NCBI GenBank assembly: GCA_958296175.1 | Contig: OY282448.1 | Span: forward strand, 2,230,127-2,294,126 | From: an uncultured Chloroflexota bacterium | GTDB lineage: Bacteria; Chloroflexota; UBA11872 | Length of the DNA: 64,000 nucleotides | Direction of reading: 5' to 3' | Position numbers and translations under genes: made by a program | In this document: positions 1-64,000 of the stretch, in pieces | Layout of the letters: each line of letters starts with the position of its first letter | How positions within the stretch are numbered: the first letter of the stretch is position 1 | Notes under the pieces: generated by a model | Database searches by the model: none | Seen by the model: only the letters and a program-made list of their open reading frames with translations | What the model was told of the DNA's origin: nothing

Positions 1-2941
<2,941 letters not shown>

Positions 2942-3146
2942 GGGCGGCGGGGCGGGCGTGGGCCGCGCGGCCAACGCGCGGGCCGCAGGCGGCGGCGGCA
3001 TGGTCAAGCATGACCACCAAGCTTAGGCGATGCATCGTTCGTCAGCCGGAGGGAAGCGGCCGCGACGGCTGGCGCGCAGGCGCGAAACCGCCGGCGCACG
3101 GCGCGGCGTCACCCCGACGGCGCATCCGGCCGCGGCGACGGTTCGA

Positions 3147-4514
3147 CTACGCGCCCCACGTCAGGGCGCGGCGCAGGAAGACCATGGGGTCCTCCCGCCA
3201 CTGGGCGTAGCCGATGCGGCGGTTGTCGGTCAGCCAGTCGAGCTTGGCGTCGATGCAGGCTGCCAGCTCCGCGTCGTCCGCGGACAGCGAGAAGCCGCCG
3301 TATTCGACGGCGGGGTCCAAGGCGGTGACCACGAACGCGCCGCCTTCGCCGTGAGCAAAGTCGCGGTTGCCGATTTCGCCGCGCGCCACCGCGTCGATGC
3401 GGCCCTCGCGCAGCGCCTCCAGCAATTCGACGTCGCCGAGTTGCGTTCCCAGATAGATCACCTGCGGCATGTCGGGGCCGGGCGGGGTCAGCCGCAGCCG
3501 CTGTTCCAGGCCGGTCGACCCGCGCGCCGAGGTGATGGTGTAGGCGTCCGTGCCGTCGGCGACCAGTTCGCCCACTGACGTGTGGATGCGCGTGCCGGCG
3601 GTCAGCACGCCGGCGGCGTCGGCCAGTCCCGTCAGCTGCAACAGGCGCCCCTCGCCGGTGGTGCCGGGCAGCACGCCCACGCGGTGGCTGCTGGTCAGGT
3701 CGTCGTGGCTGGTGATCCGTTCGGCGTCTGCGGCGCGCACCAGCAGCGATTGGCGGAAGGTGACGTGGCCGGAGGTGAAGCGAATGGCCGTCTCGCCGGA
3801 GGCGCCGCGCGTGCGCGCGTCGAGGATGGTGATGCCGCCGCCGACCATGTCGAACTGCTCGCCCGCAGGGGCGAGCCAGATGCGGAAGTCGTCGTCGGCC
3901 CAGGTCGGGATGGGATGGCGCACGAACGACAACCCCGCGCCGTCCATGGCTTCCAGGGCGTTCAGCAGGTCGGCCTCGTACCCGCGGTGCTGGCTGAATC
4001 CGGCGGCGTCTGGGTCCGGGTCGGCGCTGTAGCTGATCGGCTCGAAGTACGCGTAGAACCCGTAATTCAAGGGGCGCGTCCCATCCGTGCAGGCCGGCTG
4101 CGGGAACGCCCAGGCGAACCCCTGGCGCGCGTTGCGAAGGTGGTCGTTGCGGCAGGCCTGCTCGGCCAGCTCGCCGTGCACGTACTGATAGATGCCCACG
4201 TTGTGGAAGTTCCCCAGGTGGTGCTCGAACAGGTCGTTGAGTTCCACGCAGCTCATGCTGTCCGTGCGGGCCGTCTGCGGGAACGCCCAGGCGAAGCCCC
4301 GGCGCGCGTCGTGACCGTGGTCGCTGCGGCAGGCCTGCTCGGCCAGCTCGCCGTGCACGCGCTGATAGATGCCCACGTTGTGGAAGTTCTCCAGGCCGCG
4401 CTCGAACAGGTCGTTGAGTTCCACGCAGCTCATGGGCCACTGCGCGGCCGCAGGCGCCGCCGTTCCGGCCAGCGCCAGGCTGACTGCCAATGCTGCGAGT
4501 ATCGCGCGGACCAT
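3147..4514 (-). CDS. Secreted solute-binding protein (amino-acid ABC transporter substrate-binding-protein-like C-terminal domain) with a duplicated N-terminal module of unknown function
   Basis: Start chosen at MVRAILAALAVSLALAGTAAPAAA (signal peptide), with an AGGAGCG ribosome-binding site (RBS) upstream. The C-terminal two thirds resemble periplasmic binding proteins. The N-terminus contains two about 58-aa tandem repeats (MSCVELNDLFE..NFHNVGIYQ.VHGELAEQACR). Confidence 0.6.
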   Translation of the reverse strand: MVRAILAALAVSLALAGTAAPAAAQWPMSCVELNDLFERGLENFHNVGIYQRVHGELAEQACRSDHGHDARRGFAWAFPQTARTDSMSCVELNDLFEHHLGNFHNVGIYQYVHGELAEQACRNDHLRNARQGFAWAFPQPACTDGTRPLNYGFYAYFEPISYSADPDPDAAGFSQHRGYEADLLNALEAMDGAGLSFVRHPIPTWADDDFRIWLAPAGEQFDMVGGGITILDARTRGASGETAIRFTSGHVTFRQSLLVRAADAERITSHDDLTSSHRVGVLPGTTGEGRLLQLTGLADAAGVLTAGTRIHTSVGELVADGTDAYTITSARGSTGLEQRLRLTPPGPDMPQVIYLGTQLGDVELLEALREGRIDAVARGEIGNRDFAHGEGGAFVVTALDPAVEYGGFSLSADDAELAACIDAKLDWLTDNRRIGYAQWREDPMVFLRRALTWGA

Positions 4515-4744
4515 GGATCGCTCCTGACGCGGCGCGAGGCCGTGCGACGATCCCCCGGACCGACGGCGCACGCTACTCGCCACAGCATAGACCACGGTGC
4601 AACGATATGGGCACCGGAGACCTCGGCGCCCATCCGCTCCGCGCGCCCGGCCGCGGCGCGATACGGGGTGAAACGGAAGCTATCCGCGAGCCATCCGCTC
4701 CGCGCGCCCGTCCGCGGCCTTCACCGCGAGCCGCGAGCTGCGGC

Positions 4745-5131
4745 TTACGCCAGCGGCTGATGAAAGTAGTAGCACAACCCGTCCGGCGCCACGACGAAGA
4801 AGACGCGCAGCTTGCGGCCGTCGTGATCGTCCTGGCGCTCGTTTCCGACCTCGATGCCGTTGGCTTCCAGCTCCGTCCGCGCGCGCTCGAGGTCCCCGAC
4901 CCGAATGGCCGCGCCGTCGTTGCTGGCGTCGCCGCCGTTGACGGCAAATCCAAGCTGCACGCCGTCGCGCTCCAGGATGACGGTGGGGACCGGATGCTCC
5001 CGGCGTTCTACCTCGCGCATGCCGAAGGCCCGGCCGTACCAGCGCGCCGCCTGGTCCAGGTCCGTCACCGGCAGCGCCAGCACGTCGTCGCGATAGGGGA
5101 ATGCTGCGTGGAACAGGGGAGCGTTGGGCAT
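4745..5131 (-). CDS. VOC/glyoxalase-bleomycin resistance family protein
   Basis: 128 aa; glyoxalase-like betaalpha-betabetabeta fold signature; typical size. Confidence 0.65.
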   Translation of the reverse strand: MPNAPLFHAAFPYRDDVLALPVTDLDQAARWYGRAFGMREVERREHPVPTVILERDGVQLGFAVNGGDASNDGAAIRVGDLERARTELEANGIEVGNERQDDHDGRKLRVFFVVAPDGLCYYFHQPLA

Positions 5132-5208
5132 GGCGTGGAGACCCTTGGGGGCGCATGCAATGGGCGCATGGGCGCGCGGGGCTTCAGTCTATCCGTCGGC
5201 GCCCGGCC

Positions 5209-5772
5209 TTACACCTCGTCGTACCTGAAGCAGCTCACGACGTGGTCGTTCACCATGCCCGCCGCCTGCATGAAGGCATAGCAGATGGTTGGCCCCACGA
5301 ACTGGAAGCCGCGGCGTCTGAGGCTGCGGCTCATGGCGCGCGACTCGTCGGTCTGCGCCGGGATGTCCGCCAGCGATTGGTACGCGTTCCTGCGCGGGCG
5401 CCCCTGGGCGAACTGCCAGAGCAGCGCGTCCAGCGAGCCGCAGTCCTGGATGGAGCGCAGGGCCGCCTGCGCGTTGCCAACTGCGGCGTGCAGCTTGGCC
5501 CGATGGCGGATGATGCGCGCGTCCAGCAGCCGCGCCTCGATGTCCGCCGGCGTGTAAGCCGCGATGCGCTCCAGGTCGAAGCCGTCGAACACCTTGCGGT
5601 AGCCGTGGCGGCGCCGCAGCACCGTGAGCCAGGACAGGCCTGCCTGCGCGCCTTCCAGCGTCAGCAGTTCGAACAGCGCGCGGTCGTCGTGCAGCGGCAC
5701 GCCCCATTCCCGGTCGTGGTAGTCCCGCAGCAACGGGTCGCCCGCGGCCCAGGCGCAGCGCTGGCGGCTCAC
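5209..5772 (-). CDS. tag: DNA-3-methyladenine glycosylase I
   Basis: Conserved Tag motifs: RCAWAAGDPLLRDYHDREWGVP, then LTLEGAQAGLSW and the C-terminal zinc-cysteine region. The GTG start overlaps the upstream stop as GTGA. Confidence 0.8.
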   Translation of the reverse strand: MSRQRCAWAAGDPLLRDYHDREWGVPLHDDRALFELLTLEGAQAGLSWLTVLRRRHGYRKVFDGFDLERIAAYTPADIEARLLDARIIRHRAKLHAAVGNAQAALRSIQDCGSLDALLWQFAQGRPRRNAYQSLADIPAQTDESRAMSRSLRRRGFQFVGPTICYAFMQAAGMVNDHVVSCFRYDEV

Positions 5773-6308
5773 GACGCGGCGGCCAGCCGGCGCGCGTAGC
5801 GAACCAGCGCCACGGGGCCTTCCAGGTCCAGCGCGTCCTCGCCGCCGTCGGGCGTCCAGCCGGCGGCCGCGTAGAACTGGCGCGCCGCCGGGTTGTCGCG
5901 CAGCGTCCAAAGGATCGCCGCGTCGTATCCCTGCGCGTGCAGCGCGTCGGTTGCCTGCCGCAGCAGCTCGGAACCGACGCCCTGCCGCTGCCAGCGCGGC
6001 GCCACGTAAAGCCCGTGAACCTCGCCCGTGTCCGCGGCCAGGCCGCCGCCGCGCGCCGCGCCGCTGATGACGAACCCGATCACCTCCGCGCCGGCCGCGG
6101 CCACCAGCCTGGCGGCGCGGGGGCGCTGCAATCCCTGGCGAATCCGCTGGACGCGCGCTTCGGTGACGTGCAGCTTGTCCAGATACGCATCGGCCACAAG
6201 GCCGCGAAAGCTCGTGGCCCAGGTCGAGAGCCGCAGCGCTTCCACCGCTGCCGCGTCGTCGTCAGTCATCGGGCGGATGGTCCAGGGGGCAGCGTCCGCG
6301 CGCGTCAC
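5769..6308 (-). CDS. GNAT family N-acetyltransferase
   Basis: Acetyl-CoA binding motif RWQRQGVGSELL; 179 aa; stop overlaps the tag start. Confidence 0.7.
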   Translation of the reverse strand: MTRADAAPWTIRPMTDDDAAAVEALRLSTWATSFRGLVADAYLDKLHVTEARVQRIRQGLQRPRAARLVAAAGAEVIGFVISGAARGGGLAADTGEVHGLYVAPRWQRQGVGSELLRQATDALHAQGYDAAILWTLRDNPAARQFYAAAGWTPDGGEDALDLEGPVALVRYARRLAAAS

Positions 6309-6564
6309 GGGGACGCCGCCAGCGAAGTCGGCGTTGGCAAACAGCGCGTCACGGGGCCGCCCGATCGCGTGATGGCCCGGCGGACGGCGCGGCGGTTGGG
6401 CCGCGGGAACTCAGGTGGGACGGCGGGCGCGCGCGCCCGCCGTCCTGGGCGCAGCCGCGGCGCGAGGTCGATGCACGTGCGCTCGTCCAGTCCATCCTGT
6501 CTGCCAGTATGACGCACGTCATAATCGGCGCTGAGATGCAACTGGCGCCCCCAGGACTCGCCGC

Positions 6565-7935
6565 ATGATGCGACTGCTGCGCGAACGGCTGGAGGCGCGC
6601 GCCGCGGCCGGCCGCCCCGTGACGGTGGCGCTGGCGGGCGCTGGACGGTTCGGCGCCAGCGTTGCGGCGCAGATATCCCAGATCGACGGCCTGCGGCTGG
6701 CGGCGGTGGCCGACCCCAACGCACGCAACGGCGCTGCGGCCCTGCGCGCCGCCGGCTGGACGGACGACCAGGTGCGCCGCTGCGAAGGCCCGGCCGCTGC
6801 CCGCGCGGCGCTGGCGGCCGGCGGCGCCGCGCTCACCCCCGACGCCGACGCGCTGGCAGCCGCGCACGTCGAGGTGTTCGTGGATGCCACCGGGATTCCC
6901 GAAACGGCGGCCCGCAACGCCTGGGCCGCGCTGCGCCTGGGGCGCCACGTGGTGATGGTGACGGTCGAAGCGGACGTCAGCTGCGGCTGGGCGCTGGCGC
7001 GCGAGGCGCGGCGGCAAGGCGTGGTCTACTCGCTGGCGGCCGGCGACCAGCCCATCGCCATCATGGAGCTGTTCGACTGGGCAGCGGCGCTGGGCCTGCG
7101 CGTGATTGCCGTGGGGCGCGGCACGCGGCGCTATCCGTTCGACCGGCACGGCGACCCCGACCAGGCCCTGGCGCGCCTGGGTTACGACGATGCCGCGGCA
7201 CGGCGGCTGCGGCTGAATCCCCAGATGTACAACTCGTTCCGCGACGGCACCAAGGCGCAGATCGAAATGTGCGCCGCGGCCAACATGACAGGGCTGCCGC
7301 CCGACCGCCGCGGCATGCACGAGCCTTCCGCCAGCCTGAACGACCTGCCCAACCTGTTTGCGCCGGCCGACGCCGGCGGCCTGCTGCACCGCGTCGGCGC
7401 GGTCGATCTGGCGAACGCCGTGACGCCCGACGGAGCTTCCGACATCCCCGAGCACGTGGCCGACGGTGTGTGGGCGGTGGTTGGGTCCGACCATCACCGC
7501 GTGCAAGAAGACCTGCGCATCCACGGCACGCGCGTGTCGCGGGACGGACGCCGCATGGCGCTGTTCCGCGAATACCACCTCTGCGGCGTGGAAACTCCGC
7601 TCAGCATTGCCCAGGCCGCCTTGCTGGGCGCTGCGTCAGGCGCGCCGCGCGAAGCGCCCGTCGCCGAAGTGCTGGCCTACGCCAAACGGACTCTGCGACC
7701 CGGCGACACGCTGGACGGTTCCGGCGGCCGTTTGGTCTACGGCCTCGTCGACCGAGCGGAGGCCCTGCAAACCGAGGCCGCGCTCCCGTTGGGCCTGGCG
7801 TACGGCGTCAGGGTGCTCGAGCCCGTGCCCGCCGACCGCCCCATCCCCGCCCATGCCGTGCAGGTCGACCCCAACGCCTTCATCGCCCGCCTGCGCGCCG
7901 CAGCCGCCGAGCCGCCCGCCGCGGCGTTCGGCTGA
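6565..7935 (+). CDS. NAD(P)-binding oxidoreductase with a SAF-like C-terminal domain (homoserine-dehydrogenase-like)
   Basis: N-terminal Rossmann motif VALAGAGRFG; 456 aa. It resembles predicted SAF-domain dehydrogenases. The exact substrate is unknown. Confidence 0.45.
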   Translation: MMRLLRERLEARAAAGRPVTVALAGAGRFGASVAAQISQIDGLRLAAVADPNARNGAAALRAAGWTDDQVRRCEGPAAARAALAAGGAALTPDADALAAAHVEVFVDATGIPETAARNAWAALRLGRHVVMVTVEADVSCGWALAREARRQGVVYSLAAGDQPIAIMELFDWAAALGLRVIAVGRGTRRYPFDRHGDPDQALARLGYDDAAARRLRLNPQMYNSFRDGTKAQIEMCAAANMTGLPPDRRGMHEPSASLNDLPNLFAPADAGGLLHRVGAVDLANAVTPDGASDIPEHVADGVWAVVGSDHHRVQEDLRIHGTRVSRDGRRMALFREYHLCGVETPLSIAQAALLGAASGAPREAPVAEVLAYAKRTLRPGDTLDGSGGRLVYGLVDRAEALQTEAALPLGLAYGVRVLEPVPADRPIPAHAVQVDPNAFIARLRAAAAEPPAAAFG

Positions 7936-8049
7936 CGACCACACGCCCCGCGCCGAGACGCTGCGCCGACCCCGCGCGCTGCCAGCCGCTACGGAGGTTG
8001 TCGAGCTAGATGGCGCGATTGACGATCCGACCCTGCGCGCTGCCAGCCG

Positions 8050-10451
8050 CTACGCCGCCGCCCTCGCGCTCGGCGCCTCGCCATAAACCTGATACGACAC
8101 CGCGCCGCTCTCGGACACCCTGAAATTCAGCGCCGGCACGAACGCAACGTCCCGCCAGGAGCCGGCCCGCCATTCATGCCGCAGCCGCATCCCCAGCACC
8201 CACACGCCCGGTCCCTGCATACCGCCGGACGAAGCCGCCGTAACGAACGCGCCGTGTCCATCCCGGAACCGCAGCCGCGGCGCACGCGCATCGAATTCGT
8301 ACGTGTTGGTCACCGTCCCTTCGCCCGCCGAGATCTGGCTGTCATACCAGTGAGAGCCCCGGAAGTAGTCGGCGCCGTCCACTTCGTCCGGCATACCCCA
8401 GGGCAAGCCGTCGTGCACGGCAATTGCCAACCAATCCTGACTCGTCCACCGCTCGGGGTCCTGGTCGTCCAAGGTTGCCGTGAACGAGACACGCCCATCG
8501 GCAACGCGCACGTCGGTGAGTCGGAGGCTGACAGCCAACGCCGTATCCGTTGGCGGGGGCATGATCGGGTCCACTCCGCCGCGCGGAGCGTAGACGTAGG
8601 CCTCGTCGTTCCACCAGATCGGCCGGCGGCCGTCCGGCGGAAACATCCACGGCAAGAACCACGGCGGGGCCAGCACGAGATCTGGAACATGCGAGCCGAG
8701 CGGCTCGACCTGAAACGGTGGCCGCGTGTGCAACAGCGCCAGGTCGTTGGCGCCAAGCAGCCGAGCGTGGGACACCGCCGCCGCCGCGCGCAAGAAGCCG
8801 ACAGACGTCTGCGCCGGGTGCTGCGGATCGATGAAATCTGCGTACACGTAGACCGAGGCCGAGGCGGGCACGGCCTGCCGGAGCGCCTCGAACGCCGCCG
8901 GCGTCGGCGCCGCGTCCAGCTCCAGAAACTCCGGGCGCACGCGATAGAGCGCCTCGCCGCCGTCGTGGACGAGCAGATCGAACAACCCTGGATCGGCCAG
9001 CCAGCGCGCGGCCCGGTCGGGCAGTTCGGTCACCCAGGCCTCCGTCGCATGCACGTAGGCAATGCCGAGCCGCCGCACGGCCGCGGGTTCGAGATAGTGG
9101 AGAGCGTCGCGGTGTGCCGGTCCTTCGTTTTGCTCCTGGTGAAGTCGTCCGACGAACCCACGCGCGTTGGCGCGTCCCGTCGCAATGGACATCGCGTTCG
9201 GGCTGGGCGAAAGAACGCGCGCGTCGACTGGTGTGCGGTCGCGGATGAACGCGGCGACAGCCGCCGACGTAAACGGCGGGAGCGCATAGCGGTCCATGGG
9301 GCCGACGCCGAACTCGAGCTGCCCCGGCCGAGCGTTGGCAAGCTGCGTCCCGTGCCCAACGGCCAGCCCGAGATTGCGGACCGGCGCTGCCGCGGTTGGC
9401 CAGATGACGAGGGCGGCCACGAGCGCGCCGGCCGCATAGCGCCAGCGCGGCCGCAGGTCGTGCAGCCGAGCGCCGAGCGCAACCATCAGCGCCAGCAATG
9501 CGAAGGTGCGCGCGTGCCCGTCGAACCTGACCACATCGTACGGCGCCGAGCCGTAGCGGACCGTGAGGACGGCCAGCAGGAACAGCGCGCTGCATGCTGC
9601 CAGCGCCAGCGCCAGCGCCAGGCGGTCGCGCCGGGCCAGCAGCGCTGCTGCGGCGGCCGCGGCGACGGGGCCCAGACCCAGCACGCCCAGGCCGCCCGGC
9701 TGCGGGTCGAACGTTCCAAGCAGGCGGCGGCTGCCGGCCTCGTCGGCCCAGCCCAGCGACAGGCCGGACCCGGTTGCGTTGGTCAGGGCGCCGGTGAGCA
9801 CGCCTCCGCCCGCGGCGAGCAACACGAGCGCGAGCGCCGGCCCCGCGGCGGCATGCACCGCCGCAGCGCCGTCGCCACCGCCAGGGCGAAGCTCATCCAG
9901 ATATAGGCGCCCAGCAGCTCCAGGGTGAAGGCCATGTCGGGCCCGACCGGCGGCGCCAGCGCCCCGACCAGCAGGTCGACACCGTGGTGATAGTACGCGG
10001 GTATTCCCGGGTTCCAGGATATTTCTGGAGGGAACACGCCCGCCCGAATCGCGGCGGCCAGCCCAACGTGGAGTTCATGGTCGGGCGTGAACAGCAGTTG
10101 CCGCGCCGCAAGCGCGATCCAAAACAGCAGGACGGCCGCGCCGGCGAACCCGACCGCGACGCGCACGCGCGGCCAGATCGGCCGAGGCGCGCGCCAGGCC
10201 AGCGCGGCGGCCAGCGCCACCGTGACGGCCCACCCCACGGCCGCGCCCGCCAGCCCGGGAACCGCGAACATGACGACGTTGACCAGCAGCCCCCACAGCG
10301 CTGGCCCGACCACCAGCCCCTGCGCCAGCGCCATGGCGTCGTCGTCCTGACGCAAGGCCGTGCGCACGATGACGAACCCGACCGCCGCCAACGCGCAAAG
10401 CTCTGCCGCCAGGATCAGGAGGCCCGGAACGACCGTTGGATCGACACGCAT
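8050..10451 (-). pseudogene. Tandem paralogue (copy A) of a large polytopic membrane protein; it carries an internal deletion of about 170 aa and a frameshift relative to copy B
   Basis: ORFs 9783..10451 (N-terminal part, 222 aa) and 8050..9858 (C-terminal part, 602 aa) sit in different frames and overlap by 76 bp. Both parts align at about 85-90% identity to the single 974-aa ORF of copy B. The first and last 130 bp are nearly identical at the DNA level. Confidence 0.5.
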
Positions 10452-10605
10452 CTAGCGGCGTCTCCAGATCCTTGCCCAACGCCGAATCGACGCGGCCGAA
10501 CGCACGCTGAGCCACGCGCAGGCACAGGGGCGTGCGGCTCGCATGCCTCGTGTCGTGGATCGAGGCGCAAAACCCGTCACCCGCAGGCTCCCGTGCTGCG
10601 GAGGT

Positions 10606-13509
10606 CTACGGGAGGCGCCTGACCGCACGCGGATCTTCGTAAGGAGCATACGCCGCCTCGCCGTCTGCGGAGACCTCGATGCGCAGCACCGGGAGGTAGG
10701 CCGTGTCGCTCCGGGCCTCGGCGCTCGGCTCGCGCCGCAGACGCATTGCCAGCACCCAGACGCCCGGCCCGGGGATCTGGCCGGACGATGCCGCGTCGAC
10801 GAACGTCCCCTGGTCATCGCGCGCGGCAAGCCGGGACGTGCGCGCGTCGAAGTCAAACGTCTGGGGTGCTGGCGCCTCGTCGGGCGGAAAATGACCGGCG
10901 AACCACACCACGTAAATCGGCGTGCGATTGTGCGGGGGGACGGTCCGTGGAAGCGCCCGCGGCGAATCGTCCACGGCCACGACCAGCCAATCCTGTCCAT
11001 CCCAGTGCGTGGCCGTGTCCAGCAGCGTGGCCGTAAACACGGCGCGCCCATCCAGGGTGTGCGCGTCGGACACCCGCACGCTGGCGGCGATGGGCGGCGC
11101 GTCAGGCGGCATGATTGGCGCCACGGCGCCGCGCGGCGCGATGACGGCAAGCTCGTCGTTCCACCAGACTGGCTGGCGGCTGTCCGGCGGAAACATCCAG
11201 GGCAGCAACGGCAGCGGCGCCGCGACGAGGTCGGGCTCGACGCCGCCCAGCGGTTCGATCTGGAAGGGCCGCCGCAGATGCGCCACGCTCGAATCGAGCT
11301 GGCCGACCAGGCGCGCGTGGTCCAGCGACGCGGCGATGCGCACCATGGCCTTCGACTCGAACGGCGCAGGCAGCCAGACGACGGCGGACGCCGGCACGGA
11401 CTGCCGCAGCGCCTCGTACGAGGCGGGCGCTGGCGGCGCATCGATCTGCAGGAACGCCGGGCGCACGCGGTAGAGCGCGTCGGCGCCGTCGCGAACCAGA
11501 AGGTCGAAGTAGCGCGGATTCTCCAGCCGCCGCCGTGCCTGAGCCGGAAGCTCGGCCGCCCAGACGTCCGTGGCATGCACGTAGTCGACCTCCAGCCGGC
11601 GGACGGCGGTCGGATCGAGGAAGCCCGCGGCATCTCGATACGCGGCGCCAGTCATTCTGCCCAGGTGAAATCGTCCGGCAAGCCCAGACACGTTCGGTCG
11701 CCCCGTGGCAAACGTCATCCGATGGGGACTCGGTGAGAGGACTCTCGCGTCGACGGCCGTGCGGTCGCGGATGAATGCGGCGACGTCCGAGCGCGCCAGA
11801 GATCCGACCTGCTGCCGACTGATTGCGTGGATCCTGATCCCCGGCTGCTCCGCTGACGCATTGGAAACCTGCACGCCGTGCCCGACGGACAGCCCGAGAT
11901 TGCGAACCGGCGCCGCCGCGGTTGGCCAGATGACGAGGGCAACCACCACCGCGCCGGCCGCGTAGCGCCAGCGCGGCCGCAGGTCGTGCAGCCGGGCGCT
12001 GAGTGCAACCATCAACGCCAGCACCGCGAAGGTGCGTGCGTGCCCGTCGAATCTGACCAAATCGTGCGACGCCGAGCCGTAGCGGACCGTGAGGACGGCC
12101 AGCAGGAACAGCGCGCTGCCGGCCGCCAGCGCCAGCGCCAGGCGGTCGCGCCGGGCCAGCAGCGCCGCGGCGGCGGCCACGACGACGGGGCCCAGACCCA
12201 GCACGCCCACGCCGCCCGGCTGCGGGTCGAACGTTCCGACCAGCCGCCGATTGCCGGGATCCGCAGGCGCGCCCACGGACAAGCCCGACGCGGCCCCCTC
12301 GGTGAGCATGCCGGTGAGCGTGGAGGTGAAGACGCCCCCGCCCGCGGCAAGCAGGAGGACGGCAAGCGCCGGCCCGGCGGCGGCATGCGCCGCCGGGCGC
12401 AGGCGCCGCGGCATCGCCGCTCGGGTCGACCAAAGCGCCGCGGCCTCGAGCGCCGCCCATAGCGCCAGCACGATAGGCGCAACGGTTTCGTCGGCGAGCC
12501 CCAGGAACCCGACCAGCGCCGCCAACGTCACGGCGGCCGGCCAGCCCCCAGGCCGATTCGCTGCGGCAACGCCGCCGCCGACCACCCGCGCACCGCGCCT
12601 GGTCCCCGGTAGGCCGGCCGCCGCCCGCTCCAACACCACGAGCGCCAGCGCATAGGCCAGCACGAAGAACGGTTTGAACAGATTGGGCGGCGACGGGCCG
12701 TAGCCGTTCATCCCGCGAAATTCCCAGCTCCACGGCGGTTCGGTGGGCCAGTAGATGTCGAGCAGCGACGCGCGCAGGCCGGCGGACGGCACGCCGGCCG
12801 GGACGGGAACGTCCACCACGTGCGCTGGCGTGTAGACCACCAGCGTCCAGGCGCCCGCCGACAGCAGCAGCGGCACGGTGACCAGCACGGCGCCCCAGAA
12901 CGCGCGCGTCCACAGCGCCGTTGCCACGGTCAGCGCCAGGCTCACCCAGATATAGGCGCTCAGCAGCTCCATGGCGAACGCCAGGTCGGGGCCGACCGGC
13001 GGCGCCAACGCGCCCAGCAGCAGATCGGTGCCGTAGTGGTAATTGGCCGGCGCGCCAGGGCTGTAGGGCAGCTCCGGCGGGAACCCGCCCTCGCGAATCG
13101 CAGCGGCCAGCCCCAGGTGGAGGTGCGCGTCCGGCGTGTGCAACTGCTGCCGGGCCGCCAGGGCGACCCAGAAAAGCGCCAGGGCGGCGACGAAGAACCC
13201 GGCCGCAACGCGCGGCTGTGGCAGGAGGCGCGTGCGGCTGCGCCGCGCGCGCCAGGCAAGCGCGGCGGCAAGCGCCAGCATGACGACCCACCCCACGGCG
13301 GCGCCGGCGCGGCCGGGAACTGCGTACATGACGAAGTTGACCAGCAGCCCCCACAGCGCCGGCCCCACCACCAACCCCTGCGCCAGCGCCATGGCGTCGT
13401 CGTCCTGACGCAGGGCCGTGCGCACGATGACGAACCCGACCGCCGCCAGCGCGCAAAGCTCCGCCGCCAGCAGCAGCAGGCCGGGAAGGACGGTTGGGTC
13501 GACGGTCAT
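10606..13509 (-). CDS. Large polytopic membrane protein with an extracytoplasmic C-terminal domain (possible GT-C-type glycosyltransferase; function unknown), copy B
   Basis: Intact 967-aa ORF. Start chosen at MTVDPTVLPGLL by homology to the copy A start MRVDPTVVPGLL. The N-terminal half has 10 or more hydrophobic segments; the C-terminal half is soluble. The alternative 835-aa ORF 11102..13609 is rejected. Confidence 0.4.
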   Translation of the reverse strand: MTVDPTVLPGLLLLAAELCALAAVGFVIVRTALRQDDDAMALAQGLVVGPALWGLLVNFVMYAVPGRAGAAVGWVVMLALAAALAWRARRSRTRLLPQPRVAAGFFVAALALFWVALAARQQLHTPDAHLHLGLAAAIREGGFPPELPYSPGAPANYHYGTDLLLGALAPPVGPDLAFAMELLSAYIWVSLALTVATALWTRAFWGAVLVTVPLLLSAGAWTLVVYTPAHVVDVPVPAGVPSAGLRASLLDIYWPTEPPWSWEFRGMNGYGPSPPNLFKPFFVLAYALALVVLERAAAGLPGTRRGARVVGGGVAAANRPGGWPAAVTLAALVGFLGLADETVAPIVLALWAALEAAALWSTRAAMPRRLRPAAHAAAGPALAVLLLAAGGGVFTSTLTGMLTEGAASGLSVGAPADPGNRRLVGTFDPQPGGVGVLGLGPVVVAAAAALLARRDRLALALAAGSALFLLAVLTVRYGSASHDLVRFDGHARTFAVLALMVALSARLHDLRPRWRYAAGAVVVALVIWPTAAAPVRNLGLSVGHGVQVSNASAEQPGIRIHAISRQQVGSLARSDVAAFIRDRTAVDARVLSPSPHRMTFATGRPNVSGLAGRFHLGRMTGAAYRDAAGFLDPTAVRRLEVDYVHATDVWAAELPAQARRRLENPRYFDLLVRDGADALYRVRPAFLQIDAPPAPASYEALRQSVPASAVVWLPAPFESKAMVRIAASLDHARLVGQLDSSVAHLRRPFQIEPLGGVEPDLVAAPLPLLPWMFPPDSRQPVWWNDELAVIAPRGAVAPIMPPDAPPIAASVRVSDAHTLDGRAVFTATLLDTATHWDGQDWLVVAVDDSPRALPRTVPPHNRTPIYVVWFAGHFPPDEAPAPQTFDFDARTSRLAARDDQGTFVDAASSGQIPGPGVWVLAMRLRREPSAEARSDTAYLPVLRIEVSADGEAAYAPYEDPRAVRRLP

Positions 13510-13701
13510 TGGCGCGCCTGCGGCGGACACTCACACGATGCTGTCGAGCGGGCGCCGCCCGTCGGCAGGTCGATTGGGTCGGGCGCTCGCCGTCGACCAG
13601 AGCCTGCAACGACGGTCAGACGTCCGTGAAACCGACAATCGTGCGTCCTGCCGTTCCGCGCGCCGAGGCGTCGGCGACTGGTAAGAGCTTTCCACGACGG
13701 C

Positions 13702-14157
13702 CTACCGCCGTTGGGCCAAGCGCTCGGTGTCCGCCTGGCGCAGCGGGCGGTGGGCGTCCAGTGTCACGGTGTCGCTGTGGTCGGGCGGGTAAGGCGGGCT
13801 GGTGATGAAGAGCGCGCGGGCCGGAGCGCCGCCGGCGGCTGTCAGTTGCAGCGTGTGTCCCGGCGGGGTGACCACGGATTCACCCGCGGCCGCCGTGCAT
13901 GCGCGCACCGCGCCCAGGTCGGCGTCATAGGTTGCGGCGCGGATGCGGCCGGCCAGCACGTAGGTCACCTGCTCCAGCGTCAGGTGCGCGTGCACGCCGT
14001 AGATGCGCCCGGGTTCGAGGCTGCCCTCGGCCAGCGCCAGATGCGCGCAGGGGCTGACGTCGATCGGACGCACCACAATCCCATCCTGCGCCGTCACGGG
14101 CGGCCCCGGCGTTCGCGTCCCAACGTGCGCACCGACGGCATCCGTGGTTTCGGTCAA
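13702..14157 (-). CDS. Cupin domain protein
   Basis: 151 aa with a cupin two-His motif (GVHAH...). Overlaps the upstream gene by 4 bp. Confidence 0.55.
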   Translation of the reverse strand: MTETTDAVGAHVGTRTPGPPVTAQDGIVVRPIDVSPCAHLALAEGSLEPGRIYGVHAHLTLEQVTYVLAGRIRAATYDADLGAVRACTAAAGESVVTPPGHTLQLTAAGGAPARALFITSPPYPPDHSDTVTLDAHRPLRQADTERLAQRR

Positions 14158-16013
14158 GGCGTCGGGTCGACTGGCCGCGGGCGGTGGAGGTCCGCTGGGG
14201 TTCCGGTCGATAACGGTCCCCCGAACGCGTCGATGACTTCGTCCGAGTCACGGCCTGGGATTGGTTTTCCCATGGCGTCCTCTATGGCGTCCAGCAGCTT
14301 GACCGCGCGGTCGCGGATGAAGCCGCCAAAGTCGTTGCGGCGCAGCAGCTCGGGTTCGATCCAGTGTGTTGCGAGCACCTCGTCCAGGCGATCTCTGCTG
14401 ATGTTCCCGGTGTTCACCAGCCTGTCGAGATATTGACTCGGAGCGCTGCCGCCGAGCATTCGATTGGTCTCGCTGGTGAGCGGCGCTTTGTTCACCACGC
14501 TATTGGAGGTCGAATAATCCACGCCATTATTCGAACACCAAGCCCGCGGGAAAATGTGATGGATGTCGACAGGCAATGAGAACCCCATGGTGTGCGCAAT
14601 CGGATTCGCATTCTTGAAGTCGTGGCTCCCCTGCTTTACCATGAGGGAAAAGAGGCCCTTGTATGCGGCGCTGTTTCGAGTACTGAGGCCAAGCAGCCGC
14701 GTAGGAGCAAAATTCGCGTCGCGAATAGTACGCGGCTCTTCGTTGCCCTCGGTCCACCCAACGACATCCTGGATGTCCATCGTGTAACGAGTTTCGTTGG
14801 CGCCGCCGTACATCTCGCCCAGTACGCCGCACCAGTACCAGCGGGCGAGCTTCGCGAGGACGTCGTGTGCGTCGAGCTGCTTGTCGAGATAGGCGCAAAT
14901 CGCCGCCAAGGGCACGAGCTGAGTTCCGTACGGCAGGTTTCGCCGGTCGAAGACCCTCTCACGGGTCAGCAACTGCGCGGCGCGTTGAAAACCGTGCTCG
15001 ACGGACGAGGCGTTGTCCTTATACTCATCGAGCGTCAGCCGCAGCACGTCGCGGCGCCGGACGCTGACCGCGCTCGTACTTCCCGGCGCGCGGCTGCGCT
15101 TGTAGCTGGCAAGCAGCGTAACCGCCTGCAAGAAGTCGGTGCTGCTCACTCCGCGCAGCACGTTCTGCTCTGCAATCCGCTCACGCCGTTCTGCCCAGTC
15201 GTCCCGCAGGCGGAAGTTGTCAGCGGCGAAGCTGGCCGTCACGAGCTCGAAGACCGACAAGGTGACGCCGCCCGTGTTCACCTTTTCGAATACCTGGCAG
15301 ACGGCCTCTTTGGGAGTTTCCCTCTTTAACTCAATGACTGGAACTTTGTATTTATTAATCGGAAGCCAGATTTTCGCAAGAAACTGGTCGATGAACTCGA
15401 CTTTTCCAGGATTGAACTTGAAGTACTCTTTGTATCCAGAGTTCCATTGAAAAGCCTCGACAGCGTTGAAGATCATCTCCAGCGGGTACAGTCCACGCTC
15501 ATACTCACGCTCGCGCGTTGTTACGTCGAGTACCACCGTGCGCCCAAAATCGGCCGTGCGCACCTTCGATTCAGGAAGCGAGAGAACCGCTTCTTCCCGG
15601 TCCAGGTCGGGGTCGAGGCATTTGGCCATGTCCAGATAATAATACAGTTTGGTTTCCTGGCCTCGCGTCGTTCGCGTGGGGACAGGGCGGCCGCTCATGA
15701 GCGCGAGAAAAAGCGAGGTCAGCCGCTGTTGGCCGTCGAGAACCAGGCCGTTGGGCGAAGTGAGAGAGTCGAGGTGGACGCCTGCGAACGGCCGCGGCAA
15801 GAAACTGCCGCTCTCCCCGCCAGTTTCCAGCACCATCACGGCGCCGATCGGGTAGGAGAGCGTGACACTGGCGATCAGCGAACGAATGTGCGCATCGTCC
15901 CAGATCCAACTGCGCTGAAAATCGGGCAGCTGGATGGCGCCTTTGCCGATGTCACTCAGGAGTTCCGAGAGCAGCGGCTCGTTTGTCTGGAACGTTCCCG
16001 AGGAGAATGCCAT
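14154..16013 (-). CDS. GmrSD-family type IV (modification-dependent) restriction endonuclease; DUF262 (ParB-like NTPase) + DUF1524 (HNH-like)
   Basis: N-terminal DUF262 hallmark LDGQQRLTSL. C-terminal DUF1524 motif DIHHIFPRAWC followed by N..V. 619 aa. The gene lies in a roughly 58% GC stretch against a roughly 70% background. Confidence 0.8.
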   Translation of the reverse strand: MAFSSGTFQTNEPLLSELLSDIGKGAIQLPDFQRSWIWDDAHIRSLIASVTLSYPIGAVMVLETGGESGSFLPRPFAGVHLDSLTSPNGLVLDGQQRLTSLFLALMSGRPVPTRTTRGQETKLYYYLDMAKCLDPDLDREEAVLSLPESKVRTADFGRTVVLDVTTREREYERGLYPLEMIFNAVEAFQWNSGYKEYFKFNPGKVEFIDQFLAKIWLPINKYKVPVIELKRETPKEAVCQVFEKVNTGGVTLSVFELVTASFAADNFRLRDDWAERRERIAEQNVLRGVSSTDFLQAVTLLASYKRSRAPGSTSAVSVRRRDVLRLTLDEYKDNASSVEHGFQRAAQLLTRERVFDRRNLPYGTQLVPLAAICAYLDKQLDAHDVLAKLARWYWCGVLGEMYGGANETRYTMDIQDVVGWTEGNEEPRTIRDANFAPTRLLGLSTRNSAAYKGLFSLMVKQGSHDFKNANPIAHTMGFSLPVDIHHIFPRAWCSNNGVDYSTSNSVVNKAPLTSETNRMLGGSAPSQYLDRLVNTGNISRDRLDEVLATHWIEPELLRRNDFGGFIRDRAVKLLDAIEDAMGKPIPGRDSDEVIDAFGGPLSTGTPADLHRPRPVDPTP

Positions 16014-16136
16014 TGTGTCCGTCCGTTTCCTTTTTACAAGCCACTCGATTGCGGCGCGTGAACTCCTGGCGCGGCGCGCGCCAACCGGCGCGCACCGAGG
16101 CCAGCATGATGACCCAGACTCCAGAATCTTCTGCGG

Positions 16137-16907
16137 CTAGTGCGCCCCTTCCGCCACGGGCACGCCGTGCAGCAGGCCGGCCTGGTGCATCTTTTCCCAG
16201 CGTTCCAGGAAGGTGGCGTTCCACTCGTCGGTGAGCGGGCTGTGCAGCATGTCGCGGAAGACTTCCCAGAAGACGATGATGCCGTCCGCGCCGGCCTGCA
16301 GGGCCGCGTTGGCCACGTCCACCGAGCGCACCAGCGCCGCGGTCACGTAGGGCCGCTGTTCCCAACCCTCCAGCATGTCCACGCACTCGCGCACGTGCCA
16401 CACCGGGTCCACGCCCACGGCTTTGTAGGGTTCGCAGAAGGGCAGGATGTGGGTGGCGCCGGCCTGCGCAACCACCGCCGCCTGCGTCAGGTTGAACGTG
16501 GTGGTGCAAAACGTCTCCACGCCCTCGGCGGCCAGCGCGGCGAAGGCCTCCAGTCCCTGCGCGGCGCAGGGAATCTTGATGACGATCTGCTCCGACATGG
16601 CGGTGAACACGTGCGCCACGTCCAGCAGCTCGGCCGTGGTGTGCCCGTCGATCTCCACCACCACCGGCTTGTCCGTGATGTCCAGATAGCGCCGCACCAC
16701 CTCGGTCAGCTGCCCGTACTTCTGGGTCATGTCGTCCAGCACCACGGTGTTGGTGACGATGCCGTAGCCGCCGCGGGGCAGCCAGACTTTCAGGTCTTCC
16801 GGGTCGCCCGCCAGCCAGATGGCCGGCCCCCGCTCGGTGAGCCGCGCACGGGTCACGGGACCCGCCTCGGCGTCGACGCCGTTTGCCGTAATCGCCATGC
16901 CTGCCAT
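16137..16907 (-). CDS. Transaldolase / fructose-6-phosphate aldolase family protein
   Basis: 256 aa with a TIM-barrel transaldolase signature (KIPCAAQGLEAF, Schiff-base lysine context). The ATG overlaps the upstream stop as ATGA. Confidence 0.75.
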   Translation of the reverse strand: MAGMAITANGVDAEAGPVTRARLTERGPAIWLAGDPEDLKVWLPRGGYGIVTNTVVLDDMTQKYGQLTEVVRRYLDITDKPVVVEIDGHTTAELLDVAHVFTAMSEQIVIKIPCAAQGLEAFAALAAEGVETFCTTTFNLTQAAVVAQAGATHILPFCEPYKAVGVDPVWHVRECVDMLEGWEQRPYVTAALVRSVDVANAALQAGADGIIVFWEVFRDMLHSPLTDEWNATFLERWEKMHQAGLLHGVPVAEGAH

Positions 16908-17320
16908 CAGAGCCGCTCCCCGTCAACCAGCTGCAACCCCACGCCCAGCGTGGCGTCGGTGTCCAAGAACGTGATGCGCCAGTCCGACGAGCTGACGATC
17001 GGCGCGGTGCCCGCAATGCCCAGCTCCTCGCCGAGCGTGCGCAGCGTGGCGTCGAAGTCGTCGTCCCGAAACGCCACGTGGTGCACGCTGGGCCCGTGCT
17101 CCTTCAGGTGCGCGGCAAACGCGCTGACCTCGTCGTTGGTGGGGCAGATGATTTCCAGGTAGCTGCCCGTCTGGCCGATCTGCAGCGCCGCGTAGGCGTT
17201 GCCCTCGGCCTCCGACTCCCAGATTTTCGCGGCCGTCATGCCCAGCTTGTCGCGAAACAGGGCCAGCGCCGCCTCGCGGTCGGGCACGACGTAGGCGATG
17301 TGATGAACCGCGTCGAACAT
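16907..17320 (-). CDS. VOC family protein (methylmalonyl-CoA epimerase/glyoxalase-like)
   Basis: 137 aa (MFDAVHHIAYVVPD...), with the typical VOC N-terminal H..Y motif. The RBS AGGAGGAGCC lies 6 bp upstream. It is the true gene inside the over-extended ORF 16907..18004. Confidence 0.6.
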   Translation of the reverse strand: MFDAVHHIAYVVPDREAALALFRDKLGMTAAKIWESEAEGNAYAALQIGQTGSYLEIICPTNDEVSAFAAHLKEHGPSVHHVAFRDDDFDATLRTLGEELGIAGTAPIVSSSDWRITFLDTDATLGVGLQLVDGERL

Positions 17321-17550
17321 GGCTCCTCCTTCTGCCGTTCCGCCAATCCGCCGAACGGCGCGACCCTCGACCTGGAACCGCGCCGCCCGCCGTCCGGGCA
17401 GGCCGCGGCCCGCGGACGCACCCGACCCCTTCGGACGAAGACCGCCCGCGCCGTGTGCTACCGTTCCCCGCGGCACAGCACAGCGGGCGCACCGGATCGT
17501 CTCGGGCCGAGGCGCTGCGTCCGCCGTATGGTTGCACACGGAAGGTGGCC

Positions 17551-18052
17551 GATGCGGATCCGCCGCGCTGCGTGGTGGTGCGCAGCCCTGCTGCTGGCGG
17601 CGGTGCTCGTCATGGGCGCGTCCTGCGAGCCGGCGCCCCCGCTGCCTGACACCACGGCCAGCGCCGTTATGGCCTACCTGGCCGACGTCGATTACCAGCA
17701 GTCCTGGGAACTCTGGCCCGAGCTGGGCGAGCTGTACGAGAGCGAAGAGCCTCACGGCTTGCTGCTGACCACCTATCTCAACCGCGCCGCCTCCGAGGCC
17801 CTGGCTGACAAAGCGGGCGTCATGCCCGACGGCGCAATCATCGTGAAGGAGAACTACACCGCCGCCGGCGTTTTCGATTCCACCACCGTCATGTACAAGC
17901 GGGCGGGATACAACCCGGACCACAACGACTGGTTCTGGGCCAAAGTCGCCGCCGACGGCGCGGTGCTGAAGGAAGGCCGTGTGGAGGGCTGCCAGAACTG
18001 CCACGGCGACGCCAGCGGCAACGACTACGTGATGACGGACTACCTGCGCTAA
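17551..18052 (+). CDS. Cytochrome P460 family protein (secreted c-type heme protein)
   Basis: Signal peptide MRIRRAAWWCAALLLAAVLVMGASC. CxxCH heme motif CQNCHG near the C-terminus. 167 aa, typical of P460/c'-beta. Confidence 0.6.
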
Positions 18053-18275
18053 CCGAACCCGCCCGCGCTCCCACCCGCCGCGCCCCGCGTTCCGAAGCGC
18101 CTTTGGCCTCTCTCGTCAGCGGTCTGAGAAAACGCCGCGGGCGGCAGGGCTGCGGGGTGTCTGTCGAGCAGGCGGGCTTGTCCACGCGGAAACCGCCGCG
18201 GGCGGGCCGCGGATGGCCGACACCGTTTGCACAGATGGCCGACATGAAACCGGCGCGGCCGGCCGGGCCGCGGCC

Positions 18276-19400
18276 CTACTCGATGAAGGTTCGCCAGGCG
18301 TAGGCTGGCTCCGGCCCGCCCGGCTCGTCCTCCAGCGCGCTGAGGTTCAGGTCGCCGAACCCCAGGCCGGGTTCGTCGCTGAGATACATGTAGCCGTCCT
18401 GCACCTCCAGCGCCTCGCCTGCCACCTGGCAGCGCAGGTCGGCTTCCGGGAAGGCGGTTTCCAGCACCCAGAAGTTGGGCGCAACCGCCGCCGCCTGCAG
18501 GGCCATCGCCGCCGACACCGGGCCGCCGGAATTGTGCGGCGCCAGCTGGACGGCATACGTCTCGGCGGCGGCCGCAATCTTGCGCACCTCCGTGATGCCG
18601 CCCGCGTGGGTCAGGTCCGGCTGAACGAACGCCGCCCCCTGCCCCTCCAGCAGCTCGCGGAAGTCCTGGCGGCTGAACAGCTTCTCGCCGCAGGCAATCG
18701 GCACGGCCATGCGCGGCGCAAGCGCACACGTGGCCTTCACGTTCTCGGCTGGAATCGGTTCCTCCATCCAAACCGGGTCGAACGGCGCCAGCGCCTGCGC
18801 GGCCTGGATCGCGTGCCGCGGAGTCAGCCGCTCGGCGCACTCGACATAAATCTCGAAGTCAGGCCCGGCCGCGTCCCGAATGCCCTGCAGCATCTCGGCG
18901 GCGAAACGGATGGCCTGCGTCTCGGTGCGGCGGCCGGGCGCGCCAAACGGCGTGACCTTCACGCCGCGGTAGCCCTGCGCCTGCGCGCGCAGCGCGCCGT
19001 CCACGTGGTCGGCCGTCGAGTCCATCCAGCGCGACACCCCGCCCGCGTACACCCGCGCCCGCCGGCGCAGCGGGCCGCCCAGCAGCCGCCAGACGGGAAC
19101 CCCGTGTCGCTTGCCGTGCAGGTCCCACAGCGCGCCGTCGATGGCCGAAATGGCGCTGCTGACGATCGGGCCGCCGCGCCAGCCCGTGCAGAGGTCGCGC
19201 CAGATCAGCTCGATTGCCGACGAGTCGCGCCCCAGCAGCCGCGGCGTGAAGTGCTGAATCGCCCCGGCCACCGCCCGCCCCCGGTCGGAGGTGGACCCCT
19301 CGCCCCAGCCGTGCAGCCCTTCGTCCGTCGACACGCGCACGAACAGCCACTCGCGCCAGCGCACGTACTTCGAAAAAACTTCGATGCCCGTAATCGTCAT
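18276..19400 (-). CDS. Enolase-superfamily enzyme (mandelate racemase / muconate lactonising enzyme family; D-galactonate-dehydratase-like)
   Basis: 374 aa. Motifs include KVTPFG, the metal ligand context D..E..D, and a GxKLxxxGG-like region (ACGEKLFS). Confidence 0.75.
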   Translation of the reverse strand: MTITGIEVFSKYVRWREWLFVRVSTDEGLHGWGEGSTSDRGRAVAGAIQHFTPRLLGRDSSAIELIWRDLCTGWRGGPIVSSAISAIDGALWDLHGKRHGVPVWRLLGGPLRRRARVYAGGVSRWMDSTADHVDGALRAQAQGYRGVKVTPFGAPGRRTETQAIRFAAEMLQGIRDAAGPDFEIYVECAERLTPRHAIQAAQALAPFDPVWMEEPIPAENVKATCALAPRMAVPIACGEKLFSRQDFRELLEGQGAAFVQPDLTHAGGITEVRKIAAAAETYAVQLAPHNSGGPVSAAMALQAAAVAPNFWVLETAFPEADLRCQVAGEALEVQDGYMYLSDEPGLGFGDLNLSALEDEPGGPEPAYAWRTFIE

Positions 19401-19470
19401 GCAGCCCTTCCGTCGTTCCGCGCGGCGCGCGCCGCCGGTGCCGTGCGGACCGCGGCGCCGCCGACCGCCG

Positions 19471-20229
19471 TCACGCCGCGGCCGTCCGAAACGGCGACAC
19501 CGCCGGACGCGCCGGCGAGGTGGACGACGGGCAAACGTCGTTCAGCGTGCAGCCGTCGCAGTCCGGCCGCCGCGCGTCGCAGACCCGCCGCCCGTGCCAG
19601 ATGACGGCCGTGCCGGCAAAAATCCAGGCGCCGCGGTCCAGGGTGTCCATCAGGTCGCGTTCGATCGTGACCGGGTCCGCCGCGCGCGTCAGCCCCAGCC
19701 GCTGCGAGAGCCGCTTGACGTGCGTATCCACCACCACGCCGCTGGCCACGCCAAAGGCTTCGCCCAGCACCACGTTGGCGCTCTTGCGCGCCACGCCGCG
19801 CAGGCGCAGCAAGTCCTCCATGCGGCGCGGCACCTCGCCGTCGAACTCGTGCACCAGCTGCGCCGCCGTTTCTCGAATGGCGCGCGCCTTGCTGCGGAAG
19901 AAGCCCGTCGGGTGGATCAGCGCTTCCACTTCCAGCTGCGAGGCCGCCGCCAGCGCCTGCGGCGTGGGAAAGCGCCCGAACAAGGCCGGCGTCACCCGGT
20001 TCACCGTCACGTCGGTGGTCTGCGCCGACAAGATCACCGCAATCAGGAACTGAAACGGCGAGCGGTAGTCGAGTTCCGCCGCCGCGTCCGGATACAGCGC
20101 GCGCAGCCGCCGCACGATCTCCGCCGCCCGCGCGCGCCGCGCCGCTTTCGACTCCCGCCAGCGCCGAACCACCAACGCCGGCCGCCCCGCGCGCCCCCGA
20201 GTCCTCCTCCCAGCCATACCCAGCAGCAT
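19471..20229 (-). CDS. nth: Endonuclease III (DNA glycosylase/AP lyase)
   Basis: HhH-GPD motifs: FQFLIAVILSAQTTD, LRLRGVARKSANVVLGEAFG (catalytic Lys), VDTHV. Fe-S cluster C-x6-C-x2-C-x5-C at the C-terminus. The exact start is uncertain. Confidence 0.85.
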   Translation of the reverse strand: MLLGMAGRRTRGRAGRPALVVRRWRESKAARRARAAEIVRRLRALYPDAAAELDYRSPFQFLIAVILSAQTTDVTVNRVTPALFGRFPTPQALAAASQLEVEALIHPTGFFRSKARAIRETAAQLVHEFDGEVPRRMEDLLRLRGVARKSANVVLGEAFGVASGVVVDTHVKRLSQRLGLTRAADPVTIERDLMDTLDRGAWIFAGTAVIWHGRRVCDARRPDCDGCTLNDVCPSSTSPARPAVSPFRTAAA

Positions 20230-20454
20230 ATCCACCCCACCGCGCCGGCGGCCACAAGGCCGAAAGACCGGCATAAGCAGTCAGCGGCCAGGGGCCGAGG
20301 GCGCGGGACGTGCGGCAAGCGCCGCGCTTGCCGCTCCCCCGGCCAAGGACGCCGCCGCGGCCGCAGCGCAGGCGGCCCACGGCCAGCCCACGGCCGGCCC
20401 ACGGGCGGCCCCTGCGCCTATAATCCCAGCGGCCGCCGCGCCCGGACGCCCTCC

Positions 20455-23400
20455 GTGCCCATCGCCAACCTCGACGACGCCTACGAGCTCGACCAAGCCG
20501 TCGGGCGCATCCTGCGCGCGCCCGACCCGCGCCAGCGTGCGGAAGCCGTCCGGCGGCTGTTCGTCGAGGTGCTGGACTTCCATTCGCAGTCCGGCCAGGT
20601 TTCGTTGCGGCCGCCGCCCGCCGGTGCGCAGCTTCCCGCCGCTGCCGAGCGCGTCGCGGTGTTGGACGGCGTGCACGTCTGTTACGTCGCGCTCCAGGCG
20701 CCGGAAAACGACCGCGTGCGCACGGCCGAAGCGTCCGCCGCGGCGCGGCGGCTGGCCGACCAGCTGGGCGACGACCTGCTGCTGGCCGTCTCCAACGCCT
20801 CCGGCCGCCAGCTGCACCTCATCCATCCGCGCGTACAGGGTGCGCGGCCCACGCTGCGCCGTCTGGTGTTCGAACAAGGCCTGCCGCGCCGCACCGCCGT
20901 CCAGCAGGCCGCCAACATCTACGCCGAATACCGCGCGTCCCGCAGCATCCGCGCCGCCCTGGACGCCGCCTTCGACGTCGAGCCGGTCACGCGGCGCTTC
21001 TTCAGCGACTACAAGAAAGTGTTCACCCAGGCCGAACGACTGGTCACCGGCTTCGGCCCCGACCAGGCCGACGACAAGCGCCTGTTCGTGCAGACGCTCT
21101 TCAACCGGCTCATGTTCGTGCACTTCCTCTCGCGCAAAGGCTGGCTGACCTTCCAGGGCAAGAACGAATACGTGCAAGCGCTTTGGGACAGCTACCAGTC
21201 CCGCCGCCCCAGCGAAACCAACTTCTACCGCGACCGTCTGCACCCCCTGTTCTTCTGCGGCCTCAACAACCCGTCGGGCACGGACGTGAACGGTCGCTAC
21301 ATGCGGAAGGTCTACGGCGACGCGCCGTTCCTGAACGGCGGCCTGTTCGAGCAAAGCGCACTGGACCGGCGGCCAGGCGTGCAGGTGCCCGACGAAGCCA
21401 TCGCACCCGTCGTGCAAGCGCGCAGCGGCTTGTTCCAGCGCTTCAACTTCACCGTCATGGAATCCACGCCCTACGACGTGGAAGTGGCCGTGGACCCGGA
21501 AATGCTGGGCAAAGTGTTCGAGGAACTGGTCAACGAACGCCACGCCAGCGGCGCCTACTACACGCCGCGCCCCGTGGTGGCCTTCATGTGCCGCGAGGCG
21601 CTGAAAGGCTTTCTGGAACACCGCGTGGACGAGTTGGACGCTCAGACTGTGGAAGACTTCGTGGACCGGCGCGACCCCTCCCGCGCCACGCTGGCGCAGG
21701 CGATCCAGCTGAGCAGCGCGCTGGACGACGTCACCGTCATCGACCCTGCCTGCGGTTCCGGCGCCTACCTGCTGGGCATGCTGCAGGAACTGCTGGAGCT
21801 GCAAACCACGCTCTACAGCCAGAAGCTGCGCCGCGACGCGCGCACCTTCTACCAGCTGAAACTGCACGTCATCCAGCGCAACCTCTACGGCGTCGACGTC
21901 GACCCGTTCGCCGTCAACATCGCCAAGCTGCGCCTCTGGCTCTCCCTGGCCATCGACTACGACGGCGACAAACCCGAGCCGCTGCCCAACCTGGACTTCA
22001 AGATCGTCTGCGGCGACAGCCTGCTCGGGCCGGAGCCGGTGCTGCACCTCTCGGCAAAGAAGTCGGAACTCGGCGAGTTGAAGGGCAAGTTCATGCTCGC
22101 CACGGCGCAAAAGGAAAAAGACGAGCTGCGCGGGGGCATCGCGGCTGAGCGCGCTCGGGTCGAGCAGGTGCTGGCGGGCGCATCCGCACCCGAAGGCGCG
22201 GTGAACTGGCGCCTGGACTTTGCCGAAGTGTTCGAGAAGCCCGGCAGCTTCGACATCGCCATTGCAAACCCGCCCTACGTGCGGCAGGAAAAGATCGGTC
22301 CCAGCAAAGCAAGGCTCGTTCGGCAATACGCCGGAGCCGTGAACGCCCGCTCGGACCTGTATTGCTATTTCTACGCGCGTGCGCTGCAACTGCTGCGGCG
22401 CGGCGGCCAACACGTCTTTATCTGCTCCAATAGCTGGCTGGACGTTGGATACGGCGCGCGGCTCCAGGATTTCCTGCTCTACAACGCGCACGTTCGCGCC
22501 ATCTACGAAAGCGCGGTGGAACGGCAATTTTCGACCGCCCAAATCAACACCGTCATCAGCGTCATCGAAAAGAACGGTGTCTGCGACGAGAGTCCGACGC
22601 GGTTCGTGTCGCTGCGGGGCGAGTTCGAGCAGGCGATGGCCGACCCGACGCTTCGCCGCCAGATTACCAAGACCCGCCGGGAACTGCTGGACGCCGCAAC
22701 GAGCGGCGTCGACAGCCGAGGACACGCCAAATTCGTGGGCGACAAGTGGGGCGGCAAGTATCTGCGCGCCCCGGACATCTATCACCACATCCTGACAACG
22801 TATAGCGACAAGTTCGTGCGGCTGGGCGATATCGCGACAGTGAGATTTGGTATAAAGACCGGCGCCAATGCGTTTTTCTTTCTCGACGAGGCGCGCATCC
22901 AGCAGTGGAACATCGAAGAAGAGTACCTTGCTCCCGTAATGACCAGCCCCCAAGAGTCCCGCAGCATCCTCGTCGACCCCGACACGCTTCCGAAGAAGCT
23001 CTTTGTGTGCCACAAGGAGAAAGACGAGCTTAGACACACGGGAGCGCTGGCGTACATTCAATGGGGTGAGACGAATGAGTACCACAAGCGGCGCAGCATG
23101 GTTTCGCGAAAGAGATGGTACGATCTGGGAATACGAGACGGGGTATATCTGGCAATGAATTTGTTAGTGCATGCGAACGCAAGAACGTATCTTTATAAAG
23201 AAGCGGTGTTTTGCAGCAACAACTTTCATGTATTTGCTTCAAAGCATAAGAATGCTAGTGTGTGCACATCACTTAATTCCACGCTTTCTCAGCTTAGCAT
23301 CAACGTGGAGTCACGATCCAATTTTGGCGAAGGTGTTCTGGAGATACAAACATATGAAACCGCTAATTTGCGGATTGTAAAGCCTGAACATATTACGACC

Positions 23401-23628
23401 ATAGATGAGTGTCTGTTCACTTCATCGGACCTTGACATTGTAAGCCGAGAGAATGGCGATCCAGCTTGGCAAGTTGACGATGTATCTGCGAATCGTCGCG
23501 CTATAGACGATGTAGTGTTTGACGTGCTTGGCCTGACCCAAGACGAACGTGACGCAGTGTACGAAAGCGTTATCGAACTAATCAGCAACCGCCTCAGCCG
23601 CGCAAGCAGCGTGCATACCACGAGGTGA
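20455..23628 (+). CDS. MmeI/Eco57I-family (COG1002) N6-adenine DNA methyltransferase, about 1057 aa. The N-terminal PD-(D/E)xK catalytic residues appear lost, so it is probably methyltransferase-only, as in DrmMI or PglX. The C-terminal target-recognition part is sharply low in GC.
   Basis: Motifs: helical-domain PFLNGGLFEQ, GAYYTPRPVV, motif I VIDPACGSGAYLLG, motif IV NPPY (IAIANPPYVRQE). GTG start at 20455. The upstream part of ORF 19291..23628 is antisense to nth and the enolase gene and is rejected. GC falls from about 68% to about 40% after roughly 23050. Confidence 0.85.
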   Translation: MPIANLDDAYELDQAVGRILRAPDPRQRAEAVRRLFVEVLDFHSQSGQVSLRPPPAGAQLPAAAERVAVLDGVHVCYVALQAPENDRVRTAEASAAARRLADQLGDDLLLAVSNASGRQLHLIHPRVQGARPTLRRLVFEQGLPRRTAVQQAANIYAEYRASRSIRAALDAAFDVEPVTRRFFSDYKKVFTQAERLVTGFGPDQADDKRLFVQTLFNRLMFVHFLSRKGWLTFQGKNEYVQALWDSYQSRRPSETNFYRDRLHPLFFCGLNNPSGTDVNGRYMRKVYGDAPFLNGGLFEQSALDRRPGVQVPDEAIAPVVQARSGLFQRFNFTVMESTPYDVEVAVDPEMLGKVFEELVNERHASGAYYTPRPVVAFMCREALKGFLEHRVDELDAQTVEDFVDRRDPSRATLAQAIQLSSALDDVTVIDPACGSGAYLLGMLQELLELQTTLYSQKLRRDARTFYQLKLHVIQRNLYGVDVDPFAVNIAKLRLWLSLAIDYDGDKPEPLPNLDFKIVCGDSLLGPEPVLHLSAKKSELGELKGKFMLATAQKEKDELRGGIAAERARVEQVLAGASAPEGAVNWRLDFAEVFEKPGSFDIAIANPPYVRQEKIGPSKARLVRQYAGAVNARSDLYCYFYARALQLLRRGGQHVFICSNSWLDVGYGARLQDFLLYNAHVRAIYESAVERQFSTAQINTVISVIEKNGVCDESPTRFVSLRGEFEQAMADPTLRRQITKTRRELLDAATSGVDSRGHAKFVGDKWGGKYLRAPDIYHHILTTYSDKFVRLGDIATVRFGIKTGANAFFFLDEARIQQWNIEEEYLAPVMTSPQESRSILVDPDTLPKKLFVCHKEKDELRHTGALAYIQWGETNEYHKRRSMVSRKRWYDLGIRDGVYLAMNLLVHANARTYLYKEAVFCSNNFHVFASKHKNASVCTSLNSTLSQLSINVESRSNFGEGVLEIQTYETANLRIVKPEHITTIDECLFTSSDLDIVSRENGDPAWQVDDVSANRRAIDDVVFDVLGLTQDERDAVYESVIELISNRLSRASSVHTTR

Positions 23629-23766
23629 TATATTCCTGGGAGCGTCGAAAAATACAAAGGACTATATGAATCATATCTATGATTTCACGAAGGATCACCC
23701 AACAAAAGCTAGTCCATATATTTTCAGTTTGCCCGGCAGTCGATGAGTGATTTGACTGGCCGAAAT

Positions 23767-24750
23767 TCACATGAGCATTGACATGTTTAGACCTTGCATG
23801 TCTTCCTTGACGGGGACTTCGAGTTTTGTGACAAAGTACCGTGGCGCACTCAATTTTACGCGTTGAATGCGTACGCTGATGCGCACTCGCTGCTTCAACA
23901 GCGCGTTTATCGGCTTTTCCTCGGCAACGGTGCGCTCGACTTTGGCCTGAATCACTTCCCCCTTACCGCCGTCTGGTGATTGGCCCGCTGGCTCGTCAAC
24001 GACAAATTCCGCTAACTGCCGCTTTGGTAAGTAGCCTTGAAAGTATCCGACCAGTGTGATGTGTTCCTCAGGGATTGGTTTCTGACTCAAACGCTTCACG
24101 CTGGCCTGAACTTGGCTCACGTCACGAAATGCAAACACGCCGCCCTTGAATCTCAGGCGGCATGTGGCCTCTTTGGAATGCAGCACGTCAACGAATTTTC
24201 GTATGGCGTTTACCGCGCGTTCGTCGGTTTCATCCCAAATATGAGCCATTGCATCGTCGCTCTCGACCGATGCCTTCAGGATGTCCTGCGTCCGCGCAAT
24301 CGCCGCCTCGACGTGACTCAGCATCGACTCGAACGCCGTCTGTGAGGACGCGCCCTCGAGTTGGAACCCAAATGACCCCCGCACGACGTCCGTAATCATG
24401 AGCCGGTAGTCTTCTCGATTCGGGATGCGGTCGAGTGCGCCCAAATCGGCTGCCGAATGCTGGCTTGCCCCGACGGCGGCGACGGCGTTTTCAAACGTCC
24501 GGACGGCGTCCCCGCCAAATCCAGCGTCGATGCCTTGTCGGCCCGCGACGGGTTTCCCCTCGAAGCTAAGAAGCGCTTCTGTGGGTTGGGCGGGAAGTAC
24601 CGCAGGGTAGTCGAGGAGTTCCGCCTCGACCTCGGCAAGCCGCTGTGTCAGCGTGTGTTGCCGGATCGCACTTTCCGGTGCCGTGCGGTCGAGCATGTCT
24701 TTCAGCGCGGCTTGTTCGGAAAGCAGAAAACTATGTTCGCGCCTGCTCAT
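23767..24750 (-). CDS. Hypothetical protein (327 aa), second gene of a two-gene operon inside the defence locus
   Basis: No motif recognised. Its start ATG overlaps the upstream stop (TAATG), and a strong RBS AGGAGGACAGTA lies in the upstream gene's 3' end. Moderately reduced GC. Confidence 0.5.
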   Translation of the reverse strand: MSRREHSFLLSEQAALKDMLDRTAPESAIRQHTLTQRLAEVEAELLDYPAVLPAQPTEALLSFEGKPVAGRQGIDAGFGGDAVRTFENAVAAVGASQHSAADLGALDRIPNREDYRLMITDVVRGSFGFQLEGASSQTAFESMLSHVEAAIARTQDILKASVESDDAMAHIWDETDERAVNAIRKFVDVLHSKEATCRLRFKGGVFAFRDVSQVQASVKRLSQKPIPEEHITLVGYFQGYLPKRQLAEFVVDEPAGQSPDGGKGEVIQAKVERTVAEEKPINALLKQRVRISVRIQRVKLSAPRYFVTKLEVPVKEDMQGLNMSMLM

Positions 24751-25367
24751 TACTGTCCTCCTTCACGGTCGAGTTTGTCGAGTTCGGACCTGGCTGCGTG
24801 ATCTTCACCCTCAGCCAGATCGATTCGCACGTAGCCTTTCCACACGCCGTCGCGCGTGTGCGACCACAGGCTATACCAATACGTCAGATCATCCACTAAC
24901 TCATCGATCTTTGCCGGATTCATAACGACGTGGTACGCGTGTAAGCCGTGGATCTTACGAATGGTGTTTGGCTCGAATAAATCTGGATATTGTTCGAGCA
25001 CATCCATTTCCTGTTGATCGTCTGTCACGTGGATGAATGTAATCACGTCAATGTCCCCAGGTGGCCGGCCTTCCGTCTGCTCGACGTCTTCGACGAAGCT
25101 TCCGTCGACCCACTGAAAGCCCCGGGTCAGGCCGGCCGCGTGCAGCCTTTCTCGGTATTCCAGTAGTCCCTGCAGCAGCTTCCGTCTGTTGGGCGTGCGT
25201 CCGAATTTTGCAACCGTGTCGAGAAGGGACGCGCGGTACGGAGATCGACGCCGAGCTGTGGGATTCTTCGGGTCGACGGCGGGAAGCAACCCCGTAAGGC
25301 GCCACGCGGGAATCTGGCTGACGATGATTTCGCTTCTGAACCGATGGCGGCGCACGCCTGTGTGCAT
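24750..25367 (-). CDS. Hypothetical protein (205 aa) with a possible minimal nucleotidyltransferase motif (GS-x16-DIDV)
   Basis: Motif WVDGSFVEDVEQTEGRPPGDIDVITF resembles a pol-beta-type NTase hG[GS]...DxD. First gene of the two-gene operon, divergent from the PLD-SNF2 gene. Confidence 0.45.
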   Translation of the reverse strand: MHTGVRRHRFRSEIIVSQIPAWRLTGLLPAVDPKNPTARRRSPYRASLLDTVAKFGRTPNRRKLLQGLLEYRERLHAAGLTRGFQWVDGSFVEDVEQTEGRPPGDIDVITFIHVTDDQQEMDVLEQYPDLFEPNTIRKIHGLHAYHVVMNPAKIDELVDDLTYWYSLWSHTRDGVWKGYVRIDLAEGEDHAARSELDKLDREGGQ

Positions 25368-25414
25368 TTCGAGTCTAGCATCGCGTCCGCTTCAGACTGC
25401 TCGACCACGACCGA

Positions 25415-25526
25415 TTGTTTGACCGTTGTTTGATTGGACAGGCCAAAAACTCCCGAAAACGGTACTGGTCGATGGTCGGTGAACCTGTTAGGCGGTTCTG
25501 CGGTTGTTTGACCGTTGTTTGATTGG
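25415..25526. promoter_or_regulatory. Divergent promoter region with two perfect 23-bp direct repeats TTGTTTGACCGTTGTTTGATTGG (25415-25437 and 25504-25526). Each repeat contains a tandem TTGTTTGA, giving four sites in all; a putative operator array.
   Basis: Exact repeats read directly in the 302-bp intergenic region between the divergently transcribed hypothetical operon and the PLD-SNF2 gene. Confidence 0.4.
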
Positions 25527-25668
25527 CGGGCGGGTTCGCTGCTCGTGAACGCGTGCTACGCTCGCGTTACAGTATTGACTTGGCGCGGCGCTCGATGAAT
25601 ATGCACGGGTTCGGGTCTACGCCAACGCGCGCGCGCGTGCGGGGCGCGGCGTTCGCCAGGTCGGCGTC

Positions 25669-28600
25669 GTGAACATCTTGCACGCCGGGACCGAACCGCC
25701 GCTGCTGGAGCGGCTGCAGGAGATGCTGGGCAGTTCCGCGCGGGCGGACATTGCCGTGGGCTACTTCTTCATGAGCGGGTTTGCGCAGGTGGCGGACGCC
25801 CTGGCCGGCCTGCAGCGGGTGCGCATTCTGGTTGGCCGCACGGACCGGCGCGTGTTGGACGATGTGGCGCGGGGGTTGCAGCAGGCGCAGGCGCTGAGCG
25901 CGCGGCTGGAGGCCGACGAGCTTACGCCGCGCGGCCAGCGGCCGGCCATCGTGCGAAACGCCGCGGCCAGCATTGCGGAAGGCGTGGCGCTGCTGCCGCA
26001 GGACGACGGCTCGCAAGCCGCGGTGATGCGCCTGCGGGACATGATTGCCGCGGGCCAGGCGGAGGTGCGCGCCTATCCGCGCGGCCCGCTGCACGCCAAG
26101 GCCTATCTGTGCTGGTACGCCAACCACGCGGAACCGGGCGCGGCCGTGGTGGGGTCGTCCAACTTTACGCTGGCGGGGTTTACGGGCAACACCGAGCTCA
26201 ACGTGCGCGTGACCGGGGACGCCGAGATGGCCGAACTGCGGAGGTGGTTCGAAGACTTGTGGCGCGATTCGCAGGACGTCGGCGCGGCGCTGCTGACCGA
26301 ACTGAACCGCTCGTGGGCGCTGGCGCGCACGCCGCCCTACCACGTGTATCTGAAGGCGCTGTACGAGCTGTATTTCACGCCCGTCGGAGACCCCGACCTC
26401 ACGCTGGCGCAGCCCGCGGAGGAGCTGGCCAATTTCCAACTGGACGCGGTGCGGCGCGGGCTGGCCATGATCGAGACGCACGGCGGCTGTTACATCGGCG
26501 ACGTGGTGGGGCTGGGCAAGACCTACGTGGGGGCCGAGCTGCTGCGCCAACTGCGCCAGAGTTATCCGAACGACGGCCCGCCGCTGATCATCTGTCCGGC
26601 TGGATTGCGGCCCATGTGGCGGCATTTCAACGAACGTTTCGGCCTGGGCGCGGAGGTCATTTCGCACAGCAGCATCCGTCCCGCGCCCGCTCCGCAGTTC
26701 GACGAAGCGCTTGGCCGGTTCGTCGACCCCGAGCCGGACGGTCGCAGCGGCGTGGTGCTGCACGACGAATATCCGAACCGCGGGCCGGTGCTGGTGGACG
26801 AGGCGCACAGCTTCCGCAACGTCAACCAGCGCTCGACCGGCTTGCAGTCCTATCTGGACGCCGGCGACCACAAGGTGGTCTTGCTCAGCGCCACGCCGCA
26901 GAACCTGGGTCCGATGGACATTTATCGACAACTGCGGCTGTTTCTGGACGATCTGGACCACGGCCTGAACATCGAGCCGCTCAATTTGGAGGAGTATTTC
27001 CACAACGCGCGGCGCTGGATGGATTACCGCACGGCGGACGAGAATTACAAGACCGAATACGCGGCCTGGCGTGAGGGCGGATCGCGCGGCGCGCCGCCCA
27101 TGGACAAACCCAAGCCGCCTCCCGTGCCCCGCGCCGACGTGCAGCAGGTGCTGGCGCCGCTGTTCATCCGCCGCCGCCGCCGCGACATCCGCGAGCTGTA
27201 CGGCGACACGGCCACCGTGGACGGCGCCCCGGTGCGTTTCCCGGATCCGGTGCTGCGCAACGTGGAGTATCGGTTGGACAAGGTGTACGCCAAGGCCGGA
27301 TCACTGGAGGACTTGCTTGCGCGCTTGAAAGAACATCGAGCGGCCAGATACCGCGCTACCAAGTATTTGCTGGCTGAGGCCAAGGACAACGACGAGTACC
27401 GGGACTTGTTCAGAGCGGGGGACCGCATTCCGCGGCTGATGCGCGGGCTGCTGCTCAAGCGGCTGGAATCCAGCATCGAGGCGTTTCGCTCTACCTTGAA
27501 GTCGCTGCTGCGCAGCAACCGCAACTTTCGCACGGCGCTGGAGGCCGGCTACGTGCCGGTTGGCGCCACGGCGACGCGTCTGCTGGCCGGGGAGATCTTC
27601 GACGCCGACGAGGCGTTGCACGCTCTCCATGCGGAGGAAAGACGGCGGCAAAACCAGGACGTTCGGCGCCTGCTGGATGATCTTCCGCATGCCGAGCGGT
27701 ACGAGCGCGCGCGCCGCCTGCTCGACGACGACGCCGGCGGGCGTCAGCCCCAGGCGGCCAAGCGTTCCACGCTGGTGCATTCCGTGGCGGACTTCGACGC
27801 CGATCGGTGGCTGGCGGACGTGGACGCGGATTTCGAGGTTCTGCGCGGCATTGCGGACCGGGTCGAAGGCATCGGGCCGGGCGACGACGACAAATTGCGC
27901 ACGCTGCGCCGCTTTTTGCAGCAGCCGGAGGCGGCGGCGGACAAGGTGCTGATCTTTTCCGAAGCCGAGACGACGATCGACTACCTGTATCGAGAGTTGA
28001 ACCCGGACGAACGAGACCCGACCTTCGCCCGCTTGACGGGTGCGACGGGCAACGCGGCGGAGGTCATCCGACGCTTTGCGCCGCGCTCGAACCTTGGACG
28101 GAACGCTCCGCGCCCGGCGGTCGAAATCCGCGTGCTGCTGGCCACCGACGTCGTGTCCGAGGGCCAGAACCTGCAAGACTGCGCCCGCGTGCTGAATTAT
28201 GACCTGCACTGGAATCCGGTGCGGCTGATCCAGCGCTTCGGTCGCGTCGACCGCATCGGGTCCGAGCACTCGGTCATCCACTTGCACAACATGTGGCCCG
28301 ACACCGCGGTGGACGCCGAGCTGGAGCTGACGGAGCGGCTCGGCAACCGCATTCAGACGTTCCACGACTCGATTGGGCTGGACAGCAAGCTGCTGTCGGA
28401 CACGGAGCGCCTGAACGCGGCGGACATGTACCGCATCTACGCCGAAGGGCGCCTGCCGGACGAGGACGACGAGCTGGACGAGGTGGCGGTCAATCAGCGC
28501 GCCGTGGCGCTCTTGCAGCGGATTCAGCGCGGCGACCCCGAACTGTGGCGCACGGTGACGACCCTGCCCGACGGGGTTCGCTCGGCGCTGAGCGGCGGCG

Positions 28601-29265
28601 GCGAGCCCGCGGACGACGACGGCGCCGCGGTTCGCCTGCAGCAGGTGCTGGAAGTTCCCGGCATGCAGATGCCGCTGGTGTCGCCGGACGAGTCGGATGC
28701 GGAACTCTCGCCCTTCGACCCTCCGCGGCCCGGCGAGACGCTGGTGCTGCTGAGCGCGGGCAAGGTCAAGGGCTGCTACGCCGCGGCGGACGGACGGGAC
28801 CCGCGGCAGATCAGCCCGGCCCAGTTCGCGCGCGCGGCTGAATGCGCCCCGGATACGCCGGGTCGGCCGCTGCCGTCCACCACCAACCAGCGCGTGATGA
28901 GCGCTTTCGAGACGTTCCGGGCCGACGTCCAGCAGCGGCTGGGCCGCGCCCGGCGTCCGCGCGATACGCAGACGCGCCGCTATGTGTCCCGCGGTCTCCG
29001 AAACGCCAGGAACGATCTCGAAGCGTCGCCGGAGGACGCGCAACGGATCGACGTGCTGCAGCGCGTGTTCTACGCCGACCTGCCGCCGCGGGTGGAAGAC
29101 GCCCTGGCTGATATCCGGCGGTTGGGGTTGCAGGGGGAGGCGTTAGTGCGGCGTCTGGAAGCGCTGCGCGAGTTTCACCGACTCAATCCCCCCGACGCTT
29201 CCGTCGAGCCGGCGCGCCCCGCAGCGCAGGTCATCCGCATCGTCTGCTCCGACGGCCTGGTCTAA
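25669..29265 (+). CDS. Fusion protein: N-terminal phospholipase-D-family (single HKD) nuclease domain + SNF2/RAD54-family helicase (SNF2_N + helicase_C), 1198 aa
   Basis: PLD HKD motif HAKAYLCW...GSSNFT. SNF2 motifs: I GDVVGLGKTYVG, II VLVDEAHSFRN (DEAH), III LLSATPQN, V LLATDVVSEGQNLQ, VI QRFGRVDRIG. GTG start at 25669. The antisense ORFs 25567..27003 and 27301..29043 are rejected. Confidence 0.85.
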   Translation: MNILHAGTEPPLLERLQEMLGSSARADIAVGYFFMSGFAQVADALAGLQRVRILVGRTDRRVLDDVARGLQQAQALSARLEADELTPRGQRPAIVRNAAASIAEGVALLPQDDGSQAAVMRLRDMIAAGQAEVRAYPRGPLHAKAYLCWYANHAEPGAAVVGSSNFTLAGFTGNTELNVRVTGDAEMAELRRWFEDLWRDSQDVGAALLTELNRSWALARTPPYHVYLKALYELYFTPVGDPDLTLAQPAEELANFQLDAVRRGLAMIETHGGCYIGDVVGLGKTYVGAELLRQLRQSYPNDGPPLIICPAGLRPMWRHFNERFGLGAEVISHSSIRPAPAPQFDEALGRFVDPEPDGRSGVVLHDEYPNRGPVLVDEAHSFRNVNQRSTGLQSYLDAGDHKVVLLSATPQNLGPMDIYRQLRLFLDDLDHGLNIEPLNLEEYFHNARRWMDYRTADENYKTEYAAWREGGSRGAPPMDKPKPPPVPRADVQQVLAPLFIRRRRRDIRELYGDTATVDGAPVRFPDPVLRNVEYRLDKVYAKAGSLEDLLARLKEHRAARYRATKYLLAEAKDNDEYRDLFRAGDRIPRLMRGLLLKRLESSIEAFRSTLKSLLRSNRNFRTALEAGYVPVGATATRLLAGEIFDADEALHALHAEERRRQNQDVRRLLDDLPHAERYERARRLLDDDAGGRQPQAAKRSTLVHSVADFDADRWLADVDADFEVLRGIADRVEGIGPGDDDKLRTLRRFLQQPEAAADKVLIFSEAETTIDYLYRELNPDERDPTFARLTGATGNAAEVIRRFAPRSNLGRNAPRPAVEIRVLLATDVVSEGQNLQDCARVLNYDLHWNPVRLIQRFGRVDRIGSEHSVIHLHNMWPDTAVDAELELTERLGNRIQTFHDSIGLDSKLLSDTERLNAADMYRIYAEGRLPDEDDELDEVAVNQRAVALLQRIQRGDPELWRTVTTLPDGVRSALSGGGEPADDDGAAVRLQQVLEVPGMQMPLVSPDESDAELSPFDPPRPGETLVLLSAGKVKGCYAAADGRDPRQISPAQFARAAECAPDTPGRPLPSTTNQRVMSAFETFRADVQQRLGRARRPRDTQTRRYVSRGLRNARNDLEASPEDAQRIDVLQRVFYADLPPRVEDALADIRRLGLQGEALVRRLEALREFHRLNPPDASVEPARPAAQVIRIVCSDGLV

Positions 29266-29423
29266 AGCCCCTGCCCCCCACATAGAAGCTTCCGCCGTCT
29301 CCCGCGCGGCATCCAGCGCCCGTTCCCAGGACCCTTGCTCCCACAGAAGTCCCGCTTCTGCCCCTTGCTCCTGCGCGCCCTCTGGTTTGCCGCGCCTTGC
29401 GGCAGGGGTGAGGGGCGCTGTGG

Positions 29424-31352
29424 ATGGGGGACGGGGGATGGCTAGACTGGATGCGAAGGGGGCGTGACGTTGGTGGGGCGTTGGGTGTGAATCGGCGGAC
29501 GTTGTTGGGTGCTGGGATTGGGGCGGCGGCGGCTGCGGCGCCGGCGGCGCTGGCGGGGACGCTGCTCGTTGGGCGGTCGTCTGCGTTGCCGCGCGGCGTG
29601 AGCGTGGGCGGTGTCGACGTGGGCGGGTTGACGGCGGACGAGGCGTTGGGGCGGCTGCAGGCCCGCTGGGGCGCGTTTCTGGCCGGCCCGGCCGAGTTTC
29701 AGTTGGGCGGGCGTTCCTGGCGGCCGGCGGCCCAGGACATTGGCGTGCGCGCGGACTTCCAGGCGTCCTTGCGCGCGGTGGTGGTGGCGCAGCCGGCGGG
29801 CGGGCTGCTGGATCTGCTGACGGGCGAGGCGTCGGCGCCGCCCGCGGCACCGCCCGTGATCGCCTACGACCGCGGCACCGCGCGGCGATTCCTGGAGGCA
29901 TTGGGGGCGGGATTCGACCAGCCGGCCACCGACGCGGGGTTGCGCATGCGGGGCGACGGGCGCCTGGAGCTTTCGCCCGGCCAGCCGGGGCGCGTGGTGG
30001 ACGTGGAGCAGGCGCTGCGCGACCTGGAGGCGGGCTTGTCGCGCGCCGCGCCCGGGCACGTGGTGCATCTGCGGTTCCGCGAGGATCGGCCCGCGGTGTC
30101 CACCGAGGCCGCCGAGGCCGCCGCCGCAGCGGCGCGGCGCGTGGTTGGCCAGCCGATCTGGCTGATGCGCGGGAACCGCGGCTGGGTGATAGAGCCAGAG
30201 CATCTGCGCAACGCGCTGGTGATCGACGCCAGCGGCCGCGGCATTGCCGTCGAGATCGAGTTCACCCGCTTCAACGACCTCTTCCACACTATCGAGGACA
30301 CGCTGACGGCCGAGCCTGTCGAAGGCGTGTTCGAAATGAACGAGCGCCAGGATCGCGTGACGGCTTTCAAGCCTGGCAATCCCGGGCAGCGCCTGGACCG
30401 CGCGCAGCTGGAACGCCGCATCCTGGCCGCGGCGCAGCGCGAGGATCAGCGGCGGGTCGACGTGCCGCTCGTCATCTTGAACAAGGAATACGACACCGCG
30501 GCCAACCCCATGGGCATTCGGGATCTGCTGGCCACGGGGTCGTCGGTGTACAAAGGCTCGGCGGACTACCGCGACCACAACATTGCCAACGGGGCGCGCA
30601 AGCTGGACGGCGCGATCGTGCGCCCCGGCGAGACGTTTTCGTTCAACGAGCGCGTGGGCGCGTTCACGCTGGCGCAGGGCTGGGTGGCGGGCAGCGTCAT
30701 CGTGGAAGACCGCACCGAGCAGGGTATCGGCGGCGGCATCTGCCAGGTGTCCACCACGCTGTTTCGGGCCGCGATGGCCGCCGGGCTGCCCATCGAAGAG
30801 CGCTGGCCGCACCTTTACCGCGTGCGGTATTACGAGATGGGGAAGTTCCCGATCGGGTACGACGCCACCATCTTCTCGCCCGGCCCCGACTTGAAGTTCA
30901 CCAACAACTACCAACACCCCATCATGCTGCGCGCGCGGCTCGACCGCCGCCTGTCGACGCTGGACTTCGAAATCTGGGGCGTGAGCGACGGGCGCGAGGT
31001 AACGCTGTCCGAACCGCGCCTGTGGGACTGGGTGGAGCCGCCGCCGGACGAGGCGGTGGTGGACTCGGAGGAAGACCCGGACTACGAAAAGCAGATCGAG
31101 TTTGCCAAGGACGGCGTGAACGCCGAGATTCGGCGCACGATCGCGCGCGCCGACGGCACGCAAACCAGCAGCACGTTTCGATCCACGTATACGGCCTGGC
31201 CCAACCGCTACATCGTGGGCATCGACCAGGCCAAAGAGCGGTTTCCAACCTCGTTCAACACGTGGGTCGACAAAAACCCTGACGAAGCCGCCCGCTGGGG
31301 CGTTACGCGCGTGCCGGGGGCGCCTTCCGACCCCAGCGCGCCGTCGGGCTGA
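29424..31352 (+). CDS. VanW family protein (secreted; Tat-like signal)
   Basis: Tat-like signal RRTLLGAGIGAAAAAA. VanW domain signature GGGICQVSTTLF and a YD...G region. 642 aa. Confidence 0.75.
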   Translation: MGDGGWLDWMRRGRDVGGALGVNRRTLLGAGIGAAAAAAPAALAGTLLVGRSSALPRGVSVGGVDVGGLTADEALGRLQARWGAFLAGPAEFQLGGRSWRPAAQDIGVRADFQASLRAVVVAQPAGGLLDLLTGEASAPPAAPPVIAYDRGTARRFLEALGAGFDQPATDAGLRMRGDGRLELSPGQPGRVVDVEQALRDLEAGLSRAAPGHVVHLRFREDRPAVSTEAAEAAAAAARRVVGQPIWLMRGNRGWVIEPEHLRNALVIDASGRGIAVEIEFTRFNDLFHTIEDTLTAEPVEGVFEMNERQDRVTAFKPGNPGQRLDRAQLERRILAAAQREDQRRVDVPLVILNKEYDTAANPMGIRDLLATGSSVYKGSADYRDHNIANGARKLDGAIVRPGETFSFNERVGAFTLAQGWVAGSVIVEDRTEQGIGGGICQVSTTLFRAAMAAGLPIEERWPHLYRVRYYEMGKFPIGYDATIFSPGPDLKFTNNYQHPIMLRARLDRRLSTLDFEIWGVSDGREVTLSEPRLWDWVEPPPDEAVVDSEEDPDYEKQIEFAKDGVNAEIRRTIARADGTQTSSTFRSTYTAWPNRYIVGIDQAKERFPTSFNTWVDKNPDEAARWGVTRVPGAPSDPSAPSG

Positions 31353-31501
31353 GCGGCCGCGGACCCTCGGCCGCTGACTCGCGCTGCCGGGGCAGCGCGA
31401 ATGGTTATTCTCAGTGGACGATTCGCGAGCTCCCGCCATTCCGGCATCCGCCGGCATCCAGCGGGCGCCCACGTGGATTTTCTAGATACGACCGCCCAGC
31501 G

Positions 31502-31578
31502 CGGGGAGTGGCGCAGCCTGGCAGCGCGCGGCGTTTGGGACGCCGAGGCCGCGAGTTCGAATCTCGCCTCCCCGACCA
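31502..31578 (+). tRNA. tRNA-Pro (anticodon TGG)
   Basis: Manual cloverleaf. Acceptor CGGGGAG/CTCCCCG, D-stem GCGC/GCGC, anticodon stem CGGCG/CGCCG with loop TTTGGGA, T-loop TTCGAAT. Encoded CCA. Confidence 0.85.
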
Positions 31579-31634
31579 GCCCGCGGCCGCCGATCTGGCG
31601 AGCGTGACGGTGACGCGCGCGCCGCGGCGGTTCG

Positions 31635-32252
31635 TCAGCTGCCGGCGAGCGGTTTTTCCATCTGCCGAACTTCGGCCGATCCGGTGGCCAGCCGCAGCAG
31701 GAACCCCCGCTGCGTGCGCGTGGTTCGGTATCCCAGCCGTTCGTACAGCCGGATAGCGCCGTGGTTTTCGGCGATGACGCCCAGCAGCATGCGGCGCACG
31801 CCCATCGCGCGGGCCGCCGCCTCGGCCTGCCGCAGCAGCGCCGTCCCGACGCCCATGCCCCGGGCGGAACGGTCGACGGCCAGCGTCTCCACGATGAACG
31901 CGTCGGCCGGGCCGTCTTCGTCCAGCAGCAGCAGGTTGACCAGCACGAGGACGGCGCGGAGCGGCGAGAACCTGGTGACCAGCGCGGCGGCGCGCAGGTG
32001 AAAAAACTCGCGTCCCCCGGCCTGGAAGGTCAAGAGTCCCACGCAGCGCCCGTCGGCGATGGCCGAGAAGCAGCTGGTGCGGTCGACCGAGTCGTGGAAC
32101 AGCCGCACCAGGTCGTTGGCGTCCCGAAAGCCAATGCGTAACTTTGCGGCAAACGCCGCATAGAACATGCGCAGAGCGCCGCTCACGCAGCGCTCGTCGA
32201 TGCCCTCGACGATGTCGAAGTCCCGGGGCGTCACGGCCATGTTTCTGCTCAT
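31635..32252 (-). CDS. GNAT family N-acetyltransferase
   Basis: 205 aa. Acetyl-CoA binding motif RSARGMGVGTALL. It is the true gene in the over-extended ORF 31635..33476. Confidence 0.65.
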   Translation of the reverse strand: MSRNMAVTPRDFDIVEGIDERCVSGALRMFYAAFAAKLRIGFRDANDLVRLFHDSVDRTSCFSAIADGRCVGLLTFQAGGREFFHLRAAALVTRFSPLRAVLVLVNLLLLDEDGPADAFIVETLAVDRSARGMGVGTALLRQAEAAARAMGVRRMLLGVIAENHGAIRLYERLGYRTTRTQRGFLLRLATGSAEVRQMEKPLAGS

Positions 32253-32284
32253 CGCATCGTGCAGCGCAGGTGGACGGCCCGGGT

Positions 32285-33145
32285 TCAGCCGATTAGACCG
32301 CGCAGATAGGCGAGGTCGTCGACTTCGCCGCGGGCGCGCAGCGCGATGGCTTCGGGGGTGTATTCGCCCGCGCCGACCTCGGCGATCACATCCTGGTCGG
32401 TGGTGTATTCGGTGTGGACGGTGATGGGGCCGTCGAACTGCCAGGCGCGCAGCAGCGCGATGGCTTCCGGCCACTCGGCGGCGCCCTGACCCAGCATGAC
32501 GAACCCGTCGGCGTAGGCGGCGCGGCGGGTGGGGCGCTGGTCGCGGACGTGGCGCGCGTCCTTGCCGCCCACCGCAGCCAGGCGCTCGCGCAGCATGGGC
32601 AGTCCCAGCTGCACGTCTTCGCCGTTGATCGCCAGGTGGCCCAGGTCGACGTACGCGCCGACCTCGCGCGGGTCGAGGTCCTGCAACAGGTGCCGCATCC
32701 CGGCGCAGTTGGAGCCCAGGCAACTGCCGCTGTGGGTGTGGTACATGGCCTGCACGCCAGTCCGGCGGCTCAGGCGCGCGAACCCCGCCAGACGGCGTTG
32801 GGCGTCCGACCAGACGGCCTCGAAGTCCTGGCCCGGCTCGTATTTGAAGTAACCGATCTTGATGCGCGGGACGCCTGCCGCGGCCGCGGCCTCGAAGAGC
32901 TCGACGGCCTGCGCGGCCGTGGGGTCCGTCAGGCTGGTGGCCGAGGAGATCATGGGGCAGTCGACGCCCAGGCCCCGCCAGGCGCGCACCGCCGCCGGCA
33001 GCTCGCGGGCCGCGTTGCCAGGGTCGATCGCGTGGCCCTCCCGAACGGCCAGGTCCAGGCCGTCGTAGCCCAGGCTGCGCGCCCGTTCGCCCAGCTCGCG
33101 GGCACTGAGGCCGTCCCAAAACTTCGTGAACCGCACGAGCTGCAT
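32285..33145 (-). CDS. Sugar phosphate isomerase/epimerase (xylose-isomerase-like TIM barrel)
   Basis: 286 aa. AP-endonuclease-2/xylose-isomerase-like TIM barrel signature, with conserved His/Asp/Glu metal ligands in MYHTHSG...DLGH. Confidence 0.65.
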   Translation of the reverse strand: MQLVRFTKFWDGLSARELGERARSLGYDGLDLAVREGHAIDPGNAARELPAAVRAWRGLGVDCPMISSATSLTDPTAAQAVELFEAAAAAGVPRIKIGYFKYEPGQDFEAVWSDAQRRLAGFARLSRRTGVQAMYHTHSGSCLGSNCAGMRHLLQDLDPREVGAYVDLGHLAINGEDVQLGLPMLRERLAAVGGKDARHVRDQRPTRRAAYADGFVMLGQGAAEWPEAIALLRAWQFDGPITVHTEYTTDQDVIAEVGAGEYTPEAIALRARGEVDDLAYLRGLIG

Positions 33146-33267
33146 GTCGGGTCCAATCGCCGAGGCGGATGCGCGCCGCCAAGCATCCCACGGCGCGGCG
33201 CGGCGCGTTTAGTATGGGGCCGCCCGGTCCGAACTGCGCAGCGCCCGCGAACGGGCGGCGGTCTTCG

Positions 33268-33570
33268 ATGGCAAACACCCGACAACAGATTCTGATCCTG
33301 CATCTGGCCGAACCCGACCTCGGCGCCGCCACTGTGGCGTGGGCGCTGTTCGACGGAACCCGGCCCGCCGGTGACCAGCAGATGCAGGCGGGCGACCAGG
33401 CGCAGCCGCCGTATGCCTCGGTGGTGGACGCCATGTACCACGGCTGGCGCGTGCTGCAAACGCCGCGGCTGCCCACCTATCCGCGCGGCGCCGAATACGA
33501 GACCGGGCCGCTGCCGTGGGAATATGTGCTGGAACGTTTCGCGGCGGCGGACAATGCCAATGACGACTGA
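33268..33570 (+). CDS. Hypothetical protein (100 aa)
   Basis: ATG-initiated ORF whose stop overlaps the downstream start (ATGACGACTGA). No motifs recognised. Confidence 0.3.
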   Translation: MANTRQQILILHLAEPDLGAATVAWALFDGTRPAGDQQMQAGDQAQPPYASVVDAMYHGWRVLQTPRLPTYPRGAEYETGPLPWEYVLERFAAADNANDD

Positions 33571-34339
33571 CACTCTGGCCGCGCCGCGTCTGTCGGCGGG
33601 CGACATGGCGCGGTTCGTCGTGGATGGATTCCTGGAGTTCGGGGACCTGGTCCCCGCCGACCTGAACGCGCAGGTCCACGCTGACGCGCTGGCCTATCCC
33701 ACCGACAGGCCCTACGACCCCAACAAGCCCCGGGAGTTCTGGGACGCCTCGCCCGCGGTGCGCGAGGTGTTCGACCTGCCGGCCGTGCGGGGCGTGGTGG
33801 AGAGCCTGGTCGGCCCGGAGGCCGTGCACGACCATTCCTATCTGCACACGGTGCCGCCCGGCAAGCGCGAGGCGCAGCGCTGGCACGTGGACTCGAGCCT
33901 GGCGGCCGACCATCCCCGCCAGTTCGACGTGCTGGTCTGCTATTTCCCGCACGACGCGCCGCCGGCCATGGGCCCGACGATGGTGCTGCCGGGGTCGCAC
34001 CTGCGCCGCGTGAGCTATCACGACGTGACGCGCTACAAGAACTTCGTGGGGCAGCGGCAGCTGCACGGCCCGGGCGGCCGCATCGCGTTCTTGCACGAGT
34101 CGCTCTGGCACTGCGCGCAGCCCAACCGCACCGACCGGTGGCGGTTCATGTTCAAGATTCGCTATCTGCCGCGCGTGCCGCAGCAGGGGCTGTTCGACAC
34201 CGACGGCTGGGACGCCGCCGGCATCGACGCGTTCTACAACGACGCGCGGCGGCGGCACCCCTGGGTTGGCGACGGCTTCGCCGCCATGGGGCCGGAACGG
34301 CGGAAGTGGTGGCGCTACCTGGCGGGCGCGCCGGCCTGA
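33560..34339 (+). CDS. Phytanoyl-CoA dioxygenase (PhyH) family Fe(II)/2-oxoglutarate oxygenase
   Basis: 259 aa with the H-x-D ... H facial triad context (RWHVDSS ... LWHCAQPN). Confidence 0.65.
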   Translation: MTTDTLAAPRLSAGDMARFVVDGFLEFGDLVPADLNAQVHADALAYPTDRPYDPNKPREFWDASPAVREVFDLPAVRGVVESLVGPEAVHDHSYLHTVPPGKREAQRWHVDSSLAADHPRQFDVLVCYFPHDAPPAMGPTMVLPGSHLRRVSYHDVTRYKNFVGQRQLHGPGGRIAFLHESLWHCAQPNRTDRWRFMFKIRYLPRVPQQGLFDTDGWDAAGIDAFYNDARRRHPWVGDGFAAMGPERRKWWRYLAGAPA

Positions 34340-34352
34340 GGCGCGCGCCGGC

Positions 34353-35297
34353 TCAGACGGGTTCCGACGCGACTTTCTGGGCGATGACCCCGTACCAGAG
34401 CCGCGGCACCACGTCGAACCGAATCCGATCCACCGCGGCGCAGAGCGCGTCGCTCAGTTCGGCCATGCTGAAGTCGTTGGCGAACGTCAGGTCCCTGGCC
34501 ATGCCGCGCACGAACTCGGGGTAGCGCGATATCGCCTTGAGCGCGGCTTTGGTCAGCTGCACTTCGCTGTCTTCTTCGTGCACGACCTGGAATCCGGCGT
34601 CGGCGATCATCTGCTTGTAGTCCGCGGGCGTGCGGTAGGCCAGCGTCTCGATATGGCGGTTGCGCTTGGCGCCGGTCAGGCGCACGAAGTGCAGCTTCCA
34701 CTCGCCGTGCCCGCGCATCGAATTGCCCACGGCCATCGAGGTGGAGGTGAAGGAGCTGTTGATGGACAGGAACGCGCCGCTGCGCGCCACGTCGGCCAGC
34801 GCGGCGAACACACGGCGCTGGCCTTCTTCGCCTTCGATTTCGTGAATGGCGTCGTGGATACTCACGGAGTCCACGCCCTCCGGCGGCAGGTATTCCTGCA
34901 CCGCCGCCCGCACGTCGCGCGCGTCGCCCTGCACGAAGGTCACGCTGACGTCCTCCGTCGACGGCGTGGCCTTCCGCGCCAGTTCCAGCGCCTGTTCGTC
35001 GTAGTCGAGCGCGATGACGCGGCCGCGGTAGCCGCGCGCCTTGGCTTCTTCGATGATGAGCTGCGGAACTAGACCGGCGCCGGTTGCCACGTCCAGGTGC
35101 ACGAACGGGTTCGGGATGCGTTCCAGCAGCCGCGCCACCAGGTCACGGTTGACCGCGCGGTATTCCGGGATGGCGGAAAAATGGCCGAAGTTCAGATTGA
35201 TCACGAGCGCGGCGTCAGCATGGTCGCGGGCATTGAATGGCACGTCCCTCCATCGAGCGCGGCGAACGGCGTTGGCGTCAGGCCGCGGCGCGCTCAC
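34353..35297 (-). CDS. Class I SAM-dependent methyltransferase
   Basis: SAM-binding motif I LDVATGAGLV. 314 aa. Confidence 0.65.
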   Translation of the reverse strand: MSAPRPDANAVRRARWRDVPFNARDHADAALVINLNFGHFSAIPEYRAVNRDLVARLLERIPNPFVHLDVATGAGLVPQLIIEEAKARGYRGRVIALDYDEQALELARKATPSTEDVSVTFVQGDARDVRAAVQEYLPPEGVDSVSIHDAIHEIEGEEGQRRVFAALADVARSGAFLSINSSFTSTSMAVGNSMRGHGEWKLHFVRLTGAKRNRHIETLAYRTPADYKQMIADAGFQVVHEEDSEVQLTKAALKAISRYPEFVRGMARDLTFANDFSMAELSDALCAAVDRIRFDVVPRLWYGVIAQKVASEPV

Positions 35298-35517
35298 GTC
35301 TCCCCGTATGGTAACGGATGCAAGGTTCGCGGCAGGAGCACTCGGGGCAATTTCTGCACCTCCGCGCGCGGCGCGCCGGCGGGGGCGCGGCGTCCAGGCC
35401 GCCGCTGCCGCGGGCAGCCGCGCCCGCGGCGTTTCGGTACGATCGGCGCGGCGCGGTCGACGGACGTGCGCGGCGCGCGGTTCCCGCCAGAACCGCAGGC
35501 GCCGGGTCGACCGGTTG

Positions 35518-35593
35518 GCGGGGGTAGCTCAGTTGGTAGAGCGCTAGCCTTCCAAGCTGGATGCCGCGGGTTCGAGTCCCGTCCCCCGCTCCC
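35518..35593 (+). tRNA. tRNA-Gly (anticodon TCC)
   Basis: Manual cloverleaf. Acceptor GCGGGGG/CCCCCGC, D-arm GCTCAGTTGGTAGAGC, anticodon loop CTTCCAA, T-arm GCGGGTTCGAGTCCCGT. Encoded CCA. Confidence 0.85.
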
Positions 35594-35726
35594 ATGGCTC
35601 GGCGGCCGCGAGGCGCCGCCGCACGTCCGGCCGGCGGCGCTCGGTATCATGCCCGCGCCAGCGGTGCCGGCCGCACGAGCGCGGCCGGCGCCGCGAACCG
35701 CTCGTCACAAACAGAAGGCGCCGGCC

Positions 35727-36731
35727 ATGCGCACCGTTCCCCGCGTCGTGTTCACGCCCGACGGCGCCGCCGCGCTGGATTCGGTCCAGGTCGGCGGCCC
35801 GGCGTCAGGCCAGGTGCTGGTCGACATCCGTACGACCCAAGTCAGCGCCGGGTCCGAGCGCAATGCATTCGAGTCGCCGAGGGACGCGCCCGCCTCGACG
35901 GGTTACACCGCCGTCGGCGTGGTCGCAGAGGTTGGCGCCGGCGTCAGCAGCTACGCGCCAGGCGAGCGGGTGTTGGTCATTGCACCGCACCAGGGCGCCG
36001 TCGCGGTCGACGTGGGCGATCCCGACGACTGGCATGCCTACGTCGGCCGCATTCCCAACGGCGTCACCGACGCGCAGGCGACGTTTGCCGTGCTGGGCGA
36101 CGTGGCCTTGCACGGCGTGCGGCGCGCCCGGCCCTCGTTGGGCGAGTCCGTCGCCGTCTTTGGCCAGGGTCTGGTTGGCCAGCTGACGACCTATTTCGCC
36201 GCCAAGGCCGGCGCGTATCCGGTGATTGCGGTCGACCTGTTGGACGAACGCCTGCAGCACAGCGTGCGCAGCGGCGCGACCCACACGGTCAACGCCGGCC
36301 GCGGCGATCCCGTCCAAGCCGTGCGCGACCTCACCGGCGGCGGTGCGCGGGTGGTCGTCATGGCGGCGCGCGCGGCGGCAGTGTTTGCCGACTGTCTCAA
36401 GGCGGCGGCGCGCGGCGGCACGGTGTGCCTGTCCGGCAGTCCGCCGGGGACGGTGGAAGTCGCGCTGCAGCCCGAACTCCTGCGCCATGAGCTGGACGTC
36501 GTCGGCAACTACCAGCTCGACTATCCGGCGCACCCCTACCATCGATTCCAGTGGACGCGCGCCGCCAACCGCGCCTACGTGTTCGATCTCATTGCCCGGG
36601 GCGAACTGGACGTGGACCACCTGGTTACTCATAACGTGAGCTACCGGGACGCGCCGCGCGTGTACGACATGATCGCGCGCGGCCCCGAAGGCTGGCTCGG
36701 CGTGCTCTTCGACTGGACCGGGCAGGCCTAG
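35727..36731 (+). CDS. Zinc-binding alcohol dehydrogenase family (MDR) oxidoreductase
   Basis: 334 aa. Rossmann motif VAVFGQGLVGQL. GroES-like N-terminal domain. It is the true gene in ORF 35097..36731. Confidence 0.7.
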   Translation: MRTVPRVVFTPDGAAALDSVQVGGPASGQVLVDIRTTQVSAGSERNAFESPRDAPASTGYTAVGVVAEVGAGVSSYAPGERVLVIAPHQGAVAVDVGDPDDWHAYVGRIPNGVTDAQATFAVLGDVALHGVRRARPSLGESVAVFGQGLVGQLTTYFAAKAGAYPVIAVDLLDERLQHSVRSGATHTVNAGRGDPVQAVRDLTGGGARVVVMAARAAAVFADCLKAAARGGTVCLSGSPPGTVEVALQPELLRHELDVVGNYQLDYPAHPYHRFQWTRAANRAYVFDLIARGELDVDHLVTHNVSYRDAPRVYDMIARGPEGWLGVLFDWTGQA

Positions 36732-37066
36732 CGGCGGGCCGCCGGGCGGCAACGCGAACGCGCAGCGCCTCGACGAACGGCTCGTCCGTGCGCGTGCTCG
36801 CGTTCGACGGTCCGGGAACTCGGCCGCAGCTGCGCGCCGTGCCGCGGCCAGACGTTCCCTCCCGCGGCGCGCTCGTACGCGCCTCGGCCTGCGGGGTGTG
36901 TGGAACCGATCTGCACGTCCTGCGCGGCCGCGTTGGGGTCGGACGGGTTCGCGGCAGGCTGCTCGGTCGTCACCAAGGGTCAGGCAAGGGTCAGGGCCGA
37001 TCGGCGTGCTGGCGCTGACGACGGCCAGGCAACGCAAGGCATACACTGAAACCTCGACGGGCGCGC

Positions 37067-37142
37067 GCCCGGGTAGCTCAACCGGCAGAGCGGCGGTTTT
37101 GTAAACCGCAGGTTGTGGGTTCGAGTCCCACCCTGGGCTCCA
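37067..37142 (+). tRNA. tRNA-Thr (anticodon TGT)
   Basis: Manual cloverleaf. Acceptor GCCCGGG/CCTGGGC (one G-T pair), anticodon stem GCGGT/ACCGC with loop TTTGTAA, T-loop TTCGAGT. Encoded CCA. Confidence 0.8.
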
Positions 37143-37270
37143 GGCCCCGCCGCGGCCCGACGGGTCGTCCGCCGACGCACCAGCTGCCCAAGCGGCTGCG
37201 GCATACTCGGGGAATGTCCGGCGTCCGCGGGCGTCTGGCGGCAGTGTGAACCGCGTCGAAGGGAAGGCAG

Positions 37271-37457
37271 AATGCACGAACAGACCCAGCGCACGCTCAC
37301 CCGCCGTCGGTTCGGGCGAGCCCTTGCCGTCGGGGTCATGGTCCTTGCGCTCACCAGCGGCGCGTGCGGCGGCGGTTCCGATGGGAGCGCGGGCAGCCGC
37401 GACGACCCGTTCCCCTACAAAGACCCGAACAGCCGCTGCGGCAACGTGAGCTGCTGA
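37271..37457 (+). CDS. Small putative secreted/lipoprotein-like protein (62 aa)
   Basis: Hydrophobic N-terminus with a possible lipobox LTSGAC and a Cys-containing C-terminus. Weak support. Confidence 0.2.
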
Positions 37458-37466
37458 CCCGGCGAA

Positions 37467-38018
37467 TCAAACCGCCGCGTCGTCCAACGTCTGCCAGCCC
37501 AGCCCGCGGCGGTGGTCGAAGAACGCGAGCTGCACGGGCGCGCGCGGCGCGGCGCCCCGCACCAGCGCCGGCGCCAACGCGGGCAGCTCGGGCGGCGAGA
37601 ATTCATCCGTCGACCGCCGCAAGGCCTCCATCGACCACCAGCGATGCCCGTCCACGATGTCCTGCTCCAGGCCGCCCATCCCAGAGCAATCGATGCTCGG
37701 CACGCCTGGCGCGCGCGCCAGGAAGTAGCGCTCCCGGCTGAAGATGTCGCGTCCGTGGAGCGACCACAAGCTCTCGCCCGTCCAGACGCACGGCCCGACC
37801 AGGTCGCCGGAGACGCCCGTTTCTTCGACGAGCTCGCGCCGCGCGGCGTCCTCGAAGCTCTCGCCTGGTTCCAGCGCGCCGCCAGGCAACAGCCAAAAGG
37901 CCGGGGGAGTCTCGATGCGAAACAGCAGCACCTCGCCGCGGCCGTTCAGCAGCACCACCCGAGCGCCGGGCCGGTCCACAGGCTCGGGCTGCGGCATGGG
38001 GTCGGGTCTCGTCCGCAT
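37467..38018 (-). CDS. NUDIX hydrolase
   Basis: Nudix box GGALEPGESFEDAARRELVEETG. 183 aa. Confidence 0.8.
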   Translation of the reverse strand: MRTRPDPMPQPEPVDRPGARVVLLNGRGEVLLFRIETPPAFWLLPGGALEPGESFEDAARRELVEETGVSGDLVGPCVWTGESLWSLHGRDIFSRERYFLARAPGVPSIDCSGMGGLEQDIVDGHRWWSMEALRRSTDEFSPPELPALAPALVRGAAPRAPVQLAFFDHRRGLGWQTLDDAAV

Positions 38019-38170
38019 GGCGAACCCAGGCTACAGCGCGCCGCCGCCGGGCGCGGGAAGCTGCGGTCGAACGGAACCATGCGTCCTGCGGGTAGAATCC
38101 CGCGAGTATGCTGGCGCGGGCCTGGCGTGCGGCGGCGCGCGTGCCATCGATGGAGTGCACTGAGCAGCCC

Positions 38171-39196
38171 ATGCGTGTATTGGTGACAGGCGGGGCCGGG
38201 TTCATGGGCAGCCATGCCGTGGACCGCCTGCTGGCCGCCGGCCATCAGGTTACCGCCGCCGACAGTCTGGTCGGCGGCTACCGCGAGAACGTCGACCCTG
38301 CGGCCGCGTTCGTCGTCTGTGACCTGGCCGACCGCCAGGCCGCCGCCGACCTGATCGAAGCGTCGGCGCCAGAGGTCGTCTTTCACTACGCGGCCGACGC
38401 CACGGAAGGCCGCAGCCAGTTCACGCCGCTGAGTTCCACGGACAACAACATCGTGGCCTACATGAACACGCTGGTGCCCGCCATCGACCAGGGCCTGAAG
38501 AAAGTCGTGCTCGTCAGCTCCATGAGCGTGTACGGCGCGCAAGAGCCGCCGTTCGTCGAGACCATGCGGCGCATGCCCGAGGACGTGTACGCCGCCATGA
38601 AATCCGCCATGGAAGCGTCCACCGAGCACCTGTCGGCCGTCCACGGATTCGACTACGCCATCTTCCGCCCCCACAACGTCTACGGCGAGCGGCAAAACCT
38701 GGCCGACCCCTACCGCAACGTGGTGGCGATCTTCATCAACGCGCTGCTGCGCGGGCGCGCCATTCACATCTACGGCGACGGCGAGCAGCGCCGTGCGTAC
38801 TCCTACATCGGCGACGTCACCCCCGCCATCGTCGACGGCGGGTTGAGCGACCGCTCCAACGGCCAGATCTTCAACGTCGGCTCCTCGGAAGACGTCTCGA
38901 TCAATCAACTGGCCGACGTGGTGCGCGACGTGTTCTTCGACGGCGGCCCTTGGCCCGCAGGTCAGGAGCCGCAATCGCTCCCGCCCCGCCCGCTCGAAGT
39001 CAAGAACGCCTACTGCTCTCACGCAGCGGCGGAGCGCCGCCTCGGCTTCGTCAACGCCACCACGCTGCGCGCAGGCGTCCAGGCCATGGTCCACTGGGCC
39101 CGCACCACCGGCCCTCGCGAACCCGCCTACCTCCCCAACAACCTGGAAATCGGCGCCGACCGCGCCCCGGCCACCTGGGTCGAGAAGCTGATCTAG
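38171..39196 (+). CDS. NAD-dependent epimerase/dehydratase (UDP-glucose-4-epimerase-like SDR)
   Basis: N-terminal VLVTGGAGFMGSH. Catalytic YxxxK (YAAMK). 341 aa. Confidence 0.8.
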   Translation: MRVLVTGGAGFMGSHAVDRLLAAGHQVTAADSLVGGYRENVDPAAAFVVCDLADRQAAADLIEASAPEVVFHYAADATEGRSQFTPLSSTDNNIVAYMNTLVPAIDQGLKKVVLVSSMSVYGAQEPPFVETMRRMPEDVYAAMKSAMEASTEHLSAVHGFDYAIFRPHNVYGERQNLADPYRNVVAIFINALLRGRAIHIYGDGEQRRAYSYIGDVTPAIVDGGLSDRSNGQIFNVGSSEDVSINQLADVVRDVFFDGGPWPAGQEPQSLPPRPLEVKNAYCSHAAAERRLGFVNATTLRAGVQAMVHWARTTGPREPAYLPNNLEIGADRAPATWVEKLI

Positions 39197-39507
39197 GGCC
39201 TGTTCACACCATCGCAGCACATCGACGATCAGGACGAAGACCAGGAAGCCTCGTATAGCACGTCCAGCTTGTCGAAGCGGACGAAGAGCCGCCGATACCC
39301 CTTCCGACCGACGAATCAGGCGCTCGGTCTCATTCCGGCGTTTGTACACGCCGCGGTTGTAGGTCCATGGGGGGCACCCGATGCCGCAGGGGCGGCACGA
39401 CGGGCCGTGTCCCCCAAGGCGAGCGCCGCTGTGCGCCTCGCGGGTCGAGGCGGCGTCTAGGGGCGGTTGGTCTGGCTGCCCAACCGACTCGGCCATCAGG
39501 CCGCATG

Positions 39508-42500
39508 TCAGGGCCGCGGCAGCGACAGGTGGTAGGTCTGGCCGGGGGCTAGGGGTGCGGCGGGCGCGAAGGGGGGCAGTGTGCGCCAGGTCTCGTCTGG
39601 GTAGCGGCGGTCGCGCACCGCGTCGCCCAGCAGCGCTAGTTTCACCGGCTGCCCGCGGTCGCCCGGGTGGTACTCCAGCACTCCCGCCTGGAAGTATTGC
39701 CGCACGAACCCCGCCGCCGCCCCAGGCAGCCGCAGCTCCGCCTGCGGGTGCGCGTCGGTGCGCGCCTCGGTCTTCGGATAGCCGAAGAACTCCACCCCGC
39801 CCGCCATGTCGAAGAAGTCCCGGAAGCCCGTCCAGGTCCCGTCCACGGCGTAGTTCGACACGCGGTTCCCCCAGGGGCCGAGCAGCGCGCCGGGCTGCTC
39901 GGACACCAGACCGGGTTCGACGCCCAGGTCGGGCGCGCCGGCCAGGCCGCCGCCGAGCTCGTCCCACACCAGACGGCGTTCGATCACCCAGCCGTCCCCC
40001 TGCGGGCGGCAGTCGATCACGCCCCGCTGAAAGTACTGGCTCAGCACGCCGGGCCGTTCCACGAAGACTTCCGAGATGGCGTGCCCCCAGCAGGGCAGCC
40101 CGCCGGTGGCGTCGTAGTGCGCCAGAAACCCGCAGAGCGACGCGCGGCCGTCGGGGGTATCCACGCGCAGGTCGGGGATGTTGTGCGCCAGATGTGCGTC
40201 GGGAACGCTGTGGCGGACGCGCTCGACGACCGGCGTCCAGGCAGGCAGCAGCGCAGGCGTCGGAGCAGGCGTGGGCGTCGGGCTTGGCGTCGGGGTCGGG
40301 GTCGGTTCGACCGCCACGGCCGCGGCCGCGGCCGCGGCCAGCGTGGTCAGGTGCACGGCGGAGGGGTCGTCCGTCTGGTCGCTGTCGCCGTAGAACGTGA
40401 CCTGCAGCGGGCCGGGCAGATGCTCCGCCGTAACCGTCAGGCCGGTCGTGACGATGGCTTCCGCGCCCGGCGCCAGCGCGCCGCTGCCGACGTCCCGGCG
40501 GGCTACCCCCAACTCCGGCGAGCGCCAGAACACCCCCGTCAGCGGCACGTTGCCGCTGTTCCGCAGGGTGAACGTGTAGCCAATCCGCCCGCCCACCGCC
40601 ACCGGCCCGGCGTCGCCGCTCAGCGCCACCGCCAGGCGGGGATGTTTGGCCGACGTCGCCGTCGCTCGCGGCGACGCGGCGCCCTGCACGACTAGCACGG
40701 TCACCTCGATGCTGGCCTCGCCGCCGTTGTTGGCCGGCGTCACGCCGTCGGAGGCGCTGACCGTGACCTGGTAGCGGTTGTCTCCGTCGGCGTCGGCCGG
40801 CGCGCCGACGGACAGCACGGTCACGGGTTGCAGGTAGCCCGTGGCCGTGTCGCGGGTGAAGGCGGCGGCGTCGGGACCGCTCAAGGCGTAGGCGATCGTC
40901 TGCGTGCCGGCCAGCGGCTGGTTGTCCGGGTCGGTCGCGACGAAGGGGTCGCCCAGGTCTTCTCCGGCCGCGGCCGTGCCCATGACCGTGATCTCCGCCG
41001 CGGCGGGGGCGAACGCCGGCGGGCCGCACCAGGAAGCGGCGGGGAGGTGGCCGCTGCGCGCCGCGCCGGTCAGCCGCACGCGGCTGGTCAGGCTGGCGTC
41101 GAGCGGCGTGGTGACGGGGTTGCCCTGCAGCCAGACCTGCACGTCGACCGGCGTGTTGGGCAGGTTGTCCAGTTGCGTCGGCACGACACCGCTCAGGCGG
41201 TTGCACTGCAGGCTGAGTGGGTATGACGGGTGCAGCCTCGACAGATTGCCGAGCTCGGCGGGGATGCTGCCGCTCAATTGGTTGTGGTTGAGAAAAAGGG
41301 CGTAGAGCCTCGTCAGATTGCCGAGTTGTGACGGGATCGGTCCGCTCAACTGGTTGTGATGGAGATAGAGCCACTGGAGATTCGAAAGGTTGCCAAGTTG
41401 TGATGGGATCGATCCGCTCAAGTCATTGTCATAGAGATAGAGCCGCTGGAGATTCGAGAGATTGCCAAGTCGAGACGGGATCGGCCCACTCAAATTATTG
41501 TCGTAGAGATAGAGCCGCAGGAGATTCGAGAGATTGCCAAGTTGAGACGGGATCTGTCCGCTCAAATTATTGTTGTAGAGAAAGAGGATCTGGAGGCTCG
41601 ATAGGCTGCCCAGTTCGGCGGGGATGCTCCCGGTCAGTTGATTGTTATGGAGCTGTAAGTTCGTGAGACTCGACAGACTGTCCAGCTGCTTGGGAATAGA
41701 TCCGCTCAATGCATTGTCCTGCACAGCGATAGCTCTGAGGCTCGACAAGTTGCCCAACTCGGCGGGAATCGCCCCGCTCAGCTGGTTGCCCGAGAGCCCG
41801 AGCGACGTGAGGTTCGCCAGGCTGCCCAACTCTTTGGGGATGCCGCCGCTCAATTGGTTGCTGAAGAGCTGGAGGTTTCCGAGGTTCGACAGATCGCCCA
41901 GCTCTTTGGGGATCGTGCCGGTCAACTGGTTGCGCGCGAGGTGGAGGTGCCTGAGATTCGACAGGTTGCCCAACTCTTTGGGGATTGTGCCGTCGAACTG
42001 GTTGCGGTCGAGGTGGAGGTTCGTGAGCTTCGACAGATTGGCCAGCGCGACGGGAATCGTCCCGCTCAACTGGTTGTTGTCGAGCCAGAGCTGTGTGAGT
42101 TCGGACAGACCGCTCAGCGCGGGCGGCGCCGCGCCGGTCAGCGACTTGTTCCGGAGGAAGAGTCTCGTGACGCCTTTGGTGGAATCGACGGTGACGCCGG
42201 TCCAGCCGGTCATGGCCGTCCCCACCGCCCAGTTCAGCGTGGTGGCCGTGCCGCGCAGCGCGTCCTTGCTGTCCAGCAGCGTTTCGCAGTCACGGGCGAC
42301 GTTGGCGTGCGCGCCGCTGGCCGAGGCGGTGGGGTTCGAGGCCGCGCAGCCGTGCGTCACCGTCACCGCCATCGCCTGATCCACGCTGTCGCTGGCGTCG
42401 CTGGCGGTGACGGTGACCGTGGCGCTGCCCGTGCCCGCGGGCGTGAGCGTGACGGTCGAACCGCTGACGCCGATGGTGACTACGTCGGTGTCGCCGGAAG

Positions 42501-42696
42501 TGGCCGCGTAGGTCAGCGTGTCCATGTCGGCGTCGGTGAAGTAGGCGGCGACGTCCACGGTGGCGGCGCTGCCGCCGCCGACCAGCGCCTGGGCGGGGAT
42601 GGTTCCCACAGCCGTCGGCGCGGCGGCGAAGGCACGGCTCAGACCGAGAACTGCAAGGAGCGTAAGCAGCAGCAGCGCCGGTACCGCACGGCGCAT
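39508..42696 (-). CDS. Large secreted leucine-rich-repeat protein (about 15 plant-type 24-residue LRRs) with Ig/cadherin-like and Pro/Thr-linker regions and a C-terminal domain of unknown function
   Basis: Signal peptide MRRAVPALLLLTLLAVLGLSRAFA. Repeats follow the pattern LxxLxxLxLxxNQLSGxIPxELGNLSN. Linker TPTPTPSPTPTPAPTP. The alternative 1142-aa ORF 37946..41374 is rejected. Confidence 0.75.
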   Translation of the reverse strand: MRRAVPALLLLTLLAVLGLSRAFAAAPTAVGTIPAQALVGGGSAATVDVAAYFTDADMDTLTYAATSGDTDVVTIGVSGSTVTLTPAGTGSATVTVTASDASDSVDQAMAVTVTHGCAASNPTASASGAHANVARDCETLLDSKDALRGTATTLNWAVGTAMTGWTGVTVDSTKGVTRLFLRNKSLTGAAPPALSGLSELTQLWLDNNQLSGTIPVALANLSKLTNLHLDRNQFDGTIPKELGNLSNLRHLHLARNQLTGTIPKELGDLSNLGNLQLFSNQLSGGIPKELGSLANLTSLGLSGNQLSGAIPAELGNLSSLRAIAVQDNALSGSIPKQLDSLSSLTNLQLHNNQLTGSIPAELGSLSSLQILFLYNNNLSGQIPSQLGNLSNLLRLYLYDNNLSGPIPSRLGNLSNLQRLYLYDNDLSGSIPSQLGNLSNLQWLYLHHNQLSGPIPSQLGNLTRLYALFLNHNQLSGSIPAELGNLSRLHPSYPLSLQCNRLSGVVPTQLDNLPNTPVDVQVWLQGNPVTTPLDASLTSRVRLTGAARSGHLPAASWCGPPAFAPAAAEITVMGTAAAGEDLGDPFVATDPDNQPLAGTQTIAYALSGPDAAAFTRDTATGYLQPVTVLSVGAPADADGDNRYQVTVSASDGVTPANNGGEASIEVTVLVVQGAASPRATATSAKHPRLAVALSGDAGPVAVGGRIGYTFTLRNSGNVPLTGVFWRSPELGVARRDVGSGALAPGAEAIVTTGLTVTAEHLPGPLQVTFYGDSDQTDDPSAVHLTTLAAAAAAAVAVEPTPTPTPSPTPTPAPTPALLPAWTPVVERVRHSVPDAHLAHNIPDLRVDTPDGRASLCGFLAHYDATGGLPCWGHAISEVFVERPGVLSQYFQRGVIDCRPQGDGWVIERRLVWDELGGGLAGAPDLGVEPGLVSEQPGALLGPWGNRVSNYAVDGTWTGFRDFFDMAGGVEFFGYPKTEARTDAHPQAELRLPGAAAGFVRQYFQAGVLEYHPGDRGQPVKLALLGDAVRDRRYPDETWRTLPPFAPAAPLAPGQTYHLSLPRP
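41060..42150. repeat. Tandem array of about 72-bp units encoding the LRR modules
   Basis: Periodic DNA repeats visible (e.g. recurring ...gattgccaagt/ctcgacag... units), matching the 24-aa protein periodicity. Confidence 0.7.
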
Positions 42697-42953
42697 CAGA
42701 CGCGCTGCGTACTCGGATTACTTACGGAGGGAAGATTGCGCACGTCTTGAAGACACAAAACCTATACGGCGGGCAGCGGCGTCCCGCCCAGGAGCAGACG
42801 GCGCAGAGCGTACCTAGTTGAATGTGTGGCGGACAGTATCACGTCTCGCCCACGCGCGCACGGCGCACGTCGGTCGTACTACTCCTGCGTGAGTTCCAGC
42901 CCCAACCTGCCAGATGCAAGCACGTAGCGTGAATAGGCTCTATGGCGCCTGTG

Positions 42954-43751
42954 TTACGCCGCCAGCCAGCCGCCGTCCACGGGGAGGACGTGGCCGGTGA
43001 TGTAGGCCGCGGCGTCGGAGGCGAGGAAGACGGCGGTTCCGGCGATGTCGTCGGGGACGCCGCGGCGGCCCTGGGGGATGCGGCTCATGATCCAGGCGCG
43101 GGTTTCGGGGTCTTCGAACCGCGGTCGGGTGAGTTCGGTGTAGACGTACCCGGGCGCGATGGCGTTCACGGTGATGCCGGCCGCGGCAAACTCCACGGCC
43201 AGCGCCTTGGTCAGCTGCGCCACGCCGCCCTTGGTGGCCCCGTACACCGACACCGGGCTGAATCCCAGGAACGACGTGAGGGAGGCGGTGTTGATGACGC
43301 GGCCATAGCCCTGCCCGACCATGCGTCGGATGCCGTGCTGACAGGCGAAGTACAGGCTGCGCAGGTTCAGGTTCGCCACCCGGTCCCACTCGGCGGGCGT
43401 CACGTCCAGGAGCGGCGTTCTGATTGCAGCGCCGGCGTTGTTGCACAGGATGTCGAGCCGCCCGAACTCGGCGTCCACTTGCTCGAACACGCCGGCCAGC
43501 GCCTCCAGGTCGGCCAGGTCGGCCGGCAGCGCCAGCGCCCGGCGGCCGCACGCCTGAATGTCCGCGCACACCGCGTCCAGCTGGTCGGCGGAGCGGGCGG
43601 CCACGGCCACGTCGGCACCCGCGCCCGCCAGAGCCAGCGCCATAGCGCGGCCGATCCCGCGCCCGCCGCCGCTGACCAGGGCGGCCCGGCCGCTCAGGTC
43701 GAAGGGGGCGGCGCTCGGCGCGTCAGCCAATGGAGGCGCTCCTGGGAACAA
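42954..43751 (-). CDS. SDR family oxidoreductase (3-oxoacyl-ACP-reductase-like)
   Basis: TGxxxGIG motif SGGGRGIGRA. NNAG. Catalytic YGATK. Confidence 0.85.
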   Translation of the reverse strand: MFPGAPPLADAPSAAPFDLSGRAALVSGGGRGIGRAMALALAGAGADVAVAARSADQLDAVCADIQACGRRALALPADLADLEALAGVFEQVDAEFGRLDILCNNAGAAIRTPLLDVTPAEWDRVANLNLRSLYFACQHGIRRMVGQGYGRVINTASLTSFLGFSPVSVYGATKGGVAQLTKALAVEFAAAGITVNAIAPGYVYTELTRPRFEDPETRAWIMSRIPQGRRGVPDDIAGTAVFLASDAAAYITGHVLPVDGGWLAA

Positions 43752-44034
43752 GACCGTCGCGCCATACTAGCCGCACCGCGCGCCGGGCGCGCGGCCCGCC
43801 CCGATCAAGGTCGACGATGCCCCTCTGGCGAGCGGTGCTGCACGCCTGATCGCTCGGCCCGGGCGGCGCGGGATGGGCGCGCGCGCGTCTCGGCCGGGGC
43901 TGGCGGCGGAGAATTCTCGATACCAGCACGGTGGGCGTCCTTCGCACGGCTCGGCCAGAGCGCCCGACGGATTCGCGGCTGGCGGACGGCTGTCGCACAA
44001 TGGCGCGCCGACCCAGCGCCGCCGAGCGTGCCCC

Positions 44035-44505
44035 ATGCCCATGCCATCCCCTGGAGACCCCGCGCCCGATTTCACCCTCACCGCAACCGACGGGTCGCAC
44101 GTCAGCCTCGAGGAACGCCGCGGCCGGCGGGTCGTGCTCTATTTCTACCCGCGCGACGACACCCCGGGGTGCACCATCGAGGCGTGCAGCTTTCGCGACC
44201 ACCTGCACGAGCTGACCTCGCGCGGGGTCGACGTCTTCGGGGTCAGCACCGACGACGCCGCATCGCACCGGAAGTTCACCGAGAAGTACTCGCTGAACTT
44301 CCCCCTCCTGGCCGACACCGAGCACCAGACCAGCGAGGCCTACGGCGTCTGGGGCGAGCGGACTCGGTTCGGGCGCACGTTCATGGGCACGCAGCGCGCC
44401 ACCTTCCTGATCGGCGCCGACGGCACGGTCGAGCGCGTATGGCCCGACGTGAACCCGAACGAGCACGTTGCCGAAATCCTGGCCGCGCTCGACGCAGACG
44501 CCTAG
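44035..44505 (+). CDS. bcp: Peroxiredoxin Bcp (thiol peroxidase, AhpC/TSA family)
   Basis: Motif FYPRDDTPGCTIEAC (peroxidatic Cys with the CxxxxC resolving Cys). 156 aa. It is the true gene within ORF 43873..44505. Confidence 0.85.
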   Translation: MPMPSPGDPAPDFTLTATDGSHVSLEERRGRRVVLYFYPRDDTPGCTIEACSFRDHLHELTSRGVDVFGVSTDDAASHRKFTEKYSLNFPLLADTEHQTSEAYGVWGERTRFGRTFMGTQRATFLIGADGTVERVWPDVNPNEHVAEILAALDADA

Positions 44506-44608
44506 ACCCAGGGCCGCTGGCGGCCGCGCCGCACGTGCGGCGCGGCCGGTTCGCGCAGGTACCATCGGGGCGTACACTCGGACCACCGGCCCCCGCCGCC
44601 CCACGCCG

Positions 44609-44681
44609 GCCCACATAGCTCAGTCGGTAGAGCGCGTTCTTGGTAAGAACGAGGTCTCCGGTTCAAATCCGGATGTGGGCT
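44609..44681 (+). tRNA. tRNA-Thr (anticodon GGT); CCA not encoded
   Basis: Manual cloverleaf. Acceptor GCCCACA/TGTGGGC, D-arm GCTCAGTCGGTAGAGC, anticodon stem CGTTC/GAACG with loop TTGGTAA, T-arm TCCGGTTCAAATCCGGA. Confidence 0.8.
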
Positions 44682-44748
44682 CCCAAGGCCATCCCGCCCA
44701 GACCGAGCTGCGGCCTCGACGCCGCGCGGCTCTCGCCAATTGCCGCTG

Positions 44749-45840
44749 TCAGCCCGCCGGGTCGAGGTCGGAGAGGCGCGGCATGACTTGGGTGGCGAGC
44801 AGGTCGAGCGAGCGCTTCCAGCCGTCCTGGGGAATCCACTCGTGCGCCATGGCCAGCAGGACGCCGAAGCCGCCCACGCGGGCGTGCAGGTCGCGGATGC
44901 GGCGTTCGACCTCGTCGGGGTCGCCGACGATCCACACCTCGTCCATGAGGTAGTCGAGAGTCACGTCCTCGTCGGGCATGTCGGGCGAGGTTTTGAAGAG
45001 GTCGAACATTTTGGCCAGGGGCAGCAGGCGGAAGAAATAGTCGGTGAAGTCGCGCCCGATGCTGCCGTTGGCGGCTTCTTGGCGCGCCGCGGCCGTCGTG
45101 TCGGCGACGTACATGGTGCGGGCGATGCGCCAGCGGGAACGGTCGGGCGTCAACCCCTGCGTCGCCGCGCCTTCTTCCACGGCGGTCCAATGCGTTTCGA
45201 GCGTCACGGGAGGCACGATGTTGATCGACATTGGGATCCATCCGCGCTCGCCGGCAATGCGCAGCGTGGCCGACGACGGCGACACGCCCGCGACCCCGAT
45301 GGGCGGATGCGGCTTTTGGTAAGGCGTCAGGTGCACGCGCAACCCGATGGAATCTACCTCTTTGGGGATCCCGTACTCCCAGTATTTCGACGTATAGCGC
45401 CCGGCCGGCTGTCCGTTCCAAATGTCGAGCACCGCTTGAACGGTCTCGCGGGTCATCTCGCGGTTTTTGCCCGACGTGAGATCGAATCCAAAGGCCTCCA
45501 GATCGCCAGGGAACCCGCCGGCGCCGATGCCCCAGAGGAAGCGGCCCTGCGCCATGTGGTCGAGCTGGGCGATGCGGTGCGCAAGGCTGAACGGATGGTG
45601 GTTTGGCATGCAGGTAACGCCGGTGCCAAGCGCAATGTTCTTGGTGCGACCAAGCGCCTGGGCAATCAACAGGTCCGGCGCGGGAATGTTCTCCCACTCG
45701 GCGGTAAAGTGCTCGCCAATCCAATACTCGGTGAAGCCCAGACGGTCGGCGGCGACGATCTGCTCCAAGTCGGCGGCGATCGTGTCGGTGAAGCTGCTCC
45801 CCGGTGGATGCAGGGGCATCATGAACCCGCCCAGTTTCAC
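44749..45840 (-). CDS. LLM-class flavin-dependent oxidoreductase (luciferase-like monooxygenase)
   Basis: 363 aa. Bacterial luciferase-like TIM barrel signature (EHF..EW, NHHP). Confidence 0.75.
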   Translation of the reverse strand: MKLGGFMMPLHPPGSSFTDTIAADLEQIVAADRLGFTEYWIGEHFTAEWENIPAPDLLIAQALGRTKNIALGTGVTCMPNHHPFSLAHRIAQLDHMAQGRFLWGIGAGGFPGDLEAFGFDLTSGKNREMTRETVQAVLDIWNGQPAGRYTSKYWEYGIPKEVDSIGLRVHLTPYQKPHPPIGVAGVSPSSATLRIAGERGWIPMSINIVPPVTLETHWTAVEEGAATQGLTPDRSRWRIARTMYVADTTAAARQEAANGSIGRDFTDYFFRLLPLAKMFDLFKTSPDMPDEDVTLDYLMDEVWIVGDPDEVERRIRDLHARVGGFGVLLAMAHEWIPQDGWKRSLDLLATQVMPRLSDLDPAG

Positions 45841-46202
45841 GTGCGGTCTCCTCTATCGCCTATTGCCGCGCCGGCGCCTCCGACGGAAAGCGTAGGCGGC
45901 CCAGGCCGTGACGTCAACGACGGGCGGGCGGCCAGCGCTGCGGATTACCCGTCCGGGGCCGGTATCGATCGACCGCCGTTTCGCCGCGCGGCGGAGTCGA
46001 GCTGCGGATCATCCGCCCAGAGGCGGCACGTCGATCCCTGCGGTTGTACCTCTGAGGGATTGCGCCCCACACGGACCGCGCGCGCGGCCAAAGCGCCGTC
46101 GCCTTGCGAGATTCCTATCGCGCTGGTTCGGAGAAACGAACGTGCATCGAAGCGAAGCGCCGAACGTCGTTCGTTTTCTGTGAAGAACCCGCGCGGGGCG
46201 CG

Positions 46203-47240
46203 CTAGCTCGAATCGCTCACGGCGGCTGCGTCGACGCCGAGTTTGCCCGCGGTGTCCAGCAGCGCGCGGCGCGTGGCCTCGCTGACTTCGACGCCTGACT
46301 TGGCGCGCTCGGCCCGCGACCTGCGCTCGGGCTCGCCGGGAAGCATGACTTCTGCGAATCCGGGAGCCGGCGGGACGCTGGTAATGCGGTCGAACAGCGC
46401 ATCGACGGCGCCGCCAAACTCGGCGCGAGGACGAAAGATCGCGGGATCGATGCCAATGATCGTTGCGCCCAGCTTCCAGCGGCGGGTCGATTGCTCGGCG
46501 CCGGTCAATCCGCTCGACAGCGCGTCGATCAGGACGGACAGCGCCGAGCCCTTGTGCGCGCCAAACGGCAGCAGCATGCCGCCGTCGAAGAAGTCGCTGG
46601 GACTGGTGCTTGGCTGCCCCTGGTCGTCGAGGATTGCGCCTGCCGGCAGCGCGTCGCCGCGCGCTTTGGCCACGTGAATCTTGCCCACGGCCAGCATGGT
46701 GGTGGCAAAGTCCATGACGAGCGGGTCGCGCTGGCCGGCGGGCACGCCGGCGGAGATGGGGTTGGTGCTCAGCGCGGGCCGCGCGCCGCCGAAGGGCGCA
46801 CCCACCACGTCGGAGCCGCCGCCCACGGTCATGATCGCGATCACGTCCGCGGCCGCCGCGCGCTCGGACCATTCGCCCAGACGCCCCACGTGGTTGCAGT
46901 CGATCACGCTGACCAGCGCGATGCCTGCGGTTTTGGCCATGGCCGCCGCCTGGTCGACGGCTTCCGCGGCCGCAATCTGTCCGAACCCCCAGTTGCCGCT
47001 CAGGAGCATGGTGCTCGGCGTCTGGCGCAAGATCGTGGGCGTGGCGGTGGGGTCGACGTCGCCGGCTTCGATCAGGTCGACATAACTCGGCACGCGCAGC
47101 ACGCCGTGCGACGGGTGGCCCGAAAGGTCGGCCGACACCAGCGAGCGGACGACCTGCCCGGCAATGGCGGCGGGCGCACCGGCCGCCTCGAACACCGCCT
47201 GGCCAAACTGCTCCAGAGCGTCGCGCGTGAAGGTGGGCAT
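46203..47240 (-). CDS. Ldh_2 family oxidoreductase (malate/L-lactate/L-sulfolactate dehydrogenase type 2)
   Basis: Conserved LSGHPSHG and HKGSALS motifs. The start is probably MPTFTRD rather than the most upstream codon. Confidence 0.6.
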   Translation of the reverse strand: MPTFTRDALEQFGQAVFEAAGAPAAIAGQVVRSLVSADLSGHPSHGVLRVPSYVDLIEAGDVDPTATPTILRQTPSTMLLSGNWGFGQIAAAEAVDQAAAMAKTAGIALVSVIDCNHVGRLGEWSERAAAADVIAIMTVGGGSDVVGAPFGGARPALSTNPISAGVPAGQRDPLVMDFATTMLAVGKIHVAKARGDALPAGAILDDQGQPSTSPSDFFDGGMLLPFGAHKGSALSVLIDALSSGLTGAEQSTRRWKLGATIIGIDPAIFRPRAEFGGAVDALFDRITSVPPAPGFAEVMLPGEPERRSRAERAKSGVEVSEATRRALLDTAGKLGVDAAAVSDSS

Positions 47241-47396
47241 TCGCAGCCTCGGCTGGGCGGCGGTCAATCGAGCGCAGCGTACTCCCACCGCCGGGCAAAA
47301 ACCAAGAACGCGGCGGGCCGGCGCGCGGCGCTCGGGCCGGCGAAGCGGGCCGCACGCGGGCGAGGTCCCGCGGCGGCCGTGCGCGCCGGCAGGGGG

Positions 47397-50551
<3,155 letters not shown>

Positions 50552-50617
50552 GGCGGGCCGCCGCTCACGGCGCGCGGGAAACGGCGCACGACGTCAGCGC
50601 CGCACCCATCGCGGTGG

Positions 50618-51625
50618 TCACGGCCTGGAACGCGGCGGGCCTCGCGTCACAGGCGCCCAGCCGTCCAGATCGCGCGATGTTTCGATGGCCAAACCCGCGG
50701 CGTGGTGGTCGATCAGACAGGCGGCGTCGGTGGGACTGGGCGCAGCGCCGCTGACGGCGTCCAGGAAGGCGGACACGCTCTCGTGCATGCCGGGCCAGCC
50801 GGCGATTGGTTCGACAGGCGGAATCCGATGGGAGACCCAGTCCCCGCGCACTTCGGAGCGCACGCGCAGCTCGCCGTTCATCACGTCGACGCGCAAGTCG
50901 CCGCTGGCGCCGGCCACGCGCAGCTCGATCTCCGTGGAAGCAAACGCGCCCAGCCGCACCCCGAACGAGGCCGTCGCGCGTCCGTAGTCCAGCAACGTCA
51001 ATGCATGCAGCTGCTGCTGGCTGCCGCGGTCGGGTTCGGGTGCGGACAGCACGCGCCGCGGCCGCGCACCAATGACGCGGTTCAAAACGTCCACGTACCA
51101 GGGCGCCAACATGTGCGCGACGGCGAGCTGGTCGGCATCCGGAGGATGCCAGGCCCCGCTGAGGTCGATGGATGCGCGCAGCACGCGTCCGACCTCGCCC
51201 GACCGAACCAGTTCGACCGCGCGCACGACCACGGGCAGATAGCTCAGTTCCAGGTCGGCGTGCACCAGCGTCGTCGAGGCGGCCAGCAGCTCCAACATCG
51301 CCGGAACGCGCGAGCGCGAGGCGGCCACCGGCGGCTCGAACATGATGGGCATGCGGGCGTCCAGCGCGGCCCGCAGCACTTGTTCGTGCGCGGGTTCCGA
51401 CACCGCCGCCATCACGGCGTCCACGCCGCCGGCGCGCAAAAGCTCGGCCGCGCTGGCGTACACGGCCACCGAGGCGCCCAGCTCCTCGCCGATGCGCCGC
51501 CGGGTGGCCGCGCTTGGCGCCGCGGCCGCCACGATGCGCGCCCGCCCGTCGCGCCGCACCGCCGGCACGTACGCCTGCCGCGTCCAGCTTCCGAACCCAA
51601 TCAACCCCAGCCGCAGTTCAGCCAT
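50618..51625 (-). CDS. Gfo/Idh/MocA family oxidoreductase
   Basis: N-terminal Rossmann motif LGLIGFGSW. 335 aa. Confidence 0.65.
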   Translation of the reverse strand: MAELRLGLIGFGSWTRQAYVPAVRRDGRARIVAAAAPSAATRRRIGEELGASVAVYASAAELLRAGGVDAVMAAVSEPAHEQVLRAALDARMPIMFEPPVAASRSRVPAMLELLAASTTLVHADLELSYLPVVVRAVELVRSGEVGRVLRASIDLSGAWHPPDADQLAVAHMLAPWYVDVLNRVIGARPRRVLSAPEPDRGSQQQLHALTLLDYGRATASFGVRLGAFASTEIELRVAGASGDLRVDVMNGELRVRSEVRGDWVSHRIPPVEPIAGWPGMHESVSAFLDAVSGAAPSPTDAACLIDHHAAGLAIETSRDLDGWAPVTRGPPRSRP

Positions 51626-51682
51626 GGCGCCATGCTATCCAACCCGCCGCGCCACTCCGTGGGTTTTCTTTTCTCGCCTGCG

Positions 51683-52516
51683 TCAGCCGAAGGTCAGATT
51701 CTTGAGCTGCCTGGCCTGTTCTTCGATGGCGGTTTCGGTTGGCAGGCGTTCCACGCTGGAGGCGCCAAAGAAGCCGACGATGCCGCGGGTGCGGTCGAGC
51801 ACGTACTGCGCGTCCGCGGGTTCGGCGATGGGGCCGCCGTGGCAGAGCACCAACGCGTCGGGGTTGACCGCCGCGGCGGCGTCGTGCATGGCCTGCACCT
51901 GTTGGACGGCGTCGTCGAGCGTCATGGCGGTGTTGGCGCCGATGGCGCCTTTGGTGGTCAAGCCCACGTGCGGCACCAGCACGTCGGCGCCGGCCGCCGC
52001 CATGCGTTCGGCTTCGCGCGGCGTGAACACGTAGGGGCAGGTCAGCATGTCCATCTGGTGGGCGGCGGCGATCATGTCGATCTCGAGGTCGTAACTCATG
52101 CCCGTTTCTTCGAGGTTTTGGCGGAAGAGGCCGTCGATCAGCCCCACGGTGGGAAAGTTCTGGACGCCGTCGAACCCCATGTCTTTGAGCTGGCGCAAGA
52201 ACACGGGCATCAGGCGAAACGGGTCGGTGCCGTTGACGCCGGCCAGCACCATGGTGTCCTGCACGATGGGCAGCACCTCGCGCGCCATGTCGACCACGAT
52301 GCCGTTGGCGTCGCCGTAGGCCAGCACCCCCGACAAGCTGCCGCGGCCGGCCATGCGGTAGCGGCCGGAGTTGTAGATGATGATGAGATCGACGCCGCCG
52401 CGTTCGGCGAACTTGGCGGTCAGTCCAATGCCGGCGCCCGCGCCAACCACCGGCCGCCCGGCGGCAACCTGGCCGCGCAGTCGGGCCAGCGCGTCGCTGC
52501 GTGAAATGAACGGCAC
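51683..52516 (-). CDS. TIM-barrel signal-transduction / phosphoenolpyruvate-hydrolase-like protein (partner of UPF0261)
   Basis: 277 aa. Characteristic [34 protein letters not shown]-terminus of the PF09370-like family. Confidence 0.6.
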
Positions 52517-52750
52517 GAGAAGAGCTCCTCAATCAGGCCGTTGCAACGTCAACGGATGGCGGAATGTCGATGGCCGCACGTGGATGAACCGGGCACGGCT
52601 GGCGGGCGCGCTGGAACGCCGCGAACACGCGCCGGTACCTGCCTTCGCCGCGCCCCCGCACACAGGAACGCGAGTGAACCGCTGCATTCCTGCCGCGGTC
52701 CACGCTGCACTCCCTGCGGTCCCCGGCCGCGAGCTCCAGGTCACTGGCCG

Positions 52751-53149
52751 CTACGTCCGCAGGTCTTTCCACGGCGCTTCGCTCGCCGCGTCCACCAGTT
52801 CGTAGCCGATCTCGCCGACGCAGGGCCCCAGGATGGCGATGACGGCGGCTGGTTCGTCCCCATCGTTGAAGGTGGCGTGCACCTGGTCGGCCTGGATGAA
52901 CACCGAGTCGCCCGGCGACAGCATGCGCCGTTCCGTATCGACCCACTGCTCGACCACGCCTTTGACGCACACGATGACTTCTTCCTGGTCGGGGTGCTTG
53001 TGAAAGTCGTGGCCGTTGCCGGGCAGCAATTCCACGTCGATGACGGTCAGGAACTTGCTGCCCGTCGACGGTGGATTGCTCAGCCAGCCCAGGCTGCCCC
53101 AGTCCAGCACGTCGCGGGGCGTGTCCGACTTGATGGCGAATCTGCGCAT
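52751..53149 (-). CDS. Cupin domain protein
   Basis: 132 aa. Cupin motifs GNGHDFHKHPDQEEVI and PGDSVFI...HA. RBS AGGAGA upstream. It is the true gene in ORF 52751..53644. Confidence 0.6.
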   Translation of the reverse strand: MRRFAIKSDTPRDVLDWGSLGWLSNPPSTGSKFLTVIDVELLPGNGHDFHKHPDQEEVIVCVKGVVEQWVDTERRMLSPGDSVFIQADQVHATFNDGDEPAAVIAILGPCVGEIGYELVDAASEAPWKDLRT

Positions 53150-53160
53150 GGGCGTGTCTC

Positions 53161-54378
53161 CTATGCGGGCCGTGGAAGCCATGCCAGCAGGCGGTCGGCC
53201 ATGGCGCGGGCGAAGGCGGGGTCGTTGACGTGCAGGTCCAGTTCGACCAGGTCGACCGTGTCGGTGTCGAGCTCGTCCCGCAGCGCCTGGAAGAGCCTCC
53301 GGTCCGCCTCGGGGTCGTGAAACGGCTGCCCGTCGGCGTCGATCATGCTGACGCCGCGCAGGGGAACGAAGAGGCAGGTTGGCCCGACGGCTCGATTCAG
53401 TTTGCCGGCGATGATGCGCCCGAGCTGCGCGCACTCGTCGGCTGTGGTGCGCATGAGCGTGACCTGCGGGTTGTGCACGTACAAGGTGCGGTTGCGAAAC
53501 CGCGCCGGAACGCTTGCGCGCGGGCCGAAGTTGACCATGTCCAGCGCGCCCAGCGACACGACCTGCGGGACGCCCGCGGCCGCGGCAGCGTCCAGGCGCG
53601 CGGGGCCGGCGGAGAGCACCCCGCCGACCAGCTCGTCGCACCATTCGGTCGTGGTGACGTCCGCCACGCCGGCGAAGTAGCCGTCGGCAATCAGCCCTTC
53701 CATGGCGCGCCCGCCGCTGCCGGTGGCGTGAAAGACCAGCACTTCGTACCCCGCGGTTTCCAGCGCCTGCCGCACGGCGGTGACGCAGGGCGTGGTGACG
53801 CCGAACATGCTGGCGGCAATCAGGGGCGTGTCGTCCGCCGCCGGCGCGGCCTGTTCGACCATGCCGCAGACGGCGCCCGCGGCGTTGGCAAAGACCCGGC
53901 GCGAGATGCGGTTGAGGCCGGCCACGTCCACCACCGAATACATCAGGGTGACGTCTTTCACGCCGACGTACGGCGCCGCGTCGCCGGCGGCCATGGTGGA
54001 CACCACTACTTTGGGCACGCCGACCGGCAGGACGCGCATGGCAGCCGCGGCGATCGAGGTGCCGCCCGATCCGCCGAGCGCCAGCAAGCCGTCGATCGTG
54101 CGCTGGCCGTACGCCCGCAGCGTCAGGCGGGCGGCGCCGGCGGCCATGGCGGTCAGCGCCGCGCCGCGGTCGCCGGCGGCGCGCAGCTCCTGCAGCGACG
54201 CCCCGCCGGCGCGAGCGACCTCCGCCGCGCCGACGTCGGGTTCGAACGACGGCTCGCCGGCCACGCCGGCGTCCATGACCAACGTGCGATGGCCGCGCGC
54301 GTGAATGAGGTCGCGCACGTAGGCGTATTCAGCGCCTTTGGTGTCCAGTGTTCCAACCAGCAGGATCGTGCGGGTCAC
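53161..54378 (-). CDS. UPF0261 (Tm-1-like) family protein
   Basis: About 405 aa from a GTG start (VTRTILLVGTLDTKG...), a typical UPF0261 N-terminus. It is paired with the TIM-barrel partner downstream. Confidence 0.6.
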   Translation of the reverse strand: MTRTILLVGTLDTKGAEYAYVRDLIHARGHRTLVMDAGVAGEPSFEPDVGAAEVARAGGASLQELRAAGDRGAALTAMAAGAARLTLRAYGQRTIDGLLALGGSGGTSIAAAAMRVLPVGVPKVVVSTMAAGDAAPYVGVKDVTLMYSVVDVAGLNRISRRVFANAAGAVCGMVEQAAPAADDTPLIAASMFGVTTPCVTAVRQALETAGYEVLVFHATGSGGRAMEGLIADGYFAGVADVTTTEWCDELVGGVLSAGPARLDAAAAAGVPQVVSLGALDMVNFGPRASVPARFRNRTLYVHNPQVTLMRTTADECAQLGRIIAGKLNRAVGPTCLFVPLRGVSMIDADGQPFHDPEADRRLFQALRDELDTDTVDLVELDLHVNDPAFARAMADRLLAWLPRPA

Positions 54379-54811
54379 GTCATCGGCGCCTGGTGGAACC
54401 GTGGCCTGGTGCGTGCGGTGTGCGCGGCGTGTGCGTCGAAGGGGAAAGTGGGCCCGGCGGGAAGCGCTGGGCGCGGCGTGCTGCGCGGAGCGTTGGGCGC
54501 GAGGCGTGCACAGGTTGCAGTGGCGGGGTGCATCGCTGTCTCTTCCGCGCGCGGGACGCCTGCGCCGCCCATCATCCCCCAATCGCCGGCCGCTGGCGAG
54601 CCACGGCGGCCTTCGACCGTCCGTTCCGAGTCCATGACACCGCCCCCGCCGCTCCCGCGGCCGCTGGCGCTCGGCGGCGGCAGTTCGCAGGTTCGGGGCA
54701 TGGACCGCGTCGGAACGGCAACGGCTCGACGGCGGTCCATGCGATGGCGCTCGGCCGGAAGCGGTAGGGTGAGGGCCGTCATTGCCTGGCGCGTGAGCGG
54801 GATCGGCACCC

Positions 54812-55843
54812 ATGCGATCGGTTATCTGCGTGCACGAGCGGTTCGACGCCGAATGGCCGTTTGCGGCCGACTACTGGCGCGATTGCTGGCAGCGGCGCGG
54901 GGGCTGCGAGCTGTACCGCACCGACGACCCCGACGCGCGCGCCCCGCGGCTCGTTCCCGACCCGGCGTCCGTCACCCGCCTGGCGCTGCTGGGTTTTCAC
55001 GCCGCCGCGCAGGACCTGGAGCCGTTCACGGCGCTGGAGGAGTGCTTCCATCCGTCCTACGGGCTGAAATGGAACGACCCGCGCCTGTCGATGGCGGGAA
55101 TCGAGGCCGCGAAGGCGCGCGGCGTGCGGTTCGTTCCTCACCGGCTCGACGTCTACTGGGGGCAGTCGGTGGCGGAGTTCGCCTTGGGCCTCACCATCGC
55201 TGCGCTGCGCCGCATTCCGCAGACCTCAGCCGCCATGACGCAGAGTCACGATCCCTGGCGCTACCAGCCGGCGGTGGGACGGCCCGGACGCCGAGGCGCG
55301 CAGTTCGGCGACGACCCGAATTTTGTCAACGGCACGGTGGCGGGCAAGCGCGTGCGCGTGGTCGGCGCGGGGAACATTGGGGCGCGCTATGCCTCCTGGT
55401 GCGCGGCGCTCGGAGCGCAGGTCGCGGTCTGGGACCCGTTCGCGCCCGACGCAACCTTCACGGCTGCCCGCGTCAGCCGCTGTTTCCACCTGTCCGAACT
55501 CGTGCGGGACGCGCAGATATTCACGGCCATGCTGCCGCTCACCGATTCCACGCGCGGCTTGGTTACGGCCGACCTCATCGAGGCGCTGCCGCGCGGGGCG
55601 CTGGTGGTGCAAGCCACGCGCGCGGCCATTTGCGACACCCAGGCGCTGTACCGGCGTGTGCTGAACGACGAACTGGCGCTGGCGGCCGACGTGTTCGACG
55701 TGGAGCCGCTGCCGCTGGATTCCCCGCTCCTGGGCCGTCACAACGTGGTGCACACGCCGCACAACGCCGGGCGCACGCTGGACGCCAACCGCGCCTGGGT
55801 GGACGACCAGATTGCGCGGTTCCGTCCGCGCGGACAGGAGTGA
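54812..55843 (+). CDS. D-isomer-specific 2-hydroxyacid dehydrogenase family, NAD-binding
   Basis: NAD motif VRVVGAGNIGARYA. Catalytic His context VVHTPHNAG. Confidence 0.75.
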   Translation: MRSVICVHERFDAEWPFAADYWRDCWQRRGGCELYRTDDPDARAPRLVPDPASVTRLALLGFHAAAQDLEPFTALEECFHPSYGLKWNDPRLSMAGIEAAKARGVRFVPHRLDVYWGQSVAEFALGLTIAALRRIPQTSAAMTQSHDPWRYQPAVGRPGRRGAQFGDDPNFVNGTVAGKRVRVVGAGNIGARYASWCAALGAQVAVWDPFAPDATFTAARVSRCFHLSELVRDAQIFTAMLPLTDSTRGLVTADLIEALPRGALVVQATRAAICDTQALYRRVLNDELALAADVFDVEPLPLDSPLLGRHNVVHTPHNAGRTLDANRAWVDDQIARFRPRGQE

Positions 55844-55984
55844 CGGGCCGCGGCGGGTCGTGTCCCGGCTGGGGAACGCGCACGCGGCCGCGGCCGGCCG
55901 TGTAGTCCAGCAATCGTTACCATGCAGCAAATGTCCTTGTGCCACGCTGCAATCCATCAGGCCGTGCGAACTACCGGGGGCGCG

Positions 55985-58063
55985 ATGATCCACGCGCGAC
56001 GCGCGACGACGAGGGTGGCGTCCGTGCGGCGCATAGCCGCGCGGCCTTGGCCGTTCGCCGGTCTCGTGCTTGCGGCGGCGGCGCTGGCCGCCGTCTGGCT
56101 CACGCCCGCCGCGGCGCAGACGCCGGTCATTGCGCCCGTGGGCGGCGCGCTGTCCGGCCGCGTCATCCAGGTCGTCGCCTCGCCGCTGTACGTCTTCGAC
56201 CGCAACGTCTGGCTGCTGGCCGACGGGGCCGGGGTGTACCGCAGCACGGACGGCGGGCGCGCCTATGCGGCCTCGAACAGCGGCCTGGACGATCTGAACG
56301 TGCGCGCGCTGGCCGCCGCGCCGCATGACTCGTCCGCCGGCGTCCTGCTGGTCGGCACGGACAGCGGCGTGTTCCGATCCACCGATTACGGCGCGACCTG
56401 GGCAGCGGCCAGCGGCCTGCCGCCCGGCGCCGTGCACGGCGTCGTGTTTTCGCCGCGGCCCGACACGACGCCTACCGCCTACGCCCTCGTGCGCGGGCAA
56501 GGGCTGTTCGCATCGGGCGACCACGGGCAGACCTGGACTCGCTACGCCGCCGCCGGGTTGCTCGACAAGCGCTTTCTGGGCATTGCCGCCGCAAAGCACG
56601 TCGACAACCAGGTCGCGCTGATCGCGTGGACGCCGGCGCACGTCTACGTCAGCCACACTTGGGGGTCGATCTTTCGCGACGCGCTGCGGGAGTCGCGCGG
56701 CGAGACCTTCCCAACCGAGGGTGAGGTCACCTGGGCCGGGTTCTTGCCGACCGACGGTACCAACCGCAACCTGCTGGTCGGAACCCGCGCCCACGGCTTG
56801 TATGGGTCCGATTCCCACGGGCGCTGGTGGACGCGCACGCTCGACGGTGTGGGGGTCGTGCGTGGCTTGGCCTATTCGCCCGCTTACGGAACCGACCGGA
56901 CCGTCTTTGCCGCCACCTCCAGCGGCGGCGTGATGCGCAGCACCGACGAGGGACGCACCTGGGCAGGAGTGAACGTGGGTCTCGGCTTCACGGACGTTGC
57001 CGGGGTATCGCTGAGCAACGGCTTCAACGACGACGGCGCCGTGGTGGCCGTTGGCGCTGAGGGCCGCGCCGCCGCGTCGTCCACGCGCGGGAACGACTGG
57101 TGGACGCCGGACTGGCAGATGACGGCCGCGCGGGTGCTTGGCGTCGGCCTGTCGGGCCGCTTTGCCGCCGACGCCACGCTGGCCGCCGTCTCGCAGCAAG
57201 GGTTTCACGTCAGCTCGGACGCCGGCGCGTCGTGGGAACGGCGCAACGCCCAACTGCCCTCGCTGGACGTCAGCGCGTTCGCCTTGTCGCCGCGCTACGC
57301 CGACGACGGCATTGCCATCGTGGGGATTCGCGGGCGCGGCGTCTTCCGCACGCCGTCCGCAGGCGCTTACTGGCGCGAGCAAAACGACGGCTTGCCCGCA
57401 ACGCTCACGGCAAACCCGCGCGTGTTTGCATATTCGCCGCGGCTGGAGGTCGACAACACGGTGTTCGTGGGCGGTCCGGGCGGCGTGTTCCGCTCGCGCA
57501 CCGGCGGCAGTTCCTGGGAACCGTCGCAGCTACGCATCGCGCCGTGGGACGAGGTGACCGCGCTGGCCGTGGCGGACACCGGAGGGGCAGCGTCGACCAT
57601 CTTCGCCGGCACGCGTGTGGGCGCCGTCTACCGCTCGACGGACCAGGGCGACCGCTGGACGCGGCTGTTTGCCGCGCCGTCGGGCCAGGTGCGCGCCCTC
57701 GCGGTATCCCCGGACTACGCAACCGACACGACCGTGGTCATCGCCTCGGCCAGCGGCCTGTTCGTCTCCAGCGACGGCGGGGCGTCCTGGTCGCCGGCGG
57801 GCGGTGTGACCGACGCAACGGCGGCGGCATTCTCCCCGGCCTACGCGGACGACGGCGTGATTGCGGCGGCGAGCGCCGGCCCGCAGCCGCGGGTCTACCT
57901 GAGCCGCGACCGCGGCGCCGCGTGGTCGCCGCTTGGCGACCCGCTGCCGGCCGCGGCCGTGACGACCCTGGTCCCCGCACCAGAGTTCGACGGCGCAGGT
58001 TGGATCTTCGTCGGCACGCAGAACGCCGGGGTGTTCCGCGCGGTCGTTGGCCCCGCGGCTTAG
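55985..58063 (+). CDS. Secreted BNR/Asp-box repeat beta-propeller protein (Ycf48-like / sialidase-repeat family)
   Basis: Signal peptide, then multiple S-x-D-x-G-x-T-W repeats (STDGGRAY, STDYGATW, SGDHGQTW, STDEGRTW, SSDAGASW, SRTGGSSW, STDQGDRW, SSDGGASW). Confidence 0.55.
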   Translation: MIHARRATTRVASVRRIAARPWPFAGLVLAAAALAAVWLTPAAAQTPVIAPVGGALSGRVIQVVASPLYVFDRNVWLLADGAGVYRSTDGGRAYAASNSGLDDLNVRALAAAPHDSSAGVLLVGTDSGVFRSTDYGATWAAASGLPPGAVHGVVFSPRPDTTPTAYALVRGQGLFASGDHGQTWTRYAAAGLLDKRFLGIAAAKHVDNQVALIAWTPAHVYVSHTWGSIFRDALRESRGETFPTEGEVTWAGFLPTDGTNRNLLVGTRAHGLYGSDSHGRWWTRTLDGVGVVRGLAYSPAYGTDRTVFAATSSGGVMRSTDEGRTWAGVNVGLGFTDVAGVSLSNGFNDDGAVVAVGAEGRAAASSTRGNDWWTPDWQMTAARVLGVGLSGRFAADATLAAVSQQGFHVSSDAGASWERRNAQLPSLDVSAFALSPRYADDGIAIVGIRGRGVFRTPSAGAYWREQNDGLPATLTANPRVFAYSPRLEVDNTVFVGGPGGVFRSRTGGSSWEPSQLRIAPWDEVTALAVADTGGAASTIFAGTRVGAVYRSTDQGDRWTRLFAAPSGQVRALAVSPDYATDTTVVIASASGLFVSSDGGASWSPAGGVTDATAAAFSPAYADDGVIAAASAGPQPRVYLSRDRGAAWSPLGDPLPAAAVTTLVPAPEFDGAGWIFVGTQNAGVFRAVVGPAA

Positions 58064-58171
58064 TCGTTCTCCCTGCGGCTGCACGCGGCCGCCGCCCTGC
58101 GGCTGCGCTGTCTGGCGCAACGCGCGCCCGTCGGCGATGATGCCGCCGGGCGACGCCGCGGAGGATTGTGA

Positions 58172-59566
58172 ATGGCCCAGCCGAACATCGTGCTGATCGT
58201 GGCCGACGACATGGGCTACGGCGATTTTGGCCTGTTCAACGATGGGCCGGCGCGCACGCCCACGCTGGACGGCCTGGCCGCGGAGAGCGTCTGCCTGACC
58301 CAGCACTACTCCGGCTCCTGCGTCTGCGCGCCGGCGCGCGCGGCGCTGCTGACGGGCCGCTACCCGCACCGCACCGGTGCCATCGACACGCTGGAGGGCC
58401 TGGGACTCGACCGCCTGGCGCTGCGGGAAGTCACCCTGGCCGACCGCTGCAAAGCCGCCGGCTACGCCACCGGCATGGTGGGCAAGTGGCACCTGGGCGC
58501 GTTGGACCCCAGATACCACCCCAACGCGCGCGGGTTCGACGAGTTCGTGGGCTTCCGCGGCGGGTGGGCCGACTACTACCGCTGGCGCATCGACCGCAAC
58601 GGCGCCGTCGAGCATTCGGATGGGCGCTATTTGACCGACGTATTCGCGGCCGAGGCGGCAGGGTTCATCCAGCGCAACGCCAGCCGTCCGTTCTTTCTGC
58701 ACGCGGCCTTCAACGCGCCGCACACGCCGCTGCAAGCGCCCGACGCTCTGGTGCAGCCTTACCTGGACGCCGGCCTGACGCGCGGCGTTGCGCTGATTTA
58801 CGCCATGAACCAGCGCATGGACGCGGGCGTGGCGCAGATTCTGGACGCGCTGGAGCGCAGCGGGTGCGCCTCGAACACCATCGTCATGTTCACCAGCGAC
58901 AACGGGCCGCACATGGCGCGCGGCTACGACGCGCTGACCGACGAGGACATCGACACGCACCGCTTCAACTGCAACTTCAACGGCCACAAAGGCCGCGTCT
59001 ACGAAGGCGGCATCCGCGTGCCCATGCTGGTCCGCTGGCCGGACGGGCTGCCAGCGGGGCGCCGCAGCGACGCGCTGGTGCATTACGTGGACTGGCTCCC
59101 CACGCTGCTGGCGGCGGCGGAGGCGCCCGTCGGCGATGGGCCGCCGCTGGACGGCGTCAGCGTCCTGGACGTGCTGCGCGGCGAGCTGCCCCAGGAAGCG
59201 CCGCGCCGCCACTGGCAGTGGAACCGCTATTCGCCGCTGGTCGAGTGCAACGCGGCCATCCGCGCCGGCCGCTGGAAGCTGGTGCGCCCGCGCATCGACG
59301 AGGTCATGCACGTCGAACCCGAACACCTCCAGATGGACCGCGACCTGAAGTACCACCCCGAGCGGCAGCAGGCGGCCGTCCTGGGGGCGGAACCCGAACG
59401 CGAGGCGCCGCCCCCGCCGCCGCCCGAACTCTTCGACGTCGAGACCGATCCGGGCGAACAGCACGACCTGGCGGACGCGGAGCCGCTGCGCGCGGCCAGG
59501 CTCCTGCGCGAGCTGGAAACGTGGTTCGAGAGCGTCGAACGCGAGCGGCGGACGATCGCGGACTGA
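58172..59566 (+). CDS. Sulfatase (arylsulfatase A family; formylglycine-dependent)
   Basis: N-terminal LIVADDMGYGD. Formylglycine motif CAPARAALLTGR. KWHLG. Confidence 0.85.
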   Translation: MAQPNIVLIVADDMGYGDFGLFNDGPARTPTLDGLAAESVCLTQHYSGSCVCAPARAALLTGRYPHRTGAIDTLEGLGLDRLALREVTLADRCKAAGYATGMVGKWHLGALDPRYHPNARGFDEFVGFRGGWADYYRWRIDRNGAVEHSDGRYLTDVFAAEAAGFIQRNASRPFFLHAAFNAPHTPLQAPDALVQPYLDAGLTRGVALIYAMNQRMDAGVAQILDALERSGCASNTIVMFTSDNGPHMARGYDALTDEDIDTHRFNCNFNGHKGRVYEGGIRVPMLVRWPDGLPAGRRSDALVHYVDWLPTLLAAAEAPVGDGPPLDGVSVLDVLRGELPQEAPRRHWQWNRYSPLVECNAAIRAGRWKLVRPRIDEVMHVEPEHLQMDRDLKYHPERQQAAVLGAEPEREAPPPPPPELFDVETDPGEQHDLADAEPLRAARLLRELETWFESVERERRTIAD

Positions 59567-59685
59567 GCGTTGGTCGTCCCGCCCCGCGGACGTCGACCCC
59601 GGATGCGCGCGCTCGCGGACATGACGGGGAGCAGAGGAATGACGGCGAGGGACGGAGCGCCGGGCCAAGCGCCTTGCCGGTGCAG

Positions 59686-61188
59686 CTAGGCGCCGCGCCC
59701 CGCCGCCGCGAAGCCGAACCCGAACAACCGCGCGCCGCCGTGAATGCCGAACCGCAATCGGAATCGCCGACCCGCAGGCAGCGCGCGGCCGTCGGGCCAG
59801 ACGACCGGCACGTCCGATCCGTCCGTGGCGATTCGCGCCGCGGGCCATGGGCCGAGCGGCGATCCGTCCGCGGCCAGCGCCTGCACGTCCAGACAGTTGC
59901 GCCCCGGCAGCGCGTTGCCCCAGGACACGCGCAGCTCGACGGGCGCGGTCCACGGCTCGATGGGAATCGTCGTCACCGCGCCGGGCGTCTCGCCGTCCAA
60001 GGTCTCCAGCGCCGCGAACCCGTCCAGCGGCAGCGCGGCCAGCCCGGTTTGCGATGGATATACGCTGCCGGCGCTGTGCGGCCATGCGCCGCGGTTCTCG
60101 GCCGGCCAGTTCGTCCAGCTGGCGGGCTGGCCGGCGTAGAACACCTGAATCTCGTGCGCACGCACCACCACGTCGCTCGAGGTCACCAGGAATCCGCCGT
60201 CCCACGCTCCCGGCCCGCCGCGCCGCACCAGGGGGTGATGCGGCTGCACCCGCCGAAAGACCTCGCCGTCGCGGCTGACCGCCAGGCGCACGTCAGCGGC
60301 GTACACCGAGTCGTGCGGCGTGATCCAGCCGTACTCGTACAGCATCACGTACAACCCCTTGTACGGCAGCACCGAGATGAAGTGAATCTGCGACTCGTGG
60401 CCGTCGTCGGGGTCGATGATCGGGTTGTGCGGCGATCGGGTCCAGGTCCAGGGGTCTGGGCCGTAGGCGAGCCCGCCTTTGCGGATGGCCCAGGAACCGC
60501 GCTGCGCCGACATCTGGCCGTAGGCCTTGTAGCGCCGCGCCGGGTTCGGGTCCTGCGGGTCGTAGAGCAACTGGTGCACGTCGAACCAGACCTGCGGGTC
60601 CGGCAGCCGCCGCCTGGCGCCGTCGGCGGCCGGCGGGCTGACGATGCTCGGCGCGCCCTCGCGCGTGAAGTGCAGCCCGTCAGGGGAGTTCCAGATCTCG
60701 CGGTCCTGACGCTCGTCGAAGAGCAGCAGCTTGTAGCGCCGCGCGGGGTCGGCGTCGCCGAGGTCCTTCAGCGCGGGGCCGTTGGTTTTGCGTCCAGGCA
60801 ACAGCGCCACCAGGTTGTTGCGGCGCGAACCGGCGTACGCGTACGCGCCCACGAGCGGCTTCTCCCAGGTCACGCCGTCCGGGCTGACGGCATATCCCAC
60901 ACGCGGCAGTTGCCGGCCGCTTTCGGCGGCGTCCATGCCCATGTACCAGGCCTTGTAATGCCCGGCCTCCGCGTCCCACATCACCGTGCCTTGCCAGGGG
61001 CAGGCCTGCATCGAATCCCAGGCGACGAGCGGTCCGGTGCGGATGACCGGGTTGGCCGGATGCTTGACGGCGGGCCGCACCACCTGACGCGCGCGGTGCA
61101 GCTGGTCGACTTCCAGCAGGTCGAGGAAAAGCACCGACGCCCCCGGCCGGGCGGCGAGGTCTACGCGCGACGGATACGGCGCTGCCAT
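59686..61188 (-). CDS. Beta-propeller glycoside hydrolase family protein (GH43/GH130-like)
   Basis: 500-aa C-terminal part of ORF 59686..62397, starting MAAPYPSRV. PANPVI and WDS-type propeller blades. Placement is by context between two sulfatases. The family assignment is uncertain. Confidence 0.45.
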   Translation of the reverse strand: MAAPYPSRVDLAARPGASVLFLDLLEVDQLHRARQVVRPAVKHPANPVIRTGPLVAWDSMQACPWQGTVMWDAEAGHYKAWYMGMDAAESGRQLPRVGYAVSPDGVTWEKPLVGAYAYAGSRRNNLVALLPGRKTNGPALKDLGDADPARRYKLLLFDERQDREIWNSPDGLHFTREGAPSIVSPPAADGARRRLPDPQVWFDVHQLLYDPQDPNPARRYKAYGQMSAQRGSWAIRKGGLAYGPDPWTWTRSPHNPIIDPDDGHESQIHFISVLPYKGLYVMLYEYGWITPHDSVYAADVRLAVSRDGEVFRRVQPHHPLVRRGGPGAWDGGFLVTSSDVVVRAHEIQVFYAGQPASWTNWPAENRGAWPHSAGSVYPSQTGLAALPLDGFAALETLDGETPGAVTTIPIEPWTAPVELRVSWGNALPGRNCLDVQALAADGSPLGPWPAARIATDGSDVPVVWPDGRALPAGRRFRLRFGIHGGARLFGFGFAAAGRGA

Positions 61189-61214
61189 CGGTGGCCGCCC
61201 GGCTACACGACCGG

Positions 61215-62696
61215 CTACACGACCGGCAGCGGGGCCGCGTCGCCGGTCTGCGTCTGCCAGGCGCGGATGCGGCCGAGCAGGCCGCGGACGCGGCCGCGCT
61301 GCGCCGGGTCGTCGAAACGGTTCGTCAGCTCGTGCGGGTCGGCGGTGAGGTCGAACAGCTCGGACTGGTCGGAGGCGCTGGCGTTGAGTTTCCAGCCGTC
61401 GCGGCTGAGGATCGAGCGCCAGGGGTCGGCTTCGATGCGCTGCGCCTCGGGCGGCGCGTCGGGCGGCCAGACGCAGGAATTGTGGCTGCCGTTCCATTCC
61501 ACGATCACGTCGTTGTCGGCCAGGTCGGCCGCGCCGCGCAGCACGTCGGCGCGGCTGACGCCCTGCACGTCGGCCGGCGCGTCGACCCCCATCAAGTCGA
61601 GCAGCGTCGGAACCAGATCGACCAGGCTCATCGCGCCGTCGATGCGCCGCCCGCTGTCGGACAGCCAGGGCACGCGCAGCAGCAGCGGCACGCGCATGGC
61701 TTCTTCGTAGAGCGTGCACTTCGCCAGGATGTTGTGGTCGCCCATCATGTCGCCGTGGTCGGAGGTGAAGACCACGATGGTGCGGTCGGCCTGGCCCGAC
61801 GCTTCCACCGCCGCCAGGATGCGGCCCACGGCGCGGTCGACCAGCGTCACCAGACCCCAGTAATTGCGGCGCAGCGTGCGCCAGCCGGCCTCGCCGCGCA
61901 GGTCGTACCCGCGCCAGTCGGTCGATCCGTAATACGCCGCCAGCGTCCGATGCACCAGCGAGGCGTCGGCGTCCGGCGGACGCAGAAAGGCCGGGCCGGT
62001 TTCCAGGTTGGCCGGGTCGTGCAGGTCGTTCAGCGGGCCGTCGAAGGGCATGTGCGGTTCGAGGAAGTTGACATAATGAATCCACGGCGTGTGGGCGTGC
62101 GCCTCGATGAACGCTGCCGACCGCGCCCCCAGAAAGCTCGCCTTCGTGAACGGCTCGGGCATCTCGGCGGCCGTCTGACGCGAAAACGTGCGCAGCGCGC
62201 CGGAATCCGCCGCCGATCTTCCGTGCGCTGCTTTGCCGCCGTCCGGTTCGAAGCCGTTCGCCAGCAGGAAGTGGTGATAGTCGCTCAGGCGGCTGGCGGC
62301 CTCGGTCGCATCGGCATAGTGCGCCCGATAGCCGTCTTCGATCCCCGCGAACTCCGAGAACCCGCGCTGCGGCACCAGCTCGCTGCCCAGATGCCATTTA
62401 CCGTAGTAGGTGCAGGTGTAGTCGTCGGGCGCGCGCTCGGCCAGTGTCAGATGTTCGGGCCGCAATGGGTCGTTGTTCTCGATACAGCCCGTCGTGTGCG
62501 GGTAATAGCCCGTCATGATCGACGAGCGCGACGGCGTGCAGACAGGCTGCGTGCAGTACGCGCGCTCCACCACGAAGCTCTGCGCAGCCAGGCGGTTCAG
62601 GTTCGGCGCCTGGATCGTCGTGTTGCCGTAACACGCCAGGGTGTCGGCGCGCTGCTCGTCGGTGAAAATGAACAGCAGGTTGGGACGCTGCGCCAT
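61215..62696 (-). CDS. Sulfatase (formylglycine-dependent)
   Basis: LLFIFTDEQR. CTPSRSSIMTG formylglycine motif. GKWHLG. 493 aa. Confidence 0.85.
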   Translation of the reverse strand: MAQRPNLLFIFTDEQRADTLACYGNTTIQAPNLNRLAAQSFVVERAYCTQPVCTPSRSSIMTGYYPHTTGCIENNDPLRPEHLTLAERAPDDYTCTYYGKWHLGSELVPQRGFSEFAGIEDGYRAHYADATEAASRLSDYHHFLLANGFEPDGGKAAHGRSAADSGALRTFSRQTAAEMPEPFTKASFLGARSAAFIEAHAHTPWIHYVNFLEPHMPFDGPLNDLHDPANLETGPAFLRPPDADASLVHRTLAAYYGSTDWRGYDLRGEAGWRTLRRNYWGLVTLVDRAVGRILAAVEASGQADRTIVVFTSDHGDMMGDHNILAKCTLYEEAMRVPLLLRVPWLSDSGRRIDGAMSLVDLVPTLLDLMGVDAPADVQGVSRADVLRGAADLADNDVIVEWNGSHNSCVWPPDAPPEAQRIEADPWRSILSRDGWKLNASASDQSELFDLTADPHELTNRFDDPAQRGRVRGLLGRIRAWQTQTGDAAPLPVV

Positions 62697-62815
62697 ACCG
62701 CTCCTCCTTCAGCGTGCGCGCCCGCCCGGCGCGTCATGTCTCCGCCGGCGCAGGCGCGGCCGACGGCCGCGCGCAGCAGCGGGCGGCGGGGCCTGGCGCC
62801 GGGAGCGCCCGCGCG

Positions 62816-63133
62816 TCACGCGCCGCCCGCCGCCGTTGGCTCGGCCTGGGCCTTGGCTTTTTGCTGCGCTTCCCACTGCTGCCGCAGCCGCGCGTGTTCT
62901 TCGTCGGACAGATAGCGCCCGCTTTGCGAGCTCGTGCGCGGGAACGAATAGCCCTCGAAGGCGCTCTCCGAATCGCCGCAGCTCGGCAGCAGCAGCGTAC
63001 CCGCCAGGGCGCCGGCGCCGCCAGCCAGCCGCAGCACCGCCCGCCGGCCGCAGACCAGACGCCAGGGAGCGGGCGCCCAGGCAAAGTCCCTCGCCGGCCG
63101 GCAGGCGCGGCCAGGCAACGCCGCGCCCGCCAA
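62816..63133 (-). CDS. Hypothetical small protein (possible lipoprotein)
   Basis: 105-aa ORF with a possible lipobox LLLPSC. Weak support. Confidence 0.2.
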   Translation of the reverse strand: MAGAALPGRACRPARDFAWAPAPWRLVCGRRAVLRLAGGAGALAGTLLLPSCGDSESAFEGYSFPRTSSQSGRYLSDEEHARLRQQWEAQQKAKAQAEPTAAGGA

Positions 63134-63149
63134 CCGGTGCCGGCCGCCC

Positions 63150-64000
63150 TTAGATCCAGCCGCGATTGCGCATCTCCTCGATCTGCAACGCCTGGTTGGC
63201 CTCGGCGGCGGTCTTGACGTTGGCGATCATTTCCTCCAGCGCCGCCTCGCCCAGCATGTAGCGCTGCTCCAGGGCAATCCAGCTTTGGTACCACTCGACC
63301 CAGTTGGGAATGCGGTATTGCCGGTGCCGGTTTTCCGTGCCGTCGGCGTATTGCTTGAGCAGGTGCATATTGTTGGGCGGGCCGGCCTGCGCCTCGGTGG
63401 TTTCCAGCGCCGGGCGCCACATGGGCAGGTGGCCGCGGTCCACGCCAGCCACACGGTGCTGCACCTCGGTGCCGAAGTACAGGCACACCTCGGCGGTCTC
63501 TTCCACGTTGCCGCGCGCCTCCGCGCCGTTGGTGACGGCGTGGAACTGGCACGACCAGAACGTGCCCGACTTGCCGCTGGCCGGGTTCACCGGCACGGGC
63601 GCCAGCGACCACTCGAAGCGGTCCTTGATCTGCACCAGCGGCCGCGCGGTCTGGCGCACCCGTTCGGTCAGGTAATACGCCTGGAGGCCGGCCGTGAACG
63701 GGGAGCTGAACTCGCCGCGCACCTCAGTGATTTCGGCGACGGGCACGGCCACCTCGTGCTCGAACACTGCGTCGTGAATCCACTGGATGCCGTCGCTGCC
63801 GCCGTTGTCGTACAGCGTGAACTGCGTGTCGTCGTAGCTGCGGAAGAGTTCCTGGTTACCCGACCAGATCAGCGGGTGCCAGGAATACCAGTTCCCCCCG
63901 CCGTCCAAGCCCCAGATGCCGCGTTCGGGGTCGGTGGTCTTCTGCGCGTTCTCCAGCAGGTCGTCCCAGGTCCAGCTGTCGTCGGGATGCCCGGCGCCCA
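63150..64000 (-). CDS. Extracellular solute-binding protein (sugar ABC transporter substrate-binding protein); N-terminus lies beyond the window end
   Basis: The frame stays open to 64000 (...DDSWTWDDLLENAQKTTDPERGIWGLDGGGNWYSW...), typical of family-1 binding proteins. The track ORF 63150..63908 begins at an internal TTG. Confidence 0.6.
   Translation of the reverse strand, partial: GAGHPDDSWTWDDLLENAQKTTDPERGIWGLDGGGNWYSWHPLIWSGNQELFRSYDDTQFTLYDNGGSDGIQWIHDAVFEHEVAVPVAEITEVRGEFSSPFTAGLQAYYLTERVRQTARPLVQIKDRFEWSLAPVPVNPASGKSGTFWSCQFHAVTNGAEARGNVEETAEVCLYFGTEVQHRVAGVDRGHLPMWRPALETTEAQAGPPNNMHLLKQYADGTENRHRQYRIPNWVEWYQSWIALEQRYMLGEAALEEMIANVKTAAEANQALQIEEMRNRGWI

Follow-up and report, generated by a model that had tools for sequence, protein, structure and literature searches.

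A GmrSD-like putative type IV restriction gene inserted on its own in a variable slot of a Chloroflexota chromosome

The 64-kb stretch of Chloroflexota DNA analysed here (the window) contains a gene for a 619-aa protein that adds one more, unremarkable member to enzymes already described, the stand-alone GmrSD-like type IV restriction enzymes. We consider it reasonably probable that its product is a GmrSD-like defence nuclease complete in one polypeptide, the gene having been gained horizontally as a one-gene cargo and being independent of a methyltransferase (MTase) and PLD-SNF2 locus lying nearby. By analogy with its characterized relatives, the protein would probably protect against phages by cutting modified DNA. 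We infer for it a dependence on NTP and on modification, the cleavage of DNA and activity against phages; the modification dependence is plausible by the same analogy. The features on which we rely are collected in Table 1.

Table 1. Positions in the window of the GmrSD-like gene, its domains and the surrounding features
Feature	Position (nt)	Strand	Evidence
GmrSD-like gene, 619 aa (DUF262 NTPase, helical linker and HNH nuclease)	14154..16013	-	ORF, ATG start, PF03235
DUF262/GmrSD_N (ParB/Srx-like NTPase) domain, residues 15-262	15228..15971	-	Pfam, motifs, BrxU alignment
Alpha-helical linker, residues ~263-460	14634..15227	-	DSSP on AF2 model
His-Me finger/HNH nuclease core, residues ~470-535	14409..14606	-	Motifs, AF2 model, Foldseek, HNH_4 in relatives
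Cupin gene, downstream flank of slot	13702..14157	-	Pfam Cupin_2; tblastn
Variable slot (island A)	14107..16132	.	blastn against L093 and L002
Intergenic region, TAL stop to DUF262 start	16014..16136	-	Alignment with L002, L003 and L093
TAL (transaldolase)	16137-16907	-	Pfam, synteny
Glyoxalase	16907-17320	-	Pfam, synteny
MR_MLE	18276-19400	-	Pfam, synteny
HhH-GPD	19471-20274	-	Pfam, synteny
Island B gene 1, Eco57I/type IIG-like N6-adenine MTase	20455..23628	+	Pfam Eco57I 4e-33; PADLOC REase_MTase_IIG 1e-78
Island B gene 2, 327-aa protein, GC 57.6%	23767..24750	-	ORF, composition
Island B gene 3, PLD (HKD) nuclease and SNF2 helicase fusion, DrmD-like	25579..29265	+	Pfam PLDc_2, Helicase_C

Architecture of the 619-aa protein

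The ORF is a real gene. Comparison with its ortholog at locus L002, from a Chloroflexota metagenome-assembled genome (MAG), gave a dN/dS of 0.05, with a dN (0.156) resembling that of the neighbouring HhH-GPD gene (0.152); these values fit purifying selection on the gene since its arrival in the lineage. The intergenic region preceding it contains a hairpin-like, G+C-rich stretch and an AGGAAA Shine-Dalgarno-like site. Ahead of the gene, no sigma-70-like promoter turned up on the minus strand, a result that is uninformative for Chloroflexota; the scan returned three promoter-like matches, all of them on the wrong strand.

The preliminary description of this DNA had proposed a DUF262 domain with a DGQQR motif, and both were recovered. 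In a Pfam profile search, PF03235 (GmrSD_N) matched residues 15-262 with E=1e-28 and 101 bits, against a bit-score cut-off of 33.2, and the domain contains the motifs QLPDFQR (residues 28-34), S49, DGQQR (93-97; nt 15723-15737) and FEKVNTGG (242-249). The GmrSD motif set is thereby present (Q33-R34, V91?L92-D93-G-Q-Q-R97 and F242-xxx-N246) and is invariant, or kept in at least 90% of sequences, among 115 homologs sharing 54-76% identity. Across the same set QLPDFQR, S49, LDGQ(Q)R and FExVNxGG, as well as HHxFP, NK and N in the C-terminal domain, are invariant or nearly so. In sequence alignment, the N-terminal domain pairs with residues 8-112 of BrxU.

The AF2 model of the protein (pLDDT 91.2, pTM 0.81) shows near-continuous helices from H254 to H461 in the DSSP assignment. 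The domains of GmrSD proteins are joined by a helical linker of 200-400 residues (PMC4619093), a length that the predicted linker of the 619-aa protein matches.

The preliminary description had also called the C-terminal domain DUF1524 on the strength of an HxxP motif. The motif stands, as H486-I-F-P489 within DIHHIFP, but the Pfam label fails its own HMM test: PF07510 (DUF1524/GmrSD_C) matched neither the full-length sequence at E<=0.1 nor its C-terminal 261 residues at E<=10. When seven distant relatives were scanned with Pfam, the top PF07510 match, in one protein, had E=0.11, whereas HNH_4 (PF13395) was matched in five of the seven, with a top E of 1.1e-4. The nuclease motifs are D483-I-H485-H486-I-F-P489 (nt 14547-14567), N508-K509 and N517 (nt 14463-14465), with H485, H486, F488, P489, N508, K509 and N517 invariant in the 115 sequences, and the AF2 model places beta-beta-alpha elements at E482-486, E509-513 and H514-520. 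Foldseek aligned this part of the model with BrxU and also with Cas9 HNH domains, the latter with a probability of 0.97. The C-terminal domain is thus a predicted His-Me/HNH nuclease by motif and fold, and we do not give it the Pfam DUF1524 label because PF07510 was undetected in the protein and HNH_4 was matched in its relatives.

Relative to the E/D-H-N-N set of His-Me nucleases, the E/D position is occupied by the invariant H485, with D483 two residues upstream, and the remaining positions correspond to H486, N508 and N517. In GmrSD and BrxU the catalytic His follows an acidic residue (D/E-H), and D474 of BrxU is essential (PMC8565348). Judging from sequence, the replacement of D/E by H485 could mean that the chemistry or the regulation of the nuclease differs.

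Structure comparison bore out the GmrSD/BrxU/SspE-like two-domain architecture that had been suggested. BrxU (7p9k) was the top Foldseek match in the PDB, full length over 636 columns, with E=1.1e-13 and a probability of 1.0; the TM-score to BrxU is only 0.38-0.40, as expected because domain orientation differs in the intertwined dimer. A family profile built from 20 sequences matched BrxU among PDB sequences at 7.7e-8, and in searches of PDB sequences with the single protein or with this profile only the N-terminal domain of BrxU/SspE was matched, the C-terminal domain remaining unmatched. PADLOC returned HEC-05, which is BrxU, at 3e-18 and a weak match to HEC-06 (E=2.7e-4), and the top matches in BFVD were viral GmrSD_C and DUF262 proteins.

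Two insertions around a conserved backbone

The gene lies in a patch of low GC, as had been described, with 59.8% against 69.5% in the window (z = -2.4). Across the 64 kb, GC falls this far in just one other patch, at 21.5-25.9 kb; the patch holding the gene spans 14.1-16.3 kb and coincides with the slot defined by comparison with relatives: nucleotide homology (blastn) to L093, which lacks the DUF262 gene, stops at 16133 and picks up again at 14106. The slot is therefore a 2.0-kb, single-gene insertion between TAL and cupin. Two Chloroflexota MAGs, one of them L002, carry an ortholog in the same slot; L093 and L094, whose flanks are 90-96% identical in nucleotide sequence to those of L002, carry DUF2442 and DUF4160 there instead, and the DUF262 gene is missing from L095 and L096, which are more distantly related. 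Codon composition is likewise foreign, with a GC3 of 0.742 against 0.855-0.928 in five syntenic neighbours, and of 0.575 in the L002 ortholog against 0.82-0.90 in its own neighbours. The DUF262 gene was acquired horizontally, as previously suspected, because GC3 is anomalous in both the window and the L002 ortholog and the slot shows presence/absence polymorphism; a core-conserved gene with native GC, the alternative raised in the preliminary description, is not what the relatives contain.

The cupin gene on the downstream flank is 64-69% identical in tblastn to those of L002, L003 and L093, with homology to the relatives beginning at about residue 15. A search for direct or inverted repeats flanking the insertion yielded just short, imperfect matches of 12-20 nt, as expected in DNA of 70% GC, and no integrase family was matched among the ORFs scanned beside the gene. 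Nor was a conserved partner gene found adjoining it in the window, in agreement with its description as stand-alone.

An MTase/PLD-SNF2 locus had been reported 4 kb away, and it is indeed present, as an Eco57I/type IIG-like MTase and a protein combining PLD and SNF2 domains. From the GC3 of the reading frame and the start candidates, the MTase probably begins at about 20455, 4.4 kb from the DUF262 gene; the ORF list places the start at 19291, but spuriously, since that frame would overlap HhH-GPD on the opposite strand. The PLD-SNF2 fusion matched DrmD in NCBIfam at 2e-40, under the cut-off, and 'HKD+Snf2' in PADLOC at 9e-50, and the 327-aa protein encoded between the two genes had no match in Pfam, NCBIfam or PADLOC. 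We did not count as part of an island an upstream 974-aa ORF, which encodes a multi-pass membrane protein with no defence match in the same three collections.

The preliminary description had joined both loci into a single defence island, with housekeeping genes breaking it up and the DUF262 gene at its upstream end. This did not hold, since the two are insertions, one between TAL and cupin and the other between HhH-GPD and VanW, that are present or absent independently. The block separating them (16137..20274) is syntenic with L002, L003, L093, L095 and L096, and its genes are a conserved ancestral housekeeping backbone. HhH-GPD and VanW are adjacent in L095 and L096, with no PLD-SNF2 gene between them, and the MTase/PLD-SNF2 insertion is absent from L002, where the DUF262 gene is present, and from L093. 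MTase/PLD-SNF2 (~20.4-29.3 kb, ~9 kb) is thus a second, independent insertion. An MR_MLE gene near the 66%-identical homolog in L090, considered as a sign of deeper synteny, was rejected as non-orthologous, being just 33% identical.

A large family with recurrent contexts

The protein has more than 8000 homologs, forming at least 804 clusters at 50% identity, the closest of which are 76-77% identical and found in Chloroflexota MAGs. At 50-60% identity the family is spread patchily across phyla and extends to plasmids and defence cassettes, and some members carry extra C-terminal domains (a Ser/Thr kinase, or DUF5655). Stand-alone homologs occur on conjugative plasmids, beside integrases and toxin-antitoxin genes, and both these plasmid copies and the clade of the window gene are solo. 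The searchable literature yielded neither biochemical nor phage results on members of this GmrSD-like clade, and nothing relevant on DUF4391. To our knowledge, phages with modified DNA have not been described for this uncultured host.

In about 30 of 79 homolog loci the DUF262 gene sits between an SNF2 helicase gene and genes for DUF4391 and type III Mod and Res. These copies form a clade with the order SNF2-[DUF262]-DUF4391-Mod-Res, separate from that of the window copy, which is not embedded. The four-gene cassette SNF2-DUF4391-Mod-Res also occurs without a DUF262 gene, and at other loci it holds known defence modules: AAA_21 with DUF4276, AAA_21 with RloB, or Schlafen/AlbA_2. GmrSD-like genes have been found embedded in BREX, Hma and type I RM systems (10.1101/2024.01.29.577857; PMC8565348), and the embedding described here mirrors that published pattern.

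Proposed mechanism, alternatives and known systems

By analogy with BrxU and GmrSD, the DUF262 domain, of ParB/Srx fold, would bind and hydrolyse NTP through a pocket formed by the QR, S49, DGQQR and FxxxN motifs, and the nucleotide cycle, probably coupled to a dimer/monomer change through the long helical linker, would license the C-terminal His-Me/HNH nuclease. H486 would be the general base, with N508 and N517 holding the fold and the metal. The nuclease would then cut foreign DNA, most likely phage DNA with modified bases, resulting in type IV restriction. The 2-kb cargo probably entered the Chloroflexota lineage in a recombination-prone TAL-cupin slot, and the nuclease would act without help from the MTase/PLD-SNF2 insertion close by.

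An NTP-gated HNH nuclease that does not depend on modification, responding instead to another infection cue, serving as a toxic or abortive-infection effector, or attacking plasmids or unmodified DNA, is an unlikely reading, although several features suit it: the H-H at the start of the active site, unlike the D/E-H of GmrSD and BrxU, a nuclease nearer HNH_4 than DUF1524, the kinase and DUF5655 domains of some family members, which suggest regulated activation, and the varied defence spectra among GmrSD-like proteins illustrated by HEC-06 (10.1101/2024.01.29.577857). Yet all the characterized single-chain enzymes combining DUF262 and His-Me domains (GmrSD, BrxU, SspE, GrwA and TgvB) read DNA modification, and embedding in methylation-based systems is the classic complement to a modification-dependent enzyme. 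The protein could alternatively sense a mark on host DNA, phosphorothioate or a partner's methylation, and nick invading DNA as SspE and DndI do, with its modification module encoded elsewhere. SspE, and then DndI, follow BrxU in the Foldseek ranking, PADLOC gave weak SspE matches and one family clade is physically embedded in a Mod/Res cassette; this reading is nonetheless quite improbable, given an SspE match far weaker than that of BrxU (E=1e-3 versus 1e-13), the solo state of the window clade and plasmid copies, and the existence of the cassette without a DUF262 gene. Furthermore, the scanned ORFs of the 64 kb gave no match to dnd or ssp genes, and at the 79 homolog loci such genes are not among the conserved neighbours.

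We regard as very improbable a dispersed system in which the DUF262 protein would have as its partner the SNF2 helicase encoded at the MTase/PLD-SNF2 locus, at a distance of 4-13 kb, within an island split by housekeeping genes. In its favour, an SNF2 helicase gene ends ~15 nt ahead of the DUF262 gene in ~26 homolog loci, those helicases and the window PLD-SNF2 protein share 26-28% identity along 800-970 residues, and all of them match PADLOC 'HKD+Snf2'. The two loci are, however, separate insertions at different sites, on opposite strands and with four conserved backbone genes between them; L002 has one without the other, solo family members are common, and the cassette helicase goes with DUF4391-Mod-Res, including where DUF262 is missing. 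Least credible to us is a domesticated housekeeping gene, for instance for DNA repair or chromosome maintenance, in an operon near the HhH-GPD glycosylase. The gene is tightly packed on the same strand as TAL and cupin, keeps its position in three genomes and has a low dN/dS, but near-identical relatives carry DUF2442 and DUF4160 in its place, distant ones lack it, its codon composition is foreign, and its family is scattered across phyla and found on plasmids and in defence cassettes. We thus favour the self-contained, horizontally gained GmrSD-like defence nuclease.

A broader reading, which we advance only tentatively and consider doubtful, is that this gene offers a first look at a very large, cross-phylum, experimentally untouched GmrSD-like clade, whose Cas9-type, HNH_4-like (D-x-H-H) nuclease might read another mark or follow another licensing logic than GmrSD and BrxU (m6A, for example, or a state made by the type III-like SNF2/DUF4391 cassette, in which one clade is embedded). 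On this reading, a small cassette-exchange slot in Chloroflexota would hold either the nuclease gene or a DUF2442/DUF4160 pair. Taken as an ordinary family member, the gene gives a poorly studied phylum a clearly bounded case of a type IV-like restriction module made of a single gene, and an apparent island resolves into a conserved backbone with two insertions that are independent of each other. It also points to a large uncharacterized GmrSD-like clade whose nuclease domain is missed by current Pfam models, and the recurrent SNF2-DUF4391-Mod-Res embedding makes both clade and cassette reasonable experimental targets. The finding does not overturn current understanding; its practical value lies in annotation, where proteins with DUF262 and HNH domains should be called GmrSD-like even without PF07510, and in the choice of a representative for biochemistry.

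Among known systems, the phosphorothioate-sensing SspE and DndI share the DUF262 N-terminal domain and a C-terminal nuclease with the 619-aa protein, but the similarity is much weaker, the C-terminal organization differs and the window gene has no phosphorothioate-modification genes nearby. Since SspE senses host phosphorothioate, not every protein with DUF262 and a nuclease is a modification-dependent cutter of foreign DNA. TgvB and GrwA of Vibrio cholerae have the same DUF262-linker-His-Me architecture and motif set; TgvAB and GrwAB, however, require a second DUF262 protein, and no second DUF262 gene adjoins the window gene or forms a cluster among the neighbours at homolog loci. HEC-06 and other embedded GmrSD-like defences (Payne et al. 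2024 preprint) are likewise divergent single GmrSD-like proteins, hosted by Hma, BREX and type I systems, whereas the embedded clade described here sits in the same orientation within SNF2-DUF4391-type III Mod-Res.

GmrSD and Eco94GmrSD (E. coli CT596 and STEC_94C), the founding type IV enzyme active against glc-hmC DNA, share with the 619-aa protein the QR, (I/V)DGQQRLT and FxxxN motifs of the N-terminal domain and the H...N...N pattern of the His-Me nuclease (PMC4619093); GmrSD is, like the window gene, horizontally mobile. The GmrD motifs (E/D)H(I/L/V)xPQ, L(G/A)NLxLLxxxN and NxxFxxKK (PMC4619093) are only loosely matched, by HHIFPR and NKAPLTxxTN, with NxxFxxKK missing and Pfam GmrSD_C unmatched. 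Nearest of all is BrxU, the BREX-embedded type IV enzyme of Escherichia fergusonii pEFER (PDB 7p9k/7p9m), the best full-length structural and the best PDB sequence match, with which the protein shares a single chain of ~600 aa made of DUF262, helical linker and His-Me domains. Identity is only ~17%, the C-terminal domain misses PF07510, DHIYP in BrxU is replaced by HHIFP with an Asp at -2 as in the DxDH of Cas9, and BrxU lies within BREX whereas the window copy stands by itself in its chromosomal slot. Nevertheless, the equivalents of the BrxU RLFDS Ser, DGQQR and (D)HIxP His are conserved in the 619-aa protein, and both proteins are alike in having relatives embedded in methylation-based defence systems.

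Domain architecture and fold of the DUF262 protein

The DUF262 gene is genuine and not an ORF that arose by chance at high GC, because its product matches PF03235 (GmrSD_N/DUF262; residues 15-262, E=1e-28, Pfam scan) and more than 8000 database proteins, the closest 76-77% identical, and shares the N-terminus MAFSSGTF with its orthologs. A coordinate check placed the DGQQR motif attributed to this domain in the preliminary description. The DUF1524 domain with HxxP proposed there was recovered only in part: HxxP is present, but PF07510 (DUF1524/GmrSD_C) was not matched by the whole protein in the Pfam scan, nor by its isolated C-terminal 261 residues at E<=10, where HNH_4 (E=0.47) was the sole match. 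A Pfam scan also covered seven distant family members, which comprised plasmid-borne copies (22-42% identical) as well as one from an archaeon and one from Bifidobacterium. All seven contained GmrSD_N, five matched HNH_4 (PF13395; best E=1.1e-4, barely over the gathering score), and one touched PF07510 (E=0.11).

Features of the DUF262 locus and its surroundings in the window
Feature	Position (nt)	Strand	Remark
Cupin	13702-14157	-	neighbour of DUF262 gene
DUF262 gene	14154..16013	-	ATG start, 619 codons
DGQQR	15723-15737	-	residues 93-97
HxxP			H486-I-F-P489 inside DIHHIFP, C-terminal part of the protein
Transaldolase-family gene (TAL)	16137-16907	-	neighbour
Glyoxalase	16907-17320	-	neighbour
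MR_MLE	18276-19400	-	neighbour
HhH-GPD	19471-20274	-	neighbour
Eco57I/type IIG-like MTase	~20455-23628	+	Pfam Eco57I 4e-33; PADLOC REase_MTase_IIG 1e-78
327-aa ORF	23767-24750	-	between MTase and PLD-SNF2
PLD+SNF2 fusion	25579-29265	+	third gene of island B
VanW	29412-31352		

In an alignment of 115 homologs (54-76% identity to the window protein), the invariant N-domain positions were Q28-L-P-D-F-Q-R34, S49, L92-D-G-Q95, R97, F242-E, V245-N246 and G248-G249, with Q96 and T247 at least 90% conserved. These match the published motifs of the family, namely QR, (I/V)DGQQR and FxxxN of the GmrSD N-domain (Machnicka et al. 2015, PMC4619093) and the RLFDS serine from the BrxU paper (PMC8565348). The invariant C-domain residues (H485-H486, F488-P489, N508-K509 and N517) probably represent the H...N...N set of a His-Me finger nuclease. 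GmrSD and BrxU carry (D/E)-H-I-x-P; in the family of the window protein, the position immediately preceding the catalytic His is not acidic but an invariant His. The local nuclease motif of Cas9 is D-x-D-H-I-x-P, to which D483-x-H485-H486-I-x-P of the window protein is nearer than to the GmrSD/BrxU motif.

A confident AlphaFold2 model built on this alignment (pLDDT 91.2, pTM 0.81) showed an alpha/beta N-domain, helices nearly unbroken from residue ~254 to 461, and a beta-beta-alpha element (strands 482-486 and 509-513, helix 514-520). In Foldseek searches against PDB, BrxU (7p9k/7p9m) was the top match (E=1.1e-13, probability 1.0, 636 aligned columns, 17% identity), followed by SspE and DndI, and the C-terminal ~110 residues aligned with Cas9 HNH domains (probability 0.97). 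The TM-score of ~0.4 is consistent with the known departure of predicted monomers from BrxU's intertwined dimer (Payne et al. preprint, 10.1101/2024.01.29.577857). The family sequence profile retrieved BrxU from PDB at 7.7e-8, via the N-domain only; PADLOC assigned the window protein to HEC-05 (3e-18), which is BrxU (10.1101/2024.01.29.577857); and its best matches among viral predicted structures were DUF262 and GmrSD_C proteins. The C-terminal nuclease is thus a His-Me/HNH domain, a superfamily to which DUF1524 too belongs per Pfam (PMC4619093). The protein agrees with the GmrSD family in its N-domain profile, linker, overall fold and three motifs; since the PF07510 profile failed and the first catalytic position is variant, we classify the protein as GmrSD-like and not as a canonical DUF262+DUF1524 member.

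Two insertions around a conserved backbone

Chloroflexota MAGs are the nearest public relatives. Contigs L002 (=L001, GCA_022824865.1) and L003 contain a 76-77% identical ortholog at the identical position, in the order HhH-GPD, MR_MLE, glyoxalase, TAL, DUF262, cupin. Four further contigs (L093-L096) were found via a transaldolase search and contig look-up. In L093 and L094, whose flanks show 90-96% DNA identity to L002 and whose backbone is unchanged, the place of window 14107-16132 is taken by DUF2442 (94 aa) and DUF4160 (86 aa) genes (6834-7371 and 1971-2508, respectively), without a DUF262 gene. L095 and L096, with a TAL 73-78% identical to that of the window, have neither the cupin nor a DUF262 gene. 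The DUF262 gene is therefore an accessory gene, inserted at a TAL|cupin junction that acts as a small hotspot of cargo exchange. Because homology between the window and L093 stops at 16133 and restarts at 14106, the variable segment is 14107-16132 (~2.0 kb, a single gene); no convincing flanking repeats were found around it. The first 15-28 residues of the cupin differ according to the cargo. On the side of the DUF262 gene away from the MTase/PLD-SNF2 locus, a 974-aa ORF encodes a membrane protein. L093 (11429-12771) and L094 (6566-7908) also carry, ~3.5 kb downstream of the slot, an 880-aa McrB-like AAA protein (He_PIG, AAA_5, McrB_lid); this places a type IV-like restriction component of another kind near the slot.

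The DUF262 gene has a GC content of 59.8% (z = -2.4) and the window averages 69.5%, close to the ~58% and ~70% first estimated, and values this low occur in just two stretches of the 64 kb (14.1-16.3 and 21.5-25.9 kb). The deficit lies chiefly in third positions (GC3 0.742 versus 0.855-0.928 in five syntenic neighbours), and the L002 ortholog is likewise compositionally foreign (GC3 0.575 versus 0.82-0.90). Foreign GC3 in both genomes, together with replacement or absence of the gene in relatives, supports the horizontal acquisition proposed earlier. Between window and L002, dN/dS was 0.05 and dN resembled that of HhH-GPD (0.156 versus 0.152), indicating purifying selection on the gene and an age similar to that of the divergence between these genomes. 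Family genes were poorer in GC than the DNA around them, with 0.55 against 0.68 in L090 (284-2104) and 0.52 against ~0.66 in L002 (6208-8058). Low GC in other high-GC hosts too fits repeated recent transfer, and a conserved amino-acid composition (low GC1 and GC2) may contribute.

The MTase/PLD-SNF2 locus reported downstream is present. The listed start of the MTase (19291-23628, +) overlaps the opposite-strand HhH-GPD, and coding-type GC3 and profile matches begin only at ~20.35-20.95 kb; the likely start is therefore GTG 20455. GC3 in its final ~600 nt is 0.38-0.58, compared with 0.74-0.96 earlier in the gene. The 327-aa ORF, on the opposite strand in the kilobase where window GC is lowest (0.48 at 23-24 kb), had no Pfam, NCBIfam or PADLOC match; it may belong to island B as a third component, or be cargo of its own. 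VanW directly adjoins HhH-GPD in L095 and L096, and L002 and L093 have a solute-binding protein at that position, without MTase or PLD-SNF2. The preliminary description envisaged one defence island interrupted by housekeeping genes; instead, two independent insertions, island A (the DUF262 gene) and island B (~20.4-29.3 kb), lie at separate junctions and flank a conserved four-gene backbone. They are the sole two strong low-GC patches of the window.

Within the backbone, the glyoxalase-MR_MLE gap (17321-18275) measures ~950 nt, compared with 74-160 nt in L002 and L093, and looks like a third small window-specific insertion; the C-terminal part of an ORF at 17078-18052 (+) matches Cytochrome_P460 (E=3.5e-9). 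Elsewhere, the gene at 39508-42717 (-) encodes a 1069-aa leucine-rich-repeat protein that also contains DUF7507 and cadherin-like domains; GC falls locally to 0.60 there (41-42 kb), and the GC skew is strong.

Proposed activity and competing readings

The window protein combines two domains, conserved NTP-pocket and nuclease residues and a BrxU-like fold, without an obligatory partner. By analogy with BrxU and GmrSD, whose biochemistry provides the basis for this proposal (PMC8565348; PMC4619093), the DUF262 domain would bind and hydrolyse NTP and thereby gate the HNH nuclease, possibly via a dimer-monomer cycle, and the licensed nuclease would then cut DNA with modified bases. That the protein serves in defence as an NTP-gated nuclease of GmrSD-like type is very probable in our view; with modification dependence added, the reading is still somewhat favoured.

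That the nuclease is not modification-dependent, or is otherwise triggered, seems unlikely. An SspE-like sensor of host modification is improbable, as none of the ORFs scanned across the window gave a dnd or ssp match; outside the two insertions the window consists of housekeeping genes. There is still less to recommend a split system with island B, since L002 has the DUF262 gene without MTase/PLD-SNF2. Least probable is a domesticated housekeeping gene; the locus comparison revealed not a core-conserved gene of native GC but one replaced or missing in L093-L096.

Distribution and gene neighbourhoods of the family

A search of 1.84 billion cluster representatives yielded 804 relatives with a cut-off of E<=1e-30, and 3438 when this was relaxed to E<=1e-10. 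With each species represented by a single genome, at least 583 species had a relative, typically 46-62% identical; they include Proteobacteria, Planctomycetota, Acidobacteriota, Bacillota, Actinomycetota, Cyanobacteria and methanogenic archaea, a patchy cross-phylum spread typical of mobile defence genes. Conjugative or mobilisable plasmids carry solo copies in the vicinity of integrase and toxin-antitoxin genes; only three phage records contained a relative. Some members extend past the HNH domain with a Ser/Thr kinase (PF00069), DUF5655 or ~270 unannotated residues (P0043, P0049 and P0070, ~860 aa; P0127, 1105 aa; P0027 and P0035, ~875 aa; and many others), hinting at regulated or multi-effector variants.

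Clustering of neighbour genes across 79 homolog loci revealed a recurrent arrangement in ~30 of them, comprising SNF2 helicase, DUF262, DUF4391, type III Mod and type III Res, sometimes with a WYL regulator upstream (L016 5829-18105; also L017, L023, L026, L034, L043 and L050). The embedded copies fall essentially into a single clade; that of the window copy is another, and all its members are solo. Our literature search found no publication characterising the window-protein clade or the DUF4391 cassette, or describing the role of DUF4391 or the extra SNF2 helicase. The precise two-insertion map, the cargo-swapping slot and the sister clade's recurrent SNF2-DUF4391-Mod-Res embedding are the most useful by-products of this analysis.

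The cassette, present also at the plasmid loci L087, L088 and L089, can lack the DUF262 gene, as it does on Paraburkholderia, Shewanella and Methanomethylovorans plasmids, or hold other cargos: AAA_21+DUF4276, PARIS-like by domain content, AAA_21+RloB, Schlafen/AlbA_2 (+HATPase_c_4) and a UvrD-like helicase. The DUF262 gene is therefore an optional, self-contained module, behaving as described for BrxU in BREX (PMC8565348) and for the GmrSD-like genes that Hma and type I RM systems contain (10.1101/2024.01.29.577857).

Follow-up and report, generated by a model that had tools for sequence, protein, structure and literature searches.

Conserved pairing of an N6-adenine methyltransferase with a PLD-SNF2 protein in Chloroflexota, and its reading as a two-gene restriction-modification system

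A large DNA N6-adenine methyltransferase (MTase) and a protein in which a PLD (HKD) nuclease domain is fused to a SNF2-type ATPase (PLD-SNF2) are encoded close to each other in the genome of an uncultured Chloroflexota bacterium, and the locus is best read, with fair probability, as a two-gene ATP-dependent restriction-modification system. The parts of such a unit are present, namely an MTase with intact AdoMet and NPPY motifs and a partner whose single HKD motif is intact and whose SNF2-type ATPase is complete. The pairing has already been noted in earlier papers, where it is left unnamed: the same two-gene architecture, with the same division of labour, was proposed for orf33/orf34 of the lactococcal plasmid pLd8 (van Mastrigt et al., 2018; PMC6098607), and the same pairing is listed in Table 3 of Milman et al. 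(2023; PMC9881135). The initial annotation had proposed a four-gene system of an architecture not yet described; these two papers, along with the REBASE-derived HMMs for Type IIG enzymes, contradict the second part of that proposal, and the comparative data reported below contradict the first. In the searched literature neither a name nor an experiment was found for the MTase + PLD-SNF2 pair, and the family is of more importance than the single locus.

Layout of the locus and domains of its proteins

The features of the locus are listed below with their coordinates in the window, i.e. the whole stretch of 64,000 nucleotides that was analysed.

20455..23628, + strand: MTase, large gamma-class N6-adenine DNA methyltransferase, 1057 aa (Pfam; public gene call P0121)
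20455..20889, + strand: MTase N-terminal domain, residues 1-145, restriction-endonuclease-like fold in the predicted model
20890..21489, + strand: MTase helical spacer domain, residues 146-345
22615..23628, + strand: MTase target-recognition region (TRD), residues 721-1057, hypervariable, C-terminal half of low GC
23767..24750, - strand: g2, DUF6932 partner, 327 aa (no Pfam, NCBIfam, PADLOC or PDB match)
24750..25367, - strand: g3, DUF6932 protein, 205 aa (Pfam DUF6932, 3.8e-29)
25415..25526, + strand: pair of identical 23-nt repeats, at 25415-25437 and at 25504-25526, between the divergent genes
25669..29265, + strand: PLD(HKD)-SNF2 fusion, 1198 aa (identical to public gene call P0001)
25732..26262, + strand: single HKD nuclease domain, residues 22-198 (PLDc_2 and RE_NgoFVII matches)
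26509..28260, + strand: SNF2-type SF2 ATPase core, motifs invariant or nearly so in homologues
28366..29262, + strand: PLD-SNF2 C-terminal region, residues 900-1198, conserved within Chloroflexota

All four open reading frames are real and lie at the positions initially given, and their products are exact matches to public gene calls (4/4). The initial assignment of the outer two, as an Eco57I/MmeI-family MTase of roughly 1057 aa and a PLD-SNF2 fusion of 1198 aa, agrees with the ORFs and the Pfam matches. The inner two had been described as coupled ORFs of unknown function: they share 1 nt (24750), which makes translational coupling plausible, but they lie on the minus strand and g3 belongs to DUF6932. 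Their orientation is convergent relative to the MTase gene and divergent relative to PLD-SNF2, and, being on the minus strand, they do not form one operon with these genes. The reported drop in GC at 23.1-23.7 kb was found (0.42-0.48), the TRD region passing from 0.60 to 0.46; the PLD-SNF2 gene (0.685) is near the window average (0.695), and g2/g3 (0.57) are below the core genes. A GmrSD_N/DUF262 protein is indeed encoded 4.4 kb upstream of the locus (14154-16013), with only its DUF262 half detected, but the 'defence island' context drawn from it is weak: the four genes that lie in between have Pfam domains of metabolism or DNA repair, and the locus has HhH-GPD and VanW genes as neighbours. 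The 23-nt repeats, for which chance expectation is zero matches, are candidate operator sites; among the related loci their motif recurs in L018 only, where it precedes the start of PLD-SNF2 by 42-53 nt.

The MTase matches Pfam Eco57I (2.3e-33), MmeI_Mtase, N6_Mtase and M_Eco57I_C, and carries DPACGSG (nt 21742-21762) as motif I and NPPY (nt 22267-22278) as motif IV, both invariant in 20 homologues. In Type IIG/MmeI enzymes, too, a TRD stands C-terminal to a gamma-class N6A core that bears motif I and NPPY, and the MTase of the window is predicted to be the modification and specificity subunit. Mean pairwise identity is 0.28 in the TRD versus 0.57 in the catalytic core, and tblastn matches of the MTase in related loci mostly end near residue 700. 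The best PADLOC matches are 'REase_MTase_IIG' models (2.3e-79), one of which is essentially Slr6050 itself; REBASE-derived HMMs likewise class these MTases as Type IIG, with the Type IIG alignments beginning at about residue 165. The N-terminal domain has a confident structure model with a REase-like fold, but 39 homologues share no invariant acidic-x-Lys (D/E-x-K) in it, the first 180 residues have no Pfam match at E<=1, the protein matches no Pfam nuclease family, and neither an MmeI_N match nor a D-x9-ExK motif was found by Pfam scan and homologue alignment. These results support the initial view of a nuclease-dead enzyme to the extent that no active nuclease is recognisable in the protein, although a missing canonical motif is no proof that the domain is inactive; absence of the nuclease motif was noted independently for HVO_A0079 (PMC5867850) and for pLd8 orf34 (PMC6098607). 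The domain is proposed to act as a docking or coupling module.

PLD-SNF2 matches PLDc_2, RE_NgoFVII (residues 136-200, 24.8 bits versus a cut-off of 23.8) and Helicase_C in Pfam, with SNF2-rel_dom slightly under its cut-off, and its top PADLOC match is C3a139 'HKD+Snf2' (8.9e-50, residues 15-898). The HxK motif occurs once in the whole protein (H142/K144, nt 26092-26100; GSSN at nt 26152-26163), and H142, K144, S163, S164 and N165 are invariant across homologues. The ATPase motifs are Walker A GLGKT (26509-26523), DEAH (26797-26808), SATP (26887-26898) and motif VI QRFGRVDRIG (28231-28260). RapA, the closest, CHD1L and SWR1 are the best PDB sequence matches, the NCBIfam DrmD and RapA models match under their cut-offs, and domain searches identified no sequence-reading or methyl-/modified-base-reading domain. 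PLD-SNF2 is predicted to be an ATP-dependent translocase and nuclease, i.e. the restriction subunit.

Conservation of the pair and its cargo

A set of 80 related Chloroflexota PLD-SNF2 loci was compared, 77 of them with enough upstream sequence. In 70 of the 80 (70/77 with adequate upstream sequence) a homologue of the MTase is encoded at most 10 kb from PLD-SNF2, upstream on the same strand in 68 and divergent in 2, so that the conservation as neighbours proposed initially as a check holds for this pair and not for g2/g3. The two genes overlap by 4 nt in L049 and are 7 bp apart in L076, while the widest gap reaches 6.5 kb; its contents vary (VapBC, recombinases and ATPases among them), and no third gene is conserved in the 80 loci. 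Since the flanking genes are not conserved either, the pair moves as a unit. Some genomes hold several PLD-SNF2 copies. Seven loci with adequate flanks carry PLD-SNF2 without an MTase inside 10 kb, and one genome has them about 700 kb from each other; hence the linkage need not be tight.

On plasmids, a PLD-SNF2 homologue is paired with a large DNA methyltransferase, homologous to the MTase of the window, in all nine annotated loci inspected (Anabaena, Rhodococcus, Halorussus, Synechocystis, Thermococcus, Pelobacter, Deinococcus, Haloferax and Lactococcus), and about 30 of the 60 plasmid PLD-module matches listed have an MTase match within about 6 kb. The pairing extends from Chloroflexota as far as Halobacteria and Lactococcus, with either gene coming first, and in other phyla it is found on small plasmids; it is common across bacteria and archaea, occurring on plasmids of at least nine further prokaryotic lineages. 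A conserved functional pair is supported. Identity is 0.69 for PLD-SNF2 versus 0.28 for the TRD, and PLD-SNF2 divergence correlates with that of the MTase N-domain (rho 0.75) and not with that of the TRD (rho 0.06), a pattern suggestive of co-evolution that could however reflect two conserved flanks of a recombination hotspot. Inverted TRD cassettes and recombinases were found in related loci, and such cassettes are also reported in the literature (PMC9881135).

Neither g2 nor g3 occurs in any of the 80 related loci, where the slot between the core genes holds other small modules; the two genes are cargo in a variable slot and lie outside the core system. The g2 family comprises only 8 clusters among 5.8 billion proteins; elsewhere a DUF6932 gene always precedes g2 with a 4-nt overlap, in unrelated contexts, and the DUF6932 + partner pair recurs on plasmids and in defence islands without MTase or helicase. 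The g3 protein matches PADLOC PDC-M63A (2.7e-11) and carries a G89-S90...D105-I-D107 signature resembling the GS...DxD of pol-beta nucleotidyltransferases. Together they are best read as an independent mobile module, toxin-antitoxin-like or abortive-infection-like, and the related system Hma provides a precedent for embedded cargo (PMC11232893).

Comparison with described systems

The locus shares with the pLd8 orf33/34-type pair its distinguishing features, namely a nuclease-less Eco57I-family MTase, a SNF2 protein with N-terminal HKD, and their conservation as neighbours. In pLd8, as in the window, an MTase labelled 'Type IIG' in REBASE has methylase and recognition domains without a restriction domain and adjoins a protein with PLD, SNF2 and helicase-C domains, for which the restriction role was proposed. 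The lactococcal plasmid pJM1F, of the same arrangement, has detectable homologues of both window genes; the lactococcal pair is distant (about 27-32% identity), and pJM1F has the two genes in the opposite order, along with an invertase and an inverted TRD cassette, whereas the window has the DUF6932 cargo.

The locus also resembles DISARM class 1, MANTIS and Type ISP, and by its gene and domain content it falls outside each of them. DISARM class 1 (DrmD, DrmMI, DrmA, DrmB, DrmC) resembles the window in having a helicase of the SNF2 type, a nuclease of the PLD type and a large N6A MTase akin to MmeI/Eco57I, but its PLD (DrmC) and SNF2 are separate proteins, whereas the PLD domain of the window is part of a fusion. 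The initial annotation had described the DISARM parts list without its core, and DrmA/DrmB (DUF1998) were detected by Pfam and PADLOC neither among the window ORFs of >=500 aa nor among the neighbours at 10-36 kb, and the 80 related loci have no conserved gene of this kind. For DrmD, NF038317 scored 138.6 bits versus a cut-off of 610 and NF038318 78.6 versus 950, and the DrmMI PADLOC model covers a partial stretch of the MTase (1.1e-31), more weakly than the Type IIG models. The BREX core was missing as initially stated: PglZ, BrxC and also DUF499 were undetected in the large-ORF and neighbour scans of the window, and PglX NCBIfam models reached 60-75 bits versus cut-offs of 400-900.

MANTIS (Gao_RL, BREX-related type 2) consists of the DUF499 ATPase MtsA, MtsB, the MTase MtsC and the PLD-SF2 protein MtsD, and combines hemimethylating self-marking with a dimeric effector in which an HKD nuclease stands N-terminal to an SF2 ATPase in one chain; in the window such a fusion is present, and single-strand marking and dimerisation are predicted. 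MtsB, a small protein specific to type 2, corresponds to DUF3780 (PMC12839542). Neither the DUF499 AAA+ loader (MtsA) nor MtsB has a Pfam match in the window, and the MTase is of the Eco57I/PglX type, whereas that of DUF499 systems is of the COG1743/BrxXI type. PADLOC PLD_Helicase (3.3e-25) and NCBIfam NF042964 (121 bits versus 1100) match residues 717-911 only, i.e. the helicase C-lobe.

The best mechanistic analogy is Type ISP. These enzymes (LlaGI, LlaBIII) combine a nuclease, an SF2 translocase, a gamma-class N6A MTase and a TRD, and recognise asymmetric, singly methylated sites. Each is a single polypeptide whose nuclease is of the Mrr-type PD-(D/E)xK kind and whose helicase is not of the SNF2 type, in contrast to the two proteins, HKD nuclease and SNF2 motor of the window, and Mrr_cat, ISP_coupler and Type_ISP_C have no Pfam match in the window genes. 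A true Type ISP gene is present in locus L084. CglI/NgoAVII shares an NgoFVII-type PLD nuclease and an SF2 ATPase with the window; in those systems PLD shares a protein with a B3 DNA-binding domain, while the DEAD-family helicase (H/N) is a protein of its own and the methyltransferase has its own gene. By contrast, the window has no B3 domain, its helicase is fused and SNF2-type, and its MTase is an N6A enzyme; specificity presumably comes from the MTase. The MmeI family (Type IIL/IIG) has the same helical spacer, gamma-class MTase, C-terminal TRD and REase-like N-terminal fold, with single-strand modification expected, and differs in that the window has a separate nuclease gene conserved beside the MTase.

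Proposed mechanism and alternative explanations

In the two-gene system, the MTase would read a short asymmetric site and methylate one adenine, so that host DNA is labelled as self; where DNA is unmodified, it would recruit or license PLD-SNF2, which may dimerise to form a single HKD active site, translocate on dsDNA driven by ATP and then cleave. As in Type III, Type ISP and MANTIS, cleavage probably needs two unmodified inverted sites, because only one strand would be marked. For contact with the helicase-nuclease, the leading candidate is the degenerate N-domain of the MTase. Restriction, a methylation motif and physical interaction of MTase with PLD-SNF2 are what we infer here. An in vivo hint for the system comes from slr6050 (M.Ssp6803IV) of Synechocystis, to which GA(m6A)GGC is assigned and whose knockout never segregated (PMC6105098). 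The non-segregation may instead reflect polyploid segregation, and it fits an MTase that only protects somewhat better, since a knockout of an MTase needed for targeting, as it is in Type I and Type III, should be viable.

Such a protecting MTase belongs to a DISARM-like logic, rather unlikely here, by which the genes cooperate but PLD-SNF2 finds unmethylated DNA without the TRD of the MTase. The slr6050 result would follow from a nuclease that remains active when the MTase is missing, and the partial matches of PLD-SNF2 to DrmD and of the MTase to DrmMI models point the same way. For the DISARM methylase, a nuclease still active in its absence was reportedly seen by Ofir in 2018. However, a conserved nuclease (0.69) next to hypervariable TRDs (0.28) and TRD shufflons needs a readout of MTase specificity, PLD-SNF2 has no identified reading domain of its own, and the sensor DrmAB is absent. 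It is unlikely that two independent defence genes, a self-contained Type IIG MTase and an autonomous PLD-SNF2 (SauUSI-like Type IV or HmaA-like), are simply co-localised: the Type IIG labels of the REBASE-derived models, the REase-like N-domain fold, the solitary PLD-SNF2 copies and the one unlinked pair fit this, SauUSI is an autonomous PLD-helicase enzyme and HmaA by itself defends against T4 (PMC11232893), but adjacency in 70/77 loci, stop/start codon overlaps included, and conservation of the pairing in either order as far as Halobacteria and Lactococcus argue for a joint function. Moreover, the MTase has neither a conserved catalytic D/E-x-K nor a nuclease Pfam match, SauUSI is undetectable by sequence, and no modified-base reader domain was found in PLD-SNF2.

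A housekeeping pair, in which a RapA-like SNF2 remodeller or repair factor accompanies a regulatory or orphan methyltransferase, is very unlikely. The unusually high conservation of PLD-SNF2 in Chloroflexota (57-72% identity over the full length), its near-average GC and RapA as closest PDB match would agree with it, but the genomic location varies with unconserved flanks, some genomes hold several copies, the pair resides on small plasmids in other phyla, and the intact HKD motif, TRD hypervariability and embedded TA/Abi cargo point to defence. The four-gene system of the initial annotation, with g2/g3 as integral parts, is highly improbable: the genes are contiguous, g2/g3 overlap by 1 nt and g3 resembles a PADLOC candidate component (PDC-M63A), yet g2/g3 lie on the opposite strand, occur in 0/80 related loci and as a pair elsewhere without MTase or helicase, have a GC below that of the core genes, and occupy a slot filled by other modules elsewhere.

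With regard to the two-gene system, no detectable methylation was reported for the H. volcanii homologue HVO_A0079 (PMC5867850); its partner gene is truncated by an IS element.

Layout of the locus and its conserved core

The locus lies in a window of about 70% GC, between a repair gene and a VanW-like gene, in the following order:

19471-20274, minus strand: HhH-GPD repair gene, left flank
20455-23628, plus strand: MTase, 1057 aa, gamma-class N6-adenine methyltransferase (Pfam Eco57I, MmeI_Mtase, N6_Mtase, M_Eco57I_C)
23767-24750, minus strand: g2, 327 aa, no Pfam match
24750-25367, minus strand: g3, 205 aa, Pfam DUF6932, one nucleotide shared with g2
25669-29265, plus strand: PLD-SNF2, 1198 aa, HKD nuclease-SNF2 fusion helicase (Pfam PLDc_2, RE_NgoFVII, Helicase_C; SNF2 match below threshold)
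29424-31352, plus strand: VanW-like gene, right flank

Gene calls of a public contig of 3.0 Mb are identical to the products of all four ORFs, and the coordinates, sizes and domain calls of the initial annotation were confirmed by ORF and Pfam checks. Its interpretation of the four genes as one undescribed defence system proved to be half right: the pair formed by the MTase and PLD-SNF2 is real, but the four-gene system does not withstand comparative genomics and the term "undescribed" is an overstatement.

When PLD-SNF2 was used to scan a single genome for each species, 340 relatives emerged, the best 80 of which were examined as loci; these 80 match at 57-71% identity along the whole length and all derive from Chloroflexota or Dehalococcoidia MAGs. 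An MTase homologue lies within 10 kb of PLD-SNF2 in 70 of the 80 loci (upstream and on the same strand in 68, divergent in two), and the gap between the two genes ranges from a 4-nt overlap (locus L049) or 7 bp (L076) up to 6.5 kb. The content of the gap varies among the related loci, with VapB-like and PIN genes, DUF4365 and a partner, AAA_15/AAA_21 ATPases, or tyrosine recombinases beside inverted fragments of the MTase 3' end, and ORF clustering of the 80 loci revealed no third conserved gene. Among the ten loci lacking a nearby MTase, three have insufficient upstream sequence and seven are solitary PLD-SNF2 loci, with no MTase within 10 kb. The two genes can also co-occur unlinked: in one Dehalococcoidia genome PLD-SNF2 and a homologous MTase are about 700 kb apart on the same contig, OY729417.1, each isolated among housekeeping genes (L043, 2455072-2478602; L093, 1750372-1771521). 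Because of these seven solitary loci and this split, the linkage of the pair is strong but not absolute.

The genes g2 and g3, whose position on the opposite strand went unmentioned in the initial annotation, were found in none of the 80 related loci, and the same holds for the window's flanking genes. g2 is rare (8 clusters among 5.8 billion proteins), and in 5/5 contexts inspected a DUF6932 gene lies immediately before it, the two overlapping by 4 nt, in plasmid-like or defence-island surroundings without the MTase and without the helicase. Since g2 and g3 are absent from the 80 loci and recur elsewhere as a pair of their own, g3-g2 is an autonomous inserted module, and the locus consists of two core genes with a slot for cargo between them; on these grounds the four-gene system was rejected. 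A comparable habit of embedding cargo is documented in Hma systems (PMC11232893).

In five loci with a DUF6932 and g2-like pair (L081-L085), the neighbours include ParA/RepA, HEPN-MNT, Cas3, a Type ISP enzyme and an anti-Pycsar-like gene, contexts that fit a small, mobile module of defence or toxin-antitoxin type. No sequence relatives of g2 or g3 were found in the PDB. In the intergenic stretch from which g3 and PLD-SNF2 diverge, a 23-nt element, TTGTTTGACCGTTGTTTGATTGG, occurs in exact copies at 25415-25437 and 25504-25526 (0 expected by chance), each copy being itself a tandem of TTGTTTGA. Of the related loci, L018 alone has this motif, 42-53 nt ahead of its PLD-SNF2 start (0 of the other 78); the element is a possible operator site.

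Anatomy of the two proteins and variability of the recognition domain

Homologues of the MTase all keep motif I (DPACGSG, residues 430-436) and NPPY (605-608) without change. Residues 1-345 were modelled confidently by AlphaFold (pLDDT 90), and R28, D41, A68, A96, P125, L134, R136, R146 and T147 are invariant within the first 150 positions of 39 homologues, the N-domains of which contain no conserved acidic-x-Lys. No Pfam nuclease model matches the MTase N-terminus even at E<=1, and Type IIG HMM alignments start near residue 165. Judged by eye against MmeI (D70...E80-x-K82), the pattern is the same in the MTases that partner PLD-SNF2 in Synechocystis, Pelobacter and Anabaena, which have Thr, Ser or a hydrophobic residue in place of the catalytic Lys. 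The designation of the MTase as nuclease-dead is thus well supported, though not proven.

PLD-SNF2 contains a single HxK (H142, K144) followed by GSSN, and must therefore dimerise to form one HKD site, as do Nuc, BfiI and MtsD. Walker A (GLGKT), DEAH, SATP and motif VI are all conserved. Conservation within the phylum extends to the last 300 residues, which have a poor structural model and gave no informative match in a fold search; a PDB sequence search with the whole protein returned generic SNF2 or DEAD proteins only, SauUSI not being among the matches.

A comparison of 54 complete locus pairs and the window revealed a drop in identity over the target-recognition domain (TRD), the C-terminal part of the MTase.

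Mean pairwise identity by region, and Spearman correlation of each MTase region with PLD-SNF2 identity
PLD-SNF2: identity 0.69
MTase N-domain: identity 0.55; Spearman 0.75
MTase helical domain: identity 0.63; Spearman 0.57
MTase catalytic core: identity 0.57; Spearman 0.40
MTase TRD: identity 0.28; Spearman 0.06

This gradient of correlation fits either co-evolution of the N-domain with the helicase or simply a recombining middle bordered by two stable flanks. Within the window's MTase, GC drops from 0.69 at the N-terminus to 0.46 in the final 177 codons; it is 0.40 in the intergenic spacer, 0.57 in g2/g3 and 0.685 in PLD-SNF2. The compositional foreignness noted initially is therefore confined to the TRD segment, recently exchanged according to this profile, and to the cargo, and does not extend to the whole system. 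In several related loci an inverted partial copy of the MTase's own 3' (TRD) region comes after the gene, together with a tyrosine recombinase, as in L007 (copy at 6436-8033, recombinase at 8183-9151, inverted arms of 177 nt and 73 nt with 71% identity); further sites are in L001, L015, L035, L054, L070 and L075. On the Lactococcus plasmid pJM1F (L095, site at 8763-9554), an inverted TaqI-like specificity cassette adjoins an Mpi-family invertase. These arrangements look like TRD-switching shufflons, and programmed inversions have been shown in such loci by Milman et al. (PMC9881135). Moreover, five MAG assemblies carry two PLD-SNF2 copies at different positions of the same contig (L020/L022, L035/L052, L055/L056, L075/L080 and L034/L066). 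Hypervariable TRDs, inverted TRD copies and multi-copy MAGs are supporting signs of a restriction-modification lifestyle.

The pair on plasmids and in the literature

Distant PLD-SNF2 homologues, with 27-33% identity over the PLD and SNF2 parts, are carried by plasmids, and in 9/9 plasmid loci inspected by their annotation a large DNA methyltransferase, homologous to that of the window, adjoins them in either gene order. These pairs are found in Anabaena, Rhodococcus (a 17.7-kb plasmid), Halorussus, Haloferax volcanii pHV4, Lactococcus cremoris pJM1F and Pelobacter, where the two genes abut, as well as in Synechocystis pSYSX, Thermococcus and Deinococcus, where VapBC, an AbiEii-type toxin and DUF262, respectively, lie between them. 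When separate searches with the PLD module and the MTase core were intersected by hand, about 30 plasmid records among the matches listed had both within about 6 kb, adding Thermus, Allomeiothermus, Parabacteroides, Prevotella, Nostoc, Calothrix and more haloarchaea. The PLD module comprises 661 clusters (50% identity, E<=1e-10), and the full-length proteins carrying it are nearly all of 1040-1230 aa with the module N-terminal. The Lactococcus and Synechocystis plasmids offer tractable homologues.

Slr6050, the 1100-aa MTase of the Synechocystis pair, has been described as M.Ssp6803IV, with GA(m6A)GGC as its tentative motif, and its deletion never segregated; the neighbouring helicase was not discussed (PMC6105098). 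HVO_A0079 of H. volcanii is classified in REBASE as Type IIG with no similarity where the nuclease is expected, its methylation was not detectable and the gene could be deleted (PMC5867850). On pHV4 (L094:3625-10629) this gene overlaps a 777-aa PLD-domain stump, followed by an IS4 transposase, and more IS elements flank the locus; the partner nuclease-helicase appears truncated, which may be why HVO_A0079 is deletable. In Lactococcus, orf34 of pLd8, a Type IIG enzyme according to REBASE, was reported to have no restriction domain (van Mastrigt et al., PMC6098607), and two loci with a Type II R-M CDS beside a PLD(cd09178)+SNF CDS were listed by Milman et al. (PMC9881135). No name, census or experiment for the pair turned up in the literature searched. 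With the locus of the window the family gains a new and distant member; earlier authors had noticed this family, and had even rationalised it correctly, in passing (the pLd8 type).

With PADLOC used as HMM profiles, model PDLC03628 (REase_MTase_IIG) matches Slr6050 over its full length with 2662 bits; automatic tools therefore probably mislabel such MTases as stand-alone Type IIG and overlook the partner. The best PADLOC model for PLD-SNF2, "C3a139 HKD+Snf2", was rejected as a defined system, as it traces to a list of type III CRISPR accessory or neighbouring genes (Shah 2018, PMC6546367).

Proposed mechanism, known systems and surroundings

The catalytic motifs of both proteins are intact, their genes keep their neighbourhood across phyla, and the MTase lacks a canonical nuclease site and is endowed with a hypervariable TRD. 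The MTase would read a short asymmetric site and methylate one strand; at an unmodified site it would recruit or activate a PLD-SNF2 dimer, which would translocate with ATP and cut the DNA. Hemimethylation after replication would be tolerated because cutting would need a pair of unmodified sites in inverted orientation, the rule also in Type III, Type ISP and MANTIS systems. That the pair constitutes a distinct, widespread two-protein ATP-dependent R-M class, in which a nuclease-dead "Type IIG-like" MTase, providing recognition and hemimethylation, licenses the dimeric HKD-SNF2 translocase-nuclease via its degenerate, endonuclease-like N-domain, is a proposal we regard as evenly poised.

Whether the nuclease relies on the MTase to find its targets is the chief uncertainty. 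In a DISARM-like arrangement the MTase would only protect self DNA, a reading weakly favoured by the slr6050 mutant that failed to segregate; hypervariable TRDs next to a conserved nuclease point instead to targeting through the MTase. Targeting through the MTase also predicts that a solitary nuclease, such as that of the seven solitary PLD-SNF2 loci, would be harmless.

In its proposed mode of action the locus most resembles a Type ISP enzyme split in two, or a MANTIS lacking the loader. Membership in each known system was ruled out by a defining feature: the locus shares parts with DISARM class 1 but lacks DrmA and DrmB; PglZ and BrxC of BREX, the DUF499 ATPase and MtsB of MANTIS (the MTase of which is of another family), the B3 domain of CglI/NgoAVII and the MmeI-type nuclease are likewise missing; and Type ISP is a single polypeptide with an Mrr nuclease, whereas here there are two proteins and no such nuclease. 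The locus does answer to the description of the unnamed pLd8-type pair.

If the proposal is true, many REBASE-derived "Type IIG" proteins are the M/S subunit of a two-component enzyme and a systematic annotation error is corrected; this could explain the "essential" slr6050 in Synechocystis and the "Type IIG" proteins without a nuclease domain in Haloferax and Lactococcus. Among known methylation-based restriction systems that are motor-driven and rest on a PglX/MmeI-type MTase, the pair would be the smallest, doing the job of MANTIS without an AAA+ loader and that of DISARM class 1 without DrmAB, and would offer a simple model for a question common to BREX, DISARM and MANTIS, namely how an MTase hands over unmodified sites to a helicase-nuclease and how hemimethylated self DNA is tolerated. 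Small modules of the defence and toxin-antitoxin kinds would be captured in the gap between the two genes. The interest, which is moderate, lies in the family, the copy in the window being one more instance only.

As for the surroundings, promoter and terminator scans of the locus performed no better than on shuffled sequence, no convincing direct or inverted repeats flank it as insertion marks, and the nearest tRNA, 2.2 kb downstream, is no obvious attachment site. The defence island originally proposed is overstated: a DUF262/GmrSD_N gene is indeed present upstream (14154-16013), but four genes with transaldolase, glyoxalase, enolase-superfamily and HhH-GPD repair domains intervene, and the remainder of the window gave no defence-gene matches. 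The following ORFs were also observed:

10606-13530, minus strand: 974-aa ORF without Pfam or PADLOC match, coding-like GC3 (0.87), in a region of AT skew up to 0.35
14154-16013, minus strand: 619-aa GmrSD_N/DUF262 protein in a low-GC patch (0.59-0.63), DUF1524/HNH half not detected, top PADLOC matches to candidate families PDC-M55C and HEC-05
39508-42696, minus strand: 1062-aa protein with leucine-rich repeats, DUF7507 and a cadherin-like domain, overlapping a GC dip to 0.60 and a GC-skew spike at 41-42 kb

Follow-up and report, generated by a model that had tools for sequence, protein, structure and literature searches.

The stretch of DNA that we analysed (64 kb; hereafter the window) encodes a large DNA methylase and, on the same strand, a fusion of a nuclease to an SNF2 helicase, with two opposite-strand genes between them (Table 1). 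The maximal open reading frame around the methylase gene spans 19291-23628, and we judge it to be real. The part of this frame that lies 5' of GTG 20455 overlaps an nth-like gene on the minus strand, and we placed the methylase start at this GTG because M-P-I opens 116 of the 120 homologues at that column. More than 7000 homologues of the methylase exist; our comparisons use the top 120, which are full length and 50-60% identical.

Table 1. Coordinates of the features of the locus, in positions of the window
Feature	Position	Strand	Basis or comment
Methylase, modification and specificity subunit	20455..23628	+	Pfam, PADLOC, AF2, Foldseek
N-terminal alpha/beta domain, aa 1-172	20455..20970	+	AF2 pLDDT 93.9
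YVALQ, aa 77-81, end of predicted strand 3	20683..20697	+	A79-L80-Q81 where MmeI-type enzymes have E-x-K
Helical spacer region, aa 172 to ~429	20968..21741	+	Secondary structure of full-length model
Methyltransferase motif I DPACGSGAYLLG, AdoMet binding, aa 430-441	21742..21777	+	Invariant in family
Methyltransferase motif IV NPPY, catalytic, aa 605-608	22267..22278	+	Motif search, family alignment
C-terminal target-recognition domain, M.Eco57I / TaqI-C type, ~aa 740-1057	22672..23625	+	Pfam M_Eco57I_C aa 789-980
Low-GC tail, aa 882-1057, GC 0.461, GC3 0.46	23098..23628	+	Probable imported segment
2-kb spacer between methylase and helicase-nuclease, GC 0.40-0.60	23629..25668	.	Holds inserted two-gene cassette
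327-aa protein, first cassette gene	23767..24750	-	Homologues, 42-43% identity, in the same spacer in L010 and L072
205-aa DUF6932 protein, second cassette gene	24750..25367	-	Pfam DUF6932 4e-29, PADLOC candidate PDC-M63A 3e-11
26-nt direct repeat, two copies, 25412-25437 and 25501-25526	25412..25526	+	Upstream of helicase-nuclease gene
1198-aa HKD (phospholipase-D-type) nuclease-SNF2 helicase fusion	25669..29265	+	Probable restriction subunit

The methylase matches the Pfam families Eco57I (2e-33), MmeI_Mtase (partial; 9e-12), N6_Mtase (3e-11) and M_Eco57I_C (4.5e-7). Its best PADLOC model is REase_MTase_IIG (2e-79), and alignments to the PADLOC Type IIG models begin no earlier than aa 165. 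A full-length AF2 model (pLDDT 85.6) gave Foldseek matches to CamA (2e-20), BpuSI (2e-17), BrxX/PglX (~1e-15), MmeI (1e-14) and DrdV (9e-11). Motif I precedes motif IV, and the order is thus that of the gamma class; motif analysis shows a predicted gamma-class N6-adenine methyltransferase with intact AdoMet-binding and catalytic motifs, fused to a target-recognition domain. The helical spacer begins at a family-invariant AFDVExVTxxFF block. In many relatives the similarity is confined to aa 1 to ~700, with another C-terminus beyond, and the recognition-domain type is common to lineages that can barely be aligned over the first 600 aa (identity only 10-45%).

The preliminary description of this gene had placed it in the MmeI family. 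The gamma-class N6-adenine methyltransferase motifs are indeed a trait of that family, but by its Pfam scores the protein belongs to the Eco57I-type, or Type IIG-like, superfamily, with both Eco57I (116 bits, cut-off 25.3) and M_Eco57I_C (30 bits, cut-off 27) above the gathering score. Pfam matches only an 80-residue piece of MmeI_Mtase (positions 12-85 of 259) and leaves MmeI_hel, MmeI_TRD and MmeI_C unmatched, the recognition domain being of Eco57I-C type. Similarity to MmeI falls well short of full length: a phmmer comparison with PDB 5HR4 aligned 78 residues (aa 420-497; E 1e-4), and the fold similarity (TMq 0.44) is lower than that to CamA, BpuSI and PglX.

The low-GC 3' end and the adjoining cassette

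The GC content of the methylase gene is 0.651 over 20455-23100 and falls to that of the tail (0.475 over the last 600 bp; lowest 300-nt window 0.413), close to the drop from 68% to 40% reported before. The shift is borne by synonymous (third codon) positions, with GC3 at 0.90 over aa 1-548 and 0.78 over aa 549-881, and a single GC3 change-point at codon 882 (0.85 to 0.46) has an LLR of 57.2, the maximum of 300 permutations being 7.8. The junction lies at an invariant SRKRWYDLG block (23104-23130). The lowest-GC 531-nt window within the 64 kb starts at 23201, ~5 SD below the mean, and the low-GC tract runs past the methylase stop codon to about 25,550. We propose that the final sixth of the gene probably came from another organism. 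The earlier suggestion of a swapped recognition domain is borne out as far as the sharp third-position shift goes; the affected part is only the distal 175 of ~320 aa, and it is contiguous with the inserted cassette. The low-GC donor lineage that had been envisaged did not emerge from sequence comparison, where the best match to the tail was 56-57% identical.

Comparison with relatives suggests that such breaks recur. GC3 change-points with LLR >20 were found in 12 of 63 relative methylases and in one of 51 HKD-SNF2 genes, and in all 20 relative methylases with LLR >15 the GC3-poorer part is at the 3' end. These breaks coincide with conserved blocks, namely NPPY, CSNSWLD and the stretch that aligns with aa 775-875 of the window's protein, and their positions differ (aa equivalents ~600, 663, 775 and 875). 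The closest homologue has its own sharp GC3 break and a tail only 40% identical to that of the window, which argues for recurrent replacement and not for one ancestral low-GC segment. The window's tail is one extreme case of this recurrent pattern, which we read as replacement of the 3' module. In one relative (L037), inversion by means of a tyrosine recombinase and inverted repeats of 281 and 178 nt switches the recognition domain.

An alternative possibility is that the tail was not imported, and that its composition reflects an intrinsic 3' bias or the ancestral state of the family. Indeed, methylase tails have GC3 equal to or below that of the head in 60 of the 63 relatives (mean drop 0.12), so the preliminary description's proviso, that a low-GC segment shared with all orthologues would be ancestral, has a mixed outcome: a milder drop is common, but the closest homologue has a sharp break of its own. 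Even where the host is low in GC the tails are GC3-poorer, and richer ones are almost absent, so a systematic bias may add to horizontal transfer; the failure to find a donor is also in keeping with an intrinsic bias. By contrast, the change in the window is a step at an invariant motif, with no gradient, and break positions vary among relatives; the adjoining intergenic region and cassette are low in GC too, and the HKD-SNF2 gene, under the same host pressures, has host-like GC3 and no such break (LLR 2.6). We consider it unlikely that bias or ancestry accounts for the tail.

The intergenic region 3' of the methylase gene has a GC content of 0.399, and the two cassette genes 0.57-0.58. Because the compositions of cassette (GC3 0.57-0.77) and tail differ, a single joint import of the two is not shown. 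In relatives, the spacer between methylase and helicase genes measures 0-8.7 kb and holds varied toxin-antitoxin-like cargo. The 327-aa protein belongs to no significant family (Pfam ARPP-2 at E=0.003 is below cutoff, and PADLOC and NCBIfam returned nothing), and a GDIDV motif suggests that the DUF6932 protein is nucleotidyltransferase-like. The 26-nt direct repeat pair is a candidate operator; one relative (L005) has, upstream of the orthologous helicase-nuclease gene, both of the 21-mers at the conserved spacing of 89-90 nt, with TGAACCTGTTAG likewise conserved between the two.

The neighbouring helicase-nuclease

The HKD-SNF2 protein matches the Pfam families PLDc_2, RE_NgoFVII, SNF2-rel_dom and Helicase_C and the PADLOC models 'HKD+Snf2' C3a139 (9e-50) and DrmD (1.5e-37), and its LHAKAY, GSSNFT, GLGKT, DEAH, SATP and QRFGRVDRIG motifs are intact. 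Of 80 related loci, 61 encode a homologue, and in every one of these it shares the strand of the methylase; when only loci flanked by at least ~9 kb on each side are counted, the figure is roughly 61 of 69, with eight well-flanked loci lacking the helicase. The gene lies downstream of the methylase in close relatives and upstream in distant ones, which indicates co-inheritance across N-domain types; the pairing spans phyla and four such types. Across relatives only these two genes are conserved, while the cargo between them varies. The preliminary description had predicted that the methylase would need a separate nuclease, and such a protein is indeed encoded next door. Most likely, cutting is done by this helicase-nuclease. 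The co-location could result from defence-island clustering alone, but its conservation argues against this.

We scanned a non-exhaustive set of the open reading frames beside the locus. They comprise genes with metabolic or housekeeping roles, along with an unmatched 974-aa frame and a GmrSD Type IV enzyme (14154-16013); nth-like, enolase-family, VanW, cupin and transaldolase proteins are among those encoded. None of the flanking frames scanned encodes a DNA methyltransferase. One small generic methyltransferase-fold match lies 11 kb away, at 34353-35297.

It is also conceivable that the methylase works as an orphan or regulatory adenine methyltransferase, in the manner of its top structural match CamA, and that the HKD-SNF2 protein acts independently, as a Type IV-like or stand-alone PLD-helicase that happens to share a defence island with it. 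In the window, 2 kb and two opposite-strand genes separate them, GmrSD is nearby, an NCBIfam model for a stand-alone 'phospholipase D-like anti-phage protein' partly matches the helicase, and the eight loci without a helicase are what independence would allow. Same-strand pairing across such a range of lineages is hard to reconcile with this; moreover, the two genes are adjacent or overlapping in some loci (L022, L023 and L039), and both remain where the cargo between them changes. We therefore regard independent action of the two proteins as quite unlikely.

The N-terminal domain

In the AF2 model, the N-terminal domain of the methylase consists of helices at residues 6-21, 25-39, 90-104 and 146-162 and strands at 48-50, 63-70, 73-79, 108-113, 119-126 and 133-140. 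Strand 3 stops at residue 79, and the order helix-strand-strand-strand-helix-strand is shown by the model to be that of a PD-(D/E)xK nuclease, but here, as throughout the subfamily, without the E-x-K motif. The segment that should carry this motif, LDGVHVCYVALQAPEND (aa 70-86), has A-L-Q at the aligned site, as had been noted before. Column 79 in the 120 homologues is A in 52, D in 27, P in 24 and E in two, column 81 is D in 45, P in 17, S in 13 and K in about one, and 108 of the 120 have neither E-x-K nor an equivalent lysine near strand 3. Since the absence extends across the whole subfamily, the residues were not lost recently in the window's methylase, as their description as 'lost' had implied. 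Planctomycetota-type relatives keep E-x-K in the N-domain and also have an HKD-SNF2 neighbour, so having the partner and having lost the motif do not go strictly together.

Homology of this domain to the nuclease domain of MmeI, which the preliminary description assumed, did not appear in searches of Pfam, PDB sequences or Foldseek: in none of 26 family members did MmeI_N match, with E allowed as high as 10, and Foldseek gave only chance-level matches, with Hjc at probability 0.11-0.15. PDB 5HR4 (MmeI) models residues 156-906 only and so does not cover the N-terminal region for which a comparison with this structure had been proposed. A profile search with the domain found just 258 cluster representatives, and nearly all of the 150 matches listed start at residue 1. 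In hhalign comparisons with two other N-domain types, A79 and Q81 line up with the E and K of an E-[FL]-K motif, though the alignments are weak (P = 0.016 and 0.11). The tentative assignment to the PD-(D/E)xK fold is drawn from the modelled order of elements and from these weak profile alignments. We propose that the domain is probably an inactive nuclease domain that has taken on a docking role. Alternatively, polar residues that are invariant in the homologue alignment (D41, N114, H121, R136 and R146, with E38) could form a non-canonical active site.

If they did, the methylase might be a self-sufficient bifunctional Type IIG/IIL enzyme like MmeI, BpuSI and Eco57I, cutting with its own N-domain. 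Architecture and fold match BpuSI, MmeI and DrdV, the top PADLOC models are of the type 'REase_MTase_IIG', and acidic and polar residues are conserved at E38 (100/120), D41 (117/120), D/E71 (109/120), N114 (113/120) and H121 (118/120). Nonetheless, nine-tenths of the homologues lack E-x-K or an equivalent lysine, the PADLOC Type IIG models leave aa 1-165 unaligned, MmeI_N is unmatched, and a dedicated nuclease-helicase is conserved next door; in addition, PD-ExK-less homologues of MmeI had no endonuclease activity (PMC2731913). We consider a self-sufficient enzyme very unlikely.

A proposed two-gene system and its relation to known systems

We propose that the locus encodes a restriction-modification-like system of two genes that depends on ATP, in which the methylase provides modification and specificity, and that the 3' end of the methylase gene has become mosaic by recombination, a reading to which we assign a probability of roughly 0.65. 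The methylase would read a short asymmetric site and methylate host DNA. On unmethylated foreign DNA it would recruit or license the HKD-SNF2 protein, probably through the dead nuclease-like N-domain, and the partner would then translocate with ATP and cleave with its PLD-type site; with a single HKD motif in each chain, a dimer would be required for cleavage. Homologous recombination at the SRKRWYDLG block would have exchanged the recognition domain's distal 175 aa for a tail allele from a pool of about 45-50% GC, next to which the cargo cassette (DUF6932 and its 327-aa partner) would have been inserted between the two genes. This replacement probably altered the recognised sequence.

The locus is a good example of an already described kind of system, and not a new one. 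Morgan et al. (2009) described MmeI-like proteins that have neither PD-ExK nor endonuclease activity and whose genes adjoin helicase genes, and they proposed the docking idea (PMC2731913). The window's methylase shares the traits of their second group (no PD-ExK, a different N-terminus, a flanking helicase and no second methylase) but not its high similarity to MmeI outside the N-terminus. It resembles YeeA of Bacillus subtilis and MslORFHP, each a gamma-class N6A methylase whose one large chain includes the recognition domain, with an N-terminus without PD-ExK and a helicase alongside, in which the methylase is proposed to give specificity and protection while the N-domain docks a separate helicase and nuclease. 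There, a DEAD helicase and a GIY-YIG nuclease are two separate partners, whereas here one HKD(PLD)-SNF2 fusion takes both places. Membership of the MmeI family (Type IIL) proper is defined by an N-terminal PD-ExK domain with equivalents of D70, E80 and K82 (PMC2731913); the window's methylase lacks these equivalents, and, with HKD-SNF2 genes in most related loci, it does not share the stand-alone trait of that family. Type IIG proper would likewise have an active endonuclease domain in the same chain, which the window's protein lacks. BpuSI (3S1S), MmeI (5HR4), DrdV (7LO5) and Eco57I have the same succession of N-terminal alpha/beta domain, helical spacer, gamma methyltransferase and recognition domain, but they carry an active PD-(D/E)xK and cut by themselves at a fixed distance, whereas the window's protein is without E-x-K and has a motor-nuclease partner.

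Among ATP-dependent enzymes, Type ISP (LlaGI, LlaBIII), Type I and Type III systems couple a methylase/recognition module to an ATP-driven translocase-nuclease, as we propose here. Type ISP enzymes unite all functions in a single polypeptide, the nuclease being of Mrr type, and Type I systems combine HsdR (PD-ExK and an SF2 motor) with a separate S subunit. The system proposed for the window differs from both in that its nuclease is PLD-type and its functions are split over two proteins. DISARM class 1 and BREX also resemble it, in that DrmMI and PglX belong to the same broad methylase clade and act with separate effectors. DISARM class 1 has DrmA (a helicase), DrmB (DUF1998) and DrmC alongside DrmD and DrmMI, and a BREX locus has PglZ and BrxC in addition to PglX. 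A reduced DISARM class 1, BREX or Hma/BREX-related system is nonetheless close to excluded, since the partial matches to DrmMI (1e-31), PglX, DrmD, HmaA and BrxH models score far below the curated NCBIfam cut-offs (139 bits against 610 for DrmD; 60-75 against 400-900 for PglX models, for example 75 against 900), the neighbours scanned match no DrmA/B/C, PglZ, BrxC or DUF499, and two genes only are conserved across relatives. Besides an HKD-SNF2 helicase, Hma, or DUF499-centred BREX-related type 2, has a DUF499 ATPase, DUF3780 and a methylase of DUF1156 type into which the recognition domain is inserted (PMC12839542). Of these components only the HKD-SNF2 protein is present here, with a methylase of Eco57I type that has a C-terminal recognition domain.

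Type IIG-like (Cj0031-like / Eco57I-domain) genes that adjoin PLD+SNF genes have been reported, as genomic context only (PMC9881135); these loci, and the PADLOC model C3a139 'HKD+Snf2', have the same two-gene pairing as the window. We found no biochemical or phage-defence test of this pairing in the literature searched. More tentatively, the locus may represent a widespread, uncharacterised, split Type ISP-like restriction system with a PLD nuclease, in which a fossil nuclease domain couples the subunits and the 3' end of the methylase gene and the spacer serve as a dedicated exchange site, a broader reading that we hold to be possible but doubtful. If it is true, modules are swapped at NPPY, CSNSWLD and WYDLG, and toxin-antitoxin or defence cargo is gained, from a shared, lower-GC mobile pool. 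Recombination is known to act on Eco57I-domain genes and to alter their recognition domains. Unlike relative L037, the window has neither an inverted silent cassette nor a recombinase.

Methylase gene and its N-terminal domain

The longest open reading frame in the methylase frame spans 19291-23628, in a window whose overall GC content is 69.5%. We place the true start of the methylase at GTG 20455 rather than at 19291, because 116 of 120 homologues have a Met at this column, followed by P-I-x-N, and because the stretch further upstream overlaps a minus-strand gene (see table). The resulting product has 1057 aa. Pfam matches are to Eco57I (2e-33, aa 476-686), N6_Mtase, M_Eco57I_C (aa 789-980; 30 bits versus a cut-off of 27) and, over a short stretch (aa 417-497), MmeI_Mtase. 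The MmeI family assignment in the preliminary description is thus wrong or too specific, since the MmeI_Mtase match covers only profile positions 12-85 of 259 and the gene instead matches Eco57I and M_Eco57I_C. The top PADLOC models are both "Type IIG restriction enzyme-methyltransferase" (2e-79 and 3e-71), aligned only from aa 165 onward; the PADLOC models for DrmMI and PglX score much lower, and the NCBIfam PglX, MADS and DrmMI-type models all fall far under their cut-offs. Motifs I and IV are ordered as in active gamma-class N6-adenine methyltransferases, and the methylase reads as an intact adenine methyltransferase to which a recognition domain is fused.

Features of the methylase/HKD-SNF2 locus (window coordinates; aa positions refer to the methylase)
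Feature	Position	Strand	Remarks
HhH-GPD (nth-like) gene	19471-20274	-	well supported; overlapped by the stretch upstream of the methylase start
Methylase motif I, DPACGSGAYLLG	aa 430-441	+	ahead of motif IV; invariant in family
Methylase motif IV, NPPY	aa 605-608	+	after motif I; invariant in family
SRKRWYDLG	aa 884-892	+	coincides with main GC3 break; W888 invariant in family
327-aa protein, no family	23767-24750	-	cassette gene; GC 0.57-0.58 with its partner
DUF6932 protein (PADLOC candidate PDC-M63A)	24750-25367	-	GDIDV motif
GTTGTTTGACCGTTGTTTGAT, two copies	25412-25437, 25501-25526		upstream of HKD-SNF2; copies 89-90 nt apart, TGAACCTGTTAG between
HKD-SNF2, 1198 aa	25669-29265	+	N-terminal PLD/HKD (PLDc_2, RE_NgoFVII) + SNF2 helicase; 2 kb downstream of methylase

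The peptide in which the E-x-K of an MmeI-type nuclease site had been described as missing is aa 70-86 of the methylase, and A79-L80-Q81 does stand in place of the motif. An AlphaFold2 model of the N-domain (aa 1-172), made from 26 family sequences (pLDDT 93.9), contains helices at 6-21, 25-39, 90-104 and 146-162 and strands at 48-50, 63-70, 73-79, 108-113, 119-126 and 133-140, and includes the helix-strand-strand-strand-helix-strand order that forms the core of PD-(D/E)xK nucleases. In MmeI, D70 opens strand 2, and E80 and K82 close strand 3 (PMC2731913). Strand 3 of the model ends at residue 79, so A79 and Q81 are at the positions expected for E and K, in agreement with the placement proposed earlier. 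The 80 related loci have four main N-domain types, including a Planctomycetota type with WGIFLLEFK, in which the E is mostly retained and the K is variable, and a Poribacteria/Caldilineaceae type with AVELK, AIKLK or AVALR. Profile-profile alignment of the window N-domain with these two types sets A79 opposite E and Q81 opposite K, with P = 0.016 and 0.11, and the alignment is therefore consistent but weak; homology of the N-domain to PD-(D/E)xK nucleases is putative.

Other searches did not tie the N-domain to a known nuclease. Pfam, including MmeI_N, gave no family matches to the 26 family N-domains at E values up to 10 and nothing useful for four other N-domain types at E <= 10; PDB profile and sequence searches gave no useful match. 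Foldseek against the PDB returned zero matches at E <= 0.001; its top matches, diaminopimelate dehydrogenases with TM 0.15-0.27, are meaningless, and Hjc resolvases reached a probability of only 0.11-0.15. The MmeI structure 5HR4 models residues 156-906 only, with no electron density for the nuclease domain (PMC4833311), and the Foldseek target length of about 750 agrees with this.

The preliminary description had treated the E-x-K residues as lost in this gene. Their absence is instead subfamily-wide: across 120 homologues, column 79 is A in 52, D in 27, P in 24 and E in 2; column 81 is D in 45, P in 17, S in 13 and K in about one; and columns 77-85 lack any K or R in 108. With the N-domain as query, a profile search found only 258 sequences among 1.84 billion cluster representatives, all from the same subfamily, and nothing that would link it to an active nuclease family; of the 150 matches listed, in proteins of about 1000 aa or fragments, nearly all begin at residue 1. 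From this search and the homologue columns, we conclude that the N-domain is a module specific to the subfamily and lacks the nuclease motif. Nonetheless, its near-invariant residues (D41, L60, P61, A68, N114, H121, R136, R146 and T147, together with E38 in 100 of 120 homologues) indicate that it is under selection for some role. That this role is catalytic, with a non-canonical active site, is unlikely.

Ten loci of the Planctomycetota-and-others type (L021, L035, L061, L063, L065, L068, L069, L074, L079 and L080) keep D...WGIFLLEFK, with E mostly conserved and the K position variable (K, E, R, N or A), which looks like a nuclease motif in mid-decay. Most of these loci have HKD-SNF2 directly upstream of the methylase; it was not found in L021, L061 and L068, and for two of these three hardly any sequence upstream is available.

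A two-gene unit with HKD-SNF2

The methylase had been predicted to need a separate nuclease, and one is present on the same strand: HKD-SNF2, a PLD-type nuclease fused to a SNF2 helicase, with a homologue on the methylase strand in 61 of the 80 related loci (tBLASTn). The PADLOC "HKD+Snf2" model (C3a139) covers aa 15-898 of the protein (9e-50); the DrmD, HmaA, BrxH and DpdE models cover the helicase part only. The signatures of both the PLD domain (LHAKAY, GSSNFT) and the helicase (GLGKT, DEAH, SATP, QRFGRVDRIG) are intact. Most of the 19 loci without HKD-SNF2 are on truncated contigs; eight loci still lack it although at least about 9 kb flanks the methylase on each side. In close relatives HKD-SNF2 lies downstream of the methylase (53-70% identity), and the two closest methylase homologues located on contigs have the same gene arrangement as the window; with other N-domain types it lies upstream in most loci (24-30% identity). 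The pairing is kept in Chloroflexota, cyanobacteria, Planctomycetota and Poribacteria. Apart from the pair, the neighbourhood consists of metabolic or housekeeping genes, and no DrmA/B/C, PglZ, BrxC or DUF499 was found among the flanking ORFs scanned; the unit is therefore a two-gene module. Membership tests led us to reject BREX, DISARM and Hma.

MmeI homologues that lack PD-ExK, have no endonuclease activity and are flanked by helicase genes have been described, with the proposal that the altered N-terminus docks a separate helicase and nuclease (Morgan et al., 2009; PMC2731913). The window locus resembles these homologues in its missing PD-ExK and its flanking helicase. Type IIG-like genes adjoined by a "phospholipase D + SNF helicase" gene have also been reported (Milman et al., 2023; PMC9881135). 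Thus, the idea of a nuclease-less MmeI-like methylase with a neighbouring helicase has been in print since 2009, and the kind has been outlined since then; we found no functional test of the methylase/HKD-SNF2 pair in the literature.

By analogy with Type I, Type ISP and Type III systems, and following the 2009 proposal, we suggest that the methylase would mark host sites and spot unmarked sites on incoming DNA, and might engage HKD-SNF2 through aa 1-172; the HKD-SNF2 motor would then translocate with ATP and cut with a PLD site for which two chains are required. Replacement of the methylase tail would have altered the recognised sequence. The features at hand, as read from sequence analysis, are an N-domain without E-x-K, an intact and conserved HKD-SNF2, and a compositional step inside the recognition domain. 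Taken alone, the locus is an unremarkable pair of defence genes; what modest interest it has comes from the HKD-SNF2 pairing, which is broadly conserved and represents a candidate restriction type to define by experiment, and from the clear signature of recurrent 3'-module replacement.

Probable replacement of the 3' specificity module

The GC content at third codon positions (GC3) of the methylase is 0.83-0.97 over aa 1-570, 0.72-0.85 over aa 570-870 and 0.37-0.52 over aa 870-1057; along the entire HKD-SNF2 gene it is 0.77-0.95. In a likelihood change-point analysis, the main break falls at codon 882 (nt ~23,101), where GC3 falls from 0.85 to 0.46 (LLR 57.2, versus a maximum of 7.8 over 300 permutations), with a second, weaker step at codon 549. 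At the main break lies SRKRWYDLG, where a crossover by homologous recombination could plausibly have occurred. The tail (aa 882-1057) is the lowest-GC 531-nt stretch of the 64-kb window, and the low-GC tract runs past the methylase stop, through an intergenic region of GC 0.40, to about 25,550, where host-like composition returns. The tail is 34-57% identical to the same region of family members, so by sequence it appears to be a replaced allele and not an unrelated domain. The earlier claim of a swapped low-GC recognition domain stands as to the GC drop, which is real and is carried by third codon positions, and the foreign 3' end, and not as to extent: of the recognition domain (about aa 740-1057), the tail takes up no more than the last 175 aa, among them the domain's least conserved stretch (aa 901-1000). 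The low-GC donor lineage also envisaged was not found, with a best identity of 56% in a protein search with aa 800-1057 alone and nothing relevant in protein and DNA searches of plasmids. Per-segment identities of 119 homologues spanned too narrow a range for their correlation to be informative.

Module exchange is clearly a habit of this methylase family. Many relatives align to aa 1 to ~700 only and have a different C-terminus; the window recognition-domain type (aa 761-880) occurs at 55-78% identity in loci of another N-domain type, whose first 600 aa are just 10-45% identical to those of the window methylase. Among 63 full-length relatives, GC3 change-points have LLR >20 in 12 and >40 in four, and in all 20 relatives with LLR >15 the GC3-poorer part is the 3' end. 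The breaks fall at conserved blocks: at GFDIxxANPPY in L011, L035 and L065, at CSNSWLDVGYG in L082 and, in L070 and L052, at the positions corresponding to aa 775 and 875; in L082, which encodes the closest homologue, GC3 falls from 0.86 to 0.53 (LLR 64). As a control, LLR exceeds 20 in only one of 51 HKD-SNF2 genes, with a break at 5% of ORF length that may reflect an over-extended ORF start, and is 2.6 in the window HKD-SNF2 gene. A quantitative GC3-break signature of recurrent replacement of the 3' specificity part at conserved motifs is thus seen in about one fifth of the family and not in the partner gene, and it offers a simple means of mapping specificity-module exchange sites in single-chain methylases. 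Nearly all relatives show a slight loss of GC3 in the tail (mean drop 0.12), and a GC3-richer tail is very rare even where the host is a low-GC cyanobacterium; therefore, a systematic compositional bias may add to horizontal exchange. The drop in the window, 0.44, is the largest observed.

We reject a shufflon-type mechanism at the window locus, because the window has neither direct repeats flanking the low-GC tract nor inverted recognition-domain copies, and tBLASTn of the recognition domain against the window matched itself alone. An arrangement that looks like an inversion switch of specificity, with no equivalent in the window, is present in L037, from a Tepidiformaceae MAG. There, within 12352-15022, the 3' end of the methylase shares nested inverted repeats, 281 nt (93%) and 178 nt (90%) long, with an ORF on the minus strand that encodes part of a recognition domain (13109-13846), and a tyrosine-recombinase-like ORF (13990-14946) lies between the methylase and HKD-SNF2.

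The spacer and other features of the window

The distance between methylase and helicase genes in relatives ranges from overlap to 8.7 kb. The cargo of this spacer, as judged from sequence (and in L082 from the collection's Pfam labels), includes PIN/VapC-like and RelE-like toxin-antitoxin pairs, a Uma2-type nuclease, TPR proteins and a Schlafen/AlbA_2 ATPase. The spacer behaves as a landing pad, or integration hot spot, for small toxin-antitoxin-like cassettes. Cargo of these kinds recurs in the spacers of L007, L010-L012, L015, L019, L020, L028, L041, L044, L049, L051, L053, L054, L060, L062 and L082.

The window spacer (23629-25668) contains a two-gene cassette, possibly a mobile toxin-antitoxin or defence module; the GDIDV motif suggests that its DUF6932 protein is a small nucleotidyltransferase. 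The same cassette occupies the same spacer in L010 (15459-16930) and L072 (13497-14971), at 42-49% identity, where the adjoining methylases carry different recognition domains, and cassette and tail are therefore not co-inherited across the family. In the window, the cassette genes have a GC3 of 0.57-0.77 versus 0.46 for the tail, which argues against one joint import. Between the cassette and HKD-SNF2, the GTTGTTTGACCGTTGTTTGAT repeat pair is a candidate operator of the nuclease gene. Both copies and the intervening TGAACCTGTTAG recur unchanged upstream of HKD-SNF2 in L005 (14661-14679 and 14751-14769), where the proteins are just 70% identical; the pair was found in only this one of the 80 related loci.

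Elsewhere in the window, a GmrSD-type gene (DUF262, Type IV restriction; 14154-16013, minus strand) has a GC content of 0.598, well below the 0.695 of the window; it lies 4.4 kb upstream of the methylase and is another defence gene, acquired separately. Upstream of it, with a cupin gene in between, are three minus-strand ORFs of 974 aa (10606-13530), 602 aa (8050-9858) and 222 aa (9783-10451) with high, coding-like GC3; none has a Pfam match at E <= 0.001, and the 974-aa ORF has no match in PADLOC or NCBIfam. A third local GC dip, at ~41150-41880, lies inside a 1062-aa minus-strand ORF (39508-42696), with GC below 0.55 in 531-nt windows starting at 41151-41351.

Follow-up and report, generated by a model that had tools for sequence, protein, structure and literature searches.

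A widespread gene pair, encoding a predicted nucleotidyltransferase and a partner with an OB fold, that recurs inside restriction-modification operons

We analyzed two adjacent genes, A and B, in a 64,000-nucleotide stretch of DNA (the window) and found that they are a genuine, widespread and mobile pair that lies repeatedly inside restriction-modification (R-M) operons. The family was found in at least 578 species genomes of bacteria and archaea, ranging from Chloroflexota to Pseudomonadota and methanogenic archaea. In all probability the pair works against phages or in the manner of a toxin-antitoxin module; it is uncharacterised and hitherto listed only as a computational candidate, and its closest catalogued relative is the unvalidated PADLOC candidate PDC-M63. 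The reading that we prefer, to which we give a probability of roughly 45%, is that of a self-contained, mobile module, a divergent relative of PDC-M63 inserted antisense in an R-M-like system, in which A would be a nucleotidyltransferase (NTase) effector and B its sensor or scaffold. The region is laid out as follows:

19291-23628, plus strand: Eco57I/type IIG-like (DrmMI-like) DNA methyltransferase (MTase) gene, convergent with gene B
23767-24750, minus strand: gene B, 327 aa, ATG start (ORF list and sequence)
24748-24752, minus strand: TAATG junction, with one base common to the A stop and the B start
24757-24762, minus strand: AGGAGG, the ribosome-binding site of gene B, within gene A and 6 nt 5' of the B ATG
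24750-25367, minus strand: gene A, 205 aa, ATG start (ORF list and sequence)
25368-25668, no strand: divergent intergenic region of 301 nt from A to the PLD-SNF2 helicase gene (ORF coordinates)
25669-29265, plus strand: PLD (HKD) nuclease-SNF2 helicase fusion gene, divergent from gene A

Direct reading of the minus-strand junction (TGAAGGAGGACAGTAATG) showed that the stop codon of A (TAA, 24752-24750) and the start codon of B (ATG, 24750-24748) overlap by one base, and that AGGAGG is present inside the first gene, both as the original prediction had claimed. That prediction also took A and B for a translationally coupled functional pair, and the related loci, gathered with the A-family alignment as query, bear it out. 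A B homologue lay directly 3' of the A homologue, on the same strand, in all 79 testable loci of other genomes, so that the coupling is not due to chance; the homologous pairs mostly overlap by 4 nt (ATGA). The pairwise divergence of A correlated with that of B (r=0.78), and in 90% of the comparisons A had diverged less than B, a pattern expected of an enzyme with a faster-evolving sensor or antitoxin. Codons 1-10 of A were missing from 55 of 60 homologues in the alignment, suggesting that the gene perhaps starts downstream of the annotated ATG; judging from the sequence, the true start may be the GTG at codon 5, a few codons further 3'. The 301-nt intergenic region presumably carries the promoters of both gene A and the helicase gene. 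A scan for promoters and terminators around the pair gave matches not above the shuffled-sequence background, with no consensus promoter in the 301-nt region.

The neighbours of the pair matched known families. The MTase matched Pfam Eco57I (4e-33), as well as MmeI_Mtase and N6_Mtase, and the PADLOC model REase_MTase_IIG (1e-78); the helicase matched Pfam PLDc_2 and Helicase_C and the PADLOC models HKD+Snf2 (8.9e-50) and DrmD (1.5e-37). The pair in the window is thus R-M-embedded, lying between a IIG-like MTase and a PLD-SNF2 helicase. The description of a two-gene operon between these genes was correct as to position, but the strand of the pair is opposite to that of both flanking genes, so that A and B are not co-transcribed with either. 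Its GC content is 57%, against 69.5% for the window. Its antisense orientation to its neighbours and its deviating composition suggest that the pair is an autonomous embedded module here and not an obligate R-M subunit.

Two features of gene A bear on its activity:

25044-25112, minus strand: NTase catalytic motif, residues 86-108 (WVDGSFVEDVEQTEGRPPGDIDV), with G89-S90 after strand 1 and D105-x-D107 in strand 2
24939-24941, minus strand: codon 143, His at the site of the third catalytic Asp (homologue alignment column)

Gene A is a member of Pfam DUF6932 (PF22014; E=3.8e-29; 102.4 bits, where the family cut-off is 27; profile positions 2-142 of 142 covered), and PF22014 was present in all 120 homologues listed. 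A also matched the PHROG family phrog_9194 (1.2e-30) and, in PADLOC, the PDC-M63A model PDLC04744 (2.7e-11, 41.7 bits, profile positions 27-149 of 152). The claim that neither gene matches a nameable family does not hold, given these assignments of A, the PHROG match of B and the weak matches of some B-family members to PDC-M63B. The likeness of the GS...DxD stretch to a minimal pol-beta motif, in contrast, was upheld, though the fold matches to NTases were weak. G89, S90, D105 and D107 were invariant in 60 of 60 aligned homologues and in 90 of 91 locus copies, the lone exception being a gap in a fragmented copy, and the D-x-D reads D105-I-D107 in A. Across the homologue alignment and the locus copies K177 was invariant and H170 almost so. 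In the AF2 model of A (pLDDT 89.8), which has strands at residues 83-88 and 106-113, the order of the strands agrees with that of pol-beta NTases. When this model was compared with the PDB using Foldseek, the top matches were NTases, namely 2rff, MntA (7ae2_B), CdnC and the CCA-adding enzyme, all of them weak (best E=6.9e-3, TM<=0.46; CdnC E=0.15). DUF6932 membership, the invariant GS, DxD and K177, the strand order and the nature of the top fold matches together suggest that A is a minimal pol-beta-type NTase, as predicted from sequence and model. The A family also has a conserved N-terminal extension, IPxW..G.LPP..RSPY. The third catalytic carboxylate is present in the family and absent from the window copy: the column of residue 143 holds D in 56 of 60 homologues and H in 4, with H also in loci L007 and L024 and in homologue P0037. 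The window copy of A could therefore be impaired through His143, whereas Asp143 is present in, for example, the homologues from Pseudomonas sp. 1928-m (L057) and Novacetimonas hansenii (L009).

Other searches with the pair returned little. Single-sequence and profile searches of A and B against the PDB gave nothing meaningful, and neither protein matched NCBIfam. By tblastn, A and B had no matches among 50,697 phage records, though both match PHROG families. An hhalign comparison of the A profile with a single MNT sequence from locus L001 gave no informative match.

Gene B belongs to no Pfam family and matches phrog_18731 (5.2e-42); its family comprises 1580 representatives at 50% identity. 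The AF2 model of B (pLDDT 85.1) consists of an N-terminal helical hairpin (helices at residues 3-22 and 28-46), a central GSFGF domain and a C-terminal OB fold, located as follows:

24547-24750, minus strand: residues 1-68, N-terminal helical hairpin and first strand (AF2 model)
24364-24378, minus strand: GSFGF motif, residues 125-129 (alignments)
23818-24075, minus strand: C-terminal OB fold, residues about 226-311 (Foldseek)

GSFGF is the most conserved feature of the B family, its G, S and G being invariant and its last F nearly so. The invariant residues are mainly Gly, Pro and Phe, whereas His, Glu and Lys are never invariant in the alignments, and B is apparently a protein without catalytic residues. 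Invariant hydroxyl residues, T120 and S126, accompany the motif. Foldseek matched the OB region to SSB, RPA, Rim1, the N-terminal domain of LysRS and CusF in the PDB, over OB folds of about 90 residues (E about 1e-2, probability 0.97-1.00), and it resembles viral SSB and cold-shock domains as well. Going by the model, single-stranded nucleic acid is the probable ligand of the OB fold, and the N-terminal hairpin probably docks the A protein. A match of B to Pfam ARPP-2, seen in one of 35 family members, was taken as noise: its E was 0.003 and its score 17 bits, short of the cut-off of 27.

Some loci carry variants of B. In locus L022, a single MAG locus, the hairpin segment of B (its first 67-68 residues or so) forms a fusion with an entire ApeA (ApeA_NTD1 plus HEPN_Apea), and the rest of B was found nowhere in that locus. 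Because exactly this segment is fused to ApeA, residues 1-68 of B are a separable module. In L040 and L084, A is intact and B is truncated, through loss of the OB domain or of the greater part of the protein. Apparent domain swaps in the B homologues P0253, P0214, P0163 and P0258 were low-complexity tails, which we read as frameshifted ORFs.

PDC-M63, which consists of PDC-M63A and PDC-M63B, is a phage-defence candidate in PADLOC (Payne et al. 2024, bioRxiv 10.1101/2024.01.29.577857); what defined the candidates of the PDC series was their location within BREX, DISARM and type I R-M systems. It resembles the window pair in having a small A gene followed by a B gene of roughly 300 aa, and also in its embedding, the R-M part of which was reproduced independently in the A-B loci. 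The A proteins of Pseudomonas and Novacetimonas loci matched PDC-M63A (1e-10). Matches to PDC-M63B were weak and were found in 3 of 35 B-family members (three models, best 8.9e-5), and the B protein of locus L009 matched it at 1.3e-3. B of the window matched no PADLOC family at E<=1 and thus not PDC-M63B, so that PADLOC would not call the window locus. The two also differ in extent: 45 instances of the PDC-M63 cassette are listed, whereas the family analyzed here spans at least 578 species genomes and has 1580 representatives of B. In the only published test of PDC-M63AB, its deletion in native E. coli NILS69 gave no phenotype against 10 phages.

A second catalogued candidate resembles the pair in its design. 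Over its whole length the fold of B matched the Leptospira phage LE1 protein Q6NE06 (Foldseek E=2.3e-8, 339 columns, probability 1.00, TM 0.38), which is PDC-M02B (1e-64). The Q6NE06 gene starts 2 nt after the gene of a 176-aa, DUF4365 nuclease-like PDC-M02A protein (LE1-0038/0037), and a DUF4365 gene was annotated directly upstream in 4 of 5 plasmid relatives. Like A-B, PDC-M02 has a small enzyme (about 175 aa) upstream of, and abutting or overlapping, a larger partner (about 375 aa). It differs in that the upstream enzyme is DUF4365 (PD-(D/E)xK-like) and not an NTase, and the partners are no more than marginally alike in sequence. Like PDC-M63, PDC-M02 is unvalidated. An hhalign comparison of the B family with an alignment of six PDC-M02B sequences gave a probability of 62% (E=7.4e-5, 164 columns, GSFGFxxE in common), whereas a comparison of this family profile with the LE1 protein by itself gave a weak match (probability 6%), and there was no direct HMM match of B to PDC-M02B. 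A DUF6575 protein sits in one validated E. coli PD system (Vassallo et al.). It is conceivable, if doubtful, that the B family, PDC-M63B, PDC-M02B and perhaps DUF6575 form one superfamily of OB-fold sensors or adaptors that couple a nucleic-acid cue to interchangeable small enzymes, and that the window pair is an NTase-armed, second-line guard of R-M. The cue would possibly be generated while restriction proceeds or is blocked, and the enzymes would be the DUF6932 NTase, the DUF4365 nuclease and, through the detachable hairpin, the HEPN RNase of ApeA. Such a pair would be mechanistically new, with a logic analogous to that of PrrC.

We scored R-M linkage within 7 kb of each pair. An R-M gene was found at 27 of 85 loci (about 30%), leaving about 70% without one, and the commonest neighbours were HsdS, HsdM, HsdR and YgjP. 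At 12 of the 85 loci the pair lies between hsdM/S and hsdR of a type I system, all in one orientation; type I loci account for only about 15-25% of the pairs. In L031, L039, L071 and L079 it is integrated in sense within the hsd operon, with 4-nt overlaps with hsdS or hsdR, suggesting co-expression rather than random insertion. The R-M partners are of unrelated types (type I, IIG-like/PLD-SNF2, MmeI and ISP). A check of synteny in other genomes showed that the MTase, pair and PLD-SNF2 layout of the window recurs in three loci, L015 and L040 among them, at about 49% identity for A and 63% for the helicase; the MTase and helicase genes of L053 and L054 adjoin directly, with no pair between them. 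Beyond R-M, the pair lies on plasmids beside partition and replication genes (L002, L003), on an ICE (L009), near recombinases, integrases and prophage edges, and next to the toxin-antitoxin genes PIN/PhdYeFM and HicAB. The suggestion that A and B are accessory factors of the surrounding system finds no support as an obligate relation, and we rejected the idea that the MTase/PLD-SNF2 system depends on the pair as a subunit, given the majority of loci without R-M, the antisense orientation and foreign GC in the window, the mobile settings and the two loci without the pair. Neither gene proved to belong to a well-characterised unrelated family, nor did the loci lie away from defence genes, in a way that would overturn the idea of a novel pair.

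In the preferred reading, A would be the sole enzyme of the module and B a scaffold or sensor. Translational coupling would supply A and B in fixed proportion for a complex in which A is kept inactive. B would read a nucleic-acid signal that the cell is infected or that restriction has failed. Once released or activated, A would nucleotidylylate an RNA or protein that is essential to the cell, on the pattern of MenT/AbiEii, NTase toxins that modify tRNA, and the growth of the infected cell would stop. PDC-M02, as a different small enzyme beside a B-like partner, favours the notion of an interchangeable enzyme. The absence of a phenotype on deletion of PDC-M63AB, the lack of a PDC-M63B match in the window B, His143, the weakness of the NTase fold matches and the many loci away from R-M all weigh against this reading. 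In addition, an intact A beside a truncated B in L040 and L084 argues against A as a constitutively lethal toxin restrained only by B, and the L022 chimera better suits A as the regulator of a downstream effector.

Several known systems share parts of this arrangement. In the type VII module MntA-HepT (MNT-HEPN) a small pol-beta NTase likewise lies directly upstream of its partner, and the L022 variant likewise joins a DUF6932 NTase with a HEPN (ApeA) protein. However, A matches neither of the MNT Pfam families PF01909 and PF18765, MNTs do not have the conserved N-terminal extension of A, and B, with a mixed alpha/beta and OB model, matches no HEPN family and lacks both an all-helical domain with Rx4-6H and an invariant His. 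AbiEii and MenT are NTase-fold toxins whose two-gene modules frequently occur within R-M loci, and nucleotidylylation of tRNA acceptor ends would be a plausible effector chemistry for A as well. In AbiE and MenAT, however, AbiEi or MenA is upstream of the NTase, which comes first in the A-B pair, and the antitoxin is a wHTH protein, which B is not (a marginal AbiEi match at 0.0053 in one of 35 B members); A had no match to the PADLOC AbiEii model. PrrC/Rlo-type genes and TgvAB resemble the pair in position, with hsdM/hsdS on one side and hsdR on the other, all in one orientation and sometimes translationally coupled, and TgvAB illustrates that an embedded two-gene cassette can work as an independent defence system. 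The ABC-ATPase/anticodon-nuclease domain of PrrC and the GmrSD/DUF262 of TgvAB are absent from A and B, and PrrC is almost exclusively R-M-embedded, unlike the pair.

The roles of the two proteins might be reversed, according to type VII toxin-antitoxin logic: A would neutralise B by docking on its hairpin and nucleotidylylating it, with T120 and S126 as candidate sites, and B would arrest growth by sequestering RNA or single-stranded DNA through its OB fold. The order of the genes, small NTase upstream and larger partner downstream, is that of MNT-HEPN, the MNT antitoxin 7ae2_B is the second-best PDB fold match of A, the hydroxyl residues on either side of GSFGF are invariant, and loss or truncation of B is tolerated with A intact (L040, L084). 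The pairing of an NTase with a bona fide HEPN effector in L022 (B N-terminus plus ApeA) points the same way, but this chimera is a single MAG locus, and A lies outside PF01909 and PF18765. Since B has no recognisable toxin domain or invariant residues of a catalytic type and evolves faster than A, and since the B-like protein of PDC-M02 pairs with the effector-type DUF4365 and not with a neutraliser, we consider this reversal unlikely. Much less probable still is signalling of the CBASS/Hailong type, in which the product of A would be a second messenger, either a nucleotide or an oligonucleotide, with B as receptor and effector at once. The NTase fold of A is weakly like that of CdnC, and the OB fold of B could bind an oligonucleotide product, but A, at about 190 aa, has no counterpart of the C-terminal CD-NTase lobe, neither A nor B matched the PADLOC CBASS models, and B has no recognisable effector domain, be it a nuclease, TM segment, TIR or phospholipase.

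Alternatively, the pair could be a selfish addiction module with no anti-phage role, for which R-M operons and defence islands are merely permissive insertion sites. The plasmid, ICE, PIN/PhdYeFM, HicAB and integrase contexts, the foreign GC content and the PDC-M63AB deletion without a defence phenotype would all suit such a module. Against it stand the sense-strand integration into hsd operons with 4-nt overlaps, and the window layout, which is kept even where A and the helicase have diverged to about 49% and 63% identity. We therefore regard it as quite unlikely, with the proviso that many toxin-antitoxin modules are abortive-infection systems, so that it overlaps with the preferred reading. 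Another view, that A and B are dedicated to the R-M-type system beside them (MTase and PLD-SNF2 in the window, type I elsewhere), as accessory subunits or regulators that restriction needs or that modulate it directly, draws on the 27 R-M-linked loci, the 12 pairs inside type I operons, the layout kept in L015 and L040, and the precedents of PrrC and TgvAB as functional genes within type I operons. In one version, a guard in the manner of PrrC, the pair would be bound physically to the R-M complex and be set off once that complex is inhibited by an anti-restriction protein of a phage. Since about 70% of the loci have no R-M gene within 7 kb, the R-M partners are unrelated, the window pair is antisense and compositionally foreign, and L053 and L054 do without it, we hold such dedicated subunits to be very improbable.

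If the pair does function in defence or abortive infection, a very widespread and experimentally untouched family would join the immune repertoire, and the pair would be a concrete case both for the wiring of small effector enzymes to a common sensor scaffold and for embedding in R-M operons; were it only an addiction module, the finding would be ordinary. The residues singled out by the analysis are D105, D107 and H143 in A, and T120, S126 and the OB fold in B. Among cultured strains, the R-M-embedded pair was found in Pseudomonas sp. 1928-m, Halomonas urmiana TBZ3 and Methanocalculus chunghsingensis.

The pair consists of two overlapping minus-strand genes, A and B, lying between two plus-strand genes, as follows.

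19291-23628, plus strand: Eco57I / type IIG-like methyltransferase (MTase), flanking the pair
23767-24750, minus strand: gene B, ORF of 327 aa
24750-25367, minus strand: gene A, ORF of 205 aa
25669-29265, plus strand: PLD-SNF2 helicase, flanking the pair

On the coding strand the A/B junction reads TGAAGGAGGACAGTAATG; one base is common to the A stop (TAA) and the B start (ATG), and an AGGAGG ends 6 nt upstream of the B ATG. The one-base overlap, the internal AGGAGG and the motif peptide in the 205-aa protein (residues 86-108 of A, WVDGSFVEDVEQTEGRPPGDIDV) had all been described in the original prediction and were correct on inspection of the sequence; that A and B are antisense to both flanking genes had gone unmentioned. 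The first ten codons of A were absent in 55 of 60 homologues, suggesting that A may start slightly downstream.

We then asked what the two proteins are. Though the upstream gene had been thought to belong to no nameable family, A was found to be a full-length member of Pfam DUF6932 (102 bits vs a cut-off of 27), and it also matched phrog_9194 and PDC-M63A (2.7e-11), a component of a PADLOC phage-defence candidate. A literature search for DUF6932 found no paper mentioning it. The AlphaFold2 model of A, with 60 homologues as input, was confident (pLDDT 89.8) and showed a strand, G89-S90, a helix, the strand bearing D105-x-D107 and a third strand, which is the order of pol-beta nucleotidyltransferases. 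G89, S90, D105, D107 and K177 were invariant in the homologues and H170 nearly so; the predicted NTase-like motif thus holds in both its GS and DxD parts. Of the 60 homologues, 56 have Asp at the third catalytic position, where the window copy has His143; a few scattered relatives have His there too. Foldseek returned no close solved structure for the A model; the best matches, with weak E-values, were the nucleotidyltransferases 2rff, the MNT antitoxin 7ae2_B, CdnC and a CCA-adding enzyme.

B had no match in Pfam, NCBIfam or PADLOC and matched phrog_18731 (5e-42). Searching 1.84 billion cluster representatives with a B profile gave 1580 relatives; 615 scored below 1e-30, and almost all are about 300-315 aa long. 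The B model (pLDDT 85) falls into four segments: it opens with a helical hairpin at the N terminus, continues through a central alpha/beta domain and a helical bundle, and closes with a C-terminal barrel, ~90 residues long, that matched OB folds (SSB, RPA, Rim1, the LysRS anticodon-binding domain, CusF and cold-shock domains). Gly, Pro and Phe make up most of the invariant residues, some of them in a GSFGF motif (true residues 125-129; alignment numbering is the true numbering minus one); the few polar ones are R37, T120, S126, D176, R178 and R220; no His, Glu or Lys was invariant across the family alignments. On this make-up, together with the modelled OB fold, B resembles a scaffold or binding protein more than it does an enzyme. 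Three homologues (P0186, P0189 and P0235) carry a TPR-like helical N-terminal extension, either in place of the hairpin or ahead of it, that displaces the B-family match by some 60-65 residues. In another, P0180, an A-type N-terminal motif (PIPDWDRRGIIPP) is fused directly to B.

The claim that the two genes form a functional pair was strengthened by their conservation. A DUF6932 gene lay directly upstream of B in every context retrieved via B homologues, and a B homologue directly downstream of A in every context retrieved via A homologues; among the 80 loci kept, B followed A on the same strand in 79/79 with sufficient downstream sequence, and in most of them the two genes overlap at an ATGA. 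Between loci, the pairwise identity of A tracks that of B (r=0.78), A being the more conserved in 90% of comparisons. The A profile, run against GTDB genomes at one per species, gave at least 578 relatives, with Chloroflexota, Acidobacteriota, Spirochaetota, Planctomycetota, many Pseudomonadota and the archaea Methanothrix, Methanocalculus and Methanomicrobiaceae among the matches listed. In a Latescibacterota MAG (L022; OZ242361.1, 10615-12291), the gene after DUF6932 joins B residues 1-67 to a complete ApeA (ApeA_NTD1 + HEPN_Apea), and this locus held no further B-derived sequence. This chimera shows that the N-terminal hairpin of B is a separable, detachable module. At four other loci A is intact and B is altered: B lacks the OB domain in L040 (10576-11262), is mostly gone in L084 (10549-10773), has an in-frame deletion of residues ~56-116 in L033 (10567-11118) and carries a single frameshift in L021 (10567-11497). 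These four are long-read MAGs, so some of the B variants may be assembly errors.

Next, we compared the pair with known defence candidates. PADLOC defined its PDC systems through 'guilt by embedding', their genes lying inside BREX, DISARM and type I restriction-modification (R-M) loci; PDC-M63 is the cassette FAM_00167>>FAM_00523, with 45 instances listed (Payne et al. 2024, bioRxiv 10.1101/2024.01.29.577857). Window A matches PDC-M63A, whereas window B has no PDC-M63B match and only 3 of 35 B-family members match, weakly. This makes the pair a divergent relative of PDC-M63, one that PADLOC would not call. PDC-M63AB has had a single functional test, in E. coli NILS69, and this showed no defence. 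Against viral predicted structures, the whole-length fold of B matched a 'DUF6575 domain' protein (1.6e-11) and Q6NE06 of the temperate Leptospira phage LE1 (2.3e-8); one E. coli PD system with experimental validation contains a DUF6575 domain. Q6NE06 is PDC-M02B, a ~375-aa partner encoded 2 nt after PDC-M02A (cassette at L091, 38735-40413). PDC-M02A, the small upstream enzyme, is a DUF4365 (PD-(D/E)xK-like) protein, whereas that of the window pair is a DUF6932 nucleotidyltransferase. Plasmid relatives with the identical architecture occur in Spirochaetota, Bacillota, Bdellovibrionota and Alphaproteobacteria (L092-L096), one of them adjoining DUF262 (GmrSD-like) genes and a HicAB module. When the B-family profile was compared with a profile of six PDC-M02B proteins, the match covered 164 columns at E=7e-5 and aligned the GSFGFxxE motif that both share. 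B is likely kin to PDC-M02B and DUF6575 proteins.

We also analyzed the genes within 7 kb of the pair at 85 non-redundant loci by neighbour clustering, confirming identities by Pfam. The most recurrent families were HsdS (14 loci), HsdM (13), HsdR (13) and a YgjP-like peptidase (6). A type I component lay near the pair in 22 loci overall; in 12 the pair sits between hsdM/hsdS and hsdR on the same strand, and in several (L031, L039, L071, L079) a 4-nt overlap joins it to hsdS or hsdR. A nearest-neighbour census, one per side (146 proteins), was headed by Methylase_S, N6_Mtase, HsdM_N and HSDR_N, with Eco57I, MmeI and Type_ISP ranking lower. By a rough, uncomputed estimate, a random 14-kb neighbourhood would overlap a type I operon well under 1% of the time. 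Against that rough figure, R-M linkage at about 30% of loci is a strong enrichment. Homologues of the window's own flanking genes occur in five further loci. Synteny with PLD-SNF2/MTase genes was upheld in L015 and L040, which repeat the exact layout of the window (the helicase diverging from A and the MTase converging on B); in L005 both flanking genes survive as degraded remnants, L053 has the MTase next to the helicase with the pair nearby, and L054 has both upstream of the pair. In L015, from Dehalococcoidia, extra ORFs (7606-9039 and 11487-13688) lie between helicase and MTase, so that insertions into this slot seem to recur. The other loci vary widely and include ParA/RepA plasmids, an ICE with TraG/ParB, recombinase/CRISPR/HEPN-MNT islands, neighbours such as PIN-Phd and AAA_15 ATPases, and a P. 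aeruginosa megaplasmid on which one copy of the pair adjoins an integrase.

The GC content of the pair is 57% (GC3 65%) vs 69.5% for the window; GC3 of the helicase and VanW genes is 87-88%. Together with the antisense orientation, this indicates that the pair arrived later by horizontal insertion into the MTase-helicase locus. The 138-nt spacer 3' of B (23629-23766) has 40% GC, and the MTase gene falls from 72-76% in its 5' third to 60-66% in the middle and ~45% in the last 600 nt. This mosaic (19000-25700) suggests that the C-terminal (specificity) part of the MTase and the pair were acquired by later horizontal exchange.

Taken together, these data lead us to propose, tentatively (probability about 0.45), that A and B together make up a mobile, autonomous module, of either the abortive-infection or the toxin-antitoxin type, with B as sensor and regulator and A as effector. 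The B hairpin would dock A, the OB fold would read a single-stranded nucleic-acid cue, and A would then nucleotidylylate a cellular target. We assign the roles this way because A is the sole enzyme of the pair, because B evolves faster and because PDC-M02 joins a B-like partner to a different small effector-type enzyme. The main rival, which we consider unlikely, reverses the roles in the MntA-HepT pattern; the gene order, the MNT-like fold match of A, the HEPN chimera of L022 and the retention of A where B is truncated (L040 and L084) all fit it.

Other readings are less supported than an A effector with a B sensor. A purely selfish addiction module is somewhat less probable than role reversal. 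That the pair is an obligate R-M accessory or a PrrC-like guard is improbable. The original prediction had allowed for accessory factors of the surrounding system; the antisense orientation and foreign GC speak against this and do not fit a native subunit of the MTase-helicase system. A signalling NTase is very improbable.

The pair is a real finding. It is not categorically new, since Pfam already covers A with a DUF and PADLOC lists this type of cassette as a computational candidate. What is new is the size and breadth of the A/B family, the measured frequency with which it is embedded in R-M operons of various kinds, the predicted OB-fold architecture of B, which is likely kin to both PDC-M02B and DUF6575 proteins, the separability of the hairpin and the His143 variant. 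Should the superfamily and the R-M-guard reading prove true by experiment, the finding would gain interest.

The wider surroundings hold the following features, the tRNA genes lying downstream of the island.

14154-16013, minus strand: GmrSD-type gene (PF03235; PADLOC PDC-M55C and HEC-05 models)
31502-31578: tRNA-Pro-TGG
35517-35594: tRNA-Gly-TCC
37067-37142: tRNA-Thr-TGT
44608-44685: tRNA-Thr-GGT

The GmrSD-type gene (GC 60%) is likely a second defence gene; it lies 8 kb from the pair, which makes this neighbourhood a defence island. Transaldolase-like and glyoxalase-like ORFs separate it from the MTase. The MTase ORF (1445 aa, GTG at 19291) overlaps by about 310 nt a 463-aa ORF (18213-19604) that had no match in Pfam or PADLOC, and the L015 and L040 MTase homologues align to the window MTase only from residue 384 on; the start given here is accordingly tentative, as is any reading of the N-terminal ~380 residues. 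The tRNA-Pro gene starts 150 nt past the VanW-domain gene and is a possible integration landmark.
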